Source: a virus
Taxonomy: Duplodnaviria > Heunggongvirae > Uroviricota > Caudoviricetes
Virus record (IMG/VR): IMGVR_UViG_2663762810_000004
Location: 1-30,189 of that record
Length of the DNA stretch: 30,189 nucleotides
Reading direction: 5' to 3' (one strand)
A model generated the notes under the pieces. It made no database searches. It was given only the letters and a program-made list of their open reading frames with translations, and was not told where the DNA came from. The translations under genes and the position numbers were made by a program. How positions within the stretch are numbered: position 1 is the first letter of the stretch; every line of letters starts with the position of its first letter. Positions 1 through 30,189 of the stretch are shown one piece after another.

Positions 1-1128
1 TTAAGAGGGTATTTTTTGCCATTCTTTACCTCTGTCATCATGATATTTATCTGTTTGATGCTGGGTTTTATGACCCAGCAATTTTTGTGTATCAATTCCC
101 TGGTCTTTGTAAAGACGTTCAGACAATGATCTTTGCTCATGGAATGTAGCGGGTGTTCCATCTCCCCATTTAATACAAGCCTTATCCCTCGCCTTACTGA
201 AATTCATCGTTAATGTGTTCGATTTAACTTGTGCGCCTCGTTTAGCCTGTGATGTAGCTCGGAAAAAGTGAATCAGATAGGGGCTAACTGCATAATCTCG
301 ACAGCGCGCAACGACGTCACGTAAACTCCAGTTAATCGCATTGAGGCGAAGAGAAAGAGGTATAGCAATTTTGCTGCCGGTTTTTTCCTGTTCGATATGC
401 AGATGATCATCCCAGATATCGCTAAATTTCATTTTGGATATGTCACCAAGACGTTGCCCAGTCACAAGGGCAAGCAGCATTGCATTTCCCATATATTGAT
501 GTTTCTTATCTGCGATATCGAAAATCTTCAGCCACTCTTCGAGACTAAGTCGTTGTCTGGTAATCTTGCGCCTGGGCTGTTTAGTAGCAAGGGCAGGGTT
601 GTGACCAGGCGGCACTTCACCGTAGTGTTGGGCCTCTTTGAAAACATCGATCAGTACTGAACGAACAACTTGTGCCATTCTTGGTTGACCTGCAGATAGA
701 TACTCTTCAAGAATTTGAGCAATATCCCTGACATCAACAGAAGATATGAGCTTCATTCCCGCACGTTCCTTAAGAAGTGCAACTGGCTTGGCTTTTTGTT
801 TATACGTATTCTCCTTGATATCACCTGAAGCGAATCTTTCCTCCTGAATTTTCCAGTACCGCTCAAGCCAGGTAACAGTGGTAATTGACTTACCCTTGCC
901 GGTAGCAATTCGATCGCTTATAGCCAGTACCTGTCTTGAACGCTGCTCAGCAAGTCTTGCGTTTGCCTCAGTAGCAATTGCTTTAGCCTCAACTTCATCA
1001 GTACCTAGGCTGTGAAATTTCCCCGTTACAGGATGCTTGTACCTCCAATACACTTTATTGACCTTACGACTGTATAGTGGATAGAGGTTAGGTATTGATA
1101 CATTATTTTTACGTGGTCTCGCAGCCAT
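1..1128 (-). CDS. int: Tyrosine recombinase / phage integrase (lambda Int family). The ORF track extends to 1206, but the likely start is the internal Met (MAARPRK) at 1126-1128.
   Basis: Translation aligns along its length with the recalled lambda Int sequence, including the C-terminal catalytic region (HEQRSLSERLY ... LLGHK). It sits at the prophage edge, overlapping the xis 3' end. Confidence 0.9.
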   Translation of the reverse strand: MAARPRKNNVSIPNLYPLYSRKVNKVYWRYKHPVTGKFHSLGTDEVEAKAIATEANARLAEQRSRQVLAISDRIATGKGKSITTVTWLERYWKIQEERFASGDIKENTYKQKAKPVALLKERAGMKLISSVDVRDIAQILEEYLSAGQPRMAQVVRSVLIDVFKEAQHYGEVPPGHNPALATKQPRRKITRQRLSLEEWLKIFDIADKKHQYMGNAMLLALVTGQRLGDISKMKFSDIWDDHLHIEQEKTGSKIAIPLSLRLNAINWSLRDVVARCRDYAVSPYLIHFFRATSQAKRGAQVKSNTLTMNFSKARDKACIKWGDGTPATFHEQRSLSERLYKDQGIDTQKLLGHKTQHQTDKYHDDRGKEWQKIPS

Positions 1129-1354
1129 CGCTGAGGATCCTTTGCAATTTTGGTGAATCAGATTTCTTGATAACCGGCGCAGCAAGTTCTCCAACCAATT
1201 CCGCATCCTCCCTAACTCTCCAGAGCCTACCTTGCTTCATTGCTGGTGGAGAAAAGAGATTTTGCTTAGCGTAACGGCGCAATGTCGAGACGCTAGGTGG
1301 ATTACTTCTGTATTTATCGGTTGCCCATTCTTCAAGAGTTAACATCTGAATCAT
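1109..1354 (-). CDS. xis: Excisionase (Xis-like small DNA-binding protein)
   Basis: 81 aa ORF immediately upstream of and overlapping int. The LTLEEWA...STLRRYAK...GRLWRV pattern is typical of phage excisionase/AlpA-type HTH proteins. Confidence 0.75.
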   Translation of the reverse strand: MIQMLTLEEWATDKYRSNPPSVSTLRRYAKQNLFSPPAMKQGRLWRVREDAELVGELAAPVIKKSDSPKLQRILSDGCETT

Positions 1355-1399
1355 GCGTTATTCTCCATTTAATAACCCGGCTGCACCCGGCATACGTCA

Positions 1400-1702
1400 T
1401 TATAAATTATCGCTGGTTAGCTTTGGTGGAACAGCATAGAGAGGCCCAGGTGAGACATCAAAACGGCGCCAGCGTATATTACAGGTTCTCTCTTCACCTT
1501 TTTTGTGCCAGGCAACGACATCTGCCACTGGCTCGGCGTTCCTACCTGCCAACACCTCATCTACTACCTTCAACATATCCGCGAGAATGTAAGCTCTGTT
1601 CCCGCCGTTTGAGTACTGGGTATCATGCAGTAGGTGTTCACGTATCTGGTGTAGGCGATCGAGTGATACAGAACCGTTCGCCGGGTGGTTGTTAGTTGTC
1701 AT
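1400..1702 (-). CDS. Hypothetical prophage early protein
   Basis: 100 aa ORF in the leftward operon; its start overlaps the stop of the upstream ORF (coupled arrangement). No family recognised. Confidence 0.55.
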   Translation of the reverse strand: MTTNNHPANGSVSLDRLHQIREHLLHDTQYSNGGNRAYILADMLKVVDEVLAGRNAEPVADVVAWHKKGEERTCNIRWRRFDVSPGPLYAVPPKLTSDNL

Positions 1703-2028
1703 GCTGCCCCCCTACGTTGATGGCCCAGTGCGTGACGCGCTTCTATCGGGTCCTCTTCTTCGTATTCACCATTGACGCTTTTCACCATCGCCACGCAGCA
1801 TTCGTTGCAGCACCGATAGGACATAAGTTCGCCGTCGAATTTCCACGCCGTACTACGGTGAATTTCATCCTTTAAAATTACGCCAGCGCAAATGTGGCAT
1901 TTGTATTCACCTCGAGAGGTAACGATTTTGTTCGATAGTTCTGTATCGCATGGCGTACCGAAATCACCTTCGAAAAGATCAAAGTCCAGTGCGTCGTCTA
2001 AATCCTGTTTGTTGAGTGAGTTAGTCAT
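1699..2028 (-). CDS. Hypothetical Cys-rich small protein, possibly zinc-binding. Start taken at the internal Met (MTNSLNK) at 2026-2028.
   Basis: Multiple CxxC-like cysteine pairs (CHIC ... CCNECC). The ATG at 2026-2028 overlaps the TAA stop (2021-2023) of the upstream gene. Confidence 0.55.
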   Translation of the reverse strand: MTNSLNKQDLDDALDFDLFEGDFGTPCDTELSNKIVTSRGEYKCHICAGVILKDEIHRSTAWKFDGELMSYRCCNECCVAMVKSVNGEYEEEDPIEARHALGHQRRGAA

Positions 2029-2365
2029 TCCAGGCCTCCAGCTCATTCTGAATCTCTTCGTCGATTTCGTCATTGGTGGCGTCTTCGTTCAGATAGGCGT
2101 GCGCCTCTTTGAAATACTTGTCGCGGCGTTCGTCATACCAGGCAGAGAACTCAGGCGACCAGGCATGGGTATGTCCGAAAAAATCGACTCTGGCGTTATC
2201 TTCTGCGAGACGCTCAACCATGCAGTAAGCTGTGATCAAACCGCATTCACGGATGTACCCACGCAGGTCGCGCTTGCGCCAGTACGGGCTATATTTCGAG
2301 TCGCAGCGGCTTTTAAATTCGACAGTCCAGCGACGGATGCAACGTGCGTTCAGTGATTTACTCAT
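2021..2365 (-). CDS. Hypothetical prophage early protein
   Basis: 114 aa ORF in the same leftward operon, with start/stop overlaps on both neighbours. Confidence 0.55.
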   Translation of the reverse strand: MSKSLNARCIRRWTVEFKSRCDSKYSPYWRKRDLRGYIRECGLITAYCMVERLAEDNARVDFFGHTHAWSPEFSAWYDERRDKYFKEAHAYLNEDATNDEIDEEIQNELEAWND

Positions 2366-2616
2366 TGAGTTGCTCCCTGTCTGGCTCTATTCAATAACTG
2401 GTTAAACATCATGGTTAGGCTGTTACTGCACCCAAATGGCATATCGTTAACACGGTATGTTGGAATGCCCTTGCGAACACCTGACTTCACGATCCGGCCG
2501 GTGCCATAGAGTTGCGATAATGCGCCAGCGACCGCGGGTGTCTTTTTGTTCATACCTTTGGCGATTTCACCGCTGGTGGTATTCGGATGAGCCTGGAGAT
2601 ATTCAAATACGGTCAT
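2362..2616 (-). CDS. Small hypothetical protein, possibly winged-helix DNA-binding
   Basis: 84 aa; the N-terminal segment (EYLQAHPNTTSGEIAKGM...) resembles wHTH regulators. Its start overlaps the stop of the upstream small ORF (ATGA). Confidence 0.55.
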   Translation of the reverse strand: MTVFEYLQAHPNTTSGEIAKGMNKKTPAVAGALSQLYGTGRIVKSGVRKGIPTYRVNDMPFGCSNSLTMMFNQLLNRARQGATQ

Positions 2617-2789
2617 GGCGTTTTACCTTTACGTTCCTGTTCCAGTTGCACCAGAGACTCTTTTAATGCTGCGAACGTAGCGTCCAGTCTGGTGGCAACT
2701 TCGCGCATAAGCGGTGCATGCTTTGGTGGCAGTTCAGCAACGGAGGCAAAAGCCTCCGTAACGAGTTCTTTTACCTTCATGCGGCGCAT
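2614..2789 (-). CDS. Small hypothetical protein (about 58 aa), below the ORF-track size cutoff
   Basis: Hand translation of the minus strand gives MRRMKVKELVTEAFASVAELPPKHAPLMREVATRLDATFAALKESLVQLEQERKGKTP. A GGAG lies about 9 nt upstream and the stop overlaps the next start (ATGA). Confidence 0.4.
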
Positions 2790-2832
2790 TGGCGCAGCTC
2801 CGCCAGTTCGTTAAAGCGTTGCGCACAGGGGG

Positions 2833-3270
2833 TTGCGCCTTCCGGATGAGAAGATCCGCTCTGTCATGAGGGAAAGCGACATAGTGCCTTCCCCGTCTGC
2901 AACCAGCCTCGTGCAGAAGAAAGCGAAGAAGATCCTCACGCTCTCTGTTGATCCGGAGTCTCCTGAATCTTTCATGCTCAGGCCAAAACGCCGCCGCTGG
3001 GTAAATGAGACATACACCCGCTGGGTTAAAACACAACCCTGTGAGTGTTGCCGACGGCCAGCAGATGATCCGCACCATATCGTAGGGCACGGTTTGGGTG
3101 GTACAGCAACAAAAGCCCATGACCTCTTCGTGATCCCTCTGTGCAGAGAGTGCCACGACGAGTTACACGCCGATGTACCGGCATTCGAGCAGAAGCATGG
3201 TACGCAGCTTGAGCTGCTACTGCGTTTTATGGATCGGGCGCTGGCGATCGGCGTAATTGCGAAAGCTTAA
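2833..3270 (+). CDS. HNH-like Cys/His zinc-binding protein (DUF968/YdfU-like or NinG-like) upstream of Q
   Basis: Motif PCECC...HHIVGHG...LCRECHDELH. Position immediately upstream of the Q-like gene matches the recalled ydfU-quuQ arrangement of the Qin prophage. Confidence 0.5.
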   Translation: MRLPDEKIRSVMRESDIVPSPSATSLVQKKAKKILTLSVDPESPESFMLRPKRRRWVNETYTRWVKTQPCECCRRPADDPHHIVGHGLGGTATKAHDLFVIPLCRECHDELHADVPAFEQKHGTQLELLLRFMDRALAIGVIAKA

Positions 3271-3981
3271 GTGTATGGAGCGCAAAGAAGCATGAATCAA
3301 CAAGACCTGAATTTTGTAAGAATAGAATTGCGCCGCGCGCTACCTGACCTCTCTGGGGGAACAAAAGGGCAGCTTGAGGCTTTCAGTGAACACCCACCAG
3401 CAGACAAAAATGCCACCCCGCGCCGTGGAATTCATCTCGTCGAACTCGAAGGAGAGAAGGGGCCTCGCTTTGTTAACTCGCTTTCCGCGCCATTGTATGT
3501 ATTGGAAACACGCAGCCGCTGCAGGCCAATGCCGCCGATAAAAGATGCGGAATTTGAGTCCGCGCCGTGGCGTAGGGCAGTGTCCGCGCTTAGTGGATAC
3601 CAGCAGGCCTGGTTGCGGTACTGCTACGGTTTTGACCTTAGCTATAAGCACCAGGTGATGATGTGTGAATACGTCTGGAAAACTTATCAGAAATGCCTGG
3701 GTGATAATTCCCTTCAGGAGCGCGTAGTAAAGAAACTGATTGGCCTGGTATGGCTGGCAGGGCAGGAAATTGCCGCAACCAGAAATAATGAAACCTATAA
3801 AGACTATGCTGGTGCAGCGTTGGCCCGCATGGTTAGCGTTGATCGTTCGACATGGTTGCGTGTCTATTCAGGGCACTGGGCTGGGTTAAAGGCCGCTTTT
3901 ACCCAGCTTGATGAATCTGCGTTGGCAATGGCTCTTGAATACTATGAGGAAGAAGAAGCCCTCAAAGTGGCAGAAATGTAA
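3271..3981 (+). CDS. Putative late-gene antitermination protein Q-like (QuuQ-type)
   Basis: 236 aa ORF placed between the nin-like gene and a tR'-like terminator ahead of the lysis genes. Family assignment is from gene context and recalled similarity only. Confidence 0.45.
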   Translation: MYGAQRSMNQQDLNFVRIELRRALPDLSGGTKGQLEAFSEHPPADKNATPRRGIHLVELEGEKGPRFVNSLSAPLYVLETRSRCRPMPPIKDAEFESAPWRRAVSALSGYQQAWLRYCYGFDLSYKHQVMMCEYVWKTYQKCLGDNSLQERVVKKLIGLVWLAGQEIAATRNNETYKDYAGAALARMVSVDRSTWLRVYSGHWAGLKAAFTQLDESALAMALEYYEEEEALKVAEM

Positions 3982-4075
3982 AGTAAATTTCACTATCTCC
4001 TTCAAACGCGCTTGCAAAATGCAACAAAATAAGCCATATTTAAAGCGTATTTGATATGTTGCCAAAGTTTTATAA

Positions 4076-4100
4076 ACCCGCCAATGAGCGGGTTTTTGCG
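4076..4100 (+). terminator. Rho-independent terminator (tR'-like) downstream of the Q-like gene
   Basis: AAACCCGC-caatga-GCGGGTTTTTGCG: an 8 bp GC-rich stem followed by a T-run. Confidence 0.6.
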
Positions 4101-4144
4101 TTATAATTCACCGATTTAAACCAATTGTTTTAAATAGGTGAAGT

Positions 4145-4996
4145 ATGAAAATAGATAATCCCGAAAATCCACTTGAACGAAACGATTTTTCGATGGATGA
4201 CTTCCATCACTACTTAAGGGAGTTTGATAAAGCTGTATGTGAAGCGAATGCTGTAAGTCAGGGGGTTGGTGTGCGAATGGCTGAGGCTTTTAAAGGGTGG
4301 TCTACATACATTTTTTCACGAATCTGCATTCATGCTTCAATAATGATTTCCAACGTACCAAAATCAAGATGGGCTAAGCGGGATTATGACTTTTGGGATT
4401 TTTCGGCGATTGCACCTCATGTAAGAGCGATTCTGGAAGCTGAGTTATTGTTTATGTATTTATCTGAGAATCCAGATTCAACTGAGGAGTGGTCAGCAAA
4501 GTTGAATGTCATGCACATGAATGATTGTGTAAAGAGAATTGAGTTATTTACATCTAGTGATAATACGAAAGCATTGGATTTTTATCATGAACAAAAAGAT
4601 ATAATAACTGAGAGACTTAATAACAACCCTGTTTTTTTATCCCTTGAACAAGGAACCAGAAAACGTTGCTTGACTGGAAAAGCGCTTATGATTCCAAATC
4701 GAGATGAGTTATTGGTTAAACTGGGAAAAGATCCAAAGTCATTTAAAATAATGTTCGATTTTTTATCTCATTATACGCATATACTACCTATGTCATATTA
4801 TAAAATGGAGCCAAACGGAAGAGGAACTGGTTGTTTTAACAACTATGACTTTGGCTATATGATTATGGGGATGATTATTTGTACTGAATCCTTGACTAAG
4901 TGTACAGATAGATTAGTAGAACTTTTTCCTGATGTTAGACGGTTGCGAAAAGGAACTAAATCAAAATTCACGTTAGGTCCTAAACCTACAAAATAA
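4145..4996 (+). CDS. AT-rich hypothetical cargo protein (283 aa)
   Basis: Long ORF in a distinctly AT-rich block between the Q terminator and the lysis cassette. No recognisable family. Confidence 0.6.
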   Translation: MKIDNPENPLERNDFSMDDFHHYLREFDKAVCEANAVSQGVGVRMAEAFKGWSTYIFSRICIHASIMISNVPKSRWAKRDYDFWDFSAIAPHVRAILEAELLFMYLSENPDSTEEWSAKLNVMHMNDCVKRIELFTSSDNTKALDFYHEQKDIITERLNNNPVFLSLEQGTRKRCLTGKALMIPNRDELLVKLGKDPKSFKIMFDFLSHYTHILPMSYYKMEPNGRGTGCFNNYDFGYMIMGMIICTESLTKCTDRLVELFPDVRRLRKGTKSKFTLGPKPTK

Positions 4997-5022
4997 CAAT
5001 GAGTCGCTTGCTGCTATTTTAA

Positions 5023-5050
5023 AGGCTTCCAAATGGAAGTCTTTTATAAT
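5023..5050 (+). terminator. Possible terminator after the 4145-4996 gene
   Basis: Imperfect hairpin AGGCTTCC-aaat-GGAAGTCT followed by a T-rich tract. Confidence 0.35.
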
Positions 5051-5214
5051 TTCAGGTTTCGCAAATTATACTTATCTTCACATTTTCATAATAGCGCATA
5101 AGCCAGCCCCCCCTCCATCAACCACAGCGCCATACGAACTATCGGAGGTGAGGCTAAATTAGTAATCGTTCTTACCTGCACAGGTGCATAAAAATCAGCC
5201 TAAAATGCGAGTTT

Positions 5215-5877
5215 TTATGAAGAGAGCAGCATGACTTTTTCTTTTGCGGGCGAAGGTGACTGCTCTTTCAAAGGGAAAATTATAAATGCTATAAATGCAG
5301 TAAATAATACTATGAAAGCTAGCACTGTAACTTTCCTTGAAGATGATAGGGCTTTGTTATATTCCTTGGCTATTTTGTTCGTTATATGGATCTTAGTGCT
5401 ATTTATTTCATCTTTTAGTATGGATAATTTATTTATAAATTCCTGTGTTTCTTCTCGAGAGTAAAGTTCTGAAGCATCTCTTGGGGTTTCATGTGGATGC
5501 CGAGTATAACCAAGTATTTGTGGTATTAAATTACCATGCGATTGAACTACAGATTCATATTTCTTATAGCAAGCATTATCAAAAAATCTCATTCTTATGC
5601 TAAGTTCTCTGAGTTTGTCAACGTCTAGAGAAACTTGTTCGTTGGCAATAATTAAATCTCCGCGGTTTAATGTATTCTTGTGTTGAAAAATTAGTAAAAG
5701 CCATTCTGTATTATTGTAAAGCTTTTCAAGATTGGCATGTATATCAAGTCCGAGTTTTTCATATGCGGATAATTTGACCTCTTTTTCCTTTGCAGAAAGA
5801 GAAGATGAATAAGCCAGTAATCCGCTTATTATGGCAACAATAAATGTTCCTATAATGGTTAAGGTATTCGAGTCCAT
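5215..5877 (-). CDS. AT-rich hypothetical membrane protein. Start taken at the internal Met (MDSNTLTII) at 5875-5877; the ORF track extends to 5934.
   Basis: Hydrophobic segments at both the N terminus (IIGTFIVAIISGLLAY) and C terminus (VLAFIVLFTAFIAFIIF). Convergent with the 4145-4996 gene. Confidence 0.5.
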   Translation of the reverse strand: MDSNTLTIIGTFIVAIISGLLAYSSSLSAKEKEVKLSAYEKLGLDIHANLEKLYNNTEWLLLIFQHKNTLNRGDLIIANEQVSLDVDKLRELSIRMRFFDNACYKKYESVVQSHGNLIPQILGYTRHPHETPRDASELYSREETQEFINKLSILKDEINSTKIHITNKIAKEYNKALSSSRKVTVLAFIVLFTAFIAFIIFPLKEQSPSPAKEKVMLLSS

Positions 5878-5984
5878 TGTATTCTTCAAAAGTTGGTCAA
5901 AAATATATTGTAATATTTTAATGTATAAAATCAATCATTTCCCCTCATTCTGAGAGGACTCACAGCAACAAAGAGGGGGGCTAA

Positions 5985-6371
5985 ATGTCCGATCCGATTT
6001 CCGGTTCTGGGATGGCTGGTGGTGTCCTGACGGGGGCCAGCGTCTATGGATTTCTGTCCGGAACCGATTACGGCGTGGTGTTTGGCGCATTTGCCGGGGC
6101 TGTATTTTACATTGCAACCGCAGCGGATCTAAGTGCAGCGCGCCGACTGGCATATTTTCTGGTGTCGTATATTGCGGGGATCCTTTGTTCCGGGCTGGTG
6201 GGTTCAAAGCTGGCTCAGGCTACCGGCTACAGTGATAAACCACTGGATGCCATTGGCGCCGTAATCGTTTCTGCTTTAGCCGTCAAAATCCTGACATTCC
6301 TGAATAATCAGGATGTCGGCTCGCTGGTGGCGCTGATAACGCGCCGGGGAGGTTCAGGTGGTACAAAATGA
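5985..6371 (+). CDS. Putative holin-like membrane protein
   Basis: 128 aa Gly/Ala-rich protein with several hydrophobic segments, directly upstream of the endolysin. SD-like GAGGGGGG lies upstream of the ATG. Confidence 0.5.
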   Translation: MSDPISGSGMAGGVLTGASVYGFLSGTDYGVVFGAFAGAVFYIATAADLSAARRLAYFLVSYIAGILCSGLVGSKLAQATGYSDKPLDAIGAVIVSALAVKILTFLNNQDVGSLVALITRRGGSGGTK

Positions 6372-6639
6372 CCCATCGGCAACTTTTAATGCATTGCTTT
6401 GTGCTGGGGTAGTGTTAACCCTGATGTTTTACCGTCGCGGCGACTCGCGACATCGACCGTGGATATCTCGCTTAGCGTGGCTGCTTACGGTCATCTACAG
6501 CGCCGTTCCGCTGGCGTATCTGTGCGGTATTTACCCGTACTCATCATGGGCCACTATCGGGGCCAACTTTATTTTCCTGTCCGTGCTGGTCGCCGTAAGA
6601 GGCAACGTGGCACGTCTGGTTGATCATCTGAGGCACTAA
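6358..6639 (+). CDS. Putative second holin/antiholin-like membrane protein
   Basis: 93 aa with 2-3 hydrophobic segments; overlaps the previous gene's end and abuts the endolysin start. Confidence 0.45.
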   Translation: MVQNDPSATFNALLCAGVVLTLMFYRRGDSRHRPWISRLAWLLTVIYSAVPLAYLCGIYPYSSWATIGANFIFLSVLVAVRGNVARLVDHLRH

Positions 6640-7253
6640 TGAACCAATCACAATTTCAGCAGGCGGCTGGTATCAGCGCCGGGCTTTCTGCGCGCTGGTT
6701 TCCGCACATTGACGCGGCAATGAAAGAGTTTGGCATTACAGCTACGAACGATCTGGCTATGTTCATCGCCCAGGTTGGGCATGAGTCTGCTGGCTTTACC
6801 TCGCTGGTGGAAAGCTTCAACTACTCGGTAGAGGGGCTGAAGAAAACCTTTGGTAAACGGCTTACTCCTTATCAGTGTGAAATGCTGGGTCGTGTCGATG
6901 GTAAGCAGGTGGCCCACCAGCCGCAAATAGCCAATCTGGTTTATGGTGACCGCATGGGGAATAACAGCCAGGGTGACGGCTGGAAATATCGCGGTCGCGG
7001 CCTGCTGCAAATCACGGGTCGTGAGAACTACACCAAATGCGGCACGGCGCTGAAACTTGACCTTATCAGTACGCCAGAATTGCTAACGCAAGAGCGACAT
7101 GCGGCTCGTTCGGCTGCGTGGTACTTCACGTTACGCGGTTGCCTGATGTATTCGGGTGACGTGGCACGCGTTACGCAGATTATTAACGGCGGACAGAACG
7201 GCATTAAAGACCGCCGTGAACGTTACGCCAAAGCTAAAGCTGCACTGGTGTGA
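6639..7253 (+). CDS. Endolysin, glycoside hydrolase family 19 (chitinase-like lysozyme)
   Basis: Contains the GH19 endolysin hallmark FIAQVGHESAGF and NYTKCG/LLQITGRENY motifs; sits between holin-like and spanin genes. Confidence 0.9.
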   Translation: MNQSQFQQAAGISAGLSARWFPHIDAAMKEFGITATNDLAMFIAQVGHESAGFTSLVESFNYSVEGLKKTFGKRLTPYQCEMLGRVDGKQVAHQPQIANLVYGDRMGNNSQGDGWKYRGRGLLQITGRENYTKCGTALKLDLISTPELLTQERHAARSAAWYFTLRGCLMYSGDVARVTQIINGGQNGIKDRRERYAKAKAALV

Positions 7254-7260
7254 GGTCAGT

Positions 7261-7530
7261 ATGGGGCTTGAAATGATTATCGGCCTGGTTGTTGCTGTGC
7301 TGGCTGCAATTGCAGGTGCTTTTGGGCTGGGCAAATCACGCGGTACCAGTATCGCTGAAACAAAAGCGGACCAACAACGCACTGAAGAACGTGCAATAGC
7401 TATTGAAGCGGTTGCAGAACGCCGGGTAGAAACAACAAAAGGAGCCAGGGATGTACAACAGACTGTTAACCATATGCCTGATGACGCTGCTGATCGCGAG
7501 CTGCGCAAAAACTGGACACGTAAGGATTGA
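7261..7530 (+). CDS. i-spanin (Rz-like). Start taken at the internal Met (MGLEMIIGL) at 7261; the ORF track begins at 7156.
   Basis: N-terminal TM helix (IIGLVVAVLAAIAGAF) followed by a charged helical region, immediately after the endolysin. Confidence 0.6.
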   Translation: MGLEMIIGLVVAVLAAIAGAFGLGKSRGTSIAETKADQQRTEERAIAIEAVAERRVETTKGARDVQQTVNHMPDDAADRELRKNWTRKD

Positions 7531-7672
7531 GGTTATTGACACCGGCTGCGATTGGGTAAAACCCATCTACGGCACTGCTCATGATTGGGAAGTGCTGGAC
7601 AGGCAGACCAAGAAAGACATTCTTATGCATAACAAAGTGTGGATGTCAAACTGTGGCTCTATAACTTATTGA
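7451..7672 (+). CDS. o-spanin (Rz1-like outer-membrane lipoprotein), overlapped type
   Basis: Signal peptide with lipobox LIASC. Begins in the +1 frame inside the i-spanin gene and extends beyond it. Confidence 0.6.
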   Translation: MYNRLLTICLMTLLIASCAKTGHVRIEVIDTGCDWVKPIYGTAHDWEVLDRQTKKDILMHNKVWMSNCGSITY

Positions 7673-8322
7673 TTTTGTTTTTTGTTGTCTACCATATCAG
7701 GCAATGTGAAGGCATATAGAAGAAATACTTCGGTGAAACCAATCATTTCTTGAGCATCTTCTTTTGAAAATTCTTCATCAGAATGAACTGCTCCATTGGA
7801 ATCGATTCGAACTATATGTGCCCATTCCCTCATTTGATCTGTAATCAGTCCCTTAGCATGCAACATAGAAATCCGTTTAACCAATTTTTCATCTTTTGAG
7901 TCATTTCCCAGTAACTCCCGTGTAGCAATGTCCAAGACTTTACGGCAAAGCATAACGGATGTGTCGAAACGACAGCGCCCTAAGTTGTCTTTTGCTTCTA
8001 TGAAAGCCATAGCAGCACGTGGCGGAGTGTGTTCGGGGGCGTTAAGGAGGGTGGGTTTCGGGATGATATCAATCAACTGGTACTCAGTATTTCCAGGAAT
8101 GATTACGTTTACATCATTATTTTGCCTAGATTTTGCACGAGGTAAATAACCACCGGGATTATTCATTTTTACAATAGCAATACCTGATTGAAAACAGCTT
8201 CGACAACAAAATGCAATATTAACTAAAGGCCCGGCGTTGATACGCAGTTCTGCCCATCCTTCAAGGACAGCATTTTCCCTCAGACAATGTGGGCAAGTGA
8301 TATCGAAAGTGAGAATTCGCAT
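7666..8322 (-). CDS. DUF4145-like protein with N-terminal Cys cluster (candidate abortive-infection/defence gene). Start taken at MRILTFD (8320-8322).
   Basis: C-terminal region (RKVLDIATRELLG...HAKGLITDQMREWAHIVRIDSNGAVH) matches the recalled DUF4145 helical signature. N-terminal CPHC...CCRSC suggests a zinc ribbon. Lies in the moron slot between lysis and packaging genes. Confidence 0.6.
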   Translation of the reverse strand: MRILTFDITCPHCLRENAVLEGWAELRINAGPLVNIAFCCRSCFQSGIAIVKMNNPGGYLPRAKSRQNNDVNVIIPGNTEYQLIDIIPKPTLLNAPEHTPPRAAMAFIEAKDNLGRCRFDTSVMLCRKVLDIATRELLGNDSKDEKLVKRISMLHAKGLITDQMREWAHIVRIDSNGAVHSDEEFSKEDAQEMIGFTEVFLLYAFTLPDMVDNKKQNQ

Positions 8323-9067
8323 GACTCTACTCCATACATTAAAAGAAATTGAAAATGAATTACACAATGCACAACGACCTGAGTCTACACTCCTTCAACG
8401 ATATGAAGTATCGAATGAGATTAAAAAAAAGGAGTTTGTAGTCGCTTTGATCGGTAAACTGATAGAATTGGACCGCCGTCTCTATGTCACATCATTGAAG
8501 CCTTAGTTTCAATTTTACCGATTTATCGCTTAAGGGGTAGGACTTCAACACTACTAAGTGAGCATTGCAGCAGGCATTCAGGGGAATGCTGTGACAGTAG
8601 TTAGCTAGGGTAAACCGTTTGCGCCTGGGGATTTTACTTTGCGACGGAAAATTAAAAAACTATATGATTTCTTATCCCACTAGGATGTCTGCGGACTACT
8701 ACTGACTGTTTAGGCTATTACGAGGGGCTCAAACTCAACGTCTGGCATCAACGCAGAACTGAAAAAGTCGCCATGAATGTGGTTACGGTATTTGGTGGGA
8801 TATAAACGTACCTTCATTTCTAAGCTTGATAATCACCTTTGTCCGAATTGCCTACGCGATAGTCATGTAGTTTTAGTCATAACCGTTTACCCTATTGATG
8901 TCAAGATAAATTGGATAACACTGATGAATCGAACCTCTAAATCCTTTGATGGGCCACTCATAGCTGACTGGTTCAAAAAAGTGTTATCAATGGTATGATA
9001 AGTTGAGATGAAAGGTGTAAATGAACTATAATAATTCAACAGTTAATCTGAGAAAAATGGATTATGT

Positions 9068-9337
9068 ATGTCGAATGTAAAAAAAATAGATGCTATAGTT
9101 CAAAATTTATTTGAATTCAGAGATGCTACAGGTGAACTTACGGATAAAAATATTGTTTTAATACAAAAAATCATAACGAACTTACCTGACTATGCTGGTA
9201 AGGATCCATATGAATTTTATTCATCATTTTCTGAAGATATTAATGAGTCGCTCAAAGCAATTGCCAATTATCATAAGGCACATGCTAAATACATTAATGC
9301 CCTCGATAAATTAGCAGAGCTTAGGTCGGAGGGGTAA
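9068..9337 (+). CDS. AT-rich hypothetical small protein (first gene of a two-gene cargo operon)
   Basis: 89 aa ORF in an AT-rich block; the next gene starts 3 nt after its stop. Confidence 0.5.
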   Translation: MSNVKKIDAIVQNLFEFRDATGELTDKNIVLIQKIITNLPDYAGKDPYEFYSSFSEDINESLKAIANYHKAHAKYINALDKLAELRSEG

Positions 9338-9339
9338 TA

Positions 9340-9717
9340 ATGGCTACGGAAGATATTCAGGCTTTGTTATCTAAAGTTAATGCGTTAAGATTTGAAGATA
9401 AAAGAATAGAGAAGGAAACAGGAGAGATTGAAAATGAAATTCAGGCTCAATTTCTTCGTGATGGTAAAACAAGGAGTACATTAACCATAACATTTATGAG
9501 AGGCTTTTTTGGTCTTATCGTTTTTTCTTTTATATTTGTGATAGTTTATAACTATTGCGCAGTGCAATGGGTACTTCAATTACAAAGCAAAGGGCTCATG
9601 GAGGCTTCTAAAAGTATCGCACTACTTGAGTTAGATAAGGTGTTATCTATTATGGTTAGTGCGTTAGGAACATCTCTTGGGTTTATAATTGGCTATTATT
9701 TTAAAGACAAAAAATAA
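9340..9717 (+). CDS. AT-rich hypothetical membrane protein (second gene of the two-gene cargo operon)
   Basis: N-terminal predicted coiled-coil (EDIQALLSKVNALRFEDKRIEKETGEIENEIQAQ) followed by a TM helix (FFGLIVFSFIFVIVYNY). Confidence 0.5.
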   Translation: MATEDIQALLSKVNALRFEDKRIEKETGEIENEIQAQFLRDGKTRSTLTITFMRGFFGLIVFSFIFVIVYNYCAVQWVLQLQSKGLMEASKSIALLELDKVLSIMVSALGTSLGFIIGYYFKDKK

Positions 9718-9790
9718 ATAATTTAATTTTACATTGCTATTTATGTTTTGCTTTTAAGATTTTTAACTTTCTAGATGTAGAGTTATTGTT

Positions 9791-9822
9791 AAAGCACTGG
9801 TATTTGCCAGTGCTTTTTTATT
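9791..9822 (+). terminator. Rho-independent terminator after the 9068-9717 operon
   Basis: AAAGCACTGG-tatttg-CCAGTGCTTTTTTATT: a perfect 10 bp stem plus T-run. Confidence 0.6.
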
Positions 9823-10217
9823 AAAATCCGCGGATTAATGACGGCAATCATGAATACTCCTCCAAAGACTGATCCAACGATACGGGTGTATAAGTCACAC
9901 TTGTTTAATCTGTGATTGATGGCACTATAATTTATGTTGCACAACATAAACTGCCGATGGAGGGAATTGAGTGCTGAGCATGTCAGACATAAGTGTGTTG
10001 TCGAAGGTCTCCTCAGGCATGGTTTCTGCATAACGTCGACACTTGAAAGCCTCCATAATGACAATAAAGTATAAGTATTATCATTATTAATTGTCACTTG
10101 CCGTTGCGACATGCTTGGGCGGCGACCGCCTAAGTTCTCTTTATAAATGAGAAGTTCCCGCTAGCGACCGTTTCTGATTCTTTTTTTCTACTAAGTTTGT
10201 ATCAAATAAACAGGATA

Positions 10218-10586
10218 ATGCCGATGCCAGCACGAGCAAAGCGTCCATGCCGGCACAAGGGCTGTGCGGCAGTTACCAACGATGCCAGTGGCTATTGTGA
10301 TCAACACCGACAGCGGCATGCTGGTGATGGCTGGCGTAACTATCAGGCAGGAAAGAGCAGGCAGGAACGTGGATATGGGCGGACCTGGGAAATTAAACGG
10401 GTGCGTATCCTTCAGCGTGATAAGTACCTGTGTCAGAACCATCGCCGGCAGAAGATTGCAAAAAAGGCGACCAGCGTTGACCACATCATTCCAAAAGCTC
10501 ATGGCGGTACTGATGACGATTTCAATCTTGAGTCGTTGTGCTGGGACTGCCACAGAGCGAAGACGGCAAGAGAGCGTATCCGATGA
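10218..10586 (+). CDS. Phage HNH endonuclease (packaging-associated). Start taken at MPMPARAK (10218).
   Basis: HNH motif (DHIIPKAHGGTDDDFNLESLCWDCH) with N-terminal Cys/His. Position upstream of terminase small subunit is typical of cos-packaging HK97-like modules. Confidence 0.8.
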   Translation: MPMPARAKRPCRHKGCAAVTNDASGYCDQHRQRHAGDGWRNYQAGKSRQERGYGRTWEIKRVRILQRDKYLCQNHRRQKIAKKATSVDHIIPKAHGGTDDDFNLESLCWDCHRAKTARERIR

Positions 10587-10921
10587 GTTAGACCCATTGC
10601 ACATATTTTGGTTCACGGCTCTATACAATAGCTAACTGCCCAAAATAATGGGGTGGTTCATCGCGCCGCGCCAACCTGCACTGCAGCTATTGTGGGCAGT
10701 CAGGGCATAACTCTAGTGCCTGTCCACATAATGAGAGCTGCGGTCGTCGGCGCAGCCTGAATGATGACTTCCATCTTGATTGATGCCCACACAGGCCAGG
10801 GGAAGGGGGGATCAAATCCCTGACCCCTTTCGCCTTCCAGGACTGCCGCCTGAAGGACATTTTTATACGCAAGAAATAAGGATCTTTTTTCCGGTAGGTT
10901 TTAACTATTAATAGAGGTGTT

Positions 10922-11356
10922 ATGGCTGGTGGAATTCGATCATCAGGCGGAGGGCGAAAGCCCGTTTTACCTTCAGGACAAAAAAGCAAACTGACCAGAA
11001 TCGCACCTCCCGCTGAGTTAATGGGGGAGAATGCAATAAGACTGTGGAAAACCCAAAGTAAAATTCTGATCGAAAGAGGCGTGTTTGAACTGGAGGATGC
11101 GCCCCTGCTTCTGGCTTACTGCAATGCCTTCCATTTAATGCTTGAAGCTGAAAAATTGCTCTCGTCAAGCCTGACGACCGAAAGTGAAATGGGGGGATTA
11201 AAGAAACATCCCGCCGTTAACATCAGAAATGATTCTGTTTCCCAGATAGCCCGTCTTGGCTCGCTTCTGGGGTTGGATCCACTCAGCCGAATTAGGATGC
11301 GTGGCAGTGGAAATGATCCGGACGACGACGGGAATGAATTTGATGAGTTTGACTGA
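10922..11356 (+). CDS. Terminase small subunit (P27-family-like)
   Basis: 144 aa ORF directly upstream of TerL with an acidic C terminus; family inferred from context and sequence character. Confidence 0.7.
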   Translation: MAGGIRSSGGGRKPVLPSGQKSKLTRIAPPAELMGENAIRLWKTQSKILIERGVFELEDAPLLLAYCNAFHLMLEAEKLLSSSLTTESEMGGLKKHPAVNIRNDSVSQIARLGSLLGLDPLSRIRMRGSGNDPDDDGNEFDEFD

Positions 11357-13077
11357 TGGCTACATATCCGAACGTCAATGCAGCGAACCAGTATGCAAGA
11401 GATGTTGTTGGCGGGAAGATCCTTGCTTGTCAGTTAACTGTGCTTGCCTGTCAAAGACACCTTGATGATTTGGAACGTGCGAAGGATCCTGCCTGGCCTT
11501 ACCGGTTTGATAAAAACAAGGCCGAGCGATTTTTGCGCTTTGCTCAGAAGATGCCTCATACGGCCGGTGAATGGGCCAGGAAGAAACTACGAATAGAATT
11601 TGAGCCCTGGCAAAAGTTTGCCCTTGGTGTGCCATTTGGATGGGTTAATAAGAAGTCCGGATTCCGGCGTTTTTCTGAAATATATATTGAGGTGCCCAGG
11701 AAAAATGGGAAATCCGCAATTGCAGCTGCCGTTGGTAATTATATGTTTTGCGCCGATGGTGAACATGGTGCAGAAGTGTACTGTGGCGCCACTACTGAAA
11801 AACAAGCCTGGAAAGTCTTCTCTCCCGCTCTACAAATGGTAAAAAAACTCCCGGCATTGCGACAAAAATACTCAGTCAAACCCTGGGCGAAGAAAATGAC
11901 CCGTCCGGATGGCTCTGTTTTTGCGCCAGTCATCGGCGATCCTGGTGACGGCGATTCCCCTTCATGTGCAATTATTGATGAATATCACGAGCATCAGACT
12001 GATGCACTTTATACAACGATGACTACCGGGATGGGGGCAAGGGAGCAGCCTGTTACTCTGATTATTACTACAGCGGGTTATGACATTACTTCGCCCTGTT
12101 ACGAGAAGCGTGTGCAGATAGTGGAAATTCTCCGCCGTAACCGGACAGGAGAAGAAAACGAGACAATATTTGGCATTATATACGGTCTGGATGACGATGA
12201 TGACTGGACCAGGCCCGAAGCGCTGATTAAAGCAAATCCCAACTTTGGTGTTTCTGTTAAAGAGCATTTTCTTCGGGCGAAGCAGTTACTGGGAATATCC
12301 AATCCCAGCCAGACTAACAAAATTCTGACCAAGCACTTTAACCGGTGGGTAAGTGCAAAAACGGTTTTTTATGACCTGCAAAGATGGATGGCTGCTGCGG
12401 ATAAAAACCTTAAATTATCTGATTTTGTTGATGAGGATTGCTGGCTGGGTATTGATCTGGCCTCGAAAGTAGACCTGAATGCCGTAGTGCCAGTGTTCAG
12501 GAGAGAGGTTGCTGGTATAACCCATTTTTACTGTGTGGGGCCGCTGTTCTGGGCGCCTGAAGATACAATTTATTCACCAGATCCCACGCTGAAAACCATT
12601 TCTGAACGTTACCAGTCATTTGTGAAACAGGGGGTATTGATACCTACTGAAGGGGCTGAGGTGGATTATCGGTTAATTTTTGAGTCAATTCTTCAGTTAC
12701 GCCAGCAGGTTAAAATTGTCCAGTGCCCGATAGATCCTTACGGGGCAACATCATTGCGCCATCTGCTTGAAGAGGAGGGGCTGGAATCCGTTGAGATCAG
12801 GCAAAATTTTACACATATGAGTGATCCAATGCGTGAAATTGAGGCGGCGCTGGCATCAGGACGCTTTCATCATGACGGTAACCCTATCATGAACTGGTGC
12901 ATCCAGAATGTTATAGGGCGTTACTTACCAGGAAGCGATGACATTGTTCGCCCAGGGAAGGAGAGAAAGCAAAACAAAATAGATGGCGCGGTAGGACTAA
13001 TGATGGGAGTCGGGCGAGCCATGCTGAACGGAACTGTCAGTAAATCGGCTTATGATGAGGAAGATATTACATGTTGA
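11356..13077 (+). CDS. Terminase large subunit
   Basis: 573 aa with Walker A-like VPRKNGKS and Walker B-like AIIDEYHE; Terminase_1-type architecture. Confidence 0.9.
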   Translation: MATYPNVNAANQYARDVVGGKILACQLTVLACQRHLDDLERAKDPAWPYRFDKNKAERFLRFAQKMPHTAGEWARKKLRIEFEPWQKFALGVPFGWVNKKSGFRRFSEIYIEVPRKNGKSAIAAAVGNYMFCADGEHGAEVYCGATTEKQAWKVFSPALQMVKKLPALRQKYSVKPWAKKMTRPDGSVFAPVIGDPGDGDSPSCAIIDEYHEHQTDALYTTMTTGMGAREQPVTLIITTAGYDITSPCYEKRVQIVEILRRNRTGEENETIFGIIYGLDDDDDWTRPEALIKANPNFGVSVKEHFLRAKQLLGISNPSQTNKILTKHFNRWVSAKTVFYDLQRWMAAADKNLKLSDFVDEDCWLGIDLASKVDLNAVVPVFRREVAGITHFYCVGPLFWAPEDTIYSPDPTLKTISERYQSFVKQGVLIPTEGAEVDYRLIFESILQLRQQVKIVQCPIDPYGATSLRHLLEEEGLESVEIRQNFTHMSDPMREIEAALASGRFHHDGNPIMNWCIQNVIGRYLPGSDDIVRPGKERKQNKIDGAVGLMMGVGRAMLNGTVSKSAYDEEDITC

Positions 13078-13248
13078 TCACTCTTTTAAGTTTTATTATC
13101 GGCCTCGCCGGAGCCGGGTTAGTGTCTGCCGGTGCCTGGCTTATTTCACCTGCAGCCGGGCTTATTACTGGCGGTTCAATCTGCCTGCTGTGGTCATTTT
13201 TAATCGCGAAATCGATGTCCGCCAGCGTAATTAAATCAGGGGGTGAAT
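13072..13248 (+). CDS. Possible small membrane protein between terminase and portal (58 aa)
   Basis: Hand-read ORF MLITLLSFIIGLAGAGLVSAGAWLISPAAGLITGGSICLLWSFLIAKS...; its ATG overlaps the TerL stop and it ends just before the portal start. Could be a non-coding spacer. Confidence 0.3.
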
Positions 13249-13249
13249 A

Positions 13250-14509
13250 ATGTTCATTCCCCAGATGTTTCGGGGTAAATCTCAGTCTGGTGGTGGTTTC
13301 TGGCAGGCGATGCTGGGTGGGGTGAGTTCCAGCCAGAGCAAGGCGGGGATCATTATCACTCCTGAAACCGCACTGGCGTTATCGGCGGTCCGGGCATGCG
13401 TAACGCTTCTGGCAGAATCGGTGGCGCAGTTGCCGTGTGAACTTTACAGGCGAGGCGCTAACGGAGGCCGTGAACGGGCGACTGACCACCCTGTTTATGA
13501 TCTGATTCATTCCCAGCCCAACAAAAAAGACACCTCGTTTGAATACTTTGAGCAGCAACAGGGCCTGCTCGGGCTGGAGGGAAATTGCTACTCGATCATC
13601 GACAGGGACGGGAAAGGGTATCCCCGCGAATTAATCCCGGTTAATCCCAAAAAAGTCATCGTCCTGAAAGGGCCTGACGGGATGCCCTATTATGAACTCC
13701 CCGAAATTGGCGAAACGTTGCCAATGCGCATGATGCATCATGTGAAGGTTTTCTCGCTGGATGGTTATATCGGTAGCTCTCCGATCCAGACGAACGCAGA
13801 CGTTCTTGGGCTGAACCTGGCCGTTGAAGAGCATGCTTCTCAGGTTTTTCGCCGTGGCACAACGATGAGCGGCGTTATTGAGCGACCAAAGGAGGCTCCG
13901 ACAATAAAGAACCAGGAGAAGATTGACCAACTTCTTGCTAAATGGACGGATCGTTATTCCGGTATGCGTAATGCCTTTTCTGTCGCATTGCTTCAGGAAG
14001 GGATGAGCTACAAACAGCTATCTCAGGATAATGAGAAAGCGCAGCTGTTGCAGTCCCGCCAGTGGGGCGTGGAGGAAGTTTGCCGACTCTATAAAATCCC
14101 GCCTCATATGGTGCAGATGCTGGCGAAAGCCACAAATAACAACATTGAGCATCAGGGGCTGCAGTTCGTCATGTATACGCTTTTAGCCTGGCTGAAACGC
14201 CATGAAGGCGCATTAATGCGCGATCTGCTTTTACCCAGCGAGCGCGGTAGTCTGTACATTGAATTCAATGTATCCGGCCTGCTGCGCGGGGATCAGAAGT
14301 CACGCTATGAATCTTATGCGCTGGGCCGTCAGTGGGGCTGGTTATCGGTTAATGACATTCGCCGCATGGAGAACCTTCCTCCCATCGCCGGTGGGGACAA
14401 ATACCTGACGCCTCTGAATATGGTCGACAGTAAACAAATCTTACCTGGCAATAACGCGCCAACAGCTAAACAACTGGCAGAAATCGAAACTATTCTGGCC
14501 AGAGCCTGA
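13250..14509 (+). CDS. Phage portal protein (HK97-family-like)
   Basis: 419 aa ORF in the canonical position after TerL and before the prohead protease. Confidence 0.8.
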   Translation: MFIPQMFRGKSQSGGGFWQAMLGGVSSSQSKAGIIITPETALALSAVRACVTLLAESVAQLPCELYRRGANGGRERATDHPVYDLIHSQPNKKDTSFEYFEQQQGLLGLEGNCYSIIDRDGKGYPRELIPVNPKKVIVLKGPDGMPYYELPEIGETLPMRMMHHVKVFSLDGYIGSSPIQTNADVLGLNLAVEEHASQVFRRGTTMSGVIERPKEAPTIKNQEKIDQLLAKWTDRYSGMRNAFSVALLQEGMSYKQLSQDNEKAQLLQSRQWGVEEVCRLYKIPPHMVQMLAKATNNNIEHQGLQFVMYTLLAWLKRHEGALMRDLLLPSERGSLYIEFNVSGLLRGDQKSRYESYALGRQWGWLSVNDIRRMENLPPIAGGDKYLTPLNMVDSKQILPGNNAPTAKQLAEIETILARA

Positions 14510-14521
14510 TTATTCCCCGCT

Positions 14522-15466
14522 ATGCGGGCTGACCTGGTATATCTCATGACAACAAAATTACTTAACCTGCCGCACCTCGCAGAAATGGTCTTCGGTGTGC
14601 CTCATTACGCAACACAACAGACGATGGACGCCGTGAAGGCGGTATTGCTTCCCCGTATTCAGGGAACGGTGACGGATCCGGTCATTACGATGGCGCTAAA
14701 TCCGGATGATTCGCCATCCCCGGAAGAGCTTCAGCCAGCCGGTGGTATCGCGGTTATTCCCGTTCACGGGATTCTGGTCCCCCGGCGCGGGCAAATTACA
14801 GCGATGTGTACCGAACTGACAAGCTATGAGCGAATCCGCAGCCAGCTGCATTCGGCATTAAATGACCCATCCATCAGTGAAATCGTTCTGGATATTAATT
14901 CAGGCGGCGGTTTAGCGCCCGGGTGCAAAGAGCTGGCTGATTATATTTATCAGTCGCGAGAAATGAAACCGATCACCGCTATTGTGAACTTTAATGCCTT
15001 CTCTGCCGCGTATTTTATCGCGTCGGCCTGCAGCAAGATTGTCGCCAGTCAGACCAGTGGCGTTGGCTCTATCGGGGTGATCATGGAGCACCTTGATACG
15101 TCAAAGCTGGAAGAGATCATGGGCGTAAAATTTACTGCACTCTACCGGGGAGATAACAAGAATAATGGCACGTCACATGCCGCGTTGAGTGAATCGGCTC
15201 TGACGATGTTCAACAAAATGCTCGACGACATGTACGAGACATTTACCTCCTCAGTGGCTGAGTATCGTGGTCTTAAACAGCAGGCAGTGACAGATACCCA
15301 GGCGGGAATCTACTTCGGCGCTGATGCTATTTCTGCTGGTCTTGCTGATGAAGTTTCGGATCCTCAGTCTGCGATTAATGCCATTGCGGCAAAGTACAAA
15401 CAACCTTCACAAACCACTTCCATAAAGCTGCAGGCAGCCGCGATGGACCTGCAAACCAGAATGTAA
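14522..15466 (+). CDS. Prohead/head maturation protease, S49 (SppA/ClpP-like) family
   Basis: S49 peptidase-like core (ISEIVLDINSGGGLAPGCKELADYIY ... SGVGSIGVIMEH) between portal and capsid. Confidence 0.85.
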   Translation: MRADLVYLMTTKLLNLPHLAEMVFGVPHYATQQTMDAVKAVLLPRIQGTVTDPVITMALNPDDSPSPEELQPAGGIAVIPVHGILVPRRGQITAMCTELTSYERIRSQLHSALNDPSISEIVLDINSGGGLAPGCKELADYIYQSREMKPITAIVNFNAFSAAYFIASACSKIVASQTSGVGSIGVIMEHLDTSKLEEIMGVKFTALYRGDNKNNGTSHAALSESALTMFNKMLDDMYETFTSSVAEYRGLKQQAVTDTQAGIYFGADAISAGLADEVSDPQSAINAIAAKYKQPSQTTSIKLQAAAMDLQTRM

Positions 15467-15541
15467 CCCGGCGCTCACGCGTCATTACCACCAGAAAGCA
15501 GCCTTAGTGCTGTTTTTTTATACCTGAAAAGAGAGAAAACT

Positions 15542-16333
15542 ATGCCACAGATTGAAGAATTACGTCGTCAGCGTGCGGGTATTAATGAGCAGGTTCAGGC
15601 CCTGGCCACGATTGAAACTACCGGTGGAACGCTGACAGCGGAGCAGTTAACCGAATTTGCCAGCATGCAGCAGCAGTTCACGGATATCAGCGCCAAAATT
15701 GAGCGTCTGGAAGCGGCTGAACGTGCCGCGGCGCTTGTTGCCACACCGGTTAGAGGCACACAGCAGGCTCCTGGTGTCATCGTTAAGGCGGAGCCAAAGC
15801 AATATACCGGGGCAGGCATGACCCGTCTGGTGATGTCGATTGCAGCAGCGGAGGGTAACATCCAGGAGGCTGCAAAATTTGCGGCGGAAGAACTGAATGA
15901 CCCGTCTGTCTCGATGGCCATCAGCACTGCCGCTGCGTCAGGCGGCGTTCTTATTCCGCAAAACCTTCACAGCGAAGTGATTGAGCTACTGCGCGATCGT
16001 ACCATCGTTCGTAAGCTGGGCGCGCGCTCCATTCCGCTGCCGAACGGCAATATGGCGCTGCCGCGTCTGGCCGGTGGAGCGACGGCGAACTATACCGGGG
16101 AAGGTAAGGATGCGAAAACATCAGAAGCGCGCTTTGACGATGTGAAACTCACTGCGAAAACCATGATTGCGATGGTGCCCATCTCAAATCAGCTCATTGG
16201 CCGCGCAGGTTTTAACGTTGAACAACTGGTATTGCAGGATATTCTGACGGCGATTTCTGTTCGCGAAGATACCTGCACCGTCAGAGAGTACGTCGTTCAT
16301 TTTGACGGTCAGGCTGTTTTCTGCCACCGCTGA
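15542..16333 (+). pseudogene. Major capsid protein, truncated (N-terminal delta domain plus part of the capsid fold only)
   Basis: Coiled-coil delta-like N terminus and capsid-like middle region, but only 263 aa. The ORF ends in unrelated sequence and is followed about 130 bp later by tail gene L, with all intervening head-tail genes absent. Confidence 0.65.
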
Positions 16334-16462
16334 ACAACTGATCAACATTCCAGCCATCACTAATATTCTTAATTCCATGATTAATGTTCCTTTTCTGTCA
16401 ATGACATCAATATTCTTATGTGATGGAGAGGTCTTTTTTCAACCAGTTTTACAGAAAGGATT

Positions 16463-17164
16463 TTGATTATGCAGGACGTCCCACAGGACACGCTTAACGA
16501 AACCACCCGAACAGAGCAGTCCGCCCGAATCAGTCTCTGGGAATTTGATGCAACAGCCATCGGAGGGGAGCGTTATTTTTTCTGTAATGAGCCCAATGAA
16601 AAAGGCGAGCCGGTGACCTGGCAGGGGCGACAGTATGAGCCTTACCCGATACAGTCAGATGATTTTGAGATGAACGGCGTCGGCCCGGCGCCGCGTATCA
16701 GCCTTGTCGTGTCGAATATGTTTGGTCTGGTGACGGGCATGGCGGAAGATCTGCAGAGTCTGACCGGCGCGCGGGTGGTGCGTCGCCTGGTGTATGCAAA
16801 ATTTCTCGATGCGGTGAATTTCGTGAACGGCAATCCGGATGCCGATCCGGAACAGGAGGCCGTGGCCTGGTATGTGGTGGAGCAGCTCTCGGAACTCACA
16901 TCCGGCACTGCCACATTTATTCTCGCTAACCCTGTTGAAACTGACGGCTCGGTGTTTCCGGCACGTATTATGCTGGCGGATATCTGTACGTGGACATACC
17001 GGGGAGATGAGTGCGGGTATGACGGCCCGCCGGTAGCCGATGAATTTGATAAACCCACCTCAGATCCTGCAAAGGATCAATGCAGCAGATGTCCTGCAGG
17101 ATGCAGGCTACGTAACAATATTGCCAGAGCAGGCTTTTTTATCTCCATTAACAAACTTTCCTGA
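16463..17164 (+). CDS. L: Minor tail protein L (lambda gpL-like)
   Basis: Matches the recalled lambda gpL nearly along its length (NEPNEKGEPVTWQGRQY...PYPIQ, TWTYRGDECGY, SINKLS). Confidence 0.9.
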   Translation: MIMQDVPQDTLNETTRTEQSARISLWEFDATAIGGERYFFCNEPNEKGEPVTWQGRQYEPYPIQSDDFEMNGVGPAPRISLVVSNMFGLVTGMAEDLQSLTGARVVRRLVYAKFLDAVNFVNGNPDADPEQEAVAWYVVEQLSELTSGTATFILANPVETDGSVFPARIMLADICTWTYRGDECGYDGPPVADEFDKPTSDPAKDQCSRCPAGCRLRNNIARAGFFISINKLS

Positions 17165-17174
17165 CGGTGACGTT

Positions 17175-17918
17175 ATGACAAAAACAGAACAGGATATTCT
17201 GGCGCATGCCGCACAGTGTGCACCGGCGGAATCGTGCGGGTATGTGGTCAGAACGGATGCGGGGGAGATGTACCTTCCCTGTGAAAATCTGTCTGCGGAA
17301 CCCACCATGTATTTTCGCATGGTGCCGGAGGCGTATCTCCGTGCGCAGGCGGCAGGCGACATCGTGGCGCTGGTCCACAGTCACCCGGGCGGCCAGCCGT
17401 TTCTGAGTGAAGGGGACCGATGTTTGCAGTTACAGAGTGCACTTCCCTGGTGGCTGGCCTGCGACGGTAAAGTGCATAAGTTTCGCTGCGTGCCGCATCT
17501 CACAGGGCGGAGTTTTGAACATGGTGTGACGGACTGCTACACACTGCTGCGGGACGCCTGGCATCTGGCGGGGATCGAACTGCCTGATTTTGAACGCCAG
17601 GATGGCTGGTGGGATCGTGGGGAGAATATGTATCTGGATAATTTTCCTGACATTGGTTTTTACCCGGTAGAGCCTGAGGCCACGCAGACGGGGGATGTGT
17701 TGATTTGCTGCTTCGCATCGTCGGTGGCGAATCATGCCGCAGTGATCTGTGACAATGGGGAGCTGTTACACCATATTCCTGACCAGTTAAGCAAACGAGA
17801 GAGGTATACCGACAAATGGCAACGCCGCACACACTCAATCTGGCGTCACCGGGAATGGCGCGCATCTGCCTTTACGGGGATTTACAACGATTTGGTCGCC
17901 GCATTGATCTCAGCATAA
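17175..17918 (+). CDS. K: Tail assembly protein K (lambda gpK-like; JAB/MPN plus NlpC/P60 domains). Start taken at MTKTEQD (17175).
   Basis: Matches recalled lambda gpK (CAPAESCGYVV, VALVHSHPGG, KFRCVPHLTGR, HGVTDCYTL, NHAA). Confidence 0.9.
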   Translation: MTKTEQDILAHAAQCAPAESCGYVVRTDAGEMYLPCENLSAEPTMYFRMVPEAYLRAQAAGDIVALVHSHPGGQPFLSEGDRCLQLQSALPWWLACDGKVHKFRCVPHLTGRSFEHGVTDCYTLLRDAWHLAGIELPDFERQDGWWDRGENMYLDNFPDIGFYPVEPEATQTGDVLICCFASSVANHAAVICDNGELLHHIPDQLSKRERYTDKWQRRTHSIWRHREWRASAFTGIYNDLVAALISA

Positions 17919-18526
17919 ATTCAGCGGCGGAAGGGCTGCATGCGCTGTTTATGCAGATACCGGAATTCCGTCAAAAACTGAACGAAGGCTGGTACCAGGT
18001 CCGGATTTCAGGACAGGATATTGCTTCTGATGAGGTGACCGCCCGGCTGCATGAGCCTTTACTGCCGGGGGCTGTCATTCATATCGTGCCCCGGGCCGAA
18101 GGTGCAAAATCCGGCTGGGGGGGGATAATTCTGGGGGGAATTCTGGTCGCCGCTTCATTTATCCCCGGGCTGAATGCAATGGTGGCGACCGCCATGCTTT
18201 CATTTGGTATCTCAGCGACACTGGGGGGCGTGGCGCAGTTACTGACCCCGAAAGTGAATACGGCGGATGGCAATACAGCCGATAACGGTAAGCAGAGTAC
18301 ATACTTTTCCTCACTCGAAAACATGATTGCCCAGGGGAATCCGATGCCGGTACCGTACGGTGAAATTATGGTGGGGTCCCGGCGGATTTCGCAGACCCTG
18401 AGTACACGGGATGAGAGCTCGCCGGAGAAGGTGATTAATTATGGCGGACCGTTCGCCCGGTACGAGGAGCTCATGTTACAGATTGCCGGGCTGCCCATTA
18501 CGAAGCCTCGAGTTATTGTGCACTGA
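17816..18526 (+). CDS. I: Tail assembly protein I (lambda gpI-like), with a divergent C terminus
   Basis: N-terminal 200 aa match recalled lambda gpI (PGMARICLYGDLQRFGRRIDL ... DNGKQSTYFSSLENM...PVPYGE); the last 35 aa or so do not. Overlaps K as in lambda. Confidence 0.85.
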   Translation: MATPHTLNLASPGMARICLYGDLQRFGRRIDLSINSAAEGLHALFMQIPEFRQKLNEGWYQVRISGQDIASDEVTARLHEPLLPGAVIHIVPRAEGAKSGWGGIILGGILVAASFIPGLNAMVATAMLSFGISATLGGVAQLLTPKVNTADGNTADNGKQSTYFSSLENMIAQGNPMPVPYGEIMVGSRRISQTLSTRDESSPEKVINYGGPFARYEELMLQIAGLPITKPRVIVH

Positions 18527-18595
18527 CGCAGTTTCACAGCGTACCGATACTGACCGCCCTGATGGCGGTTTTGTCATTTATGGAGTGAGTAAAAC

Positions 18596-18985
18596 ATGGG
18601 TGGGAAGAACAAGAAAAAGCAGAGCACGCCGTATGAAGAGCCGGATAACCTGAAATCGGTACAGGAACTGAGCTTCATTGACGCCATCGGGGAAGGGCCG
18701 ATCGAGGGACTGGTTAAGGGGATGCAAAGTATCCTTATCAACAACACCCCCCTGGTAAATGACGATGACAGCTACAACGTACACGGTGTCACAGCAATTT
18801 ATAACGCCGGTGAACAGGAGCAGACCCCGCTGGAGGGGTTTGAAGATACCGGCGTGGAGGTCATGGTCAACGCTGAGATCAAACAGGATGCCCCCATTAC
18901 CCGGACCATTTCGGCGCGGAAGATGTTGTGCTTACAGGCACTTGGCAGGCTATGGGGTATTACCGGGAGGCCTATTATCAACTAA
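18596..18985 (+). pseudogene. J: Tail tip/host-specificity protein J, N-terminal fragment only (about 106 aa of J, then unrelated tail)
   Basis: Residues 1-106 match the lambda gpJ N terminus (DNLKS.Q...DAI.EGPIEG ... AGEQEQTP.EGFE ... PITRTI). The frame then runs into unrelated sequence and stops; lambda J is over 1100 aa. Confidence 0.8.
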
Positions 18986-19018
18986 CGCTTTTCCAGCGCA
19001 TTCGTTGAGGGGAAATCG

Positions 19019-19621
19019 ATGACAACCATAACTGATGCCCGTCACGGGCGATATAACGGGAACGGGACGATTTCGGTTCAGGTGCTGTTCAGTGACAGTG
19101 AGCGCTATCTTCCCTATACCGCGGCAGCTCATGACCCGACTGACTATGGTCAGCAGCTCTATTCAGACCTGGTCGCCGGTAAATACGGCGAAGTGACACC
19201 GTTTACCGTTACTGAGGCGATGCTGGCGTCAGCCAGACAGGCTAAGCGGGATGAAATTAACGCCTGGCGCGATGCGCAGGAAGAGAAAGAGTATCTGATG
19301 ACCTGGAACGGCAGGCGGTGGGATTATGGCAAAAAAACGCAGTCCCGGATGAGTACCTCTGTGACCATGGCATCACGAAATGTCCTGCCGGATGGCTTTG
19401 CCTGGACTGATGGTGATAACACTGTCGTGCCGGTGACAGCGGAAGAACTGCTCGCGCTGGCAGACGCCATTGAAAAGGCGATGTTTGAAAAGGGCATGCA
19501 GATTAACCAGCGTCAGTTGCAGATGAAAGCCGAAATGAATGCACTGACTGTGCTGGACGCCATCAGAAATTACAGGGTGGGCTGGAATGAATCTGTGGAG
19601 GACATAACCAGAACAGGGTAA
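19019..19621 (+). CDS. Tail-associated protein, possibly DUF4376-like (tail fibre assembly/chaperone-like)
   Basis: 200 aa ORF with good start context after the J fragment. The C-terminal helical region (KRDEINAWRDAQE ... LLALADAIEKAM) resembles the recalled DUF4376 pattern; assignment is tentative. Confidence 0.55.
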   Translation: MTTITDARHGRYNGNGTISVQVLFSDSERYLPYTAAAHDPTDYGQQLYSDLVAGKYGEVTPFTVTEAMLASARQAKRDEINAWRDAQEEKEYLMTWNGRRWDYGKKTQSRMSTSVTMASRNVLPDGFAWTDGDNTVVPVTAEELLALADAIEKAMFEKGMQINQRQLQMKAEMNALTVLDAIRNYRVGWNESVEDITRTG

Positions 19622-19635
19622 GGGCGGGAGACAGT

Positions 19636-19950
19636 ATGGGAACCAGGGTACTGGCAGTGGGAAGAGCGTGGCAGCAACTGACCGACGGTGAGGAGAATAT
19701 GATTTTTACGTTTTCTGGTGTCATCGAACTGTGTGACAGCGATATCAGGCCGGGAGAGTCTGCTCTTTCCCTGAGGTACCCCGGACAAACCATTATTATT
19801 TCCCCGCCCACAAAGGCATGGGTGAGGGCTGCGGGTTATGACAATACGGTCAGGCTGTTCATTAGTGACAGAGTAGCAGCCAGCGTCCCTGTGATTAAAA
19901 ACAGAGTGGGCCAGAAGGGGCCGGAGGCGTTATGGCAACCAGAGAAATGA
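19636..19950 (+). CDS. Small hypothetical protein, paralog 1 of a tandem pair
   Basis: 104 aa; the N terminus (TRVLAVGRAWQQLTDGE) is paralogous to the next ORF (TREMIVGREWQELTDGS), as is AAGYDNTVRL vs ASGYDGSVRV. Confidence 0.5.
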   Translation: MGTRVLAVGRAWQQLTDGEENMIFTFSGVIELCDSDIRPGESALSLRYPGQTIIISPPTKAWVRAAGYDNTVRLFISDRVAASVPVIKNRVGQKGPEALWQPEK

Positions 19951-20165
19951 TTGTGGGGCGGGAGTGGCAGGAGCTGACTGACGGCAGTCAGACCGTTTTT
20001 GTCCAGATAAACGGGGTGGCTGATGTCTGCTCCAGCGCCCGGAAACCTGACACCGCGCATCCTGCGCACAATATGAATAATGAAAAATTCACGACCACCC
20101 CCCCGGACCGGCTGTGGATCAGAGCATCAGGATATGACGGCAGTGTCCGGGTCATTGTGACATAG
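19932..20165 (+). CDS. Small hypothetical protein, paralog 2 of a tandem pair
   Basis: 77 aa; shares N- and C-terminal motifs with the preceding ORF and overlaps its 3' end. Confidence 0.5.
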   Translation: MATREMIVGREWQELTDGSQTVFVQINGVADVCSSARKPDTAHPAHNMNNEKFTTTPPDRLWIRASGYDGSVRVIVT

Positions 20166-20174
20166 GAGATTAAG

Positions 20175-22232
20175 ATGCCCATTCTTGCACCAGGATTTTT
20201 GGGAGGCTCGTCCGCCGGGAATGGCGGCGGGCCGGTCTCTTCAGTTCAGCAGCCGGAATACTTCTATGTCATCCCGGTTGCCGGTCAGTCAAACGCGATG
20301 GCCTACGGCGAAGGGCTCCCCCTTCCAGACACGCTGGATGCGCCTCACCCGCGTATTAAACAGCTGGCCCGGCGCGCCACGGTAACGCCCGGCGGCGATG
20401 CCTGCAAATACAACGACATTATTCCTCTCGATCACTGTCCGCACGATGTTCAGGACATGAGCGGGATCAGCCACCCGAGAGCGGACCTCAGTAAAGGGCA
20501 ATATGGGTGTGTCAGCCAGACGCTGCACATTGCCAGAAAACTCCTGGCCTGGATCCCCGATAACGCAGGTATTCTGATGGTGCCCTGTTGTCGCGGTGGC
20601 TCTGCCTTCACGCAGGGAGTGGACGGCACTTTCAACGTTGTCAGTGGTGCCAGCGAAACCGCAACCCGATGGGGGGCGGGAAAGCCGTTGTACCGTGACC
20701 TGCTCACCCGCACGAAAGCAGCGCTCGACAGCAACCCGAAAAATATGCTGCTGGCGGTATGCTGGATGCAGGGTGAATTTGATATGACAGGGGCGGCTTA
20801 TGCACAGCAGCCTGCGCTGTTCGACGCTATGGTCAGGCAGTTCCGTACCGACCTGGCGGATTACGCGGGGCAGTGCCCGGACTTCCGGCCTGACAGTGTG
20901 CCGTGGCTGTGCGGGGACACCACGTACTACTGGAAGCGCAACTATCCCGCCCAGTACGATGCTGTTTATGGCGCGTACAGTAAAACCAGTGTCAGCGGCG
21001 TACATTTTGTGCCGTTCATGGTCAGCGAGGATGGCACGAACACCCCTACCAACGCCCCGGCTGAGGATCCGAATGTTCCGGCTGCGGGGTATTTCGGCTC
21101 GGCATCCCGTACTTCTGCCAACTGGACCAGCTCGATCCGCAACAGTCATTTCAGTTCGTGGGCCCGGCGAAACATCATCGCAGAACGTATGGCGGCGGCC
21201 ATTCTGCTGCACGCCGGGCGACGGTCACTGCTGGCGGCCCCGGTTAGTGGAAGTGCAGCGTCTTCAACGGGCGATACAGGCAATGTGGGAACGAGTACGC
21301 TGAAATACGCCCCTGTTGTGGAGGACGCCGGTTATAACGGGCGGCGCGGGGACGGGACGCCGGAGGCCCAGGGCTGGTCAGCCAGCGGCGGTAATTTTAA
21401 CGTGGCACCACACCCGGATGGTAAAGGGGGGCATGTGCTGCAGATCCGCAGAAAAGCCAGTGAAGTCTGGAAAATGGAACGGGCAACCCGACAGGCCGCT
21501 GATTTGTTACGGTATGGTGGCGAGGTGCAGTGCAACTTCCGGCTCGTTAATACACTGACGGCAAACCAGTTTGCTTTTGGCTGCTATCTGCTGGTGAATG
21601 AATCGGATGTTCCGGCCGGAGCCTCGTTACGGCTGAAAGCCGAGGGCACCACACCGGCGCTGATGAATTTCTTCATACAGACGAATGCTACAGATTTGAA
21701 TCTGATGATGCACTGCAAACCCGACAATATCAGGCTGGGTACGTACGGTGCGTACAATCAGGACTGGCATTCGTTCAGGGTCGTTTACCATGGCGGAAAC
21801 ACAGCCCGGGCCACGCTTTATCTCGATGGTGAGTCGAAGGGCGAGTTCACGCTGGCGTACTCGCCGGGGGCTGTCGATGCAGGCATGCTGCAACTGACAA
21901 ATATCACCTCCTCACCGACCTATGGATGCAATATTAAGGATTTTACCGTCAAAATTTACCGCGACGATGCCATAGTCAGTCTGCCTGACGACGATGTGTC
22001 CAGTCTGATTTATTTTCCGGCGGGGGAGCGCGGCGGGAAAGTGGTGTTACCGGATGCGAAAATCAGCGCAGGAAACACAGTGCAGGTGGTGGTGAACAAT
22101 GCCGGTATCATCGCCATTGAACCAGCAAGCAGCAACGTACTGCTTAACAATCTGCCTTCTTCTGCAACCACTGACAGAAGTGTCACGCTGGTTCAGACCA
22201 GTCTGGACGGGAAGACCTGGGTGATTACCTGA
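20175..22232 (+). CDS. Tail-fibre-region protein with an N-terminal SGNH hydrolase/sialate-O-acetylesterase-like domain and a C-terminal lectin-like region (NanS-p-like)
   Basis: N-terminal FYVIPVAGQSNAMAYGE (GQSN motif) and CWMQGEFDM are typical of the SGNH/SASA esterase family. 685 aa; the 3' end is duplicated downstream at about 25216-25383. Confidence 0.75.
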   Translation: MPILAPGFLGGSSAGNGGGPVSSVQQPEYFYVIPVAGQSNAMAYGEGLPLPDTLDAPHPRIKQLARRATVTPGGDACKYNDIIPLDHCPHDVQDMSGISHPRADLSKGQYGCVSQTLHIARKLLAWIPDNAGILMVPCCRGGSAFTQGVDGTFNVVSGASETATRWGAGKPLYRDLLTRTKAALDSNPKNMLLAVCWMQGEFDMTGAAYAQQPALFDAMVRQFRTDLADYAGQCPDFRPDSVPWLCGDTTYYWKRNYPAQYDAVYGAYSKTSVSGVHFVPFMVSEDGTNTPTNAPAEDPNVPAAGYFGSASRTSANWTSSIRNSHFSSWARRNIIAERMAAAILLHAGRRSLLAAPVSGSAASSTGDTGNVGTSTLKYAPVVEDAGYNGRRGDGTPEAQGWSASGGNFNVAPHPDGKGGHVLQIRRKASEVWKMERATRQAADLLRYGGEVQCNFRLVNTLTANQFAFGCYLLVNESDVPAGASLRLKAEGTTPALMNFFIQTNATDLNLMMHCKPDNIRLGTYGAYNQDWHSFRVVYHGGNTARATLYLDGESKGEFTLAYSPGAVDAGMLQLTNITSSPTYGCNIKDFTVKIYRDDAIVSLPDDDVSSLIYFPAGERGGKVVLPDAKISAGNTVQVVVNNAGIIAIEPASSNVLLNNLPSSATTDRSVTLVQTSLDGKTWVIT

Positions 22233-22239
22233 AAAAAAA

Positions 22240-22271
22240 GCCGCTTCTGTAACAGGAAAGACAGAAGCGGC
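22240..22271 (-). terminator. Hairpin terminator at the 3' end of the esterase gene; the U-tract is on the minus strand
   Basis: Perfect 11 bp stem GCCGCTTCTGT/ACAGAAGCGGC preceded on the plus strand by A8 (a T-run on the minus strand). Duplicated at about 25389-25420. Confidence 0.5.
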
Positions 22272-22335
22272 CATGTAGTGCTACTTGCGTTTTTATAAGG
22301 CTATTTTCGGTAGTAAATATGCAGCGTCCTCGTTA

Positions 22336-22920
22336 CAGAGGACACGTAATGTATTTCACCAGCAGGAAACGGAAGGCAAGAGATCGAGCTCTCATTTTTA
22401 ACAGAAATTTATTAGGACAAAATATTGACAGTTATCAGTAAAAAAGGCCGCTTCTACTTTTGGGGAGGAAGCGGCCGGTGAACTACGATGATAATAATGC
22501 TTTCTGACTACATATGTCTTATCGACACAACCCAGTCCTCGGGCAGGTATATTTATTTCACCTGCAGGAAAGAGAAAACAGTGATCAGTCTCTCATTTTT
22601 GAGAAAAATCATAGAAATAAATGATTGCGGGTAAAAAAAACGCTTCACCACAGTAAAGGATGAAGCGTGAGTCAGAATAAAAGTATTCATAAATCCACGT
22701 TTGCATTACTTCCTATACATACAGAAGTAAGGTTACTTATTTCACCTGCAGGGAAAAAAAGGCAAGGATTTGGATCTCATTTTTGAAGAGAACGCCGAAA
22801 AAATAGAATGAAAGGTAAAAAAAACGCTTCAACACAGGACAGGGTGAAGCGCCAGACATAATACAAATCCAATAAACGTAATTTTACTCTTTCAGCACTT
22901 CTGCTCCATACAGAAGTGCA
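22336..22920. repeat. Three tandem ~185-200 bp units of a periodic repeat family (conserved 5' TATTTCACC-[A/T]GCAGG, central CTCATTTTTGA, A-run plus hairpin), followed by a fourth unit fused to the DUF1353-like gene
   Basis: TATTTCACC motif at 22352, 22554, 22738 and 22926; TCTCATTTTTGA about 38 bp downstream of the first three; A7-8 plus hairpin (GGCCGCTTC/GAAGCGGCC, CGCTTCA/TGAAGCG) about 90 bp downstream. Confidence 0.7.
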
Positions 22921-22952
22921 ATATGTATTTCACCATCAGGCGGAACAAGTCA

Positions 22953-23333
22953 ATGAGTAAATTCACCACCCCGGCGATACTGGAAATGCTGGGTCATTAC
23001 AAATGGCGGGTGTACGAACCCTTCGAGTTTTACCTCTCGGATGACAACAGCGATGTGATTAAGGTCCCGGCGGGGTTTGTGACCGATCTGGCAAGCGTGC
23101 CCCGGATATTCTGGACATTCCTCCCACCTGATGGGCGGTATGCCAAAGCAGCTATCATTCATGATTACATGTACGATAATGCGCTACGGACAAAGAAAGA
23201 AGCCGATCTCATTTTTCTGGACGGGATGCGGGTACTGGGTGTGCCAGAGTGGAAGCGTTCGGTGATGTACCACGCTGTACGGATGTTTGGTAAAGGGCGG
23301 TATGCGCAGAATAGAACCCTTCCAGGTGTTTAG
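22953..23333 (+). CDS. DUF1353-like small protein, copy 1. Start taken at MSKFTT (22953).
   Basis: Conserved VPAGFVTDLASVPR ... AAIIHDYMYD pattern recalled for DUF1353. Near-identical second copy at 25923-26303 and a decayed copy at 24808. Confidence 0.6.
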   Translation: MSKFTTPAILEMLGHYKWRVYEPFEFYLSDDNSDVIKVPAGFVTDLASVPRIFWTFLPPDGRYAKAAIIHDYMYDNALRTKKEADLIFLDGMRVLGVPEWKRSVMYHAVRMFGKGRYAQNRTLPGV

Positions 23334-23423
23334 TCACCAGTTCCGGAAGATCAGCTCGGCTGAGTCGGGCTTCTATCGACTGAAATAACTTCTCCATTTC
23401 GTTCTTGTACATATGAATTCCAC

Positions 23424-23460
23424 AGAAAAAATGCCACTTATCTGGCTTCCAGATAAGTGG
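23424..23460 (-). terminator. Rho-independent terminator for the minus-strand cargo gene; also present in the duplicated copy at about 26394-26430
   Basis: Perfect palindrome CCACTTATCTGG-cttc-CAGATAAGTGG preceded on the plus strand by AAAAAAT (a U-tract on the minus strand). Confidence 0.5.
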
Positions 23461-23485
23461 CCAGTCAACGGTAGAACGCTTCTAC

Positions 23486-24370
23486 TTAGCTTTTTGTGAA
23501 ACGGTAAAATAAATTGGGCTCACTGACAATATACAAATTAAATTTGTCATCGATAGTAATGCCCTCTGCTTGTTTAATATCCTTTGTTAATCCCGACCAC
23601 CCTGCATCCAGATAGAGTCGATCGGTAATACGTCCCACAGGATTAACTTCAACCACTATTTTTGATTCATCTGAAAGTATCAGTAGTGAAGATGTTAGAG
23701 GATGGTAATGCAGCCCAGATACATCCTTCAAAGACGAAGTGATAACGGTTGGAAAAATTTTAATATGCGCATCATCATTCTGGGGAAATATTCTGCTAAT
23801 GATTATTGGTATTTTTTCCTTTGCTGAATATAAATGCTGTTTCTCTTTATCCCAGGCCAGTCCTTCCAGTCCGTTGTTTTTGGGAGTGGCGTAATCATTA
23901 AACTTAATCTTCGAAATGACAGTATAACTAAAAGCATGTAAGTCTAATTTTACCATCCAGGCTGTGCTGTTTTTCTCACTTCCTATATAGAATACATCTT
24001 TACCAACCCACTCTACAGCTTCTGTATCCTCAAATTCAGGTAAGGTCATACTTCCCACTCTGTCGCCTTCCTTTGTCAGCCATATCAGTTCTGGTGGGTT
24101 ATTAACAACAGCAAACAGAAGTTTGTGTTTATCTGACCAGGTCAGGCCAGACAGATTATTCTTTACACCTTCAACAGGTTTGCCCTCTATGTCTGCCCGA
24201 TATGCGCTAAGATTAAGGCTTGTTGGGATATCTTCATATTTTTCATATAATCGATAGATATATATTATATCCTTATAGATGTACATAAAACAAACCACAA
24301 AAATAGCCACAAAAATTAAATACCTTAAATATATGCTCAATATTTCATCCAAATAATAAAGTAAAGCCAA
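23486..24370 (-). CDS. AT-rich cargo protein with N-terminal hydrophobic segment and beta-rich body (possibly YjiK/SdiA-regulated-like propeller; unconfirmed)
   Basis: 294 aa ORF in a strongly AT-rich block flanked by the two DUF1353 repeat copies and followed by a terminator. N terminus LIFVAIFVVCFMYIY is hydrophobic; the true start may be a later Met. Confidence 0.6.
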   Translation of the reverse strand: MALLYYLDEILSIYLRYLIFVAIFVVCFMYIYKDIIYIYRLYEKYEDIPTSLNLSAYRADIEGKPVEGVKNNLSGLTWSDKHKLLFAVVNNPPELIWLTKEGDRVGSMTLPEFEDTEAVEWVGKDVFYIGSEKNSTAWMVKLDLHAFSYTVISKIKFNDYATPKNNGLEGLAWDKEKQHLYSAKEKIPIIISRIFPQNDDAHIKIFPTVITSSLKDVSGLHYHPLTSSLLILSDESKIVVEVNPVGRITDRLYLDAGWSGLTKDIKQAEGITIDDKFNLYIVSEPNLFYRFTKS

Positions 24371-24529
24371 TCATGACTTTGGAGATGATATTAATGAGGG
24401 GCGTTTGTATCCAACTGTTTCTAAAAATTTTTTAATATGAGCAATCAGTGTCGAAGTAACCCTGATAGAACAGTTTTCTTGGCTAAATACCAATTAAAGG
24501 AGGAGTACATAACGAAACCTCAGCCAGGT

Positions 24530-24780
24530 AGTATTATTTACAAATCCACGTTTGCATTACTTCCGCTAGATACAACAGTAAGATTATGTATTTCACCATC
24601 AGATGGCGAAAAACAATGATCAATGTCTCATTTTTGAATCATGATTCAGTTCAGGGGGGGGATTGATGAAAAAAAACCGCTCAATCATGGGAAAGAGCGG
24701 TCTGAAATCATTACGCCTACAATATTAATATGAACGCTACTAGATCCGGCAGATAAAGATAAGCCTGCTGGAGGTGATTT
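24530..24780. repeat. One unit of the same periodic repeat family, followed by a unit fused to the DUF1353 pseudogene
   Basis: TATTTCACC at 24589 and 24781; GTCTCATTTTTGA at 24625; A8 plus hairpin CCGCTC/GAGCGG at about 24669-24700. Confidence 0.6.
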
Positions 24781-24807
24781 TATTTCACCAGTAGATGGGA
24801 TATGTCA

Positions 24808-24965
24808 ATGAGTAAATTCACCACTCCGTCGATACTGGAAATGCTGGGTAATTACAAATGGCAGGTGTACGACCCTTCGAGTTTTACCTCTCAGATGATA
24901 ATGTCAGCGCCAGTGATGTGATTAAAGGTCCCGGCGGGATTTGTGACCGCCTTGGCTGGTTATAG
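24808..24965 (+). pseudogene. DUF1353-like gene 5' fragment, frameshifted/decayed
   Basis: Starts ATGAGTAAATTCACCAC (MSKFTTPSILEMLGNYKWQVY), matching the intact copies, then loses frame and runs into the tail-fibre remnant. Confidence 0.6.
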
Positions 24966-25383
24966 GGGGACAGAGCCCTGGTTTCAGAGTTGACAGTTTG
25001 CCGTGGTTGTGCCGAGGAGCACAACGTACTAATCATTGCAAAACGCATGTCTGGCGATGCAGGTATGCTGCAGCTGGCAAATACCACCTCGTAATCGACC
25101 TGTAGATGCAATATTAAGGATTTCAGAGTCAAAATTTACCGGGATGTGTAGTGATCAGTCGTTTTTTTCTGTGGGAAGCTGCCGCGGGAAATCAGTACTG
25201 CTGGATACAGAAACCAGCGTGGGGAATACGGTACAGGTGGTGGCGAACAATGCCGGTATCATCGCCATTGAACCAGCAAGCAGCAACGTACTGCTTAACA
25301 ATCTGCCTTCTTCTACAACCACTGACAGAAGTGTCACGCTGGTTCAGACCAGTCTGGACGGGAAGACCTGGGTGATTACCTGA
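24966..25383 (+). pseudogene. Decayed remnant of the esterase tail-fibre gene 3' end (internally deleted, with in-frame stops)
   Basis: Nucleotide similarity to 20885-20930 and 21880-22232 of the intact gene, with stops. The last 160 bp or so (VGNTVQVVANNAGIIAIEPASSNVLLNNLPSS...TWVIT) are near-identical to 22075-22232, as is the downstream hairpin. Confidence 0.6.
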
Positions 25384-25494
25384 AAAAAAAGCCGCTTCTG
25401 TAACAGGAAAGACAGAAGCGGCTAGGTAGTGCTACTTGCGTTTTTATAAAGATTATTTCAACAATGAAAAGTACAACCTGTTATATGCATCGCT

Positions 25495-25890
25495 CTCATC
25501 CCTGAAGGCATACAATGTATTTCACCTGCAGGAAAGGTAAGGCAAGGATCAAGCTCTCATTTTTGAGAAAAATCATAGAACCAAATGAATTTAGGGTAAA
25601 AAAACGCTTCGCCACAAGACAGGATGAAGAGTCAGTCAGAAAACAAGCATAATGAATGCAATCCTACTCATTCCGTACTGTTACTCCACATAGAGGTACA
25701 GTATGTGTTTCATCATCAGTCTGTGAATATCGTGGGTCAAGGAAAGATCAGTATCTCATTTCAGAGCATGAGATGCGTTGGAACAGATAAAAATATAAAA
25801 AAGACCGCTCAATCATGGGAGAGAGCGGTGGAAGAAATTTTGACAATATGACCTACAACCAGCAGGAAAAGAAGAAACCTGCTGGTGTAG
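25495..25890. repeat. Two units of the periodic repeat family, followed by a unit fused to DUF1353 copy 2
   Basis: Motif at 25518 (TATTTCACC), a variant at about 25703 (TGTGTTTCATC) and 25896; CTCTCATTTTTGA at 25555; hairpins at about 25598-25625 and 25795-25827. Confidence 0.6.
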
Positions 25891-25922
25891 AGATTTATTT
25901 CACCAGCAGACGGAATAAGTCA

Positions 25923-30189: not shown

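Follow-up and report, generated by a model that had tools for sequence, protein, structure and literature searches.

Comparison with described prophages

The cryptic prophage DLP12 of E. coli K-12 consists of int, xis and a few leftward genes, directly followed by nin-region genes, quuD (the Q gene), a lysis cassette and what is left of the terminase genes, and is not known to carry cI, cro or replication genes. The element analyzed here, contained in a 30,189-nucleotide stretch of a caudoviricete virus record (IMGVR_UViG_2663762810_000004, positions 1 to 30,189; hereafter the window), shows the same layout, with int/xis abutting nin-type genes, Q and lysis genes and with the immunity and replication genes absent. 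The orphan lysis operon of DLP12 is still expressed, its control involving a Q-type antiterminator, RpoE and Hha, and it influences the production of vesicles (PMC7918800). DLP12 differs from the window element in its att site (argU), its gene families and its IS insertions, and it is old and fixed in K-12, whereas the undeleted parent of the window element (100% identity) and intermediate alleles are still circulating.

A second point of comparison is the K-12 prophage e14, which we take to have kept its repressor/cro region and to have lost Q, lysis and head genes, a pattern of decay opposite to that of the window element. The two are alike in their site and mode of integration at icd, shared with phage 21. 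The int and xis genes of the window are homologous to intE/xisE, as annotated in E. coli genomes, at about 75% DNA identity, and the integrase has the same length (375 aa); a YmfL-type early gene found in the undeleted relatives of the window prophage is a further likeness to e14. On integration, e14 supplies a replacement icd 3' end and leaves an icd' duplicate at its other end (PMC6379469). More generally, grounded or domesticated prophages are described as losing induction functions first and then undergoing piecemeal deletion with some modules kept, and defects in att and in the recombinase have been stressed as the grounding step (PMC6379469). The window element departs from this scheme in that its recombination genes int and xis, like the two icd repeats, look intact, and its inactivating lesion is the loss of the immunity and replication region.

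Judged by gene content and order, the element reads as a DLP12-like cryptic lambdoid prophage at the e14 site: Int and Exc are encoded at the att end, Q is followed by lysis and morphogenesis genes, cI, cro and replication genes are missing, and the arrangement is deletion-derived. Loss of immunity and replication genes is a textbook path from prophage to cryptic prophage, and the case is ordinary in itself. Its modest value lies in resolution, since the parent (flanks at 100% identity), a likely intermediate and sister alleles are all public, so that the breakpoints, the 2–7 bp microhomologies and some of the order of events can be read directly.

Leftward genes and attachment site

The features of the window and the deletion alleles of its relatives are collected in Table 1. 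The open reading frame that covers int (1–1206, 401 aa) overextends the integrase N-terminus; identical public contigs call a protein of 375 aa at this place, beside a 205-aa ORF and icd, so that icd adjoins int in these contigs. The leftward ORFs between 1400 and 2789 gave matches to PHROGs 6675, 1687 and 12248, and the same set of small leftward genes is found in the same order in the undeleted relatives. At the other end of the element, the ORF at 28511–28663 reads as the C-terminus of Icd. Together these features point to integration in the icd 3' end, of the e14/phage 21 type. The flanking genes icd, rluE, nudJ and mnmA are up to 99.1% identical to E. coli, which places the host in the E. 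coli group, and the neighborhood at 28500–30189 is presumably the chromosome that lies downstream of e14 in K-12.

Table 1. Features of the window and early-region deletion alleles of the same prophage (window positions, except where prefixed REF).
Feature	Position	Strand	Remarks
Integrase, 375 aa	1-1128	-	Pfam Arm-DNA-bind_1 and Phage_integrase
Excisionase, 81 aa	1109-1354	-	Pfam PF07825 Exc, E 3e-12
100-aa ORF	1400-1702	-	Leftward delayed-early gene
109-aa ORF	1699-2028	-	Leftward delayed-early gene
114-aa ORF	2021-2365	-	Leftward delayed-early gene
84-aa winged-helix-like ORF	2362-2616	-	PHROG 1687 'MarR family transcription regulator', E 5e-25
58-aa ORF	2613-2789	-	Leftward delayed-early gene
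orf179 remnant	2777-2818	-	Last 13 codons and stop of a 179-aa early gene
Deletion junction	2813-2818		AAAGCG once here; in the undeleted relative, at either end of the missing segment
5'-truncated DUF968/HNH-like gene	2815-3270	+	Codons 181-331 of 331; candidate starts TTG 2833, ATG 2866
Q-type antiterminator, 229 aa	3292-3981	+	Intact; Pfam PF06323, E 4e-36; PHROG 304
Putative late promoter / Q-utilization site / terminator region	3982-4144	+	By lambdoid organization
283-aa ORF, weak DUF5677 match	4145-4996	+	AT-rich cargo-like ORF
239-aa ORF	5215-5934	-	AT-rich cargo-like ORF; no family match
Holin-family gene	5985-6371	+	Intact; lysis-cassette Pfam matches Phage_holin_8, Phage_holin_3_7
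Second holin-family gene	6358-6639	+	Intact; same lysis cassette
GH19 endolysin	6639-7253	+	Intact; Pfam Glyco_hydro_19
DUF4145 protein	7666-8367	-	AT-rich cargo-like ORF; PHROG 1305 'DNA binding protein'
Second deletion scar	16270/16271		Capsid gene breaks off after ~263 aa at a join just upstream of tail gene L; 2-bp overlap
Third deletion scar	18910/18911		2,240 bp of the gpJ (central tail fibre) region missing relative to L027
icd 3'-end duplicate (attR)	28500-28714	+	90.8% identity to the icd 3' end, REF 6750-6964
107-aa ORF, IraM-sized	28766-29089	-	Beyond attR
DUF1398 gene, YcgX-like	29785-30189	-	Beyond attR
2,900-bp allele	REF 12544-15443 deleted		2-bp junction overlap
3,529-bp allele	REF 11266-14794 deleted		3-bp junction overlap
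6,160-bp allele	REF 11229-17388 deleted		2-bp junction overlap
9,425-bp allele (L041)	REF 10502-19926 deleted		2-bp junction overlap
9,473-bp allele (window)	REF 10458-19930 deleted		6-bp junction overlap

The deletion junction

An earlier sequence-only reading of this DNA had proposed a deletion junction at 2780–2840, where a leftward int/xis operon lies close to rightward nin-like and Q genes. The close approach of the two operons was borne out, the ORF map giving 43 bp between the leftward 58-aa ORF, which reaches 2789, and the TTG at 2833 where the rightward ORF opens. The junction is also real, but it falls within two genes and not in an intergenic spacer, with the breakpoints at 2813–2818; likewise, the ORF at 2833 taken for the first rightward gene exists, but it is the 3' fragment of a DUF968 gene lying behind a TAA that the junction itself has made. 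When the DNA was compared with complete E. coli genomes and with phage records, the leftward homologies ended at 2818 in all matches and the rightward homology started at 2813. The site is very probably the scar of a deletion of about 9.5 kb that removed the immunity, replication and nin-type region of a lambda-like prophage, that is, a derived state.

Specifically, residues 167–179 of the orf179 product of L017 (one of the public loci, given here by their L numbers) matched window positions 2818–2780 at 100% identity in tblastn, and the complete gene is present in L008, L005, L009, L003 and L004. The right breakpoint lies in codon 180 of the DUF968/HNH-like gene, which in translation becomes TAA at 2812–2814, in frame with the remaining fragment. 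This fragment covers positions 30–171 of the 171 in the Pfam DUF968 profile (PF06147) and positions 189–334 of the 334 in PHROG 96; relatives carry the gene at its full 331 aa, and the window copy is not an intact family member. In an identical public contig (L007/L016) gene callers left the fragment uncalled. For annotation purposes, 2815–3270 is best treated as a pseudogene fragment, and neither immunity nor inducibility should be expected of the element. The repeat at the junction is 7 bp long (TAAAGCG, 2812–2818) when counted against the contig SRR29108465_115 (L041), discussed below.

The junction recurs in L007/L016/L035 and in five to six similar places, giving at least 6–7 contigs from different samples, some of them longer than 700 kb, and its presence in several independent assemblies means that it is not an assembly artefact. 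Prophage regions are repeat-rich and often misassembled, which might suggest an assembly error or a chimera of two prophages; with both flanks matching one contiguous parent at 100% and a closely related intermediate allele in existence (L041), the probability of such an origin is next to nil. The exact 24-nt junction pattern had no match among the GTDB species-representative genomes, and a 351-bp junction-spanning query gave no spanning match, only one-sided ones, in 5,426 complete RefSeq E. coli genomes. The lineage that carries the junction therefore lies outside those two sets.

Undeleted relatives and lost gene content

The contig ERZ1742005 NODE_55 (L008/L017/L036) is identical to the window on both flanks and holds 9,473 bp more between them: window 1–2818 corresponds to L008 12616–9799 and window 2813–3143 to L008 331–1, both at 100% identity. 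Alignment to intact relatives, which the sequence-only reading had put forward as the way to map the breakpoints, thus succeeded. The missing segment (REF 10458–19930) runs from inside orf179 to codon 180 of the 331-aa DUF968/HNH-like gene. According to the gene tables of L008, L017 and L036, it comprises the genes for DUF2303, YfdP, a 236-aa Peptidase_S24 (LexA-like) cI-type repressor and an 80-aa cro-like protein, small ORFs of 81 and 78 aa in the cII region, a 182-aa YmfL-like gene, a Phg_2220_C replication protein, Dam, RusA, an Ant-type antirepressor and the first 180 codons of DUF968. Judging by their expected position between cI and cro, the divergent early promoters and operators would also lie within the missing segment.

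This loss of content was further confirmed by tblastn of 12 early-region proteins of L017 against the 30-kb window (E ≤ 1e-3), in which the only matches were to the final 13 residues of orf179, to the C-terminal half of DUF968 and to Q; cI, cro, orf81, orf78, the YmfL-like protein, Rep, Dam, RusA, Ant, YfdP and DUF2303 gave no match in the window. Similarly, neither HTH_3 nor Peptidase_S24 was found among the 40 window ORFs scanned with Pfam. Since the window spans the prophage from int to its right end (the icd 3' duplicate), and the homologues are absent from it, the whole element lacks repressor, cro and replication genes, as had been claimed from the sequence.

More distant relatives with a full early region were found in E. 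coli FAM21845, E. coli Nissle 1917, Citrobacter murliniae and Citrobacter sp. Cu233. In FAM21845 and Nissle 1917 the leftward arm comprises int, xis, an exonuclease, small ORFs, the 84-aa, 58-aa and 179-aa ORFs, rdgC, a ClpX-type zinc-finger gene and a LexA-family repressor, and the rightward arm comprises cro, a YmfL-like gene, DUF4222, a replication gene, a methyltransferase, RusA, an antirepressor, DUF968 (~330 aa), Q, holins and a GH19 endolysin. That the compact form is the derived one follows from orf179 and DUF968 being fragments in the window and complete in all other relatives, including FAM21845, Nissle 1917 and the two Citrobacter. A compact arrangement shared by intact relatives would have told against a deletion, but both L008/L017 and the distant relatives hold the full early region, and the deletion reading is supported as essentially correct. 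In the phage collection, no close relative of the early-left region was found, the matches being patchy and at 70–80% only.

Late region and further scars

Rightward of the junction the window is nearly unchanged, positions 2813–13980 sharing 99.96% identity with the undeleted phage, and Q being 100% identical to its counterpart there. RNA folding predicted a GC-rich hairpin with an 8-bp stem at 4074–4095 followed by UUUUU, within the region where lambdoid organization would place the late promoter. After Q and the lysis cassette come TerS, TerL, portal and S49 protease genes (Pfam), in the order of a lambdoid prophage and on the same strand. Three AT-rich cargo-like ORFs lie within the late operon, all of them also present in the undeleted phage; PADLOC returned nothing significant for the cargo-like ORFs between Q and terminase or at the right end.

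Two further scars lie in the structural genes. In the first of these, window 4523–16271 corresponds to L023 1–11750 and window 16270–17366 to L023 19849–20945, a loss of about 8.1 kb relative to L023 that comprises head completion, tail tube, chaperone, tape measure, M, lom-like and sodC genes. The Pfam capsid profile is covered at positions 1–111 of 280 only, and the set is intact in L023. In the second, window 4522–18910 corresponds to L027 1–14389 and window 18911–22123 to L027 16630–19842; L027 already carries the capsid–L scar and has kept a 708-aa J remnant. This suggests that the late region has also decayed stepwise. With two scars in structural genes, the element would be unable to assemble particles by itself even with Q provided, and the missing early genes together with the truncated capsid gene suggest that it would not be inducible.

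Near the right end, a direct segmental duplication was observed (21871–22298 versus 25051–25449, and 22923–23477 versus 25893–26448), the duplicated pieces being the C-terminus of a 685-aa SASA/DUF6645 tail-fibre-like protein (84% identity) and a DUF1353 gene (95%). Between the copies lies a gene with an SdiA-regulated domain (23486–24370, minus strand), and no invertase was seen. Further right, Rfam identified a C4 antisense RNA (27454–27539, minus strand, 75 bits) and the Hfq-binding RNA isrK (27567–27643, minus strand, 79 bits), directly downstream of which is a Bro-N/P22_AR_C antirepressor-like ORF (26748–27407, minus strand). The whole module (26748–27643) resembles the immI module of P1 and the IsrK-type module of Gifsy-1. 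Kept at the right end despite the loss of the main immunity region, it could act on the repressors of co-resident phages.

It is extremely improbable that the compact arrangement is native, as in a satellite-like or minimal helper-dependent mobile element. Such an element might be expected from the retention of int, xis, Q, the lysis cassette, terminase and portal, and from a C4/IsrK RNA and antirepressor module that could act on a helper, but both genes at the junction are fragments, the contig that is 100% identical on both flanks holds the missing 9.5 kb, other relatives have the early region, and the capsid gene is truncated by a scar of its own. Moreover, neither a replication or primase gene nor a capsid-redirecting gene was found among the window ORFs. 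Set against PICIs and P4-like satellites, the element differs in lacking a replication module of its own and in carrying terminase, portal, protease and tail genes left over from a full phage. A prophage reduced by deletion is thus the reading retained here.

Immunity, replication and expression

Lacking cI, cro, the early promoters and the replication gene, the element would be expected neither to repress, nor to be induced, nor to replicate. With int and xis cut off from the leftward early promoter, excision should be rare. Similarly, Q has lost its rightward early promoter, and Q, the late-promoter region and the lysis cassette are predicted to be silent unless reached by read-through, by a host-dependent promoter or by a Q of matching specificity that a co-resident or superinfecting phage supplies in trans. 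As Q, the downstream region and the lysis genes are almost unchanged (99.96%), they could respond to such a Q or be expressed weakly under host control, as is reported for the lysis operon of DLP12 (PMC7918800). A crude consensus scan of 2300–4200 gave no sigma-70-like site, the same scan also missing the expected late promoter, and over 1–6100 promoter matches stood at background level, mostly in the AT-rich cargo genes. Read-through from icd was considered as a source of Q transcription and would be unlikely, given a terminator-like hairpin at 59–80 (plus strand) after the convergent upstream ORF and the 2.8 kb of untranslated antisense RNA that would have to be traversed.

The 84-aa winged-helix-like protein was considered as a remaining source of immunity, the sequence-only reading having named its gene (2362–2616) as an example of a small leftward ORF that might prove to be a functional repressor. 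Its match to a MarR-type PHROG would fit a regulator of this kind. An identical gene, however, is found at this position in phages equipped with an S24 cI and a cro of their own, and the protein has neither a Pfam match nor a PDB sequence match. No operator-like repeats or repeated palindromes occur near the junction or upstream of Q, and the early promoters that it would have to control are deleted. That the element is still immune through this protein is accordingly very improbable.

Formation of the scar

The contig SRR29108465_115 from Logan (L041) shares the right breakpoint of the window (REF 19925–19927), while its left breakpoint lies 44 bp further out in orf179; its deletion is of 9,425 bp, with a 2-bp overlap. 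L041 contains two copies of TAAAGCG, 48 bp apart, and dropping one repeat unit gives the exact sequence of the window. Apart from this, a single SNP in about 8 kb separates the window from L041. The scar thus probably arose in two steps, an argument from parsimony. The deletion would have been produced by RecA-independent illegitimate recombination or by replication slippage at very short repeats. In the first step, 9,425 bp would have been lost at a 2-bp overlap, giving the allele that survives in SRR29108465_115; in the second, a further 48 bp would have been lost by slippage between the TAAAGCG copies that the first step had brought close together.

In the intact parent type, AAAGCG occurs at either end of the missing segment, and a single deletion of 9,473 bp at this 6-bp repeat would yield an identical sequence. 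A microhomology of 6 bp, exceeding the 2–3 bp seen in the other alleles, is what illegitimate deletions typically show. In that case the SRR29108465 allele would be independent and would share the right breakpoint by chance, which requires two independent deletions ending 0–2 bp apart in a region of about 10 kb (roughly 1 in 1,000), and this in phage copies set apart by only one SNP over 8 kb. It would also leave to coincidence that a 7-bp direct repeat in L041 marks the exact limits of the 48-bp difference. A single step is for these reasons rather unlikely, and formation in two steps is preferred.

Allelic series of early-region deletions

The window junction is one of at least five early-region deletion alleles of the same prophage (Table 1). 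The core deleted in all of them is REF 12544–14794, which contains cI, cro, orf81 and about 1 kb upstream of cI, so that every deletion allele lacks cI, cro and the cI–cro intergenic region. The 2,900-bp and 3,529-bp alleles overlap without being nested, and at least two of the events are therefore independent; a single nested erosion series comprising all alleles is ruled out by this pair. Leaving the pair aside, each larger allele may have arisen independently or by enlargement of an earlier deletion.

The chromosomal flanks (7–9 kb) are identical among the hosts of the 2.9-kb, 3.5-kb and window alleles, and that of the 6.2-kb host differs by two SNPs. The host of the intact copy has a flank that is 1.8% different, with identical prophage arms (L035, L037, L039 and L005 compared with L036). 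Identical arms beside flanks diverged by 1.8% indicate that the phage recently entered, or was exchanged between, distinct host lineages before the deletions took place. An early-region deletion was present in 10 of 24 contigs anchored on Q and 11 of 24 anchored on int, these being the 24 longest contigs per look-up (by exact protein identity, near-identical places collapsed), so that the fractions are not population frequencies.

Such deletions may persist because they would remove the risk of lethal induction. Loss of cI with the early promoters kept would be lethal, which may explain why cI, cro and the region between them have been lost together in the surviving alleles; their joint absence from every allele fits selection against lethal induction. 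A more far-reaching proposal, which we regard as quite unlikely on present evidence, is that the allelic series reflects recurrent selection and forms a natural time series of prophage domestication, with Q, the lysis genes and the C4/IsrK-antirepressor module retained to serve the host or to interact with co-resident phages. If true, the deletions of 2.9, 3.5, 6.2 and 9.47 kb would trace domestication within one lineage of the E. coli group.

The undeleted relatives also differ from one another in the length of the replication gene (288 versus 310 aa), owing to a short internal repeat difference at REF 16381–16424 (loci L019, L021, L022 and L039), which could correspond to iteron-like repeats inside the gene.

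Follow-up and report, generated by a model that had tools for sequence, protein, structure and literature searches.

Two separate accessory gene cassettes between the Q antiterminator and holin genes of an Escherichia coli lambda-like prophage

Introduction

The morons of lambdoid phages are autonomous promoter-gene-terminator units, first described in HK97 and HK022. In these phages the slot between the Q gene and the holin gene is the site of Shiga toxin and other conversion genes, and its occupants are therefore candidates for host-fitness or phage-resistance traits. The porin genes nmpC and lc of DLP12 and PA-2 also occupy this slot. P22 SieA, T4 Imm and HK97 gp15 are prophage membrane proteins of superinfection exclusion. 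The stx genes in the slot are reported to be co-transcribed with the late genes (PMC8065619).

Here we analyse two convergent genes, ORF1 and ORF2, that occupy this slot in a window of 30,189 nucleotides (the whole stretch of DNA studied, IMG/VR record IMGVR_UViG_2663762810_000004). The evidence shows them to be separate cassettes and not one unit.

Results

The window belongs to an E. coli lambda-like prophage, with the slot bordered on the left by the Q antiterminator gene and a tR'-like terminator and on the right by a holin/holin/endolysin cassette. Its features are, in window coordinates:

3271 to 3981, plus strand: Q antiterminator gene, left border of the slot (PF06323, E 3.7e-36; phrog_304, E 2e-71)
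4012 to 4040, plus strand: candidate late promoter PR' (TTGCAA, 17 nt, CATATT), read from the sequence and kept in Nissle
4074 to 4097, plus strand: tR'-like intrinsic terminator (AAACCCGCC..GAGCGGGTTTTT), left recombination boundary of the slot (hairpin -12 kcal/mol, z -2.8)
4102 to 4107, plus strand: TATAAT hexamer resembling a -10 element, upstream of ORF1 and lacking a discernible -35
4145 to 4996, plus strand: ORF1, predicted soluble all-helical protein of 283 aa with an ATG start, divergent DUF5677 member (ORF list, profile match, AF2)
5021 to 5044, plus strand: intrinsic terminator after ORF1 (terminator scan, hairpin and T-run)
5109 to 5156, plus strand: recombination scar of 48 bp, a remnant of the leader preceding the start codon of a Phage_holin_2-type holin
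5215 to 5877, minus strand: ORF2, 220 aa from the ATG, orphan-family protein predicted to lie in the inner membrane (TM1, four-helix bundle, TM2)
5902 to 5934, minus strand: promoter-like sites for ORF2 in the ORF2-holin spacer (TTGATT, 16 nt, TACAAT, and an overlapping site; consensus scan, 9-of-12)
5985 to 6371, plus strand: Phage_holin_8 gene, right border of the slot, divergent from ORF2 (PF16931, E 5.6e-34)
6358 to 6639: Phage_holin_3_7 gene
6639 to 7253: GH19 endolysin gene

A preliminary description had proposed a soluble protein of 283 aa at 4145-4996 and an opposite-strand membrane protein at 5215-5877, convergent and lying between the late control region and the lysis cassette. Both reading frames are as described (ORF1 is intact and has no hydrophobic segment; ORF2 encodes 220 aa with two such segments), and the matches of the Q, holin and endolysin genes confirm their location. 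The end coordinate of 5934 given there for the region arose because the mechanical ORF2 extends back to a TTG at that position. All 17 homologues begin at the MDSN.. methionine, so the real start of ORF2 is at 5877.

The markedly lower GC content that had been noted is also borne out, with 0.349 over 4145-5934 against a window mean of 0.471, a value matched by only 2% of equally long windows. The block with GC <0.40 runs from 3850 to 6058, with ~0.35 in the cargo compared to about 0.53 in the flanks. GC3 is 0.30 in ORF1 and 0.26 in ORF2, as opposed to 0.51-0.58 in Q, both holins and the endolysin. The composition of the two genes is foreign to that of the flanking phage genes. Further AT-rich blocks occur in the same prophage at 7507-10117, 22323-24874, 25357-26787 and 27914-30189.

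The foreign composition and the variability of the slot uphold the view that these are accessory, moron-type genes outside the housekeeping layout. In E. coli Nissle, the same slot follows a 98%-identical Q and holds other cargo, an SDH Clp-fold protease and a DNA methyltransferase; identity to the Nissle prophage across the Q region is 97.8% and extends up to window position 4097. No housekeeping phage function was matched by ORF1 or ORF2 in Pfam, PHROGs, NCBIfam or PADLOC, and neither gave a hit at E <= 0.1 to the defence models of PADLOC-DB v2. Searches of PDB sequences with the profiles of both families returned noise only (E >= 0.15). By megablast, positions 3900-6000 found no match among 50,697 phage records and matched 5,426 complete E. 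coli genomes at the Q end only, the ORF1/ORF2 cargo being absent from them. An Rfam scan of the region gave sub-threshold chance matches only, and an inverted repeat conserved at 5940-5960, within the holin leader, was dropped as a candidate, its folding being no better than shuffled (z -0.3 to -0.8). The window prophage is a deletion derivative that has lost its immunity and replication regions, and its late genes may therefore stay unexpressed in the present host.

The ORF1 protein reaches a maximum 19-aa Kyte-Doolittle value of 1.19, and its AF2 model is all-helical (pLDDT 89, pTM 0.87); fold comparison gave no informative match. On its own it scores 21.7 bits on DUF5677 (PF18928; E 2.3e-4), under the gathering cut-off of 27.1 bits, with residues 84-219 aligned to model positions 25-156 of 166. 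DUF5677 is matched by 34 of 44 ORF1 relatives (best E 1.1e-8), with no other family among them, and the ORF1-family profile retrieves, at E <= 1e-40, proteins with DUF5677 scores of 35-47 bits. Via these intermediates, ORF1 is a divergent stand-alone member of DUF5677, in a subfamily with extra N- and C-terminal helices (283 aa vs the 166-position model). The earlier remark that neither protein shows a recognisable family thus stands for ORF2 and fails for ORF1, with the proviso that DUF5677 is uncharacterised and membership explains no mechanism. Six polar residues are conserved (R94, E98, D127, R131, S208 and H212). Two assignments were dropped: a Zn site (C61, C128, H212), because its cysteines are not kept in the wider family, and a HEPN identity, for which there is no conserved Rx4-6H motif.

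Homologues of ORF1 form 71 clusters, and its wider family comprises 1256 representative clusters, mostly non-phage. Some members point weakly to inter-genome conflict. A RES toxin domain is fused to one relative, copies at 81-84% identity are common to different genera, and the neighbours include a REase-TPR protein in Vibrio and a candidate PDC-S49 KAP NTPase in Acidithiobacillus. In Bacillota, DUF5677 was also enriched in the vicinity of serine recombinases that serve as markers of defence islands; in E. faecalis, five of nine candidates lowered plaquing, and the sole DUF5677 ORF tested was not one of them (PMC12632615). The 44 relatives gave scattered chance-level matches only against PADLOC-DB v2, and all-against-all BLAST of the neighbours at 13 loci found no conserved partner gene for the family outside phages.

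Among enteric bacteria, homologues with 50-86% identity occur without ORF2 in Hafnia, C. freundii, E. bugandensis, Raoultella and Yersinia. They lie between Q and holin and are co-oriented with the late genes in all six Enterobacterales lineages examined (6/6). In these phages the Q genes belong to three or more types defined by Pfam, an unassigned protein of 200 aa also occurs in the place of Q, and the holins are of two types. With this recurrence at the exact position, next to varied Q and holin types, ORF1 is not a sporadic insert.

The transcription signals around ORF1 are similarly recurrent. The stem and T-run of tR' are invariant in five prophages spanning three Q families, and ORF1 begins 47 bp past this terminator. 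A TAnAAT-type hexamer, a predicted promoter element, stands a few tens of nucleotides before the ATG in 6/6 enteric ORF1 cassettes. PR' is a site that we infer, as it falls short of the 9-of-12 threshold of the scan. The promoters of both genes are consensus matches only, in a scan that found 11 sites vs 7.1 +/- 2.5 expected by chance. ORF1 has its own terminator, for which folding of 5021-5044 gave -12.5 kcal/mol (z -3.4) on the plus strand and -8.5 (z -2.3) on the minus strand. Its symmetric flanks indicate that it may also serve ORF2, for which a shared or weak candidate was the only terminator found. Post-stop hairpins with different stem sequences are present in Hafnia, E. bugandensis, Raoultella and Yersinia, and the C. 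freundii copy is weaker.

The constant position and orientation in 6/6 lineages, retained even at 50% identity, would also suit a late accessory protein of the induced phage, acting in counter-defence, host takeover or DNA/RNA handling and not in defence of the lysogen. We regard this as rather unlikely for ORF1, since its family is mostly non-phage (1256 clusters), scanned neighbours at non-enteric loci include no phage hallmark, and a Foldseek search of BFVD (E <= 0.001) returned no viral structural relatives; the terminator and -10-like element attached to each copy also follow the moron pattern. Nevertheless, its location just past tR', its co-orientation and the missing -35 fit a late phage function at least as well as lysogen defence. 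Methyltransferases also reside in the slot, an orphan N6/N4 DNA methyltransferase after the ORF1 homologue in C. freundii and another in Nissle, and the slot's stx genes are reported to be co-transcribed with late genes (PMC8065619).

ORF2 has two hydrophobic segments, at about residues 5-25 and 181-203, and a confident AF2 model in which TM1 is followed by a four-helix bundle and then TM2. TM1 is nearly invariant, and its small residues (G10, A15, G19, A22) are spaced as if to pack against a specific partner helix within the membrane. Positive charges are absent before TM1 and K/R precede TM2, which suggests that the bundle may face the cytoplasm and not the periplasm. Structural matches to the bundle are generic, with de novo designed bundles scoring equally high, and Pfam 4HB_MCP was not matched. 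No sequence similarity to PHROGs families was detected. The family is small (22 clusters), and every named member comes from Enterobacteriaceae prophages.

Homologues of ORF2 with 37-61% identity, without ORF1, occupy the same slot in E. mori, Lelliottia, Kosakonia, K. oxytoca and C. braakii, antisense to late transcription; in these five genera, as in the window, the gene and the lysis genes are on opposite strands. Two viral contigs, in which only the holin side was examined, carry a homologue beside holin_8 with the relative orientation unchanged. A TTGA(T) -35-like element is found in most of eight aligned loci of ORF2 homologues, with no invariant column across it.

A divergent Phage_holin_8 gene about 100 bp away, in the window and in 6/7 other loci (five genera and two viral contigs), is compatible with a role in lysis control. 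ORF2 would then be an antiholin or a holin-gating partner of Phage_holin_8/holin_3_7 and not an exclusion factor, and its nearly invariant TM1 with small-residue spacing would fit such a specific membrane contact. Homology blocks do continue from ORF2 into the holin: in Lelliottia and Kosakonia they extend from ORF2 (its 5' half) across the spacer and on into the Phage_holin_8 gene, and in E. mori homology stops about 20 bases into that gene. This adjacency could, however, be hitch-hiking. We judge a lysis regulator improbable, given that ORF2 invariably runs against the late transcript from which the holin is made, that Hafnia has a holin_8 cassette without ORF2, that the E. mori ORF2 adjoins a lysis cassette without holin_8 similarity, and that Pfam and PHROGs yielded no match to holin or lysis families.

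The junction between the two genes bears on whether they form a unit. The 48-bp scar at 5109-5156 shares 88-90% identity with a stretch of 48 (or 29) bases that ends at the holin ATG in the Nissle, C. freundii and E. bugandensis prophages, and this holin_2 leader remnant marks the junction between the ORF1 cassette and the ORF2 cassette. Homology breakpoints also lie at tR', where the Nissle match stops at 4097 and the match to the Hafnia ORF1 cassette begins at 4074. A match of 5155-5180 to C. braakii (E 0.006) has the wrong orientation and was treated as chance. Between the same flanking modules, Hafnia has ORF1 only, and Lelliottia, Kosakonia, K. oxytoca and C. braakii have ORF2 only; the two genes are together only in this E. 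coli phage lineage and separate in every other genus sampled. The single inserted two-gene block of the preliminary description is contradicted by these distributions and by the scar. Judged from sequence comparison, ORF1 and ORF2 are separate, independently mobile accessory cassettes.

Adjacency, convergence, a shared AT-rich block and a possibly common terminator would also be expected of a single two-gene system, such as a toxin-antitoxin or sensor-effector abortive-infection pair. That proposal is largely refuted and in our estimate very improbable, because each gene stands alone in all other genera sampled, a foreign holin leader remnant lies between them, and their families differ greatly in size (1256 vs 22 clusters) and taxonomic range.

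Both convergent genes are intact and under purifying selection. Many alignment columns are invariant, Shine-Dalgarno-like motifs and start codons are conserved among homologous loci, and dN/dS is 0.04-0.31 over both genes (0.04 for ORF1 vs Hafnia), values that are approximate as dS is saturated in most comparisons and several NG86 estimates gave no value. That one or both are non-functional remnants or chance ORFs, as a deletion-derivative prophage, cargo missing from 5,426 complete E. coli genomes and the frequent silencing of AT-rich DNA might suggest, is refuted for coding potential and has a minimal probability, given the full-length, intact homologues across genera, these dN/dS values, the confident AF2 models and the conserved start signals, with no sign of the pseudogenisation that had been named as grounds for rejecting the moron interpretation.

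Discussion

The explanation that we favour, and consider somewhat better than evenly supported as a whole, is that mosaic recombination stacked two unrelated moron cassettes in the lambdoid cargo slot between the Q/PR'/tR' module and the holin. The first (4074 to about 5108) comprises tR', the -10-like hexamer, ORF1 and its terminator, and the second (about 5157 to 5984) ORF2 with its own promoter-like region. In the lysogen, ORF1 would be transcribed weakly, from its own weak promoter and/or by leak-through at tR'; after Q antitermination it would be expressed strongly, as the first gene of the late transcript. The antisense placement of ORF2, together with its own promoter-like region, predicts synthesis of the protein in the lysogen, with the opposing late transcript silencing the gene upon induction. 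The comparisons above establish how the cassettes are built and that they are independent of each other; their expression logic we infer from sequence.

The biochemical functions proposed for the two proteins are guesses. ORF2 might protect the lysogen at the inner membrane, by superinfection exclusion or by blocking the entry of other phages, with the invariant TM1 as a contact surface for a membrane partner. ORF1 might be a single-gene factor in inter-genome conflict, serving defence or abortive infection or, alternatively, counter-defence, and acting via the conserved polar site R94, E98, D127, R131, S208 and H212. For ORF2, exclusion, abortive infection and host interaction are plausible roles; for ORF1 they are only weakly supported.

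A more ambitious reading, that ORF2 represents a new class of lysogeny-only prophage inner-membrane factor (for exclusion or holin restraint) and that DUF5677 is a new single-gene conflict module, is speculative and, taken jointly, doubtful. Its details would be that Q-driven transcription switches ORF2 off and that DUF5677 has a proposed catalytic site of R/E, D/R and S/H.

The region is an ordinary kind of feature that carries two uncharacterised proteins. If either gene blocks phage infection, a family without a function would gain one, and if that gene is ORF2 it would exemplify a simple switch in which transcriptional interference confines expression to lysogeny. Should both genes lack a phenotype, the region would be mosaic cargo of an ordinary kind.

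These cassettes can be set against several described systems. ORF2 differs from the four-helix-bundle sensors Tar/Tsr, NarX/NarQ, QseE and TorS in having no output domain and an identity of only 4-10%. Like stx, ORF1 lies in the slot downstream of PR'/tR' and co-oriented, and it would be co-transcribed with the late genes, as is reported for stx (PMC8065619). In contrast to toxin and porin cargo, ORF1 and ORF2 have no sequence or fold relation to toxins or porins. ORF2 is comparable to nmpC and lc, which we take to be envelope protein genes in the style of lysogenic conversion, but it would encode a helical inner-membrane protein and not an outer-membrane barrel.

SieA, Imm and gp15 are similar in general character. 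Like them, ORF2 is predicted to be a small, prophage-encoded, inner-membrane-anchored moron product, apparently expressed in the lysogen; unlike them, it shares no detected sequence similarity (no PHROGs match). These proteins are not known to have the ORF2 architecture, in which two transmembrane helices tether a four-helix bundle.

The cassettes also correspond to the morons, from which ORF1 departs in its one fixed, non-sporadic position in six enteric lineages, and both genes in the putative status of their promoters. As in morons, the composition is foreign and the insertion separates modules that in related phages either adjoin or have other cargo between them. A terminator of its own and a -10-like element accompany ORF1, and ORF2 runs against the surrounding operon with its own promoter-like region.

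Cargo slot between Q and the lysis genes

The window belongs to an E. coli lambdoid prophage with integrase and excisionase genes at its left end; icd adjoins its relatives. The pair of AT-rich genes that the preliminary description placed between Q and the lysis genes is confirmed by open reading frames, base composition and neighbours.

Genes of the Q-lysis interval
3271-3981, Q antiterminator (PF06323, E 3.7e-36)
4145-4996, plus strand, ORF1, 283 aa
5215-5877, minus strand, ORF2, 220 aa
5985-6371, Phage_holin_8
6358-6639, Phage_holin_3_7
6639-7253, GH19 endolysin

Across 3850-6058 the GC content drops to 0.31-0.40, compared with 0.50-0.56 on either side, and just 2% of equally long intervals across the 30 kb are as AT-rich. 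Third-position GC (GC3) is 0.30 in ORF1 and 0.26 in ORF2, compared with 0.51-0.58 in Q, the holins and the endolysin.

About 90 bp past the Q stop codon, 4074-4097 forms a hairpin with a trailing T-run (-12 kcal/mol, z -2.8), and both stem and T-run are invariant in an alignment of five prophages with three different Q families. We read this as tR', the terminator of a short PR' leader, with a candidate PR' upstream at 4012-4040 (TTGCAA, 17 nt, CATATT). The E. coli Nissle prophage is 97.8% identical through Q as far as 4097, beyond which its cargo differs, with an SDH Clp-fold protease and a DNA methyltransferase separating Q from the holin; the interval is therefore a known variable cargo slot of lambdoid phages.

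Upstream of Q, the DUF968/HNH gene (2789-3270) is cut to its C-terminal 145 aa and abuts leftward early genes; relatives have at this point a DUF968 protein of ~330 aa together with Ant, RusA, Dam and replication genes. The window also lacks the immunity, replication and nin genes that two relatives (L002, L005) have, as does L004. Because of this truncation and loss, the window prophage is probably defective. Its Q-dependent late transcription may never fire, in which case expression of ORF1 and ORF2 in this host would depend on their own promoters.

Two independently mobile cassettes

ORF1 homologues stand alone and co-oriented between Q and holin in five further lineages.

Enteric ORF1 homologues (identity)
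Hafnia alvei, 86%
Enterobacter bugandensis, 82%
Citrobacter freundii, 58%; methyltransferase next, or in two assemblies apparently rearranged tail genes
Yersinia bercovieri, 57%
Raoultella terrigena, 50%

In the two C. freundii assemblies (L029 and L030, 5001-10820), a truncated methyltransferase past the ORF1 homologue is fused or adjacent to P2-like tail genes (Phage_tube, Tail_P2_I and a tail fibre), which stand where the lysis cassette would be; this suggests a rearranged or hybrid prophage.

Among the phages carrying ORF1, the Q types defined by Pfam number at least three (PF06323, PF06530 and DUF1133), and a further 200-aa protein at the Q position is unassigned; holins of both the holin_8 and holin_2 types occur. 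A TAnAAT-type hexamer precedes the start codon by a few tens of nucleotides in all enteric copies, and a clear hairpin terminator comes after the stop in four or five of the six, with differing stem sequences. ORF1 cassettes are flanked by terminators on each side, tR' upstream and another downstream. The dN/dS of ORF1 against Hafnia is 0.04.

E. mori, Lelliottia, Kosakonia, K. oxytoca and C. braakii each have an ORF2 homologue (37-61% identity) by itself in the slot, and in all five it lies on the strand opposite the late operon. In two viral contigs, for which the holin side was examined, the homologue adjoins holin_8 in the same relative orientation. The dN/dS of ORF2 is 0.07-0.31.

The Hafnia cassette matches the window at the nucleotide level from the terminator at 4074 as far as the stop codon of ORF1. 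For ORF2 cassettes, the homologous stretch starts in mid-ORF2, takes in the spacer and, for Lelliottia and Kosakonia, extends far into the holin gene; for E. mori it ends ~20 bases inside that gene. The stretch 5109-5156, which lies between ORF1 and ORF2, shares 88-90% identity with bases ending exactly at the start codon of holin_2-type holins (from Nissle, C. freundii and E. bugandensis). The most economical history would have the ORF1 cassette first preceding a holin_2 lysis module, which recombination at ~5157 then swapped for an ORF2-plus-holin_8 module. The two genes occur together only in the E. coli phage lineage of the window, and a search of 5,426 complete E. coli genomes did not find the pair. 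ORF1 and ORF2 are two real, selected and independently mobile genes in a cargo slot: the earlier reading as moron cargo stands, and that of a single two-gene block does not.

Protein families

ORF1, for which the preliminary description recognised no family, has homologues in 71 clusters at 90% identity and a family of 1,256 representative clusters at E <= 1e-3. The window protein scores 21.7 bits against DUF5677, under the 27.1-bit threshold; this is the sole family matched by 34 of 44 relatives, and distant proteins found by the ORF1-family profile exceed its threshold. By these profile matches, ORF1 is a divergent member of DUF5677, a family of uncharacterised function. A literature search turned up one functional test, of an ORF from Bacillota carrying DUF5677 that was selected for the enrichment of this domain near defence-marking serine recombinases; five of the nine candidates lowered plaquing, and this ORF was not one of them (PMC12632615).

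Outside enterics, no conserved neighbour of ORF1 homologues was found. In Acidithiobacillus the homologue lies before a PDC-S49 KAP NTPase candidate, and in Vibrio it comes after a 640-aa REase(DUF4365)-TPR protein. Fusions also occur among relatives, to a RES toxin domain in one and to DUF1353 or an MtlR-like domain in others. Copies 81-84% identical are common to Celerinatantimonas, Rheinheimera and Vibrio, which indicates recent horizontal transfer.

The Vibrio cyclitrophicus locus (L037, 3012-5840) has a non-phage chromosomal setting, with 66 bp between the two genes; its DUF4365 domain is Argonaute-associated REase-like (PADLOC, E 5e-11). The same locus occurs in Vibrionales SWAT-3 (L025), where the DUF4365-TPR gene appears split. 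It may be a two-gene defence-like operon.

For ORF2, the end at 5934 in the preliminary description is the TTG of a mechanical ORF; each of 17 homologues starts at the ATG at 5877 (MDSN..), which has Shine-Dalgarno-like purines 5' of it. The family comprises just 22 clusters among 5.8 billion proteins, its named members all Enterobacteriaceae, and ORF2 had no matches in Pfam, PHROGs, NCBIfam or PADLOC. The first transmembrane helix (TM1) and the KEKE segment after it are near-invariant (T7, G10, V14-L20, A22, S26-S28, K30-E33), and the second (TM2) is conserved in hydrophobicity only, which suggests that TM1 makes a specific intramembrane contact. An N-terminus (MDSN) free of positive charge and K/R residues before TM2 point weakly to an N-out/C-out topology with a cytoplasmic bundle.

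Other AT-rich cargo and genes

Just past the lysis cassette, an AT-rich antisense gene (7666-8367, minus) encodes a 233-aa protein with a C-terminal DUF4145 (E 8e-11), which is classed as a HEPN-type domain, and matches to phrog_1305 ('DNA binding protein', E 4e-43) and, weakly, PADLOC PD-T7-4 (E 0.0026). It is a better defence candidate than ORF1 or ORF2. A third AT-rich block (9068-9717, plus; GC 0.32, GC3 0.24-0.26) contains a pair of short ORFs (89 and 125 aa) in the same orientation, a pair present in all related E. coli prophage loci (L002-L006); the 125-aa product is hydrophobic and matches phrog_20796 (E 4.5e-49; function uncharacterised).

In the AT-rich tail-fibre region, two DUF1353 genes (22923-23333, plus, E 2e-31; 25815-26303, plus, E 6e-30) bracket an AT-rich antisense gene for a 294-aa 'SdiA-regulated' protein (23486-24370, minus; PF06977, E 5e-72), likely lysogenic-conversion cargo. 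A single link between the ORF1 family and another gene type of this prophage was seen: P0157, a distant relative within DUF5677, has DUF1353 fused to DUF5677. The 685-aa product of 20175-22232 (plus) combines DUF6645 with a SASA sialate-O-acetylesterase-like domain, and is probably an esterase-bearing tail fibre or spike. At the AT-rich right end, a Bro-N/P22_AR_C antirepressor-like gene (26748-27407, minus) and a DUF1398 gene (29785-30189, minus) lie antisense to the structural genes.

Proposed expression and function

ORF1 expression would be low in lysogens and high when the gene is read as the first of the late genes. A conflict role is weakly indicated by the mobility of ORF1, its want of a fixed partner, its occasional defence-type neighbours and the RES fusion. 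A late function serving the phage itself fits about equally well, given the fixed position of ORF1 in the late operon.

On the ORF2 strand, the ORF2-holin spacer contains two overlapping matches to the promoter consensus (candidate sites), and its TTGA(T) element recurs in most homologous loci. In the lysogen, ORF2 would be driven by a promoter of its own; once induction occurs, polymerase modified by Q would pass tR' and the ORF1 terminator and cross ORF2 antisense, turning it off. Such an arrangement would fit a membrane factor that protects the lysogen by superinfection exclusion. The main alternative, that ORF2 restrains the holin, draws on its adjoining holin_8 in most contexts, but the Hafnia holin_8 cassette lacks ORF2, and in E. 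mori ORF2 accompanies a different lysis cassette.

In Stx phages, this same Q-holin slot is occupied by stx, which is co-transcribed with the late genes (PMC8065619). The feature described here is of a familiar kind, moron cargo of the Q-holin slot, holding two uncharacterised proteins; what is new is the mutual independence of ORF1 and ORF2, the strict rule of position and orientation that each follows across genera, and the placement of ORF1 in DUF5677.

Follow-up and report, generated by a model that had tools for sequence, protein, structure and literature searches.

The window analysed here is a stretch of 30,189 nucleotides from a virus of the class Caudoviricetes (IMG/VR record IMGVR_UViG_2663762810_000004). 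On its minus strand, at positions 7666-8322, lies a gene of 218 codons plus a stop codon that we describe as a RAZR-like zinc-ribbon/HEPN (DUF4145) gene, a description founded on its open reading frame and translation, on matches to Pfam and phrog_1305 and on homology to RAZR; it is referred to below by its predicted activity as the RNase gene. The predicted protein begins MRILTFDITCPHC and ends NKKQNQ*. The ATG at 8322 is taken to be the start codon because M1 is invariant in a narrow family alignment of 39 sequences (alignment A1) and because GGAG is found 8 nt upstream; a longer version of the gene, starting from a TTG at 8367, was without support. At its 3' end the gene shares 7 nt with the end of a convergent o-spanin-like ORF (7451-7672), in which a lipobox, LIASC, was recognised by direct reading of the sequence, and the modules that follow the RNase gene in the window are HNH (10197-10586; Pfam HNH, E=8.7e-13), terS, terL and portal. 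The initial annotation had reported a reverse ORF between the spanins and the HNH/terminase genes, and it proves to have been accurate in both strand and position.

The region immediately upstream (8323-8580) travels with the RNase gene. It overlaps a small ORF that is discussed below and is expected to hold the RNase promoter; the 135 bp or so that adjoin the RNase ATG are nearly invariant. A scan for sigma-70 promoters and terminators found no consensus sigma-70 promoter for the RNase gene on the minus strand, with counts equal to the shuffled expectation. Rfam and tRNA scans returned nothing in or near the locus, and no NCBIfam model matched the RNase gene or its neighbours.

Genomic slots and neighbouring cargo

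The RNase gene is part of a low-GC cargo island (7600-10100) that lies between the lysis and packaging modules, at the lambda bor position. The GC content across approximately 7600-10100 is 0.31-0.43; the lysis genes have 0.51-0.55 and the HNH/terminase region has about 0.47-0.53. Relatives of the gene were observed as single antisense insertions in at least three cargo slots of lambdoid prophages. The first slot, from spanin to terS, is the one used in the window, by the 97%-identical P0001 copies, whose phages have a terminase of the lambda Nu1/GpA type, and in Klebsiella P22-like prophages; the second, from the replication genes to ninB, is used in Serratia, Providencia and the Stx phages 75/02 and POCJ13; the third, from Q/RelB-YafQ to the holin, is used in Salmonella. 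In 70 of 80 IMG/VR viral loci the gene runs antisense to its surroundings, by which we mean that the majority of the flanking coding length on both sides is on the opposite strand. The context statistics come from IMG/VR and the assembly index because a scan of genome contigs yielded only seven loci. The proposal that the gene occupies a variable cargo slot is upheld by this synteny comparison, with relatives antisense in three lambdoid slots and the gene itself in a low-GC island.

At the DNA level the RNase gene is 94.7% identical to the copy at a related locus, L010, whereas identity falls to 72% in the neighbouring spanin and to 78% in the upstream region, and similarity to the phages that carry the P0001 copies stops at window position 8580. 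On this nucleotide comparison, the contrast in identity between gene and flanks, together with the stop at 8580, is the mosaic signature of a cassette. The P0001 copies adjoin a different ORF, of 157-170 aa, and a different terminase type. The Stx-phage version of the protein, with about 51% identity to that of the window, is present in 37 of 5426 complete E. coli genomes, where it is annotated just as 'DUF4145 domain-containing protein'; the Stx-phage homologue is YP_009226851.1, and one E. coli homologue of the window protein is found in an ECOR13 prophage. These comparisons show a gene that behaves as mobile cargo, antisense in lambdoid prophages.

To the other side of the upstream region is a two-gene operon on the plus strand (9068-9717; GC about 0.31) that encodes proteins of 89 aa (phrog_21707) and 125 aa (phrog_20796). 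It had been put forward as a possible partner of the RNase gene. The 97%-identical copies have different neighbours and similarity to them ends at 8580; the operon is not conserved beside the relatives and we regard it as separate cargo. A second low-GC island (4000-5950; GC 0.32-0.39) separates the Q antiterminator gene (3271-3981) from the holin and contains an ORF of 283 aa on the plus strand (4145-4996), with no NCBIfam match and no Pfam match recorded, and one of 239 aa on the minus strand (5215-5934), with no significant match in Pfam and none in PHROG, PADLOC or NCBIfam. This is the position of stx in the Stx phages, so the island may hold further uncharacterised cargo. At 27454-27643, on the minus strand, an Rfam isrK Hfq-binding sRNA (79 bits) directly adjoins a C4 antisense RNA (75 bits), a pair that we take to be a c4/ant immunity arrangement of the P1/P7 type; the window would therefore also carry an antirepressor-control module.

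Other conflict genes are found beside relatives of the RNase gene. In two Klebsiella prophages (loci L038 and L041, approximately 780-1070) the lysis-to-terminase slot contains, in addition to the RNase gene and its small partner, a gene of the Acb2/Tad1-hairpin family, which comprises anti-CBASS and anti-Thoeris sponges, and defence and counter-defence cargo would therefore lie side by side. Toxin-antitoxin pairs of the RelE/ParE and RelB-YafQ types directly adjoin the RNase/small-gene cassette in Stx phages (L001, 4141-4702) and in a Salmonella prophage (L043, 1687-2232). The presence of these neighbours suggests that small clusters of conflict genes assemble in the prophage slots.

Protein architecture and homology to RAZR

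The N-terminal part of the predicted protein (residues 1-53; 8164-8322, minus strand) is a Cys4 zinc ribbon that we presume to be a sensor. Within its CPHC...CCRSC motif the cysteines C10, C13, C40 and C43 are invariant in the family and C39 is not. An AF2 model (pLDDT 85.6) has a three-stranded ribbon (strands 20-27/33-40/46-53), followed by a helix and a beta-hairpin in residues 54-87 (H61-65, E73-75, E81-87) and then by an all-helical C-terminal domain. Matches of the N-terminus to RPB9/TFIIS ribbons were weak (E 0.04-0.15); among them was 1QYP, the ribbon comparator in the RAZR paper (PMC13017515). Residues 54-87 (8062-8163, minus strand) form a subfamily-specific insert, and residues 88-100 (8023-8061, minus strand) a conserved Pro-rich linker in which P88, P96 and P100 are invariant in A1. 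The remainder of the protein (residues 101-218; 7669-8022, minus strand) is a predicted HEPN RNase domain: Pfam DUF4145 (PF13643, HEPN clan) matches residues 120-198 with E=7e-11 and 42.5 bits against a cut-off of 23.1, and HEPN fold matches were obtained for the C-terminal domain. The zinc-ribbon-like N-terminus and the DUF4145-like C-terminal half had both been recognised in the initial annotation, and the invariant cysteines, the modelled ribbon and the Pfam score bear that reading out. The placing of DUF4145 in the HEPN superfamily dates from 2013, when zinc-ribbon fusions and viral members were already reported (PMC3710099).

A predicted catalytic motif, R-x3-N-x3-H, spans codons R172 to H180 (7783-7809, minus strand). 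In A1 its R172, N176 and H180 never vary, and in a broad alignment (A2) of 111 representatives that have 25-44% identity to the window protein their conservation is 90% or more. Variability is distributed unevenly, the insert having the highest entropy (2.53 bits), then the ribbon (1.58) and the HEPN domain (0.81). The protein is matched along its full length by phrog_1305 (E=2e-42). Its conservation goes well past what chance could give: a family profile search with a threshold of E<=1e-3 returned 2766 cluster representatives, and 139 were found at E<=1e-30. The assembly collection lists the exact protein in 27 blocks, from which 24 contigs were read. Megablast of the gene region gave no match among GenBank phages and, among E. 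coli genomes, a match to the spanin edge only.

This organisation recalls that of RAZR, the ring-activated zinc-finger RNase formerly known as PD-T7-4, from E. coli UMB1727 (PDB 9Y9C/9Y6U; Vassallo 2022, PMC9519451; Zhang et al., Nature 2026, PMC13017515). RAZR is a lone 219-aa protein in which a variable Cys4 ribbon, the zinc-finger domain, is the sensor and sets specificity, a conserved linker is required for function, and a DUF4145/HEPN RNase has catalytic residues R146 and H154, with the R146A and H154A substitutions each abolishing defence (PMC13017515). It is non-toxic alone, even when overproduced; it becomes active by polymerising around rings of approximately 170 Å that are formed by phage portals or by an Erf-like protein, and the active enzyme cleaves single-stranded RNA non-specifically so that the infection is aborted (PMC13017515).

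The best match in the PDB to the broad profile A2 was the RAZR cryo-EM chain 9y9c_OA (E=6.4e-7), with the ribbon (CPHC...CSHC) and the linker plus HEPN domain aligned separately. Compared by hhalign with a 39-sequence alignment of the RAZR clade, A2 reached a probability of 98% (E=1.9e-13); the aligned region is 171 columns long and runs from the initial Cys knuckle through to the final helix. With the narrow profile A1 the probability was only 57% (E=1e-4). A PDB search with the single sequence produced no meaningful match, and one with A1 produced marginal RPB9 ribbon matches only. In these alignments C10, C13, C40 and C43 of the window protein correspond to RAZR C16, C19, C49 and C52, the linker 'IIPKPTLLNAPEHTP' to the RAZR linker 'IIPAAGNVELPNPDMP', and R172, N176 and H180 to RAZR R146, N150 and H154. 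By BLASTP the window protein is 28% identical to a reconstructed RAZR-Ec over 151 aa of the linker and HEPN domain only (E=3e-4), again with R, N and H aligned. The 219-aa RAZR-Ec was rebuilt from two database fragments, with P0307 supplying the N-terminal and P0285 the C-terminal part, and it agrees with nine residue numbers given in the paper (V21, A68-G69-N70, R146, H154, D179, D180 and R184). Most of the entries in the true RAZR clade (P0270-P0389) are 146-166 aa long, start at the equivalent of M63 and are without the zinc ribbon, and at a Raoultella locus (L126, 3820-4441) a TAA stop interrupts the ribbon frame; many 'RAZR homologues' are therefore either mis-called or split, which would affect homologue counts.

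The PADLOC model for PD-T7-4 (PDLC04109) matches the HEPN part only of the window protein, with E=0.0023 and 15.5 bits, and it matches 63 of the 111 family representatives with a best E of 1.8e-11. Judged by sequence and profile, the window gene is a distant relative of RAZR that is homologous to it across ribbon, linker and HEPN domain; the comparison shows the same order of N-terminal Cys4 ribbon, proline-rich linker and DUF4145/HEPN domain with R-x3-N-x3-H. The two proteins have a superfamily and an architecture in common, yet these alignments place them in separate subfamilies.

One other description is in circulation: phrog_1305 and RefSeq label homologues 'DNA binding protein', and nucleic-acid binding is frequent among zinc ribbons, so the product might be seen as a phage regulatory protein in which the HEPN-like domain is non-catalytic. 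We find this highly improbable. The label is an unreferenced automatic annotation, the catalytic R, N and H stay invariant even in very distant relatives and correspond to residues that are essential in RAZR, and a gene that hops between slots and is antisense to core operons is unlike a core regulator.

A small gene divergent from the RNase gene

It had been remarked in the initial annotation that the RNase gene has no obvious partner. This was mistaken. A conserved ORF of 61 aa plus stop (8321-8506, plus strand; phrog_8371) diverges from it head to head, and the ATG codons of the two genes have a palindromic CATG in common. The ORF is identified by conservation, codon pattern, linkage and an AF2 model (pLDDT 87) of three helices; it has no Pfam match. 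The conserved motif of the small protein is DRPEFTLMQRYE...ALIGKLIEQDR, and the window copy matches phrog_8371 with E=8e-6, while the Stx-phage copy, which is annotated as gp20, reaches 7.5e-56. Gene callers have called the small protein in 80 protein clusters. Substitutions per codon position are 0.42/0.31/0.59 in the small ORF and 0.32/0.23/0.60 in the RNase gene, which is a coding pattern, and the upstream alignment contains an indel that preserves the frame of the small ORF. We had considered that the ORF might be merely a conserved promoter region; the codon-position pattern and the in-frame indels led us to reject this. The head-to-head arrangement is found in Enterobacter, Tatumella, Symbiopectobacterium, Rosenbergiella, Serratia, Providencia, Klebsiella, Salmonella, Alcaligenes and Stx phages, and the flanking phage genes are on the strand of the small gene in every context examined. 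The small gene as a partner of the RNase is a new observation.

The dependence of the two genes on one another is asymmetric. When the small gene was the query, a full-length DUF4145 RNase gene was present in all 36 IMG/VR loci and in all three assembly look-ups; when the RNase gene was the query, the small gene was present in 55 of 80 viral loci and the RNase ORF was intact in the other 25. The small gene is missing from the Klebsiella-type clade whose RNase has 212 aa, and it is absent, truncated or start-less at loci of close relatives (L047, L048 and P0001). The sole stand-alone case that we found is phiSTEC1589-Stx1c (L127, 1635-2695), in which the small ORF is retained with 98% DNA identity to that of Stx phage 75/02 and an unrelated 166-aa ORF on the plus strand replaces the RNase gene, the recombination breakpoint being at the shared start codon. 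The asymmetry, in which the small gene needs the RNase gene and not the reverse, suggests an accessory modulator rather than an essential antitoxin. On this pattern of co-occurrence, the 61-aa gene is most likely to be a modulator and not the effector.

Tight linkage of this kind could also be expected of an addiction module in which a constitutively active HEPN RNase toxin is held in check by a 61-aa antitoxin, the pair stabilising the prophage or, following decay of the antitoxin, causing abortive infection. HEPN toxins with small partners are well known (PMC3710099), the small gene is almost never alone, and RelE/ParE and RelB/YafQ modules adjoin homologues of the RNase gene. We nevertheless judge such a module to be quite unlikely. 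The RNase gene is intact in the 25 loci in which the small ORF is absent, truncated or without an ATG, including the Klebsiella clade with the 212-aa protein, L047 and the P0001 copies that are 97% identical, and since its loss leaves the RNase gene intact the small ORF would not be an essential antitoxin. The two genes are divergent and without co-transcription, and RAZR itself is harmless to the cell when overproduced (PMC13017515). No MNT-type partner accompanies the RNase gene either: a nucleotidyltransferase was not found among the flanking ORFs scanned or the Pfam matches at the window locus.

Putative function and comparison with known systems

We consider that the gene probably encodes a prophage-borne, RAZR-like abortive-infection RNase. 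Its earlier designation as a candidate anti-phage gene is strengthened by full-length homology to the characterised RAZR/PD-T7-4. Of the restriction and abortive-infection contexts with which DUF4145 had been associated, the first is only a general property of the domain (PMC3710099) and falls away, while the second is retained through the relationship to an abortive-infection RNase. We infer the trigger, the oligomeric activation and the phenotype from RAZR. By that analogy, the RNase would be made in the lysogen as an inactive oligomer; the variable N-terminal region, consisting of the ribbon and the insert, would bind one of the proteins of a superinfecting phage, perhaps one that assembles into rings as portals and Erf-like recombinases do; this contact would reposition the HEPN dimers to produce an active RNase; and non-specific RNA cleavage would stop translation and abort the infection. 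Points that count against this reading include the remoteness of the similarity to RAZR, the lack of a recognisable promoter and a problem of self-activation by rings, which arises because the induced prophage makes a portal ring of its own (portal gene, 13250-14509).

RAZR is described as a single-gene sensor that avoids autoimmunity since the host makes no rings of approximately 170 Å (PMC13017515). The prophages that host the RAZR-like subfamily build such rings themselves on induction, and this raises the question of how a prophage can carry a suicide system that senses structural proteins without killing its own lytic cycle. In this context the orientation of the small gene may be relevant: it is on the strand of the surrounding phage operon, so lytic read-through would express it and would also run antisense across the RNase gene. 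It is conceivable, if rather doubtful, that the 61-aa gene is a self-immunity switch for a prophage with a portal-sensing suicide RNase. The lysogen would express the RNase gene alone and so be armed against superinfecting phages; on induction, read-through from the early or late operon would pass antisense over the RNase gene and the small protein would be made, which would neutralise the RNase so that the prophage's own portal or recombinase rings trigger no suicide. Such a switch, if true, would be a new regulatory solution to the autoimmunity of RAZR-type sensors.

The existence of a large, divergent RAZR-like subfamily that is missed by current defence-finder profiles and resides in lambdoid prophages, including the Stx phages of E. 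coli and Shigella, has consequences beyond this locus. Annotation of Enterobacterales prophages would gain a defence family that has so far been missed, and this bears on the prediction of host range in phage therapy. It also raises the questions of how the ribbon and the insert contribute to trigger specificity and of how general ring-templated activation is in the superfamily. In its genomic placing the RNase gene resembles lambda bor and ren, 'moron' genes of the classical antisense or accessory kind that occupy the Rz/cos and P/ninB junctions; these are lysogen-expressed cargo at the same two genome positions, with bor also antisense, and their proteins and functions are unrelated to those of the RNase gene.

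[quoted passage not shown] Another parallel is DS-38, a single E. coli protein with a HEPN domain and a zinc finger that is experimentally anti-phage; it aligns with PD-T7-4 in the HEPN domain only, and its authors consider that its zinc finger is probably used differently (DefensePredictor preprint, 10.1101/2025.01.08.631726). DS-38, which we compared by description only, may belong to the subfamily of the window protein.

The likeness to RAZR is extensive. The two proteins are similar in length (219 aa in RAZR, 218 here), both combine a CPHC...CxxC ribbon with a Pro-rich linker and a DUF4145/HEPN domain that contains R-x3-N-x3-H, the most variable part of each is the N-terminal sensor region, and both are encoded on mobile elements. 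Against this must be set an identity of only about 28% and several structural differences. The hhalign comparison has a gap in RAZR at the insert of about 30 residues (54-87) that follows the ribbon in the window protein, so recognition of the trigger may differ. The dimer-dimer salt-bridge residues D179, D180 and R184 of RAZR map by hhalign to L202, Y203 and L207, and V21 maps to R15. The C-terminal helix-loop-helix of RAZR (approximately 190-219), with its conserved RD, is absent, the window protein ending five residues after the position aligned to RAZR residue 190 and having no counterpart of R206/D207 (alignment A3). Because the interface residues are not conserved and the C-terminal segment is missing, ring-templated assembly is not to be assumed for the window protein.

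These differences make it possible, if not to be expected, that the enzyme is a defence RNase of the RAZR superfamily that responds to some other trigger, either a phage protein that forms no ring or release from the small partner, and that assembles on no ring at all, a reading that overlaps with the one preferred here. The suggestion that DS-38 and PD-T7-4 employ their zinc fingers differently (10.1101/2025.01.08.631726) would agree with this. Ribbon, linker and HEPN domain nevertheless align with RAZR in the same order, and the invariant hydrophobic helix 'FTEVFLxYxFTLP' could provide an alternative dimer-dimer interface. RAZR needs no second gene, whereas in the window subfamily a head-to-head small partner gene accompanies most members, and the small-ORF profile gave no match at the one RAZR-clade locus examined. 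The kind of system to which the preferred reading, a RAZR-like abortive-infection RNase, would assign the window gene is thus a known one; what appears from these comparisons to be newly described is a divergent subfamily that lies below the PADLOC threshold, has structural features of its own and is usually accompanied by a partner that had not been described before.

Follow-up and report, generated by a model that had tools for sequence, protein, structure and literature searches.

The window, by which we mean the whole 30,189-nt stretch of DNA analysed here, contains an AT-rich two-gene cassette of ~0.8 kb in an E. coli prophage. The prophage is HK97-like and lambdoid, and the cassette lies between its lysis cassette and its HNH/terminase genes. 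The features found in and around this cassette are given below.

7666-8367, minus strand: DUF4145 gene (Pfam E = 8e-11), in the same slot as the pair
9003-9032, plus strand: predicted sigma-70-like promoter, TTGAGA-18 nt-TATAAT, consensus match 11/12
9068-9337, plus strand: ORF1, 89 aa, ATG start
9328-9332, plus strand: Shine-Dalgarno sequence GGAGG for ORF2, inside the last ORF1 codons and 7 nt 5' of the ORF2 ATG
9340-9717, plus strand: ORF2, 125 aa, ATG start
9791-9822, plus strand: predicted Rho-independent terminator, an 11-bp stem with a 4-nt loop (9791-9816) and then a T-run

The candidate promoter was the top scorer within 8300-10300, and in 200 trials no shuffle of the 180 nt 5' of the gene reached its score. 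The ATG of ORF1 starts 35 nt past the end of the -10 element. The TAA of ORF1 (9335-9337) and the ATG of ORF2 (9340) are separated by a gap of 2 nt, and the Shine-Dalgarno sequence within the 3' end of ORF1 indicates that the two genes are translationally coupled. The terminator hairpin had a folding energy of -16.3 kcal/mol (z = -5.2), and none of 200 shuffles could fold equally well. An Rfam search of 7500-10300 returned no match. GC content was 0.31-0.34 over 8801-9800 as compared with 0.48-0.53 from 10001 onward, and the lysis genes of the window had a GC content of 0.51-0.55. The lysis cassette itself was found to be complete, comprising Phage_holin_8, Phage_holin_3_7, GH19 endolysin and Rz/Rz1, and it is separated from the pair by the converging DUF4145 gene and ~700 nt. 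On the grounds of consensus match and folding energy, the pair in the window appears to have its own promoter and its own terminator, which are among the marks of a moron in the Juhala/Hendrix definition used here (summarised in PMC3594210). An earlier sequence-only reading of this locus had described two tightly coupled ORFs in a very AT-rich block that ends in a strong terminator and shares a moron slot with a DUF4145-like gene. This description was borne out in each part, including the low GC against flanks of ~0.5, the terminator and the identity of the DUF4145 gene; the spacing of 3 nt given there and the 2 nt given here differ only in the way of counting.

The protein encoded by ORF1 was modelled by AlphaFold2 with a pLDDT of 92.5 as two helices (residues 3-42 and 47-88). 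It has no TM segment, its Kyte-Doolittle hydropathy peaking at 0.31, and it is predicted to be a soluble, antiparallel two-helix hairpin. A WXG100-like secreted hairpin was considered and set aside. ORF1 is a short and divergent member of a family of ~100-aa proteins encoded 5' of the ORF2 homologues. The HMM of this family matched upstream ORFs only, among the 1548 ORFs of the examined loci, and scored the copy of the window ORF1 protein at locus L012 with 76 bits. Some of the ORF1 homologues contain an N-terminal hydrophobic anchor, which would place ORF1 at the membrane.

In ORF2, two hydrophobic segments were detected at residues 47-79 and 100-119 (Kyte-Doolittle, 19-residue window > 1.6), and the AlphaFold2 model (pLDDT 78.6) contains a helix at 3-83 and another at 98-122. 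ORF2 is thus modelled as an inner-membrane protein in which a cytoplasmic N-terminal helix is followed by a two-pass hairpin, and the coiled-coil with a single TM helix proposed in the sequence-only reading had to be given up. The parts of the protein are as follows.

Residues ~1-45: predicted N-terminal cytoplasmic helix, variable in sequence
Before TM1: conserved RDGKTRSTLT motif
Residues ~47-79: predicted TM1, with Y70 and N71 invariant, followed by a loop of ~20 residues
Residues ~100-121: predicted TM2, with the invariant G110-T-S-L-G114-F-I-I-G118-Y-Y-F-K, a GxxxGxxxG glycine zipper

TM1 is strongly hydrophobic and Phe-rich. The C-terminal segment GTSLGFIIGYYFK is invariant across the ORF2 family, and the YYFK at the end of TM2 may be read as an interfacial anchor. 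K/R-rich stretches are present ahead of TM1 (RDGKTR) and at the C-terminus (KDKK), and this charge pattern together with the two hydrophobic segments is compatible with a predicted N-in/C-in topology.

The likeness of both proteins to known families was searched at the levels of sequence, profile and structure. Pfam and NCBIfam had no match for ORF1, ORF2 or 24 diverse ORF2 relatives; this included the known toxin and antitoxin families in both databases, and the Pfam holin families for ORF2 and its 24 relatives. Neither ORF matched any model of PADLOC-DB v2.0.0 at E <= 1, and no homologue among known defence or exclusion proteins was found for either of them. Sequence-profile searches of the PDB and Foldseek searches against PDB and BFVD returned generic helical hairpins or noise only. 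The possibility that ORF2 is a diverged copy of the holins in the window was rejected, as hhalign gave a probability of < 1% against the Phage_holin_8 and Phage_holin_3_7 proteins. A description of the family was not found in the literature on the C-terminal motif and comparable two-gene membrane modules. The only families matching the two proteins are PHROGs families of 'unknown function': ORF2 matched phrog_20796 over its full length (E = 4.5e-49) and ORF1 matched phrog_21707 weakly (E = 5e-8). Because both are annotated in this way, the membership gives no mechanism.

The ORF2 family comprises 132 clusters at 90% identity, and a broader count at 50% identity and E < 1e-3 gave 238 clusters. 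Its members occur in Klebsiella, Enterobacter, Serratia, Pantoea, Proteus, Providencia, Xenorhabdus, Morganella and Edwardsiella. A gene of the ORF1 family adjoined the ORF2 homologue in all 43 of the 43 loci examined, with a junction of -14 to +10 nt, and GGAGG- or GAGG-like motifs were seen at the 3' end of ORF1 across loci. In nearly all the enterobacterial loci, the pair had a GC content of 0.32-0.39 and its flanks one of 0.47-0.55, so the deviating base composition of a moron is observed both in the window and in its relatives. A terminator-like hairpin was found 3' of ORF2 in about two-thirds of the related loci.

The pair was found in at least three cargo slots, namely lysis-terminase as in the window, tail chaperone-tape measure as in the prophages of Proteus and Providencia, and beside the integrase. 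In most loci it lies directly 3' of Rz/Rz1, co-oriented and within the Q-dependent late operon, and in several phages the distance from Rz is only 16-76 nt. Klebsiella phage ST846-OXA48phi9.1, which has the same terminase type and 76% nucleotide identity in the terminase region, contains no pair between the spanin and HNH/terS genes. The pair is thus an insertion, lying between genes that adjoin one another in related phages. Its presence in several slots and its absence from a related phage indicate a mobile moron and not a part of the lysis cassette. A role as part of the lysis cassette or as a spanin was also rejected because the cassette is complete, the pair occupies tail and int slots, and no lipobox is present.

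Among deposited genomes, the pair was carried by 1 of 50,697 phages and by 1 of 72,556 plasmids, in the latter case within a prophage, and it is likely to be dispensable for lytic growth. Nucleotide searches with 8950-9850 gave no match in the 50,697 phage records or in 5,426 complete E. coli genomes. In Enterobacterales, the ORF2 family is essentially confined to prophages, where it lies in cargo slots and has a foreign composition. These results together allow us to conclude with high confidence that the region is a horizontally mobile moron and a self-contained transcription unit, made of a predicted promoter, two coupled genes and a terminator. The accessory two-gene unit proposed in the sequence-only reading was thereby upheld, and it proved to be mobile between slots. 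That reading had named homology with structural or lysis proteins and a lack of the pair in other genomes among the findings that would count against it; no such homology was found, and the pair was conserved in all the loci examined. Its view that neither protein belongs to a described family also held in Pfam, NCBIfam, PADLOC and PDB, with PHROGs contributing unknown-function families only, and the remote-homology searches and structure predictions that it had suggested returned no known family, a hairpin model for ORF1 and a two-pass model for ORF2.

Except in the window and at a few more loci, promoter-like sites 5' of ORF1 did not score above shuffled controls. As these signals are at chance level elsewhere and the pair can follow Rz by only 16-76 nt, expression in the lysogen is not generalisable from the window, and in the loci close behind Rz the pair may be expressed late.

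In a sister E. coli prophage, the Q-holin slot is occupied by genes for ThsB_TIR and Peptidase_C14, which indicates that these prophages do carry defence-type cargo. The site of action of the module encoded by the pair is probably the cell membrane, and its role is perhaps in the exclusion of other phages. The sequence-only reading had likened the second product to small membrane effectors of abortive-infection or superinfection-exclusion systems, and such a role is inferred from architecture and genomic position. Tentatively, we favour a module for phage exclusion or abortive infection that would act at the membrane, with ORF1 as the regulator of a glycine-zipper membrane effector, ORF2; it would be an analogue and not a homologue of RexAB. 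In the mechanism proposed, ORF1 would bind the N-terminal helix of ORF2 on the cytoplasmic side of the membrane, both partners evolving equally fast, and this binding would control the slowly evolving membrane domain of ORF2. The membrane domain would self-associate through the glycine zipper, and the resulting oligomer would perturb membrane integrity or membrane potential, so that a module expressed from the prophage could exclude or abort infection by other phages.

The division into regulator and effector is suggested by the pattern of divergence. Mean p-distance was 0.74 for ORF1 and 0.78 for residues 1-43 of ORF2, as against 0.40 for the membrane part of ORF2 with its invariant TM2. In a mirror-tree style test, the distance of ORF1 was correlated to the same extent with either half of ORF2 (r = 0.74 and 0.75), and hence there was no specific signal that ORF1 co-evolves with the N-terminus of ORF2.

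The logic of this mechanism is likened to that of lambda RexA/RexB and of soluble-plus-membrane defences of actinobacteriophages, the proteins being unrelated. Like rexA and rexB, the pair consists of adjacent prophage genes for one soluble and one polytopic inner-membrane protein (predicted here), and in both a soluble sensor or regulator is proposed to control a membrane effector. RexA is a protein of 279 aa and RexB spans the membrane with four TM segments, whereas the proteins described here are a hairpin of 89 aa and a protein with two predicted TM segments. The two systems showed no similarity of sequence or profile (hhalign probability of 0.4% for ORF2 with RexB and 0.2% for ORF1 with RexA), and the pair is located outside the immunity region and shares no transcript with the repressor gene. 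Two-gene prophage defences made of a soluble and a membrane protein are described in actinobacteriophages, for example in Gordonia phage CarolAnn (PMC6426606).

Superinfection exclusion at the injection step, of which HK97 gp15, T4 Imm and P22 SieA are examples, would require ORF2 to block the tape-measure or ejection-protein channel of incoming siphophages, with ORF1 helping to stabilise or assemble it, and the cell would survive; we consider this unlikely. To our knowledge, each of the known injection-blocking Sie proteins of Gram-negative phages acts alone, whereas a cytoplasmic partner accompanies ORF2 in 43/43 loci. The resemblance to gp15, a YebO-like superinfection-exclusion protein (PMC3594210), speaks for such a role: both loci are AT-rich morons with their own promoter and terminator (predicted here) that encode a small inner-membrane protein, as ORF2 is predicted to be. 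The pair of Proteus and Providencia occupies the exact moron slot of HK97 gene 15 between tail chaperone and tape measure, and it has non-phage chromosomal relatives as gp15/YebO does (PMC3594210). However, gp15 is a single protein of 62 aa and not a constant pair, homology to it was not found (hhalign probability of 0.3% for ORF2), and the retention of the TM2 motif in very distant bacteria argues against the recognition of an enterobacteria-specific entry factor.

Distant relatives of the pair, with only 25-35% identity, were found outside phages. On a contig of 1.24 Mb the gene order is S10-NUDIX-ORF1-ORF2-YtxH-L3-L4, a second contig with a distant pair has syntenic NUDIX genes, and in an alphaproteobacterial MAG a family member lies beside a ribosomal protein L9-like gene (neighbour identified by eye). 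Such ordinary chromosomal neighbourhoods mean that an anti-phage role is not the sole reading, and a cellular membrane role fits these settings better than a defence role. The pair could then be a cellular membrane module for envelope stress, membrane homeostasis or toxin-antitoxin-like addiction, carried by phages as lysogenic-conversion or selfish cargo. The housekeeping genes around the distant pairs (S10, L3, L4 and L9-like) point in this direction, as do the upstream partner in some distant lineages, which by eye resembles a small ribbon-helix-helix or HTH protein, and the order of the overlapping genes, in which a small protein is encoded ahead of the membrane protein, as is typical of toxin-antitoxin operons. 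We nevertheless hold this role to be improbable for the following reasons: the members in Enterobacterales are essentially prophage-only, in cargo slots and of foreign composition; no known toxin or antitoxin family was matched; and relatives at such low identity may differ in function.

The same distant relatives also permit a wider form of the exclusion reading, possible though doubtful, in which the hairpin and the 'GYYFK' two-TM glycine-zipper protein constitute an ancient, widespread and undescribed two-component membrane module, chromosomal in candidate-phyla-radiation-like and other environmental bacteria and repeatedly captured as a moron by enterobacterial temperate phages. In lysogens, such a module would represent a new, RexAB-independent pore class of abortive infection or exclusion, the rapidly evolving hairpin of ORF1 gating the conserved, pore-forming hairpin of ORF2.

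The position behind Rz/Rz1 in most loci, in some by only 16-76 nt, raises the question of a late lytic accessory. ORF2 could form pores as a two-TM, class II-like protein with ORF1 as its cytoplasmic inhibitor, a holin/antiholin-like pair tuning lysis timing in the manner of T4 rIII and holin T; alternatively, the product could protect the progeny phage or the cell undergoing lysis as a membrane factor. ORF2, usually encoded beside lysis genes, does resemble class II holins and pinholins (S21 68/71) in its two TM segments and its glycine-zipper-type TM2, and a small helical partner in the cytoplasm that could act on the ORF2 N-terminus recalls the T4 antiholin rIII. The chance-level promoter signals beyond the window also suit late expression. 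The likeness is nevertheless limited, as TM1 of ORF2 is Phe-rich whereas the pinholin TM1, which leaves the membrane, is Gly/Ala-rich, and a cytoplasmic helix of 45 residues is atypical of holins, no Pfam family of which is matched. In the window, a full lysis cassette is already present, and the pair is set apart from it by the DUF4145 gene and ~700 nt and by its own predicted promoter and terminator. The pair is autonomous and mobile, it also occurs away from lysis genes, within the tail operon or beside int, and it is missing from the related phage and from all but 1 of 50,697 sequenced phages. Its composition is unlike that of the lysis genes and it has no similarity to holin families, and we regard a lytic role as quite improbable. 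That ORF1 and ORF2 are spurious reading frames in non-coding, AT-rich DNA, as the base composition, the shortness of the ORFs and the want of a curated-family match might suggest, is refuted almost beyond doubt by the conservation of both proteins in many genomes across genera, at 40-70% identity for ORF2 and 15-30% for ORF1, with invariant motifs, fixed order, overlapping junctions and confident structure predictions for both.

Morons of temperate phages are a main source of lysogenic-conversion and anti-phage functions. The cassette described here occurs widely among Enterobacterales of clinical relevance (E. coli, Klebsiella, Enterobacter, Serratia, Proteus and Providencia) and is missing from all the curated catalogues of families and defence systems that were searched, and its invariant glycine-zipper TM segment with a hypervariable partner leads to clear hypotheses. 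If the exclusion or abortive-infection reading is true, the pair would be a new minimal class of membrane effector and could affect host range in phage therapy; if the pair instead serves membrane homeostasis, its copies in phages would represent a new kind of lysogenic conversion. In either reading, two new protein families and their obligate pairing are defined.

The window carries a lambdoid E. coli prophage of the HK97-like kind, and E. coli assemblies such as GCA_044010595.1 encode proteins identical to ORF1. The gene order from the antiterminator to the portal is as follows.

Gene order around the ORF1-ORF2 pair (window positions; strand where recorded)
3271-3981, Q antiterminator
4145-4996 (+) and 5215-5934 (-), two AT-rich cargo ORFs
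5985-6371, Phage_holin_8
6358-6639, Phage_holin_3_7
6639-7253, GH19 endolysin
7156-7530 and 7451-7672, Rz and Rz1
7666-8367 (-, opposite strand), DUF4145 gene (Pfam E = 8e-11)
8368-9067, ~700 nt without a conserved gene
9068-9337 (+), ORF1
9340-9717 (+), ORF2
10197-10586, HNH endonuclease
10922-11356, small terminase
11356-13077, large terminase
13250-14509, portal

The sequence-only reading had described two coupled ORFs in an AT-rich block with a terminator and a DUF4145-like gene nearby, and all of these were found in the window. The ORF1 stop codon TAA (9335-9337) and the ORF2 ATG (9340) are separated by 2 nt, and a GGAGG lies at 9328-9332 within the 3' end of ORF1. The GC content is 0.31-0.34 across 8801-9800 compared with ~0.5 on either side. 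The pair is followed by a terminator at 9791-9816 with a T-run (-16.3 kcal/mol, z = -5.2), which was matched by none of 200 shuffles, and is preceded by a promoter-like TTGAGA-18-TATAAT at 9003-9032 that agrees with the consensus at 11 of 12 positions and whose score was reached in 0 of 200 shuffles of the upstream region. Rfam gave no match over 7500-10300.

Around the pair, the DUF4145 gene converges on Rz1, belongs to phrog_1305 in PHROGs and has weak PADLOC matches to PD-T7-4 (0.0026) and PDC-M16A (0.0076). The sole ORF in 8368-9067 (8777-8998, 73 aa) was seen only in copies of the same phage. A second terminator-like hairpin at 10113-10135 (+; 10 pairs, 6 GC) is located between the pair and the packaging genes, and the HNH gene begins ~60 nt downstream of it. 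As the record of Klebsiella phage P7641 stops where its HNH gene ends, the cos site is presumably located immediately downstream of HNH.

The earlier description of the operon, its coupling, AT-richness, terminator and lack of a known family was borne out, and its topology for ORF2 was not; in place of a single TM helix, two hydrophobic segments (47-79 and 100-119) were found. Searching with ORF2 recovered 132 clusters (90% identity) of proteins of 117-140 aa, every one annotated hypothetical, from Klebsiella, Enterobacter, Raoultella, Serratia, Pantoea, Citrobacter, Proteus, Providencia, Morganella, Xenorhabdus, Edwardsiella and others. Across the alignment, the N-terminal ~40 residues vary, and R45, T49, F52, F56, Y70, N71, W77, L81 and the entire G110-TSLGFIIGYYF-K122 are invariant. 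An exhaustive profile search gave 238 clusters (50% identity) at E < 1e-3, all of small proteins and all sharing TR..(I/L)T..F, YN in TM1 and a C-terminal LGF(I/V)IGYYFK. The AlphaFold2 model (pLDDT 78.6) contains a long helix (3-83), a short turn and a helix at 98-122 (TM2), and the long helix is modelled as a cytoplasmic stalk continuing into TM1. Basic residues ahead of TM1 (RDGKTR) and at the C-terminus (KDKK) point to an N-in/C-in arrangement. In TM2 there is a GxxxGxxxG glycine zipper, a motif typical of TM helices that self-associate and are often pore-forming; ORF2 may therefore self-associate or form a pore through TM2.

As a lone query ORF1 retrieved only itself. Conservation of the pair in other genomes, on which the earlier proposal had been made to depend, was seen wherever a related locus included upstream DNA: there, a same-strand ORF of 89-163 aa ends at the ORF2 start. 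These upstream ORFs make up a single family, characterised by L..[FY]R towards the N-terminus and by [EK]YN.S...DY..A.K.L towards the C-terminus; within it, the window ORF1 is divergent and short. The family HMM, run against 1548 ORFs of the loci, picked upstream ORFs only, with 76 bits for the copy of the window protein in the related locus L012, and a profile search of a large protein database gave 31 clusters, the window protein among them. ORF1 was modelled by AlphaFold2 (pLDDT 92.5) as an antiparallel two-helix hairpin (helices 3-42 and 47-88). The Xenorhabdus and Providencia homologues (loci L004, L005, L006, L036, L037; proteins P0141, P0148, P0151) have a conserved N-terminal extension of ~40 aa, also predicted by gene callers, that includes the hydrophobic FFPLFAIWxLWK. 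In these homologues the soluble partner may thus be anchored in the membrane, which would place ORF1 there.

Both ORFs are genuine genes. They overlap (-14, -11 or -8 nt) in 30 loci and are separated by +1 to +10 nt in 13, and the ORF2 ribosome-binding site lies within the last ORF1 codons, so that the two are translationally coupled. The genes form an obligate pair, which the models portray as a coupled soluble hairpin and two-pass membrane protein. The rate of evolution is about twofold higher in ORF1 and in the N-terminus of ORF2 than in the membrane part of ORF2 (mean p-distances 0.74, 0.78 and 0.40, respectively), so that a slow membrane domain is combined with a fast partner and N-terminal stalk.

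The genomic behaviour of the pair was surveyed in 48 related loci from genomes and IMG/VR. Nearly all enterobacterial loci have a GC content of 0.32-0.39 in the pair versus 0.47-0.55 in the flanks; the gap before the pair is 16-518 nt, mostly > 60 nt, and a terminator-like hairpin follows in about two-thirds of the loci. Three slots are used: lysis-terminase, tail chaperone-tape measure, and next to the integrase. Most copies are placed directly between the lysis cassette and (HNH)-terS-terL-portal, with at least three unrelated cassette types upstream (Phage_holin_8/3_7 with GH19 endolysin; holin_2_3 with Phage_lysozyme and Rz; lambda-S-type holin_3_1) and several terminase types downstream. 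The tail slot is that of the founding moron, HK97 gene 15 (PMC3594210). In three viral contigs the pair is beside a lambda-type integrase. The pair is missing from a related Klebsiella phage that shares the terminase; it was found in 1 of 50,697 deposited phage genomes (Klebsiella phage P7641, same slot) and 1 of 72,556 plasmids, there inside a prophage. Because it is AT-rich relative to its flanks, uses three slots, is absent from a related phage and is rare, the pair is a moron by the operational definition; its mobility between slots and its absence from the related phage rule out a component of the lysis cassette. It is autonomous, mobile cargo of temperate phages with foreign composition. 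Promoter-like sites upstream of ORF1 in loci outside the window were no better than in shuffled sequence, and lysogenic expression, predicted from the promoter, is thus well supported for the window only.

The window has other cargo. The ORFs at 4145-4996 (+) and 5215-5934 (-) (283 and 239 aa, GC ~0.33-0.38) fill the Q antiterminator-holin slot, where stx genes sit in Stx phages; the former has a weak, sub-threshold DUF5677 match and the latter had no match in the domain and family scan. Since ThsB_TIR and Peptidase_C14 genes occupy this slot in a different E. coli prophage (L114), these ORFs may be a second, uncharacterised defence-type cargo. An AT-rich gene in the tail/late region (23486-24370, -) encodes an SdiA-regulated domain protein (PF06977, E = 5e-72) and appears to be a further lysogenic-conversion gene. 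A region in which GC alternates contains two DUF1353 paralogues and a Bro-N/P22_AR_C antirepressor-like gene, at 22923-23333 (+), 25815-26303 (+) and 26748-27407 (-).

Beyond Enterobacterales, a helical ORF of 86-106 aa abuts a two-TM ORF of 110-135 aa with the 'GYYFK' C-terminal motif in marine, freshwater, soil and host-associated metagenome contigs. These distant partners are too diverged for a match to the enterobacterial ORF1 HMM; they share the size and helical character of ORF1 and form their own recognisable subfamily (..LF..Y..LV.EVF). One copy follows a NinG-like phage gene and one is by an IS element. A 1.24-Mb environmental contig has the order S10-NUDIX-ORF1-ORF2-YtxH-L3-L4 (L102:6714-10305) and in a related large one two NUDIX genes adjoin the pair (L110:7577-9258), possibly a housekeeping, and in any case non-phage, context. 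In an alphaproteobacterial MAG the pair adjoins a gene read by eye from its translation as ribosomal protein L9. Because the same layout recurs in varied environmental and chromosomal contexts, the two-gene module is old and not intrinsically phage-specific, and enterobacterial phages appear to have captured it. HK97 gp15/YebO shows the same pattern of a phage moron with non-phage relatives (PMC3594210). In a root-metagenome contig (L061:1025-2014) a distant pair is separated by ~1 kb from an upstream SDH_protease/NfeD-like gene, and the interval contains a gene for a 293-aa protein without a known family. A few very remote lineages (Parcubacteria, Dojkabacteria and others) have, ahead of the gene for the 'GYYFK' membrane protein, one whose product by eye resembles a small ribbon-helix-helix (RHH) or HTH DNA-binding protein and not a helical hairpin (L010:462-770, L011:5569-5811, L109:7655-7882, L095:2193-2510), recalling toxin-antitoxin operons.

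ORF1, ORF2 and diverse relatives had no match in Pfam, NCBIfam or PADLOC, and for the window pair PHROGs returned phrog_20796 (ORF2) and, weakly, phrog_21707 (ORF1), both annotated as of unknown function. Sequence profiles against PDB and Foldseek against PDB and BFVD gave noise or generic hairpins only. Profile comparison with lambda RexB, RexA, HK97 gp15 and the two holins of the window gave a probability < 1% for each.

We tentatively favour a membrane exclusion or abortive-infection module that would follow the logic of RexAB, to which it has no homology. ORF1 would bind the cytoplasmic stalk of ORF2 and regulate its glycine-zipper oligomer, the oligomer would perturb the membrane, and the pair would, from the prophage, exclude or abort infection by competing phages. 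This anti-phage reading is a best guess only, because of the chromosomal relatives and the lack of homology to defence proteins. That the pair blocks DNA injection, as gp15 does, is unlikely, the shared tail slot being set beside the negative profile comparison. As cargo, the pair might instead serve a cellular membrane or toxin-antitoxin-like function; the ribosomal-gene neighbourhoods and RHH/HTH-like partners are consistent with this and the phage slots less so, and it is likewise unlikely. A late-expressed lysis-timing or other lytic accessory, suggested by the usual place after the lysis cassette, is improbable given the copies in other slots and the promoter in the window.

The pair is a conserved moron of two genes, hitherto undescribed, and its products establish two new protein families. 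Small membrane proteins encoded on prophage cargo are a known kind, which makes the pair moderately, not highly, surprising; being compact, widespread in clinically important Enterobacterales and provided with clear mutational targets, it is easily tested.

Follow-up and report, generated by a model that had tools for sequence, protein, structure and literature searches.

How does an HK97-type capsid gene of 263 codons come to stand next to the tail-tip gene L, a gene that in lambda follows the head-completion, tail-shaft and tape-measure genes? The arrangement is found in a 30,189-nucleotide stretch of virus DNA (IMG/VR record IMGVR_UViG_2663762810_000004), which is referred to here at its full length as the window. 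Comparison with intact relatives indicates that one 8,100-bp internal deletion very probably produced this interval. The affected element is a lambdoid prophage at the E. coli icd/e14 site that combines an HK97-like head with a lambda-like tail tip. Capsid codon 243 would have been joined to codon 36 of sodC, a gene of divergent orientation located between M and L, and the event would represent one step in a stepwise decay that also took the early region and most of J. The coordinates of the relevant features are listed in Table 1.

Table 1 Features of the prophage and of the deletion junction (positions in the window; a dot marks features without strand).
Feature	Position	Strand	Basis or remark
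Lambda-type integrase	1-1206	-	Gene list
Early-region remnants, ~2 kb between integrase and Q	1207-3270	.	Immunity and replication region gone
Q antiterminator	3271-3981	not stated	Gene list
S49 head-maturation protease, intact, upstream neighbor of the capsid remnant	14522-15466	+	Pfam Peptidase_S49, E = 2e-33
HK97-type major capsid gene remnant, codons 1-243 of 427	15542-16271	+	Pfam, database relatives, alignment with L075
Chimeric 64-aa predicted ORF, sodC signal peptide plus antisense capsid	16184-16378	-	ORF list
Deletion junction, TA present in both parental sequences (2-bp microhomology)	16270-16271	.	Alignment and exact reconstruction
Read-through tail of the chimeric capsid ORF, 20 unrelated codons plus stop	16272-16333	+	Antisense of sodC
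Imperfect inverted repeat, CCTG(C)ACCGTCA, 19 nt, TGACGGTCAGG	16272-16313	.	DNA fold
Cu,Zn superoxide dismutase (sodC) 5' remnant	16272-16378	-	tblastn to Gifsy-2 sodC, 68% identity over 36 aa
sodC-L intergenic spacer, unaltered relative to the intact phage	16379-16468	.	Colinear with and identical to L075
Tail-tip gene L, full length, 231 aa, ATG at 16469	16469-17164	+	PF05100 positions 1-206 of 206, E = 1e-89
Tail-tip gene K (JAB + NlpC/P60)	17175-17918	+	Pfam
Tail-tip gene I (PF06805)	17855-18526	+	Pfam
Host-specificity gene J remnant, 129 aa instead of 1166	18596-18985	+	Comparison with intact L070

The capsid remnant and its neighbors

The capsid ORF (15542-16333, plus strand) comprises 243 capsid codons followed by 20 read-through codons. 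Pfam Phage_capsid (PF05065) aligns residues 134-243 with the first 111 positions of its 280-position profile, and the alignment with a solved capsid chain (8gta) likewise begins at residue 134. The ORF thus retains the N-terminal delta/scaffold part and ~110 residues of the mature fold, and does not give the full-length match of ~280 profile positions with P domain, A domain and E-loop that defines the HK97-fold capsid. BLASTP comparison with the 427-aa capsid protein of an intact relative (L075, described below) shows identity over residues 1-243 (...LTAISVRED) and unrelated sequence from residue 244. The closest database proteins are HK97-type major capsid proteins of 427-428 aa, at 98% identity or less and all ~165 residues longer, and no short capsid or scaffold protein aligns with the 263-aa product over its whole length. 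Its final 20 residues (TCTVREYVVHFDGQAVFCHR) are an antisense reading of the sodC 5' end. A preliminary description of this DNA had proposed a truncated capsid gene whose end reads through into unrelated sequence; the partial Pfam coverage, the loss of identity at residue 243 and the antisense sodC tail bear out both proposals. The remnant occupies the expected position in the head module, following the portal gene (13250-14509) and the S49 protease gene, the latter being 100% identical to that of L075.

The gene that follows the capsid ORF was recognized early on as gpL-like. It matches the PF05100 profile over its full length and is succeeded by K and I homologues, as befits a member of the lambda gpL family, and the same L protein is also present in intact phages. 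A scan of species-representative genomes with the L protein retrieved at best relatives of 48-58% identity (Edwardsiella, Budvicia, Mannheimia).

Judged by sequence comparison, the right side of the junction corresponds to a minus-strand accessory gene, sodC, formerly located between M and L, and not to intergenic DNA. Read from 16378 to 16272, the remnant encodes MELRILVMAGMLISCSAVAENSLTVKMNDVLSDGAG, which represents the signal peptide and first residues. The 36 N-terminal codons left in the window, counting the TA at the junction, do not provide the complete catalytic domain and metal ligands of a Cu,Zn superoxide dismutase (PF00080). The intact sodC of L075 encodes a 175-aa PF00080 protein with 84% identity to Gifsy-2 SodCI. 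The segment 16334-16462, in which additional structural genes would have spoken against a deletion, contains none; in the intact phage, the colinear stretch comprises the 5' end of sodC and the spacer between sodC and L. An Rfam search of the region returned no matches, and promoter and terminator scans of the region remained at background level. The predicted 263-aa and 64-aa chimeric ORFs would be by-products of the fusion. The 263-aa "phage major capsid protein" WP_282956028.1 is a chimeric pseudogene, which matters mainly for annotation.

The deletion and its intact parent

L075, a 51-kb human-gut metagenome contig found among contigs that encode an identical L protein, is 100% identical to the window on both sides of the junction (left, 14569-16271; right, 16270-18910). 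Its gene order comprises the protease, the 427-aa capsid protein, five small head-tail genes including Phage_HCP, the major tail protein (Phage_TTP_13), a chaperone (Phage_TAC_14), a 990-aa tape measure protein, M (114 aa), an Ail/Lom protein (188 aa), sodC (175 aa, minus strand), L, K, I and J. The same arrangement occurs in L085, L086, L092 and L079, which come from other samples. Relative to L075, the window lacks the C-terminal 184 capsid codons and the five head-tail connector genes on the head side; on the tail side, M, the 990-aa tape measure and the genes for the major tail protein and the assembly chaperone are missing, so that no gene required for head completion or for the tail tube is left. 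The Lom/Ail outer-membrane gene and sodC codons 37-175 were lost as cargo. All of the gene classes previously named as missing (head completion, tail shaft, tape measure and M) thus lie within the deleted L075 block, together with the chaperone. No parent was found among complete RefSeq E. coli genomes by megablast of positions 15000-17500, the sole match being a plasmid-prophage at 78%.

Alignment with intact copies placed the junction at TA 16270-16271. Homology to intact relatives on the left (99.7-100%) ends at 16271, and homology to the intact sodC-L region on the right begins at 16270. The intact capsid gene reads ...GCGAAGA[TA]AAGCTT... at the breakpoint, the intact sodC site reads ...GATGTTTT[TA]CCTGCACC..., and the window reads ...GCGAAGA[TA]CCTGCACC.... 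In silico removal of L075 positions 1704-9803 (8,100 bp) reproduces window positions 14569-18568 verbatim over the 4,000 nt tested, in agreement with the proposal of one internal deletion from mid-capsid to M. Some details require adjustment. The fusion point had been placed about 130 bp upstream of L; that figure is the distance from the stop codon of the chimeric ORF to L, and the junction itself (16271|16272) lies 197 bp from the L start. Microhomology at the junction is limited to the 2-bp TA, an overlap that is close to chance expectation.

The exact reconstruction shows no filler DNA, no IS element or IS terminal repeats, and no target duplication beyond TA at the junction, and thus nothing that would mark an IS-mediated adjacent deletion. 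With a 2-bp overlap and neither filler nor IS trace, RecA-independent illegitimate recombination would be the most likely process, either through replication template switching or slippage or through microhomology-mediated end joining, a mechanism that we infer from the junction sequence alone. The same capsid::sodC junction was found in seven independent samples (GCA_000948905.1, the source of the window, GCA_900448675.1, GCA_018390955.1, GCA_054079675.1, SRR6072479, SRR36486897 and SRR1783866) and is therefore not an assembly artefact. Junction-pattern scans of viral and metagenome contigs yielded intact sodC sites only, without any additional class of junction. Explanations of the Chi-like, restriction-site and IS200/IS605 type near the breakpoints were discarded on inspection by eye, as their geometry does not fit.

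A shared right endpoint and competing explanations

Five sister samples (GCA_016109105.1, GCA_958326645.1, CP057470.1, SRR29108465 and SRR11234998) carry a second, 10,027-bp deletion that extends from the portal gene (window position 14344) to the identical right-hand base. This portal::sodC junction reads GGGCTGG[TTA]CCTGCACC, with a TTA overlap. The loci compared for the shared endpoint were L069, L072, L074, L076, L087, L088 and L095. The capsid::sodC and portal::sodC classes have the early-region deletion and the host flank in common, and both therefore arose within one already defective lineage. Each copy has 0-3 private SNPs in a star-like pattern, which is compatible with either order of the two sodC-anchored deletions. 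Whether the deletions were nested or independent, the coincidence of their endpoints is unlikely under random breakage, and the existence of the second class counts against a purely random breakage model.

The 5' foot of the inverted repeat within the sodC remnant coincides exactly with the right breakpoint, and the hairpin may have favored the event. Its stability is modest, with a calculated DNA folding energy of -8.7 kcal/mol and z = -1.7 to -2.7; in the intact prophage, hairpins of equal or greater stability have their foot at only 1.1% of positions. The stem heptamer CCGTCAG recurs 18 nt upstream of the portal breakpoint in direct orientation and 27 nt upstream of the capsid breakpoint in inverted orientation, a proximity found at only 1.4% of positions, although the motif was spotted post hoc. 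These occurrences hint at a hairpin-assisted template switch that repeatedly strips structural genes from the phage. As a contributor to the deletions, such a switch is plausible but unproven. The stronger proposition, namely that the hairpin foot at 16272 acts as a hotspot for structure-directed deletions and has served two or more times in a single lineage (for the 8,100-bp and the 10,027-bp deletions), is tentative and on balance unlikely. Short-homology deletions at palindromes or hairpins in E. coli resemble the present case in their seamless junctions, 2-3 bp overlaps and endpoints at the foot of an inverted repeat. Classical palindrome-associated deletions, however, remove the palindrome between longer direct repeats, whereas here the hairpin is retained, its role is no more than putative, and the deletions extend over 8-10 kb. 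The shared endpoint of the two deletions nevertheless offers a small, testable lead on deletion hotspots.

The common endpoint could also have been fixed by an enzyme, either a TA-targeting IS or a recombinase acting at a pseudo-site in sodC, that generated adjacent deletions from an anchored end. Nested deletions with a fixed end classically mark IS-adjacent or Int-promoted events, and such anchoring would agree with two classes that end at exactly the same base and have both junctions on TA or TTA. In addition, an IS3-family transposase fragment is located beside lom in a relative (L077). The anchored event is nonetheless very improbable, given that it needs two independent, precise losses of the element, and that no recombinase core-like site was recognized, the partner sites having just TA or TTA in common. 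The junction is seamless, lacking an IS end, filler or target duplication beyond TA, and all seven loci that retain an intact sodC site are free of insertions at this position; both findings make anchoring by an IS or a recombinase less probable than the hairpin-assisted template switch.

Two further explanations dispense with an internal deletion or assign a function to its product. The loci first found as relatives of the head module (L009 and L011-L014) lack sodC and have L-K-I genes only 71% identical to those of the window, which suggested that two different prophages had been joined here or that the junction is a naturally occurring mosaic boundary. Recombination between two phages was ruled out by L075, a single contig that is 100% identical to the window on both sides and contains the complete gene set between them; in L085, L086 and L092 this head is likewise combined with the 990-aa tape measure. 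The mosaic is therefore older than the deletion, and next to no probability attaches to a joint of this kind. It is also extremely unlikely that the 263-aa ORF is a selected short capsid, scaffold or decoy, for instance a dominant-negative fragment that blocks related phages. This possibility draws on capsid fusions in two divergent relatives that break within ~30 nt of the window's breakpoint: in P0026/L080 (8001-9062) the capsid is fused to a tail-fiber chaperone domain (S74), and in P0123 it is fused in-frame to gpM. The two relatives have 84% and 93% aa identity, and their breakpoints lie 22-30 nt downstream of that in the window, a closeness that may reflect a hotspot or ascertainment bias, P0123 having come from a length-biased cluster. 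The C-terminal 20 residues of the ORF are, however, antisense read-through, and the capsid copies lack the sequence divergence that a selection test could use. Since sister strains drop the fragment entirely (portal::sodC) or cut it at nt 379 (L083), there is no evidence of selection on it. The single internal deletion thus remains the preferred account of the locus.

Stepwise decay of the prophage

The window is essentially one cryptic prophage. Downstream of Q it encodes holins, endolysin, an HNH endonuclease, the small and large terminase subunits, portal and protease, and downstream of the J stump a DUF4376 protein, a SASA/DUF6645 fiber-like protein and two DUF1353 genes around an SdiA-regulated-domain gene. 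A Bro/AntA gene is followed at the right end by the host genes iraM and ycgX, which places the integration at the icd/e14 site, adjoining iraM-ycgX-bluR-bluF. The bluR-bluF genes beyond the right flank are 99.5% identical to those of E. coli, and source databases label the capsid-ORF protein as E. coli. Relative to an intact relative, genes for particle formation are missing, J is truncated and the early region is reduced to ~2 kb, the features of a defective prophage. From this gene loss, the prophage would be unable to build heads or tails or to form particles. The losses agree with the reported tendency of incomplete prophages to shed genes with lytic and structural functions preferentially (PMC7744054).

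Comparison with intact copies places the early-region deletion junction of the window at ~2812-2818; sister strains L087 and L088 have a 41-bp early-region remnant flanked by AAAGCG repeats that is absent from the window. The J-region deletion, defined against intact L070, removes ~4.4 kb spanning most of J and the side-fiber N-terminus, with its junction at 18919-18924 and a 6-bp overlap. Although 0-3 SNPs over 10-20 kb separate the near-identical capsid::sodC copies, their J-region deletions differ. The three other J-region deletions in sister copies share the same core and have overlaps of 6-11 bp, and the set is strictly nested in L070 coordinates: 14201-16399 lies within 13926-16687, which lies within 12457-16901, which in turn lies within ~10157-17095. 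Overlaps at other deletions in the same prophage range from 2 to 11 bp. In L083 (GCA_044010595.1), a large deletion extends from capsid nt 379 (window position 15920) to window position 21281, within the DUF6645 fiber-like gene; its early region is kept (RusA, ANT, DUF968), and its deletion is independent. Intact, virtually identical copies are represented by L075, L086 and L097. As an intact copy separated by 0-3 SNPs per 10-20 kb still circulates, the decay is very recent, and the combination of so few SNPs with varied large deletions shows that deletions accumulate much faster than substitutions here. The near-identical intact and deleted copies thereby constitute a natural time series with four states of the structural region and with nested J and early-region deletions.

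The intact prophage copy in L097, as seen by comparison with L094, adjoins an iraM region that is ~5% diverged from the window flank (beyond ~28500). The site used by the live phage is therefore the same, although the E. coli background differs.

These losses are of an ordinary, well-documented kind of prophage decay, without departure from known kinds. With the cryptic lambdoid E. coli prophages e14, DLP12, Rac and Qin, the window prophage shares the pattern of decay by deletion and, with e14, the icd site; like them it retains integrase, Q, lysis, tail-tip and fiber genes and cargo, while the early region and the head and tail genes are gone. It differs from e14 in belonging to another phage lineage. 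Its head genes resemble those of Klebsiella phage phiKO2 and HK97-like heads (terminase, portal, S49 protease, 427-428-aa capsid, connectors, major tail protein, chaperone and tape measure), with 78% nucleotide identity between the head modules of the window and phiKO2. phiKO2 itself is a linear-plasmid prophage that lacks sodC and has a complete capsid gene, in contrast to the window, where the capsid gene breaks off at codon 243. Gifsy-2 has the gene order of the intact parent, with H, M, a lom-like/Ail gene, sodC on the opposite strand, L, K, I and J, and its sodCI is an expressed accessory gene (PMC7067206). The Gifsy-2 head is of the ClpP type, whereas that of the window is HK97/phiKO2-like (S49 protease, PF05065 capsid); the L-K-I genes have ~71% nucleotide identity, and sodC is destroyed in the window. 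The region should be labeled as a defective prophage that lost sodC/lom virulence-type cargo.

Several other features of the window were noted. The ORFs at 4145-4996 (+), 5215-5934 (-) and 7666-8367 (-), positioned between Q and holin and between the lysis and terminase genes, resemble accessory genes and match, respectively, DUF5677 (weakly), an unknown product and a DUF4145 DNA-binding protein. PADLOC, applied to eight ORFs elsewhere in the window including these three, gave no defense-system match. The 685-aa protein encoded at 20175-22232, which contains a sialate O-acetylesterase-like (SASA) domain and DUF6645, is probably a fiber or spike with a deacetylase domain. Among the near-identical sister copies that span it, only L083 and L087 do not retain it intact. 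Further to the right, the DUF1353 genes are carried on a direct repeat of ~555 bp with 95% identity (22923-23477 and 25893-26448) that flanks the minus-strand SdiA-regulated-domain (SrgE-like) gene at 23486-24370, and the whole block looks like duplicated cargo at the right arm of the prophage.

Follow-up and report, generated by a model that had tools for sequence, protein, structure and literature searches.

A short J-like gene in a defective lambdoid prophage is very probably the scar of a deletion through J and stf

In the 30,189-nucleotide stretch of viral DNA analysed here (the window), a gene that begins like lambda J ends after 129 codons, next to an I gene whose C terminus departs from that of lambda I. 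Do these two features mark a lesion in the tail tip, separate from the damage to the capsid gene upstream, or does a genuinely short J-like gene belong at this position? An initial annotation, made from the letters alone, took both features as signs of a lesion. Comparison with other copies of the same prophage, found by exact-protein look-ups, makes it very probable that the short J-like gene is a deletion scar, left in a defective prophage by the loss of most of J and stf, and that the I protein is normal for its lineage. Between 16.4 and 19.7 kb the window holds the following features (numbers such as L034 designate contigs with which it was compared).

16463-17164, plus strand: L (Pfam Phage_tail_L, 1e-89)
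17040-17918, plus strand: K, with JAB and NlpC/P60 domains
17816-18526, plus strand: I, tail-tip assembly gene, intact, 236 aa (Pfam Lambda_tail_I, 3e-14; PHROG 32, 7e-67)
18446-18523, plus strand: C-terminal extension of I, residues 211-236, ending ITKPRVIVH, absent from lambda I
18596-18985, plus strand: J-like ORF, 129 aa, without any Pfam domain
18596-18910, plus strand: J remnant (central tail fibre / tip attachment), codons 1-105, 100% identical to L034 and L016
18910-18911, no strand: deletion junction, blunt and without microhomology, from comparison with L019 and the flanking bases
18911-18985, plus strand: out-of-frame end of the J stub ORF, 24 codons (SARKMLCLQALGRLWGITGRPIIN) and a stop, from translation
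18911-19008, plus strand: 3´ end of stf, made up of 2 bases of an Ile codon, 31 codons (GAEDVVLTGTWQAMGYYREAYYQLTLFQRIR) and a stop
19019-19621, plus strand: DUF4376 gene, 200 aa, intact (Pfam DUF4376, 2e-19; PHROG 1141, 7e-78)

Homology to J is confined to the front of the 129-aa ORF. Against the J families only residues 2-108 align (PHROG 1727, 1e-41; PHROG 31, 5e-41), and residues 3-109 pair with residues 2-108 of lambda gpJ (8iyk chain J, E 6e-32). A tblastn search with the stub gave matches in 1510 phage records; residues 3-107 are aligned in all 30 of the matches listed, and among these the homology ends at residue 107, short of the 24-codon tail. The initial annotation had described a truncated N-terminal stub of about 106 J residues followed by about 23 unrelated ones. 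That description is borne out, and the sister copies of the prophage place the boundary after 105 J codons, with 24 out-of-frame codons beyond it, the window being 100% identical to the intact relatives L034 and L016 up to 18910.

Undeleted relatives display the complete arrangement. L034, a contig from a human gut metagenome, matches the window at 100% over 15275-16271 and 16270-18910 and carries a complete head-tail module together with J. L016 is 100% identical over 16270-18910 and then continues with J, and L020 (GCA_016668345.1) is intact from capsid through stf. A J of 1166 aa followed by an stf of 419-489 aa is found in L020, L021 and L009. The IMG/VR records L009 and L015 match window positions 16270-18924 at 99.4% and 18919-20221 at 95.0%, with 4445 extra bases between the two blocks. 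In L009 these extra bases hold the rest of the 1166-aa J, a protein with FNIII-A, Phage-tail_3, Ig_J, Ig_J_second, Phage_Tail_Tip and Ig_GpJ_C domains, and an intact 421-aa stf with a phage_tail_N domain (Pfam, 1e-33).

The breakpoint itself is located to the base by copies that keep more of J and stf. Up to 18910 the window equals positions 8455-11095 of L019 (GCA_016109105.1) at 100% identity, and from 18911 it equals L019 from 12768 onward, again at 100%; between these two window positions L019 has 1672 extra bases and L031 has 2240. The last J base, 18910, ends codon 105, and the first stf base, 18911, is the second base of an Ile codon. The flanking bases share no microhomology at 18910/18911, and the join is hence blunt. 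Read in the frame starting at 18880, the sequence runs to ...GAEDVVLTGTWQAMGYYREAYYQLTLFQRIR* with its stop at 19006-19008, and 18913-19005 (frame 1) translates to the C terminus of the L019 fibre ORF (J::Stf). The 421-aa stf of L009 ends in a sequence 95% identical to this remnant. J and the stf remnant lie in different frames, one base off, so that past the join J runs through 24 nonsense codons (SARKMLCLQALGRLWGITGRPIIN) to a stop. The breakpoint and the origin of both flanks are fixed by these comparisons: the sequence past the break, whose source the initial annotation had wanted traced, is the last 31 codons of stf and their stop. The phage_tail_N N-terminal domain and the fibre shaft are not in the window.

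The distal flank had the look of an stf 3´ end also because the fibre C termini of prophage P-EibA and phage GER2 directly precede DUF4376 genes, and stf followed by DUF4376 is the order in L009, L017, L020, P-EibA and GER2 alike. The genes on either side, L, K and I on the 5´ side and DUF4376 on the 3´ side, are unaffected by the J/stf deletion.

Could the junction instead record recombination with a different prophage, the stf-DUF4376 module having come in from outside through a mosaic exchange? There is indeed a drop in identity to L009 and L020, which exceeds 99% on the left side of the junction and is 92-95% on the right side, and five mismatches to intact J cluster at 18911-18920. However, the right-hand allele is found at 100% identity in L019 and L031, attached there to much more of both stf and J within the same prophage, so that this allele was already resident and a plain deletion suffices. 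The sister copies likewise identify the five clustered mismatches as the first bases of the resident stf, and we rejected both junction mutagenesis and a mosaic boundary within J as explanations for them. We consider an exchange with another prophage very unlikely, and retain deletion as the explanation of the junction.

Searches of wider collections returned little that resembles this locus. Exact searches of IMG/VR with DNA sequence patterns from both sides of the junction found none, and among the GTDB species-representative genomes nothing was found with the J stub or with the DUF4376 protein. Across 5426 complete E. coli genomes, at least 80% of 17800-19700 or of 18880-20200 was covered nowhere, the listed matches being 69-81% identical; the GenBank phages contain no close DNA relative of either interval, the best being Gifsy-2 with 73% identity over the K/I part.

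The records are short-read draft assemblies, which invites the thought that the truncation arose during assembly or sequencing. The scar was found, though, in two NCBI assemblies and in two SRA runs that had been assembled independently, at 99.995-100% identity across as much as 20 kb; because the junction recurs in this way it is not an assembly error, and we assign an artefact of either kind practically no probability. Copies of the prophage come from the isolates GCA_000948905.1, GCA_018390955.1, GCA_016109105.1, GCA_958326645.1, GCA_900448675.1, GCA_054079675.1 and GCA_016668345.1 and from SRA runs.

The deletion would have been an illegitimate, homology-independent event that joined J codon 105 (18910) to the 32nd-from-last codon of stf (18911), perhaps through end joining or through replication slippage without homology. 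Lost with it were J codons 106-1166 and almost the whole of stf, some 4.4 kb when measured against L009 and 4.7 kb against L020, figures that are approximate in that the closest intact stf, that of L009, is 95% identical at its 3´ end. In no sampled relative does an intact stf coincide with a 3´ end that matches the window at 100%.

The J remnant stops within a domain. FNIII-A spans residues 72-215 of lambda gpJ (PMC10721106) and, by Pfam, residues 88-208 of the intact J of L009, and the end of the stub falls inside it. The N-terminal gpJ homology (residues 1 to about 110, with the HDII-insertion start and FNIII-A) is present in the stub. Hub domains HDII-HDIV (Pfam Phage-tail_3), the Ig/FNIII domains, the central fibre and the receptor-binding domain are absent from the 129-aa ORF, and the full set of missing domains is found in the 1166-aa J of L009. 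What the stub retains is the opening strands of the HDII-insertion domain and roughly one third of FNIII-A, and nothing more. Judged by its domain content, it cannot build a tail tip, every hub domain being gone, and its best interpretation is as a pseudogene that does not itself serve any function. The sister strain L025, which has lost part of L together with K, I and the stub, is consistent with such a lack of function.

A quite different proposal would make the 129-aa protein a genuine short J-like adaptor or a decoy, for example one that poisons the tail-tip assembly of superinfecting lambdoid phages. The ORF is intact, it has a ribosome-binding context identical to that of real J, intact L, K and I precede it, and Salmonella assemblies contain other short J N-terminal ORFs. 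Yet the exact stub is present on 4 contigs only, its last 24 residues are stf read out of frame, its end cuts FNIII-A in two (PMC10721106), and L025 has deleted it along with its neighbors. The initial annotation had named a known short J-like adaptor, conserved intact in functional phages, as the alternative to a lesion; no such adaptor emerged, the phage matches listed for the stub sitting in genes annotated J or host-specificity protein. The short J that is common in Salmonella (P0004, a 148-aa J N-terminal ORF on more than 500 Salmonella contigs) is just the front half of a J gene that has been split, with J divided into 148 and 832 aa in L017 (Salmonella, SRR35930348), and we rejected it as a parallel, since it is not a J-stf deletion. 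The prophage of L017 has a porin gene between M and L. An adaptor or decoy role strikes us as highly improbable, and we keep to the reading of the stub as a pseudogene.

The I protein has 236 aa when taken from its longest start (other starts chosen by gene callers lie further downstream, leave the stop unchanged and yield 223 or 191 aa), against 223 aa for lambda I. The two diverge over the last 10 or so aligned residues, after which the window protein has about 25 extra; these residues stand in place of the lambda-type ending (..VVVIGR*), which is not in window I. The Lambda_tail_I domain and the conserved C-terminal plug / beta-strand core are present (PHROG 32 over residues 12-201; invariant core columns). 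Thus far the initial annotation was right that I differs from lambda I at its C terminus. The difference is nonetheless not a lesion. The exact window I protein adjoins an intact J in L020 and L021, and the I of L009, also beside an intact J, has 236 aa, is 99% identical to window I and has an unchanged C terminus. A homologous extension is borne by Gifsy-2 I (STM1047, 234 aa). The best 120 I homologues, nearly all from Salmonella enterica, are 233-258 aa long and most cover 100% of the query; in an alignment of Gifsy-2 I with 12 homologues, nearly all of them Salmonella proteins, most share the terminal motif G(L/I)(P)ITKPRV..(R/H). Among GenBank phage records the full length of I is covered only by Gifsy-2, and the other listed matches end at residue 207-210, as lambda does.

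Because the I terminus is unchanged beside an intact J, and because its extension is conserved, it is not part of the lesion; on these alignments, the long terminus is a trait of the lineage, a Gifsy-type variant, rather than damage. In lambda, the C-terminal part of gpI threads through the gpJ hub domains and plugs the tube (PMC11101478; PMC10721106), which makes it plausible that a lineage-specific I terminus co-varies with J.

How the J lesion relates to the damage in the head region can be judged from the capsid junction and from the states in which sister copies are found. The capsid deletion leaves two remnants.

15542-16333, plus strand: major capsid gene, truncated (the first lesion), codons 1-243 up to the junction at 16269-16271 (Phage_capsid profile positions 1-111 of 280)
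16270-16378, minus strand: sodC remnant (Cu/Zn superoxide dismutase), codons 1-36, the right end of the first deletion

Mapped against L020 and L034, capsid codon 243 is fused through a 2-nt TA overlap to codon 36 of minus-strand sodC; in L009, positions 388-915 on the minus strand are Sod_Cu (1e-29). About 8.1 kb is missing at capsid::sodC relative to L034 and L020, comprising the genes for head completion, the tail tube, G/T, a 990-aa tape measure, M, Ail/Lom and most of sodC. In the intact phage Ail/Lom and sodC lie between M and L, as in Gifsy-2. The sampled states are these.

State B (L031, L033, L035): head region capsid::sodC; J codon 689 joined to stf codon ~227
State C (L019, L030, L032): head region portal::sodC with the same right end; in-frame J(1-596)::Stf(last 98 aa), 694 aa
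State D (the window): head region capsid::sodC; J codon 105 joined to stf 31 codons before its stop
State E (L025): head region capsid::sodC; 16616-19118 missing, a stretch that reaches from L into DUF4376

The capsid::sodC junction is common to L024/L031, L025, L033 and L035, whose J/stf lesions differ from that of the window. Because the same capsid junction occurs with other J/stf lesions, the J lesion is separate from the capsid deletion, and in the window the L-K-I block is kept between the two junctions. A second tail-tip deletion, independent of that in the capsid gene, was what the initial annotation had proposed, and the sister copies agree. The independence of the two lesions is directly visible; as for order, we infer that the capsid deletion is the older and that the J lesion came later. 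State D does not derive from state C, because D retains 14345-16269, and C does not derive from D, because C retains J to codon 596. The difference of 1.67 kb between the window and state C is one from a state that cannot be the parent of the window. If the parent was already in state B, the sampled state compatible with the head region of the window, the step would have removed 2.24 kb. State D may have come from an intact J-stf in one step, or in two by way of a smaller, B-like deletion.

The sister copies differ by 0-2 SNPs over 8-19 kb, and their four J/stf-region deletions are strictly nested: J689 to stf227, J596 to stf-98, J105 to stf-31, and L51 to DUF4376 codon 34. The portal::sodC copies of state C, which also lack 14345-16269, have a right end that coincides to the base with 16270. 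The nested states were found by look-up of flanking proteins, and both the nesting and the coincident endpoint may partly reflect that choice. By our own estimate, a random second deletion inside a remnant would span the old junction about one third of the time, and strict nesting alone is not statistically compelling. A 7-bp inverted repeat, or hairpin, lies right of 16270; it folds no better than shuffled sequence (z -1.4), and we rejected it as the cause of the coincident endpoints. It is conceivable, though we think it unlikely, that old junctions or their truncated products nucleate or select further deletions, such that erosion proceeds outward from scars and not at random.

The flanks and gene content identify the host element. 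The right flank (28254-30189) carries an icd' fragment, iraM, ymgK, ymgL and ycgX and is 95-96% identical to E. coli in the matches listed; most complete E. coli genomes match it at only 95-99%. Within it, iraM lies at 28766-29089 on the minus strand, and Pfam files iraM under PmrD. This flank is the icd attachment site of e14 and phage 21. A lambda-type integrase occupies 1-1206 on the minus strand and Q lies at 3271-3981, and the window I protein is named Escherichia coli at NCBI. With a chromosomal flank, a capsid gene cut at codon 243, about 8.1 kb of virion genes gone, and J and stf deleted, the element is a defective lambdoid, Gifsy-2-like prophage at the icd (e14) site of an Escherichia chromosome. 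Only about 2 kb (1207-3270) separates the integrase from the antiterminator Q. Of an HNH/NinG-like PHROG profile with 334 positions, an ORF at 2833-3270 matches just the C-terminal half, 189-334, and it seems that the region for immunity and replication has likewise been lost by deletion.

The other end of the prophage has a composition of its own. Past the fibre module, 19636-20165 is taken up by a tandem pair of small paralogous ORFs, each assigned to PHROG 4772, and a 685-aa SASA-like carbohydrate esterase with DUF6645 (PHROG 143) follows at 20175-22232. Further on a block is duplicated (21871-22298 with 25051-25449, and 22923-23477 with 25893-26448, at identities of 84% and 95%), and it consists of the 3´ end of the SASA/DUF6645 esterase gene and a DUF1353 gene. 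Between the two copies, at 23486-24370, the minus strand encodes an SdiA-regulated (SrgE-like) protein. The region with its two esterase/DUF1353 blocks looks like duplicated or mosaic cargo.

For annotation, 18596-18985 should be recorded as a J pseudogene fragment, 18911-19008 as an stf pseudogene fragment, and I as intact, its departure from lambda I being a property of the lineage. The process at work is ordinary prophage decay, and no new kind of system is involved. The locus is a well-resolved case of stepwise decay, and an intact parent still circulates, as the human gut metagenome contig attests with its 100% identity over the blocks it has in common with the window. Among host backgrounds that are near-identical, at least five different deletion states are represented, and these could serve the study of the rates and mechanisms of prophage erosion. 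What is unusual here is only the nested deletion series and the coincident 16270 endpoint.

Set beside known systems, the locus resembles lambda (gpJ, PDB 8IYK and 8XCG) in its gene order, L-K-I-J, and in an I-J spacer of about 60-70 nt. It differs in that the stub holds only 105 of some 1130-1170 J codons and is without HDII, HDIII, HDIV, FNIII-1/2, the central fibre and the receptor-binding domain. With lambda gpI and Gifsy-2 STM1047 (PF06805), window I shares the Lambda_tail_I domain, a hydrophobic middle and a DNGKQ.TYFSS..NM.AQGN..P..YGE..GSR core; lambda gpI has no extension of about 25 residues, whereas Gifsy-2 I has one, like window I. The stf remnant finds its likeness in prophage P-EibA, where an orf-401-like fibre ends ...GTWRAF...LTLFQRIV* and orf-191A (DUF4376) begins 13 nt on, and more generally in P-EibA and phage GER2, in which the fibre C-terminal motif GTW...LTLFQRI(R/V)* stands about 10-13 nt before the DUF4376 start; unlike those fibres, the window stf consists of the last 31 codons and has no start codon of its own. 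As a whole, the element is akin to e14, phage 21 and the defective lambdoid prophages of E. coli K-12 in its icd site, in its lambda-type integrase and in the loss of structural genes by deletion, and it differs from e14 and phage 21 in its backbone, an HK97-type head module combined with a Gifsy-2-like tail module with Ail/Lom and sodC.

Follow-up and report, generated by a model that had tools for sequence, protein, structure and literature searches.

Gene content of the locus

The window, the whole stretch of DNA analysed here, comprises positions 1 to 30,189 (30,189 nucleotides) of the virus record IMGVR_UViG_2663762810_000004. It holds a decayed prophage with an intact NanS-p-family esterase gene. 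The features in and around this gene are as follows.

18596..18910, + strand: codons 1-105 of the tail-tip gene J (phrog_1727/phrog_31 matches to residues 2-108); the remainder is deleted
18911..19008, + strand: last 31 codons and stop of a PF08400-type Stf-like side-tail-fibre gene (421 aa), joined out of frame to the truncated J (J')
19019..19621, + strand: Tfa-type tail-fibre assembly chaperone (DUF4376), 200 aa (Pfam 1.8e-19; phrog_1141); its fibre is gone
19636..19950, + strand: small cupin-fold protein, copy 1, 104 aa (phrog_4772, 2.5e-13; cupin HMM, E 1.3e-28)
19932..20165, + strand: small cupin-fold protein, copy 2, 77 aa, in the esterase frame, ending in a TAG stop
20175..22232, + strand: NanS-p-family sialate O-acetylesterase gene, 685 aa, ATG start
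20238..21209, + strand: catalytic SASA/SGNH domain of the esterase (aa 22-345; 3PT5 match, invariant motifs, Foldseek)
21333..21956, + strand: lectin-like jelly-roll of the esterase (aa 387-594; DUF6645; 6YP6 profile match, Foldseek)
21972..22229, + strand: C-terminal extension of the esterase (aa 600-685, 86 aa; AF2 all-β, 8 strands, pLDDT 80-91)
22233..22952, no strand: AT-rich spacer (39% GC) with ~3.5 degenerate ~190-bp repeats and four hairpins, an A-run before each
22953..23333, + strand: DUF1353 protein, 126 aa (Pfam 2.4e-31; start as called in loci L002-L007)
25056..25380, + strand: second esterase copy, a frameshifted remnant (aa 568-685 equivalent; two tblastn pieces in different frames)
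25893..26303, + strand: second DUF1353 gene, inside a segment (25893-26448) whose DNA is 95% identical to 22923-23477

Chaperones of the TfaMu type share DUF4376 as their conserved C-terminal domain (PMC7882524, PMC10579305), and DUF1353 is the family of the phospholipase A2 TtaP (PMC11525133). Tandem Repeats Finder reported no repeats in the spacer, these being too diverged for it, and they were detected by another repeat search. The remnant of the second esterase copy matched 21871-22298 with 84% identity in blastn. A scan of the locus for promoters and terminators gave counts equal to those of shuffled sequence.

The tail-tip region has been rearranged. When set against loci L004 and L005, with 1672 extra bases, the J deletion junction falls at 18910|18911, and homology to L006 and L007 begins at 18911. 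Here the frame-2 translation, ending in AEDVVLTGTWQAMGYYREAYYQLTLFQRIR and a stop, reproduces the C-terminal end of the 421-aa L006 protein. The truncated J, already recognised in a first-pass annotation made from the letters alone, thus survives as a 129-aa chimeric ORF. The prophage has also lost its tail tube and side fibre and has a truncated capsid gene, while Q, the holins and the endolysin are still there. In the window, the esterase gene is simply intact cargo of a dead prophage.

The esterase gene and its catalytic domain

The ORF extends from the ATG at 20175, as first annotated, and has a GGAG ribosome-binding site 8 nt upstream. It was matched by phrog_143 (E 5.5e-248, the alignment beginning at profile position 64 of 634), and a protein with 99% identity (P0001) carries the NCBI name 'sialate O-acetylesterase'. 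Stx-phage NanS-p proteins, found in 333 phage records, are ~52% identical to it over aa 27-598. The first-pass annotation had proposed this comparison; it bears out the family relationship and also brings up two differences, the absence of DUF1737 and the 86-aa C-terminal extension, the latter missed in that annotation. The protein has no signal peptide. With a GC content of 58%, against 47% for the whole window, the gene looks like a recent import, and its conservation is for that reason of little use as evidence on selection in the present host.

The catalytic domain begins ~20 residues into the ORF, as in chromosomal NanS. A profile search aligned residues 22-345 to E. coli NanS/YjhS (PDB 3PT5) with an E value of 1.1e-124 and 58% identity, and the early position of the domain, with GQSN at residues 37-40, agrees with the first reading of the sequence. 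Pfam SASA also matched (33.7 bits against a gathering cut-off of 24.8), though only partially, over aa 110-228. The AF2 model of the domain superposed on 3PT5 in Foldseek with a TM score of 0.86; confidence was low in several of its loops, including residues 39-54 around Ser39. Given the partial SASA match and the low-confidence loops, the assignment depends on the sequence identity to 3PT5.

All four active-site blocks are identical between the two proteins. Block I (GQSNA, residues 37-41, containing Ser39) aligns to GQSNA at 17-21 of 3PT5, block II is RGGSAF (140-145), block III is MQGEFD (198-203, corresponding to 178-183 of 3PT5) and block V is RNSHFS (322-327, containing His325), a NanS-type RxSHFS motif that lacks the block V Asp. 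G37, Q38, S39 and N40, Q199, G200 and E201, and H325 were invariant in 51 homologue sequences. The block motifs of 3PT5 have been listed before (PMC10792757), and the (H/M)QGE motif of block III characterises SASA (PMC9487903). The first-pass annotation had named the absence of a Ser/His/Asp arrangement as a refutation. The Ser-His pair is present, but the Asp requirement is unsuited to this family, NanS being a Ser-His enzyme without the block V Asp (PMC9487903, PMC10792757). Ser39 would act as the nucleophile and His325 as the base, and Gln38 together with Q199-G200-E201 would form a SASA-type oxyanion hole. From the biochemistry of NanS and its NanS-p relatives (PMC8065619, PMC8319020) we infer a putative substrate: the enzyme would deacetylate sialic acids at the 7-, 8- and 9-O positions, both free and bound in mucin, as NanS and Stx-phage NanS-p do. 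Its specificity could differ from that of NanS, as 42% of the catalytic-domain residues are unlike.

C-terminal domains

AF2 resolved three globular domains, with residues 349-373 as a disordered linker; nothing in the model resembled a shaft of the coiled-coil, β-helix or collagen-like kind. From residue 376 on the model is almost wholly β, with pLDDT values of 80-97 from about residue 380, in keeping with the β-rich, probably carbohydrate-binding C-terminus proposed at first. Pfam DUF6645 covers residues 446-564 (70.8 bits), and 6YP6, the C-terminal domain of NanS-p, matched in both the profile search (E 2e-35) and Foldseek (TM 0.88). The Foldseek runner-up for this domain was the sialic-acid-binding domain of V. 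cholerae sialidase (2w68), and the further matches after 3PT5 and 6YP6 were to sialic-acid-binding lectin domains and sialidases. The jelly-roll is accordingly predicted to be a lectin of the type that binds sialoglycans.

The last 86 residues form an uncharacterised all-β domain that is in no described family. It gave no Pfam match at E<=1 and no significant match in the PDB profile search, in which hits to the NHL repeats of PknD (E 0.009) were dismissed as not significant. The extension is common to the Salmonella-type relatives and absent from Stx-phage NanS-p; a BNR sialidase (P0147) has the same lectin domain and the same extension. The C-terminal 127 aa of the esterase had no tblastn match in 50,697 phage records.

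Position of the esterase cassette

The small cupin gene or genes, the esterase and DUF1353 make up a portable late-operon cassette, whose usual place is after a side-fibre/Tfa pair. In the window the esterase follows L-K-I-J'-Tfa, about 13 kb 3' of the lysis genes, and not the interval between the antiterminator gene Q (or stx) and the lysis genes, for which L001 and L013 served as comparison loci. A location among tail-fibre genes, as first annotated, is thus correct. The cassette was also found after J/fibre/Tfa genes in L006/L007, L008, L011/L012 (lambdoid), L015/L016 (Mu-like) and L025 (HP1-like), and the pairing of esterase and downstream DUF1353 was seen again in L011, L015, L026 and L027. 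A scan of genome contigs returned 8 loci, for the most part chromosomal nanS genes or nanS-p genes close to Q, so synteny was instead read from 10 targeted contigs.

The esterase had been suspected of being a broken fibre, and the comparison does not support this idea. In L006 and L007 the 685-aa gene is identical, its start included, and follows an intact J C-terminus and the 421-aa side-fibre gene. The deletion junction in J leaves the cassette untouched. A short N-terminus, defined as an ORF start <=60 residues from GQSN, also occurs in 31 of the 120 best homologue clusters.

The window copy is a rare E. coli representative. Megablast with 18500-22400 (3.9 kb) found no match in the 50,697 phage records, and among 5,426 complete E. 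coli genomes it reached at most 14% coverage at 72% identity, in Q-proximal nanS-p genes. Neither collection therefore contains a close relative at the DNA level.

The upstream cupin genes

The first-pass annotation had described an N-terminal domain as missing. DUF1737 is indeed absent (no PF08410 match), but a cupin ORF upstream in the same frame had been overlooked. This 77-aa ORF is separated from the esterase ATG by one TAG plus 9 nt, and a minimal cupin fold is predicted for its product (pLDDT 96). Many Salmonella relatives have a homologous domain fused to the N-terminus of their esterase, and the two ORFs together can be aligned to the fused proteins P0060, P0018, P0073 and P0028; cupin copy 1 likewise aligns with the N-termini of fused esterases. 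The esterase is the split half of a two-part unit, with the minimal cupin encoded directly upstream and in frame, across a stop, a Shine-Dalgarno sequence (SD) and an ATG. An in-frame extension bringing an anchor had been named as a finding that would speak against a free-standing start. This applies in part: an in-frame domain does exist, as a separate ORF whose anchor role is only putative.

Among the 120 best homologue clusters, 23 are fused to a cupin and 37 to DUF1737, next to the 31 with a short N-terminus. The Mu-like prophage of GCA_023541335.1 has the fused form, and a Gifsy-like prophage of the P0058 type the split one. The N-termini of the family form a mosaic (DUF1737, cupin, fibre and others), all joined at one point before EPEYY(F/Y)V. 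Stand-alone small proteins of this cupin family make up 76 clusters; matches were counted only at profile positions 1-90 (77 of 110 matches). The 77-aa ORF itself had no tblastn match in the 50,697 phage records.

The layout might be a fresh break, in which a former cupin-esterase fusion was divided by one nonsense mutation (the TAG at 20163), leaving the 685-aa ORF as a fortuitous re-initiation product or pseudogene. The two ORFs do share one frame, one stop and three codons apart, readthrough of the TAG would be collinear with the fused P0060, and the neighbouring prophage is in decay. Nevertheless we regard such an event as very improbable. The spacer holds a canonical GGAG and ATG, and the same in-frame stop, SD and ATG occur in L011 (Salmonella, 60% aa identity) and L027, while L026 has the split in an overlapping-frame version (ATGA). 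As these three independent Salmonella or metagenome loci show the same cupin/esterase split, it represents a stable two-gene layout and not a recent break. Split forms also keep an N-terminal M-x-I-x-x-G motif, the 76 stand-alone clusters make a separate cupin gene the common state, and the arrangement is identical at the loci with intact J and Stf.

Role of the esterase in the window and in intact relatives

The esterase ORF is an intact NanS-p-type gene, an ordinary member of its family with an undescribed layout, in a decayed prophage. The prophage cannot make particles and the protein lacks a signal peptide, so that the esterase, if expressed, would be soluble in the cytoplasm and released by lysis. 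This fits the earlier suggestion of a free carbohydrate esterase, with predicted activity and for the window only. Taken together, we consider it probable that the gene encodes an intact three-part NanS-p sialate O-acetylesterase, split from its upstream cupin, and soluble and lysis-released in the window. Domain identity, active-site conservation, the split/fused relation, synteny and prophage decay were observed directly; expression, and virion attachment in intact relatives, we infer.

Virion attachment raises a different history, which is compatible with the reading just given for the window and departs from it on the ancestral role. In intact relatives the esterase may be displayed on the particle, as an accessory side-fibre or decoration protein docked by the cupin (fused or separate), and the gene in the window would then be a structural leftover, its docking site having been lost by deletion. 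The model for this is gp84 (NanS-p) of phi24B, a capsid-decoration protein that docks to the capsid through DUF1737, its capsid-binding domain (bioRxiv 10.64898/2026.04.10.717836). Consistent with display, P0076 has a PF08400 fibre N-terminus and coiled coil fused straight to an esterase, and this N-terminus shares 36% identity (E 1.6e-25) with the Stf-like protein of 421 aa encoded ahead of the cassette in L006. The mosaic of N-termini with its single joining point points the same way, as do the position of the esterase directly after Tfa in five phage backgrounds (its start overlaps the Tfa stop in L025) and a stand-alone cupin of a P2-like phage in the slot that a DUF1737-esterase occupies in another P2-like prophage. 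We nonetheless hold this history to be somewhat unlikely. Some stand-alone cupin genes are found at a distance from the tail genes, as in L028, where the neighbours are lysis and terminase genes, and the cassette follows a polyvalent-protein gene in L027. A prophage end beside cargo such as cdtABC, an SrgE-like gene or com/mom is a classic moron position too. Moreover, the searches of 50,697 sequenced phages found neither the C-extension type nor the cupin, and a cupin fold alone is uninformative on docking.

It has also to be considered that the enzyme acts on the bacterial surface, deacetylating O-antigen, capsule (e.g. O-acetylated K1 polysialic acid), ECA or colanic acid for adsorption and not host mucin sialic acids, in the manner of the SGNH-esterase tailspikes of some lytic phages. 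The tail-fibre locus and the fibre-fused relative P0076 would suit such a role; reported precedents are gp63.1, an esterase tailspike of phage G7C, and the acetylesterases of Vi phages. LPS deacetylation by NanS-p as an aid to adsorption has been raised in a review (PMC8065619). Against it, the catalytic domain shares 58% identity and the active-site blocks with NanS, an enzyme that prefers 9-O-acetyl Neu5Ac (PMC9487903, PMC10792757). The lectin domain resembles sialic-acid-binding modules, and the sialidase P0147, with the same lectin and C-extension, indicates sialoglycans as targets. In addition, most carriers are Salmonella, in which sialylated surface polymers are rare. Receptor modification therefore appears quite improbable, and a soluble, lysis-released sialate O-acetylesterase is still the reading that we favour for the window.

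By analogy with DUF1737, the 77-aa minimal cupins (phrog_4772) might be a second virion-surface docking family. NanS-p esterases and the related sialidase would then form a general class of particle-displayed, sialoglycan-processing proteins with interchangeable anchors: DUF1737, a PF08400 side-fibre N-terminus, or a cupin, either fused or present as a subunit of its own that would hold the esterase by its conserved N-terminal M-x-I-x-x-G peptide. We find this broader proposal rather doubtful. The subject matters, as O-acetylated sialic acids of mucin become food for enteric pathogens through NanS-p esterases, and the capsid display of one of these via DUF1737 was reported in a 2026 preprint. 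The locus reveals that the family has a large branch in Salmonella and E. coli, so far undescribed, in which DUF1737 is swapped for a small cupin (fused or separate) or a fibre N-terminus, a new C-terminal domain is present, and a gene of the phospholipase-A2 family DUF1353 travels along behind tail-fibre genes. If the anchors are functional, these esterases may serve primarily on the virion, for binding or penetrating mucus, rather than solely as a nutritional gift to the lysogen.

Comparison with known systems

Like the NanS-p of Stx phages, the window esterase has a SASA domain followed by a DUF6645 jelly-roll (6YP6), is prophage-borne, belongs to late-gene transcription and has no signal peptide. 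It differs in lacking the DUF1737 capsid-binding domain, in having a separate small cupin gene and an extra 86-aa β-domain, and in lying after fibre and Tfa genes, whereas NanS-p lies between Q/stx and the lysis genes.

E. coli NanS is encoded in the nanCMS operon. The resemblance to this chromosomal enzyme (3PT5) extends over the entire catalytic domain, with 58% identity and identical blocks I, II, III and V, and both proteins begin almost immediately with that domain. NanS is however a single-domain protein (a solved chain of 337 residues), while the window esterase adds a lectin and a C-extension and is prophage cargo.

SGNH-esterase tailspikes and fibres share with the window a carbohydrate esterase among tail-fibre genes. 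In contrast to them, the window ORF has neither anchor nor shaft (ahead of the catalytic domain there are only about 20 residues, modelled with low confidence, and no virion-anchor domain lies within the polypeptide), and its catalytic domain is of the SASA/NanS type.

Further counterparts are proteins of Salmonella prophages. These sialate O-acetylesterase/DUF6645 relatives carry automatic annotation only, and a literature search found no paper describing them. P0058, P0005, P0028 and P0060 are 60-67% identical to the window esterase over 96-100% of its length, the C-extension included, and share the cassette with DUF1353 and the place after Tfa. Many of the Salmonella relatives differ in having a fused cupin or other N-terminal modules, whereas P0058 has the same split cupin gene.

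The enzyme, its active site and its lectin domain

The genes around the esterase are arranged as follows.
19636..19950, 104-aa ORF, small cupin-fold protein
19932..20165, 77-aa ORF, small cupin-fold protein
20175..22232 (+), esterase, 685 aa
22233-22952, spacer between the esterase and the DUF1353 gene

The esterase ORF starts at an ATG with GGAG 8 nt upstream; the preceding ORF is closed by a TAG three codons ahead of this ATG, and the upstream late genes show tight operon spacing with it. Automatic pipelines call the product 'sialate O-acetylesterase'. We found that residues 21-599 align with positions 64-632 of 634 in the PHROG profile phrog_143; set against the usual phage form, about 63 residues are thus missing at the N-terminus and about 86 are added at the C-terminus. 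Its N-terminus (MPILAPGFLGGSSAGNGGG...) has neither a basic nor a hydrophobic core and is therefore not a signal peptide. The AF2 model (mean pLDDT 77.8) is of high confidence from about residue 380 to the end; the N-terminal 23 residues, several catalytic loops and the linker 349-373 are of low confidence.

GQSN was located at residues 37-40. Pfam SASA matched residues 110-228 (33.7 bits, cut-off 24.8) and chromosomal E. coli NanS/YjhS (PDB 3PT5) was matched by residues 22-345 (E 1.1e-124), with the AF2 model superposing on 3PT5 at TM 0.86 and 58% identity. The four active-site blocks of 3PT5, GQSNA, RGGSAF, MQGEFD and RxSHFS (PMC10792757), are identical in the esterase (37-41, 140-145, 198-203, 322-327), and G37, Q38, S39, N40, Q199, G200, E201 and H325 did not vary across a 51-sequence alignment. 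NanS-p of Stx phages was about 52% identical over residues 27-598. In NanS-type SASA enzymes Ser is paired with His, (H)QGE holds the inverted oxyanion hole, and there is no Block V Asp (PMC9487903), so an absent Asp would not count against activity. Every testable SASA/NanS sequence feature was found; judged by sequence, the esterase has a NanS-like active site.

Residues 446-564 matched Pfam DUF6645 (70.8 bits) and residues 387-594 matched 6YP6, the crystal structure of the phi24B NanS-p C-terminal domain (E 2e-35; AF2 model TM 0.88). Next in rank came the lectin domain with which V. cholerae sialidase binds sialic acid, and sialidases of Akkermansia; the esterase carries a lectin module of the sialoglycan type. 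The first-pass annotation, which had described an enzyme opening almost at once with a GQSN-type domain, ending in a beta-rich region and short at its N-terminus, was right as far as it went. The last 86 residues are confidently predicted by AF2 to form an eight-stranded β-domain, for which Pfam gave no match, the PDB no significant one, and tblastn against 50,697 phage genomes none. The same lectin domain and C-terminal extension are joined to a BNR sialidase in the homologue P0147; at the sequence level, the enzyme module is swapped on a common lectin/C-terminal scaffold. P0147 (831 aa, representative library) consists of a fibre-like N-terminus, BNR sialidase, DUF6645 and the extension.

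A cupin module encoded upstream

Both small ORFs belong to phrog_4772 and share homology with the opening ~75 residues of Salmonella esterases of full length, matching the N-termini of the cupin-fused forms P0060 (1.7e-22), P0073 (9e-11) and P0018 (1e-8). The 77-aa ORF shares the reading frame of the esterase, and a readthrough translation of the window is collinear with P0060. The N-terminal domain reported as lacking is indeed not in the esterase chain, but a domain homologous to the fused N-terminus of these Salmonella relatives is encoded upstream in frame by the 77-aa ORF. Several N-terminal arrangements were found among homologues.

Table. N-terminal types counted in the best 120 homologue clusters
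DUF1737: 37/120
Small cupin domain fused: 23/120
Other long N-terminus: 24/120
Start <=60 residues from GQSN, as in the window protein: 31/120
Partial sequences without the GQSN motif: 5/120

In the Salmonella locus L011 (esterase 60% identical), a 78-aa ORF, TGA, the spacer GGAGGAGAA and ATG follow each other in one frame throughout. The related locus L027 has this layout with a 15-nt spacer, and in L026 the small gene lies in a different frame and overlaps the esterase start as ATGA. When a small-domain profile was run against 1.84 billion representatives, 76 of the 77 matches were stand-alone proteins of 45-107 aa. A recent accidental split was rejected, since the layout recurs in these three loci (as an overlapping variant in L026) and nearly all small-domain matches stand alone.

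An intact gene in a decayed prophage

The identical protein was found on nine contigs, from E. coli assemblies and human-gut metagenomes; two of those assemblies are identical to the window. The right flank carries PmrD-family, DUF1398, MlrA-like MerR and BLUF-EAL genes, which we take to be the E. coli iraM-ycgX-bluR-bluF neighbourhood adjoining the e14/icd site. The whole decayed prophage lies inside the window, in the order integrase, Q, two holins, GH19 endolysin, HNH, TerS, TerL, portal, S49 protease, a 263-aa cut capsid gene and directly tail genes L, K and I. It has no genes for head completion, tail tube, chaperone or tape measure. Of J, 105 codons remain; at 18910|18911 they run, in a different frame, into the final 31 codons of a side-fibre gene.

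In the related loci L006/L007, the J C-terminus is followed by a 421-aa PF08400 Stf-like fibre and then by the same block as in the window; L004/L005 retain 1672 bases more than the window, and the four loci display stages of decay. From 18911 on, the block (Tfa/DUF4376, 104-aa ORF, 77-aa ORF, esterase, spacer, DUF1353) is 99-100% identical among all of them, so the J truncation is a deletion unrelated to the esterase. The earlier suggestion of a broken fibre does not survive this comparison. Its alternative, a free esterase, holds for this window: the prophage cannot assemble a particle, and any activity would therefore be that of free enzyme. The prophage is dead, but the esterase gene that it carries as cargo in the window is intact.

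Further features were observed in the prophage.
4145-4996 and 7666-8367 (-), low-GC genes (regional ~35-41%) for DUF5677 and DUF4145 proteins, on both sides of the lysis cassette, in the interval from Q to the terminase genes; possibly defence or moron cargo
15542-16463, major capsid gene, 263 aa left (Pfam profile positions 1-111 of 280), tail gene L directly after
23486-24370 (-), low-GC (36%) SdiA-regulated/SrgE-like gene (PF06977, 4.9e-72), lying between the two cassette copies and oriented against them; apparently an insertion of cargo
25056-25380, frameshifted remnant of a second esterase 3' end (equivalent to aa 568-685), 84% DNA identity to 21871-22298
25893-26448, region holding a second DUF1353 gene, 95% identical
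26748-27407 (-) and 27454-27643 (-), isrK Hfq-binding sRNA (79 bits) and C4 antisense RNA (75 bits), beside an antirepressor-like gene (Bro-N/P22_AR_C) where the prophage ends

Given the esterase remnant and second DUF1353 gene, either the cassette was once duplicated or two prophage ends recombined. The spacer is AT-rich (39% GC) and contains a degenerate tandem repeat of ~3.5 units, each about 185-200 bp long. The motif TATTTCACC(N)GCAGG recurs at 22352, 22554, 22738 and 22926, the last copy being the DUF1353 leader. Four hairpins, each with an A-run ahead, would look like intrinsic terminators if read from the minus strand; the first, GCCGCTTCTGT-N10-ACAGAAGCGGC, lies directly 3' of the esterase stop. 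Rfam gave zero matches in 22233-22952.

Settings of the cassette and possible virion display

In lambdoid prophages (window, L006/7, L008, L011/12) the esterase comes after a fibre/Tfa(DUF4376) pair, as it does in a Mu-like prophage (L015/16, ahead of com/mom) and in L025, an HP1-like tail operon in which the esterase start and the Tfa stop overlap. TfaMu-type chaperones have DUF4376 as their conserved domain (PMC7882524). A gene of DUF1353, to which the phospholipase A2 TtaP belongs (PMC11525133), lies downstream in five of the cassette contexts. In L027 the cassette comes after a polyvalent-protein gene. L027 (1-5693) holds the closest non-identical relative (P0002, 84% identity), not behind tail-fibre genes; the upstream protein exceeds 2,675 aa and contains LPD5, LPD1, MuF_C and LPD38. 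In L011/L012 (10716-12941) the esterase-DUF1353 cassette adjoins cdtA/cdtB/cdtC-like cytolethal distending toxin genes.

By analogy with NanS and EHEC NanS-p, for which O-acetyl removal was shown on Neu5,9Ac2 and mucin (PMC8065619; PMC8319020), the esterase would remove O-acetyl groups from sialic acids. It would be made together with the late genes, and only lysis would bring it into contact with its substrate. According to a 2026 preprint (bioRxiv 10.64898/2026.04.10.717836), NanS-p of phi24B decorates the capsid: its DUF1737 domain binds hexon centres, and the esterase is later freed by autoprocessing. Taken with the cupin-fused and fibre-fused homologues, this renders display of the esterase on the virion plausible for intact relatives; in the homologue P0076, a PF08400 fibre N-terminus (36% identical to the L006 Stf-like protein) and a coiled coil are fused straight to the esterase. 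However, cupin genes are not confined to tail loci. The DUF1737-bearing Salmonella version lies in a P2-like prophage between lysB and tail gene R, a slot that holds a stand-alone cupin gene in another P2-like phage, and a further one lies between lysis and terminase genes. Because of these locations, and with a cupin partner that is putative, we consider such display less likely than not.

Comparison with known systems

The window esterase shares the lectin domain with NanS-p but has neither DUF1737 nor the Q-proximal position. The tail-fibre features tested, an in-chain anchor and a shaft, are also missing. Full-text literature searches returned no paper mentioning DUF6645, the cupin partner or the tail-locus branch. 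The enzyme itself is ordinary; not described before are the cupin module in its split and fused forms, the extension at the C-terminus and the portable DUF1353-containing cassette. The locus contradicts no expectation and offers a concrete, testable extension of the idea that NanS-p is a virion protein.

Follow-up and report, generated by a model that had tools for sequence, protein, structure and literature searches.

The PF06977 ("SdiA-regulated") protein family has been recognised since 2001-2005. Among its members, YjiK of E. coli has a crystal structure (PDB 3QQZ, from strain CFT073) that covers only the C-terminal domain. Here we analyse a gene on the minus strand at positions 23486-24370 of the window, which is the whole stretch of 30,189 nucleotides of viral DNA under study, and compare this prophage gene with the described members of the family. 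The preliminary description of the window had guessed that the encoded protein belongs to the YjiK/SdiA-regulated propellers. An HMM search agrees with this guess and gives a full-length match to PF06977 in Pfam (E 4.9e-72, 242.5 bits against a cutoff of 21), in which residues 51-292 cover positions 3-249 of the 249-position model. The sole solved relative reached by sequence is YjiK (3QQZ, E 5.7e-44).

SrgB (PSLT010, encoded on the Salmonella virulence plasmid pSLT; PF06977 281.9 bits) is 35% identical to the prophage protein over 245 residues (E 1e-35), and it is also located on a mobile element. The srgB gene belongs to the SdiA/AHL-regulated pefI-srgC operon, together with the DsbA paralogue srgA, rck and the pef fimbrial genes, whereas the prophage gene is solitary. 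Regulation of srgB by SdiA is experimentally established (PMC11619404). It has been shown only for srgB, and for the prophage gene SdiA regulation is a family name only. The SdiA box proposed for E. coli (AAAAGN8GAAAA) does not occur near ORF 23486-24370, and its matches overall are at chance level; according to a review, the box is also absent from the known Salmonella SdiA targets (PMC12086679). Another pSLT product, orf6 ("putative outer membrane protein"), was considered as a relative and is unrelated.

rOrf1 (ECs_4591), at the edge of the LEE pathogenicity island, matches PF06977 with 180.5 bits and is 33% identical to the prophage protein (E 9e-32). Both rOrf1 and the prophage gene are single genes that were acquired horizontally and lie at the border of a mobile element; unlike the prophage gene, rOrf1 belongs to a T3SS island and lies beside espG. 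Deletion of rOrf1 causes no defect in secretion or virulence (Pallen et al., PMC1084347), and a yeast two-hybrid interaction between rOrf1 and EspD is reported (PMC1084347).

In Pseudomonas and many other Proteobacteria, the family genes are chromosomal and often form tandem pairs beside rpiA and ilvA. CarP of Pseudomonas aeruginosa (PA0327) is listed as homologous to "SdiA-regulated domain-containing proteins" in the BLAST table of a review (PMC10574481) and is annotated as a Ca2+-regulated inner-membrane beta-propeller (PMC12802237). Loss of CarP disturbs Ca2+ homeostasis (PMC10574481, PMC12802237). The Pseudomonas homologues that are 31-39% identical to the prophage protein are encoded in tandem pairs beside rpiA and ilvA, a setting that fits the neighbourhood of CarP. 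CarP is probably a relative of the prophage protein, a link drawn from the published annotations and the Pseudomonas homologues. The carP gene belongs to the core genome, under the control of CarSR/BqsSR and with a Ca2+-homeostasis phenotype, whereas the prophage gene is mobile cargo. Among 80 family loci from diverse bacteria, most but not all of them from Pseudomonas, a second PF06977 paralogue lies immediately upstream on the same strand, beside rpiA/ilvA, in 25. These tandem pairs hint at a heteromeric pair in the CarP neighbourhood. The neighbour genes in the 80 loci revealed only the tandem paralogues and the housekeeping synteny of Pseudomonas (rpiA, ilvA), and gave no functional clue.

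The nearest relatives of the prophage protein form an island-borne clade in Citrobacter, Salmonella and E. coli (P0002, P0003, P0005, P0008, P0014 and P0017), with 56-65% identity over the full length including the N-terminal anchor. Like the prophage gene, these genes lie on acquired DNA. Their neighbours are TibC/AIDA autotransporters with CaiF/GrlA and GerE regulators, a type IVb pilus operon, a SPATE autotransporter with fimbriae, or chaperone-usher fimbriae with AraC regulators or DsbA paralogues. The prophage copy has neither an adhesin locus nor any other partner of the island clade alongside.

In total, about 924 clusters at 50% identity match the prophage protein, and 692 plasmid records carry a relative. 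With the window, a member of PF06977, a family nearly missing from sequenced phages, is documented as cargo of a prophage. In a set of 50,697 phage records, relatives are found only in one genuine phage genome, Pseudomonas phage Y10 (35%), and in a 1.5-kb phage-labelled fragment, a record of 1,468 nt named Salmonella phage S.Kent 1-2-1 (31%); the other two matches in this collection are bacterial contigs. On the basis of the comparisons below, we consider it likely that the gene is a horizontally acquired moron of a defective icd/e14-site lambdoid prophage of E. coli, and that its product consists of a hydrophobic N-terminal helix followed by a five-bladed propeller. We propose that this product is an envelope accessory factor, although any specific cellular role of the protein is doubtful.

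The gene, its cassette and the host prophage

The maximal ORF of the YjiK/SrgB-family gene comprises 294 codons on the minus strand, from the first TTG to a TAA stop at 23486-23488, and an in-frame TGA lies directly 5' of it at 24371-24373. With the base composition of this ORF, the chance of 294 stop-free codons is approximately 1e-10. The ORF is present as first described, and the three peptides quoted from it locate at residues 72, 96 and 127. Its orientation opposite to the structural genes is confirmed. The GC content is 36.3% (GC3 33%), compared with 57.8% in the tail fibre gene, 50.9% in the DUF1353 gene and 44.4% in the Ant gene. It had been called the lowest-GC long ORF of the tail-distal region, and this holds (36.3% versus 44-58% in the neighbours); within the window as a whole, two ORFs elsewhere are more AT-rich, 5215-5934 having 32.2% GC.

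A strong intrinsic terminator (minus strand, 23423-23461) was identified by terminator scan and folding 25 nt past the stop codon; its 13-bp stem occupies 23433-23461, and a U run comes after it. The 69-nt terminator region, which also contains a small 6-bp hairpin, folds with -26.3 kcal/mol (z -3.9 versus shuffles). The preliminary description had given the gene its own terminator. The terminator is real, but it is a duplicated copy of the neighbour's and not a private one: its twin at 26404-26432 ends the isrK/C4-Ant transcript. On the upstream side, a weak sigma-70-like promoter candidate locates at 24385-24413 on the minus strand (TGGATA, 17-nt spacer, TATCAT; 9/12 consensus matches), and in a consensus scan such sites around the ORF are no commoner than in shuffles.

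The gene is enclosed by repeated tail-fibre modules. Module copy A (21871-23477, plus strand) consists of the 3' end of the tail-fibre gene, short repeat relics, a DUF1353 tail-assembly-chaperone gene and the terminator, as defined by direct repeats D1, D2, D7 and D12, pairwise alignment, Pfam and PHROG. Module copy C (25051-26448, plus strand) consists of a tail-fibre 3' fragment, a repeat relic, a second DUF1353 gene and the terminator, and is 84% identical to copy A overall and more than 90% identical in the genes. Between them, a partial relic module (24535-24956, plus strand; repeats D4, D6, D8, D9 and D10) contains one repeat unit and a third DUF1353 copy, of which only a truncated 5' part is present. 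The stop codon of the cargo gene is separated by 8 nt from the repeat, which ends at 23477/26448; repeat-like DNA begins again at 24535 (repeat D6). The unique cassette is therefore 23478-24534, approximately 1.06 kb, containing the gene and about 165 bp of upstream DNA with repeated modules on both sides. The same cassette junctions are present in independent assemblies.

We notice that a 17-nt motif, TRTATTTCACCNNCAGR, occurs eight times in 22350-25910, always on the plus strand, where chance would give 0.16 occurrences. It heads each DUF1353 copy and each of several repeat units of approximately 130 nt. Within these units, "GATC..CTCTCATTTTTGAGAAAAAT" is found as well, together with an A-run that precedes a GC hairpin. 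These units look like internally deleted DUF1353 copies, scars of serial exchange of the tail-fibre module. An invertible segment or a site-specific cassette was considered for the flanking repeats and rejected, as these are direct repeats without an invertase gene in the vicinity, and the units resemble internally deleted DUF1353 copies. The simplest history of the locus would be one of serial replacement of tail-fibre modules via recombination between related phages, one of which may already have had the cargo gene downstream of its module. The cargo gene would have arrived together with the tail-fibre/chaperone module.

The host element is a defective lambdoid prophage of E. coli. Its left end is formed by an integrase and an excisionase (int/xis). 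Its right flank, with an icd fragment, iraM, ymgK/L and ycgX, is 95-96% identical to all E. coli genomes. Because int/xis lie on the left and the icd fragment and iraM/ycgX on the right, we place the element at the icd (e14) attachment site. The prophage contains Q, holin, endolysin, terminase, portal, protease and capsid genes as well as those for the tail-tip proteins L, K and I. J is reduced to 129 aa (18596-18985), and the capsid ORF has only 263 aa. Tape-measure, major-tail, immunity/repressor and replication genes are absent from the prophage, with no repressor or replication gene between xis and Q.

Two other features of the prophage deserve mention. The tail fibre or spike (20175-22232, plus strand, 685 aa) has a SASA (sialate O-acetylesterase-like) domain, DUF6645 and a match to phrog_143, which suggests a receptor-destroying esterase fibre. 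At the right end, isrK (79 bits) and the C4 antisense RNA (75 bits) at 27454-27643 on the minus strand lie directly upstream of an Ant-type anti-repressor gene (26748-27407, minus strand) with Bro-N and P22_AR_C domains. These elements constitute a module like P1 immI or the IsrK module of Gifsy-1. We also looked for the DUF1353-Ant module without the cassette in other RefSeq E. coli genomes, and only the C4/isrK RNA part is common to them.

The gene had been placed in the tail-distal slot of conversion genes. It does lie beyond the tail-fibre/chaperone genes, ahead of the right end of the prophage, on the opposite strand and with foreign composition. Location, strand, GC content and terminator all agree with a moron, and the promoter candidate is a weak consensus match. 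Elsewhere, the slot downstream of tail-fibre genes is filled by gtrA/gtrB/glucosyltransferase genes at the same icd site and by sseI in Gifsy-2. The gtrABC genes and sseI are thus like the prophage gene in position, and the gtr genes, as read from the annotation, also share the site before attR, the opposite strand and a transcription unit of their own. On the other hand, the functions of gtrABC and sseI are known (O-antigen glucosylation and a T3SS effector, respectively), whereas the prophage gene has no assigned function. We observed this gtr arrangement in E. coli PCP07014, where the icd site is occupied by another prophage, whose equivalent slot contains gtrA, a GT2 glycosyltransferase gene and a glucosyltransferase gene on the opposite strand. 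That prophage also carries ISEc8 and a frameshifted HumD gene.

The identical protein, as a 274-aa annotation, is deposited at NCBI under the name "SdiA-regulated domain-containing protein [Escherichia coli]". The family, the solved structure and this name were already known, and the annotation is correct but routine. The NCBI cluster holds 21 near-identical sequences, and all organism-named ones are from E. coli. By megablast, the cassette is found in 0 of 5,426 complete RefSeq E. coli genomes, and the locus has no match in the 50,697 phage records. Peptide-pattern scans of the GTDB species representatives and IMG/VR with the single protein revealed no close relative. At least 8 assemblies with differing deletions of structural genes share the identical cassette at this locus. 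Two short Logan contigs contain a 99% allele spanning both junctions. The next relative, from Citrobacter amalonaticus, has 65% identity.

Start codon, N terminus and conservation

The N terminus had been described as hydrophobic, and the Kyte-Doolittle profile supports this with a maximum of 2.33 at residues 11-29. A hydrophobic segment at 24275-24325 on the minus strand (approximately residues 16-32, R-YLIFVAIFVVCFMYIY-KD) is predicted to be a membrane signal-anchor, and AF2 models a helix over residues 2-45. The pattern of K/R plus hydrophobic residues at the N terminus is also present in 19 homologues. In the homologues, M-x3-Y-L-K/R-R stands at the N terminus, a stretch of about 17 hydrophobic residues comes next, and "YIREDIRYLYRLYEKY" comes after it. 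The prophage ORF encodes an N-terminal pattern of this type, "SIYLRYLIFVAIFVVCFMYIYKDIIYIYRLYEKY".

The start codon is less clear. The ATG that starts all close homologues is ATA in the prophage gene (24343), and the next codon is TTG (24340), preceded by GGAT. At 24370, the prophage gene has TTG in place of an upstream ATG that two homologues use. Only TTG, GTG or ATT starts are able to include the membrane anchor. As judged from the homologue starts, the most likely start is TTG 24340 (codon 11), which would give a CDS at 23486-24340 on the minus strand and a protein of 284 aa. No candidate start has a strong Shine-Dalgarno sequence, and the homologues likewise have none. Public annotations start the protein at GTG 24310, ATT 24316 or ATG 24286, and all three starts cut into or remove the predicted anchor. 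The N termini annotated in the NCBI-derived records, whose products are 266, 274 and 276 aa long, are therefore probably wrong. The anchor would be part of the product only if the TTG start is used, both conserved ATGs being mutated.

The body of the protein is highly conserved. Of the 76 columns that are invariant across the 19 closest homologues, 75 are kept in the prophage protein. The single departure, P266K, was at first a suspicious change and was dropped, as YjiK itself also has K there. In an alignment of 79 sequences with 28-65% identity, SrgB and rOrf1 included, all 11 invariant columns are kept. These residues are S74, E117, E132, N165, E169, E185, D216, E269, G270, E284 and P285.

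The doubt about the start, TTG 24340 being inferred, is our main reason to keep a rival explanation. According to it, the gene is a silent hitch-hiker on the way to becoming a pseudogene, which has lost the family ATG and persists only because the prophage remnant is young and clonal. We regard this explanation as rather unlikely. The two mutated ATGs, the poor Shine-Dalgarno context at every candidate start and the disagreement of the annotation pipelines, all of which cut the anchor, speak for it; however, TTG is usable as a start and sits directly beside the ancestral start position, and the homologues do without a Shine-Dalgarno sequence too. The 99% allele differs from the window by four nonsynonymous changes and one synonymous change, which is also in favour of a silent gene. 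The ratio dN/dS was rejected as a test of selection with only five substitutions between the alleles, and these differences, a tiny sample, give no sign of purifying selection. Against decay, the 294-codon frame has stayed open in AT-rich DNA despite the odds computed above, and the invariant residues of the family (11/11) and of the clade (75/76) are intact. The near-identity of all copies fits recent common descent, and the surrounding prophage is heavily deleted; yet the independent deletions took structural genes and never the cassette, and all 8 assemblies examined retain the cassette, the two DUF1353 copies and Ant.

Propeller fold and conserved residues

The propeller domain locates at 23492-24211 on the minus strand (residues 54-293). 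A beta-rich body had been claimed for the protein, and the predicted model has 20 strands, arranged in five blades. The fold agrees with that of YjiK (3QQZ), the solved PF06977 member. The preliminary guess at a propeller of the YjiK family is right. NHL propellers have six blades, and the NHL repeat model (PF01436) has no match in the protein. The "NHL-like six-blade" picture of the family comes from the older literature (PMC1084347). It is a distant resemblance only; the corrected fold has five blades and a predicted ring of invariant carboxylates. The protein also shows a weak blade-motif similarity to the PknD sensor.

Carboxylates make up 7 of the 11 family-invariant residues. In the strand register of the model, the invariant carboxylates, together with Ser74 and Asn165, locate at the starts of innermost strands or the ends of second strands in successive blades. 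Based on this register, and not on coordinate distances, these residues should cluster on one face around the central channel. Such an arrangement in the model suggests a metal-dependent, probably Ca2+-dependent, binding or hydrolytic site acting on an envelope component.

A periplasmic enzyme of one of two types, a five-bladed glutaminyl cyclase or a phytase-like hydrolase that depends on Ca, could modify exported proteins or phosphorylated envelope compounds. The predominance of carboxylates among the invariant residues would suit an enzyme, as would a borderline match to PF13449 ("esterase-like activity of phytase"), with 27.7 bits against a cutoff of 27.6 in Pfam. The identity to type I glutaminyl cyclases, however, is 13-15%, the profile search reaches 3MBR only at E 0.81, and no enzymatic activity of any PF06977 protein is reported in the literature found. 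We therefore hold an enzyme of these types to be improbable. NCBIfam has no model for the prophage protein.

Proposed role in the cell envelope

Our preferred reading is that of an acquired moron encoding an envelope accessory factor. In the lysogen, the gene would be transcribed from its own AT-rich upstream region, independently of the late operon of the phage, and transcription would end at the duplicated terminator. The N-terminal helix would hold the protein to the inner membrane, and its propeller would be periplasmic. We propose this topology because CarP is annotated in this way and because the YjiK structure comprises only the C-terminal domain. As a best guess, the protein may then act as an accessory or conditioning factor of the envelope, such as is found with adhesin, pilus or secretion loci gained by horizontal transfer. 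The gene adds to the recurrent and unexplained association of PF06977 with mobile adhesin and secretion loci.

This idea can be extended to the family. SrgB, rOrf1, the island-borne clade and the prophage copy might form a class of periplasmic, metal-dependent accessory propellers, which travel with acquired surface organelles (autotransporters, chaperone-usher fimbriae, type IVb pili or the T3SS), often together with DsbA paralogues, and condition the envelope for them; the prophage copy would then be a true conversion factor for adhesion, Ca2+ handling or phage adsorption. We offer this extension as a speculation with a small chance of being right. If the activity of the family were solved, it would provide a function for YjiK, SrgB, rOrf1 and CarP at once.

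A further alternative is superinfection exclusion or receptor modification, in which the periplasmic propeller alters the envelope so that other phages adsorb poorly. The tail-distal position is typical of such morons, as illustrated by the gtr genes that another strain has at this site, and a missense change in a Salmonella yjiK paralogue ("yjiK_2") was associated with lost adsorption of a Jerseyvirus (PMC13216507). The association, reported in 2026, came without genetic confirmation (PMC13216507), so the Salmonella support is a single uncomplemented SNP. The PADLOC defence models have no match to the protein at E <= 0.001, and most family members are chromosomal, plasmid-borne or island-borne and not encoded by phages. 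Taken together, we find exclusion very unlikely as the role of the gene.

That the protein is a structural or receptor-binding component of the phage is effectively refuted: beta-propellers do occur in some tail fibres and baseplates, but the gene lies on the strand opposite to the late operon, the N terminus is that of a membrane anchor, the relatives are overwhelmingly non-phage, and the protein matches a bacterial family over its full length and no PHROG family at E <= 0.001. The preliminary choice of cargo over a structural protein stands in this respect.

Other AT-rich ORFs with 32-40% GC are present between Q, the lysis genes and the terminase, at 4145-4996 (plus strand), 5215-5934 (minus strand), 7666-8367 (minus strand) and 9340-9717 (plus strand). 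They have no or weak family matches (DUF5677 below the cutoff, DUF4145) and no PADLOC match, and they are probable further morons of the same prophage.

Follow-up and report, generated by a model that had tools for sequence, protein, structure and literature searches.

The region at positions 24781–25448 of the window (the whole stretch of phage DNA analysed, 30,189 nt) is a non-functional composite relic, in which the decayed 5′ end of a DUF1353 gene is joined to an internally deleted second copy of an esterase gene. It is an ordinary recombination scar in a decaying prophage and a fresh example of a well-known class. The initial annotation had described a composite pseudogene in which the decayed 5′ part of DUF1353 runs into an esterase 3′ end with an internal deletion and the hairpin that follows, and both blastn and translation bear this out. 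The same arrangement recurs in more than 10 independent assemblies, including the complete chromosome CP057470.1 and gut metagenome contigs, and is therefore not an assembly artefact.

The window represents a lambdoid prophage, the left part of which carries the integrase (1–1206, minus strand), antiterminator Q, lysis genes, terminase, portal and protease. The prophage occupies the icd/e14 site of an Escherichia chromosome, and its flank (ycgX, iraM, an icd fragment and ymgL) is 95–96% identical to RefSeq E. coli. It is degraded: the capsid gene is truncated, no tail genes are left between it and L, and only the first 109 codons of the tip protein J remain (18596–18985). ORFs of at least 230 aa encode integrase, Q, terminase, portal, protease, capsid, L, K, I, esterase, SdiA-regulated, DUF5677 and DUF4145 proteins; a 239-aa ORF on the minus strand (5215–5934) is without a Pfam match. 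A scan of the window ORFs of this size, all but one that is antisense to the esterase, identified neither a reverse transcriptase nor an invertase.

Intact relatives of both parts of the relic are present nearby. The resident esterase (20175–22232, plus strand, 685 aa; phrog_143) is of the NanS/NanS-p type and has SASA (PF03629) and DUF6645 (PF20350) domains. Its residues 22–345 match NanS (PDB 3pt5, E=1e-124), and residues 387–594 match the C-terminal domain of NanS-p (PDB 6yp6, E=2e-35). The parent gene had initially been called a tail-fibre gene, but with these esterase matches it is not recognisably one; "tail fibre" is a positional label only, because the esterase is merely located in the side-tail-fibre region. 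In less degraded sister contigs it follows the J C-terminus, a phage_tail_N protein, a DUF4376 protein and two small genes. Two intact DUF1353 genes, each of 126 aa and on the plus strand, lie at 22953–23333 (copy 1) and 25924–26303 (copy 3); both match PF07087 (E=2e-31) and have the whole domain with its HD segment. They are 95% identical over 22923–23477 and 25893–26448, and the family is labelled in PHROGs as a tail assembly chaperone. Between copy 1 and the relic there is an AT-rich moron, a gene of the SdiA-regulated family (23486–24370, minus strand; PF06977, E=5e-72) with its own minus-strand terminator at 23461–23433.

A sensitive blastn search of 24600–25700 against the whole window resolved the relic into its parts. 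The DUF1353 5′ end with its leader was matched twice, with 24781–24949 aligned to 22926–23085 (84.7%, E=2e-49) and 24669–24956 aligned to 25797–26062 (77%, E=4e-57). The esterase was likewise matched in two places: 24946–25031 aligned to 20847–20929 (74.4%, E=4e-7), and 25051–25573 to 21871–22408, which covers the esterase 3′ end and the sequence following it (79%, E=8e-136). The esterase matches proposed earlier, at about 20885–20930 and 21880–22232, were thus close to the actual ones (20847–20929 and 21871–22232), and the pairwise alignment suggested as a check confirms that similarity extends beyond the 3′ duplicate.

In order along the plus strand, the relic begins with the leader motif TATTTCACCAGTAGA (24781–24795), located ~13 nt before the start codon, as at every DUF1353. 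The DUF1353 (TtaP-like) remnant of ~45–48 frameshifted codons (24808–24957) is aligned to 22953–23092 and 25924–26063, with 85–88% identity to both intact copies. The fusion junction, now ACCGCCTTGGCT, occupies 24946–24957. Esterase fragment 1 (24946–25031, corresponding to 20847–20929) covers codons ~225–252, contains stops and a frameshift, and retains DSLPWLC for DSVPWLC. The next 19 bases (25032–25050) are unaligned and mark the joint of a ~940-bp internal deletion, resident positions 20930–21870 being missing. Fragment 2a (25051–25233, corresponding to 21871–22082; codons ~566–636) has an identity that falls from 85% to ~62%. It is followed by the final 50 esterase codons and the stop (25234–25383), identical to 22083–22232 at 148 of 150 positions, which form the coding part of a putative conversion patch. 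The last segment (25384–25449), 64/66 identical to 22233–22298, consists of an A8 run, a hairpin with a 12-bp stem (25391–25422; predicted fold −19.9 kcal/mol) and a conserved tail. The stem is followed by a T-run on the minus strand alone, and only there does the structure read as an intrinsic terminator (hairpin, then U8).

The reading frame is broken at several points. The earlier statement that the frame collapses after the DUF1353-like start could be traced, by alignment and translation, to a 1-nt deletion after 24871, to insertions of 9 nt and 1 nt near 24902–24926, and to an in-frame TGA at 24919–24921. The remnant stops at ...GFVT(D)LA, around codon 45 and before IIHDYMY (the HD segment), and does not make up a complete PF07087 domain; with only ~45 frameshifted codons, it is no DUF1353 enzyme. 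Read in the esterase frame, fragment 1 gives TALAGYRGTEPWFQS, a stop, QFAVVVPRSTTY and another stop, against TDLADYAGQCPDFRPDSVPWLCGDTTYYW in the intact gene, and fragment 2 gives SGDAGMLQLANTTS, a stop and STCRCNIKDFRVKIYRDV, against AVDAGMLQLTNITSSPTYGCNIKDFTVKIYRDD. Fragment 2a contains TAA, TAG and TGA stops, and a net 29 nt are lost between 25144 and 25234, ahead of the frame of the last ~70 codons. Relic-type esterase codons include those for LQLANTTS and FFSVGSCRGKSVLLDTETSVGNT. Since only esterase codons ~225–252 and ~566–685 are kept, the relic has no catalytic domain; the SASA catalytic domain, most of DUF6645 and most of DUF1353 are gone, and the combination of a SASA/SGNH catalytic domain with the DUF6645 jelly roll is found in the resident gene only.

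The pattern of differences fits neutral evolution, although the counts are small. Differences from the intact genes at the three codon positions number 6/6/7, 3/5/6 and 6/7/10, compared with 5/3/12 for the intact DUF1353 pair. Two prophage lineages diverge slightly more in the relic (1.4%) than in the intact genes (0.5–0.9%), again on small counts and with the 3′ patch probably reset by conversion. Gene callers nevertheless annotate ORFs of 54–79 aa inside the relic, and database "hypothetical proteins" of this size here are fragments of a NanS-p-like esterase rather than genes. An entry proposed as a separate C-terminal gene (P0006) was rejected, because a frameshift in an old read assembly explains it.

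The point at which the two parental genes meet is well defined. The 12-bp sequence ACCGACCTGGCG is common to DUF1353 copy 3 (26052–26063) and the esterase (20847–20858) and encodes TDLA in both. In the relic, the end of the DUF1353 alignment and the start of the esterase alignment fall on this same dodecamer. By our estimate, two genes of 0.4 kb and 2 kb would share ~0.05 such 12-mers by chance. Because both alignments meet on the shared dodecamer, the join points to a microhomology-mediated, illegitimate event between DUF1353 and esterase genes in the same orientation.

At the 3′ end of the relic, the initial annotation had noted a near-perfect duplicate of some 160 bp plus the hairpin; the duplicate is present, but its length is 216 bp, with 25234–25449 matching 22083–22298 at 212/216 positions (98.1%) and comprising 150 coding bases and the hairpin region. 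The four differences (T>C, G>A, C>T and T>G) show no bias, as had been said, yet they are three transitions and one transversion, not transitions throughout. Immediately outside the patch, identity drops to 64% over 39 bases upstream and 61% over 54 bases downstream. When the resident copy, the relic and a homologue from Salmonella Muenchen (L022) are aligned together, the Salmonella sequence shows 84% identity to each of the two copies within the patch, and the patch identity therefore does not reflect general conservation; over the coding part (25234–25383) it is 80.7% identical to either copy. Given an identity of 98% so sharply bounded by flanks of 61–64%, the simplest reading of the patch is a gene-conversion tract between two copies in one element. 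At the four differing sites, the outgroup sides with each copy twice.

Sequences downstream of the two copies reveal different affinities. The spacer that follows the relic is 91% identical to the Salmonella one and 61% identical to the resident spacer. The resident spacer, in turn, is 61–67% identical to the relic and Salmonella spacers, and its type recurs in an E. coli prophage (L075, 92%). The two cassettes therefore represent different lineages. Thus, the relic is homologous to the resident gene, as had been proposed, but it is not simply a mutated copy of it: identity is mosaic (98% in the patch and 61–64% in its flanks), and two lineages are joined. The 52 substitutions aligned across 21871–22298 comprise 38 transitions and 14 transversions. 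At 12 of these 52 sites the resident copy has adenine, which accounts for 27% of bases, and there is thus no adenine bias.

The alternative that survives best is a simple tandem duplication, in which the resident esterase–DUF1353 cassette was copied inside a single prophage, without any second phage lineage, and deletion and long neutral decay came after. The A-B-A′ layout (22013–23477 and 25164–26448) does look like a duplication, and, as the differences fall about equally on the three codon positions, decay after inactivation could account for much of the divergence. However, decay cannot yield convergence on another lineage, and the relic's downstream spacer shares 91% identity with the Salmonella locus against 61% with the resident spacer. 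Adjacent segments are also uneven, ranging from 62% to 98%. We therefore consider a duplication of this kind unlikely.

The search for an intact ancestral arrangement, also suggested by the initial annotation, was successful. Among 52 IMG/VR loci with DUF1353 relatives, five (L023, L027, L030, L071 and L073) have a full-length esterase, followed after ~130–140 bp by DUF1353. These esterases are 60–67% identical to the resident one, C-terminal extension included. Within the spacer, an A-run and a GC-rich hairpin are separated by ~70 nt from the leader TATTTCACCNGCAGG, which stands ~13 nt ahead of the ATG. In other loci, a spacer with this hairpin and leader separates DUF1353 from a preceding DUF4376/Tfa-like gene. 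No intermediates were found, either as a fusion with an undeleted esterase 3′ part or as a free-living phage with the relic-type esterase allele. A junction-specific degenerate pattern returned only the same lineage from metagenomes, and a protein search with the relic C-terminal peptide for an intact relic-type esterase returned only short fragment ORFs.

The relic is also inherited as part of something larger. A 7.8-kb block that includes it (18911–26733) is 98.2% identical in an E. coli prophage beside ompN/ydbK; the relic is thus inherited en bloc in a module common to two Escherichia prophages at different chromosomal sites. In other strains, the prophage at the icd site has different large deletions but retains the relic block. 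In a third prophage, beside trpA/yciG, tail gene L is fused to the last 66 esterase codons, followed by the hairpin, two repeat units and DUF1353. This L::esterase stub indicates that esterase 3′ stubs are recurrent deletion endpoints at this end of the prophage.

Taken as a whole, a history of two-cassette fusion, deletion, decay and a conversion patch is the best explanation, and we hold it to be likely. It builds on direct observations, namely the homologies, the broken frames, the microhomology at the junction, the sharply bounded patch of identity and the inheritance of the relic en bloc; from them we infer the order of events and the origin of the two cassettes from different phages. Two related cassettes, each with a NanS-p-like esterase, a hairpin and a DUF1353/TtaP-like gene, would have met on one molecule in direct orientation. 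An illegitimate crossover or deletion at ACCGACCTGGCG would then have joined DUF1353 codon ~45 to codon ~225 of the downstream esterase, destroying both genes. One arm of this crossover, carrying esterase A, DUF1353, the SdiA-regulated moron and a second DUF1353, would thereby have become joined to the middle of esterase B, leaving the upstream esterase (20175–22232) and two DUF1353 genes intact. A second deletion would have removed ~940 bp, roughly esterase codons 253–565, after which point changes and small indels would have built up irrespective of codon position. More recently, the 216-bp patch (the final 50 codons and the hairpin region) would have been homogenised with the resident gene by conversion. 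The initial annotation had seen here an earlier cassette replaced by recombination. Recombination was indeed involved, but stacking fits better than replacement, since the upstream esterase stayed the working copy.

The relic is surrounded by an unusual array. Six units of ~190 bp on the plus strand, three at 22340–22922 (u1–u3), one directly upstream of the relic at 24580–24780 (u4) and two between the relic and DUF1353 copy 3 at 25510–25893 (u5–u6), consist of the leader, N~15, GATC..CTCATTTTTG, N~30, an A-run with a hairpin, and a spacer. Their cores are invariant, and otherwise they are ~55% identical. With up to two mismatches allowed, the leader motif TATTTCACCNGCAGG is matched 10 times in the window, against 0.19 expected, and nine of these matches lie in 22352–26505; IMG/VR phages have the motif at the corresponding position ahead of DUF1353. 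The second core resembles the DUF1353 codons for ADLIF better than shuffled controls do in 6/6 units, and the unit ends resemble the esterase stop and terminator. On these grounds u1–u6 appear to be extreme reductions of the DUF1353::esterase type of composite, or amplified copies of one such reduction. The relic, then, appears to be the largest of ~7 relics in the array that run from a DUF1353 leader to an esterase-type terminator. Units are conserved, mosaically, in the Salmonella locus and in E. coli L075, with copy numbers that differ among lineages. Reading them as small ORFs (MYFT...) was rejected, as starts and frames vary between units and a 30-codon open frame is not significant. The leader motif was likewise rejected as a Chi site or a palindromic recombinase core, neither of which is conserved across copies.

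Could such an array be functional, with the units acting as minus-strand transcription units (small RNAs or insulators) or as a DUF1353 regulatory leader, and the relic kept for its ends? In favour of this, besides the enrichment of the leader motif, the invariant cores and the conservation in Salmonella and E. coli, a strong minus-strand hairpin with a U-run is present at 8/10 sites with stems that differ in sequence (it is weak at the u5 site, −8.5 kcal/mol), and TTTACC-N16/17-TATGAT, a promoter-like sequence, stands just downstream of two units. On the other hand, promoter-like sites are no commoner than in shuffled sequences, copy number varies between lineages, and the cores are explicable as leftovers of the DUF1353 leader, ADLIF codons and esterase terminator kept alike by conversion. 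Searches of 22200–26700 against Rfam at gathering and permissive thresholds gave only chance-level matches. Blastn with the array in near and distant modes found no match in INPHARED phages or in 5,426 complete RefSeq E. coli genomes, and the unit pattern had no match in IMG/VR. A unit role as minus-strand small RNAs or insulators is conceivable, motif conservation being the one point that would speak for it. That an array of ~7–10 units between the esterase and DUF1353 genes, with the relic as its least-reduced member, is maintained, whether for minus-strand RNAs antisense to the DUF1353 leader or as a hotspot of stacking and exchange of esterase/DUF1353/moron cassettes between co-resident prophages, is quite improbable, and we regard a functional array for whose ends the relic is kept as very improbable.

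Another possibility is that the relic serves as a silent donor cassette, similar to pilS, which by conversion swaps the C-terminal module of the expressed esterase and so varies its specificity. A conversion tract between the copies does seem to exist (216 bp at 98.1%, with flanks of 61–64%), and the relic keeps exactly the region downstream of DUF6645, codons 566–685. Nonetheless, in-frame replacement would fail: with a 29-nt length difference and stops in the divergent part, transfer of that part would frameshift the resident gene. Moreover, there is a single cassette only, no alternative functional C-terminal alleles were seen in the strains compared, and the lineage differences in the last 70 nt are two non-synonymous changes and one synonymous. 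A silent-cassette role is accordingly highly improbable.

A diversity-generating retroelement (DGR), with the relic and the 3′ end of the esterase as its template and variable repeats, has a negligible probability. As in such a pair, the 3′ end of a gene is repeated almost identically, and the gene product probably acts on sugars of the cell surface; unlike such a pair, the two copies show no adenine-specific changes (12/52 substitutions, with A at 27%, and only T>C, G>A, C>T and T>G in the patch) and do contain indels and stops, and the scan of ORFs of at least 230 aa identified no reverse transcriptase. An invertible tail-fibre segment or shufflon can be dismissed because every related copy is a direct repeat; the only integrase is of the lambda type and lies at the far end of the window.

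In our preferred reading, then, the relic itself is inert, but together with the resident cassette it forms direct repeats able to drive further deletion and conversion. The direct repeats of 216 bp and 555 bp predict further deletions that would remove the SdiA-regulated moron. The current understanding of phage biology is unchanged by this. Rather, the locus offers a base-level example of how accessory ends of prophages are built and eroded, by a microhomology join, deletion, neutral decay and a conversion patch, with the scar then passed between prophages inside a larger module.

Both parental families have well-described relatives. NanS/NanS-p sialate O-acetylesterases are known from E. 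coli and Stx prophages (PMC10462455; bioRxiv 10.64898/2026.04.10.717836), and in the NanS-p literature the phi24B esterase has a DUF1737 capsid-binding domain. The resident esterase shares with NanS-p the SASA/SGNH and DUF6645 jelly-roll domains and is ~52% identical to NanS-p-type proteins over residues 21–594. In contrast to NanS-p, it lacks the N-terminal DUF1737 (no Pfam match, with homology beginning only at residue 21), has a C-terminal extension of ~90 residues absent from NanS-p-type relatives, and is located in the side-tail-fibre region with DUF1353 next to it rather than downstream of stx/Q. Genome contigs scanned with the esterase yielded only NanS-p-type relatives at ~52% identity, without DUF1353. 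As for DUF1353, TtaP of S. Typhi is a phospholipase A2 of this family, and prophage homologues were mentioned in the same study (PMC11525133); like these, the intact neighbours of the relic are single-domain DUF1353 proteins of 126 aa. The relic differs from TtaP in being limited to the first ~45 codons, frameshifted.

The closest parallel to the relic as a whole lies in the gene remnants found at mosaic joints of lambdoid prophages, which arise by illegitimate recombination followed by deletion, reportedly in line with the mosaicism and moron-accretion picture of Hendrix and Juhala. As in those cases, a truncated, fused fragment of phage genes is located at the accessory right end of the prophage, adjoins an AT-rich moron with its own terminator, and belongs to an element that is losing structural genes. 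What sets this relic apart is that its junction is pinned to a 12-bp microhomology, that a bounded 216-bp patch of probable conversion is still visible, and that the relic is carried in a 7.8-kb block which prophages at two chromosomal sites have in common.

About 190 bp long, the repeat units occur six times in the window (22340-22922, 24580-24780 and 25510-25893) and also at positions 310-720 of the homologous Salmonella Muenchen locus and 6058-6460 of an E. coli prophage locus, the number of copies varying across lineages. Two cores, TATTTCACCNGCAGG and GATC..CTCATTTTTG, are invariant in all six, and each unit ends in an A-run and a GC hairpin, which form an intrinsic terminator on the minus strand only. 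Searches of INPHARED, IMG/VR and complete E. coli genomes returned no match to the units. The fourth unit also carries a G8 homopolymer (24654-24661), about 290 bp upstream of the start of the SdiA-regulated-family gene; this tract is possibly prone to slippage.

Upstream of two leaders, the motifs that precede DUF1353 start codons, lies the segment CCTGCTGG (within 24744-24795 and 25858-25910; 685-735 in the Salmonella locus). It is predicted to base-pair with CC(A/G)GCAGG farther upstream or, alternatively, with CACCAGCAG of the leader itself, and the A/G variation in CC(A/G)GCAGG retains a G-U pair on the plus-strand RNA only. These features hint that DUF1353 expression may be controlled by alternative hairpins. 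Another leader-like motif, TATTTCAATTGCAGG, is found at 26491.

The AT-rich SdiA-regulated-family gene (PF06977; 23486-24370, minus strand) has its own minus-strand terminator (23461-23433). Its insertion point falls exactly after ...GGTAGAAC, the end of the duplicated DUF1353 segment. The gene is retained in all strains examined, even those in which structural genes have been deleted.

The resident esterase bears a C-terminal extension of about 90 residues (residues 595-685; window 22083-22232), to which no solved NanS/NanS-p structure has a match. In the loci examined, the extension was seen only in esterases with DUF1353 next downstream, which suggests that the two may be functionally linked.

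Decay extends to other genes. Tip protein J is reduced to its first 109 codons (18596-18985), and tail gene L (16463) directly adjoins a truncated capsid gene (15542-16333) whose Pfam match covers profile positions 1-111 of 280. The same prophage carries different deletions in sister strains. On the minus strand, a DinI-family fragment (26541-26655; 93-97% identity to E. coli dinI-like genes) is a further pseudogene, since only the C-terminal part is present, without a proper start.

In the chromosomal flank, a 43-bp element that includes the hairpin ACGGGCGTAT..CACGCCCGT is present in two copies (28672-28714 and 29532-29574) and looks REP-like. Just past isrK, the 11-bp unit TTATTCCCCCA forms three tandem copies (27700-27741). 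At 27454-27643 on the minus strand, isrK scores 79 bits and C4 antisense RNA scores 75 bits, and an Ant/Bro-N antirepressor gene (26748-27407) follows directly downstream. Together, isrK, the C4 RNA and the antirepressor constitute an immunity module of the P1/P7 c4-ant type at the right end of the prophage.
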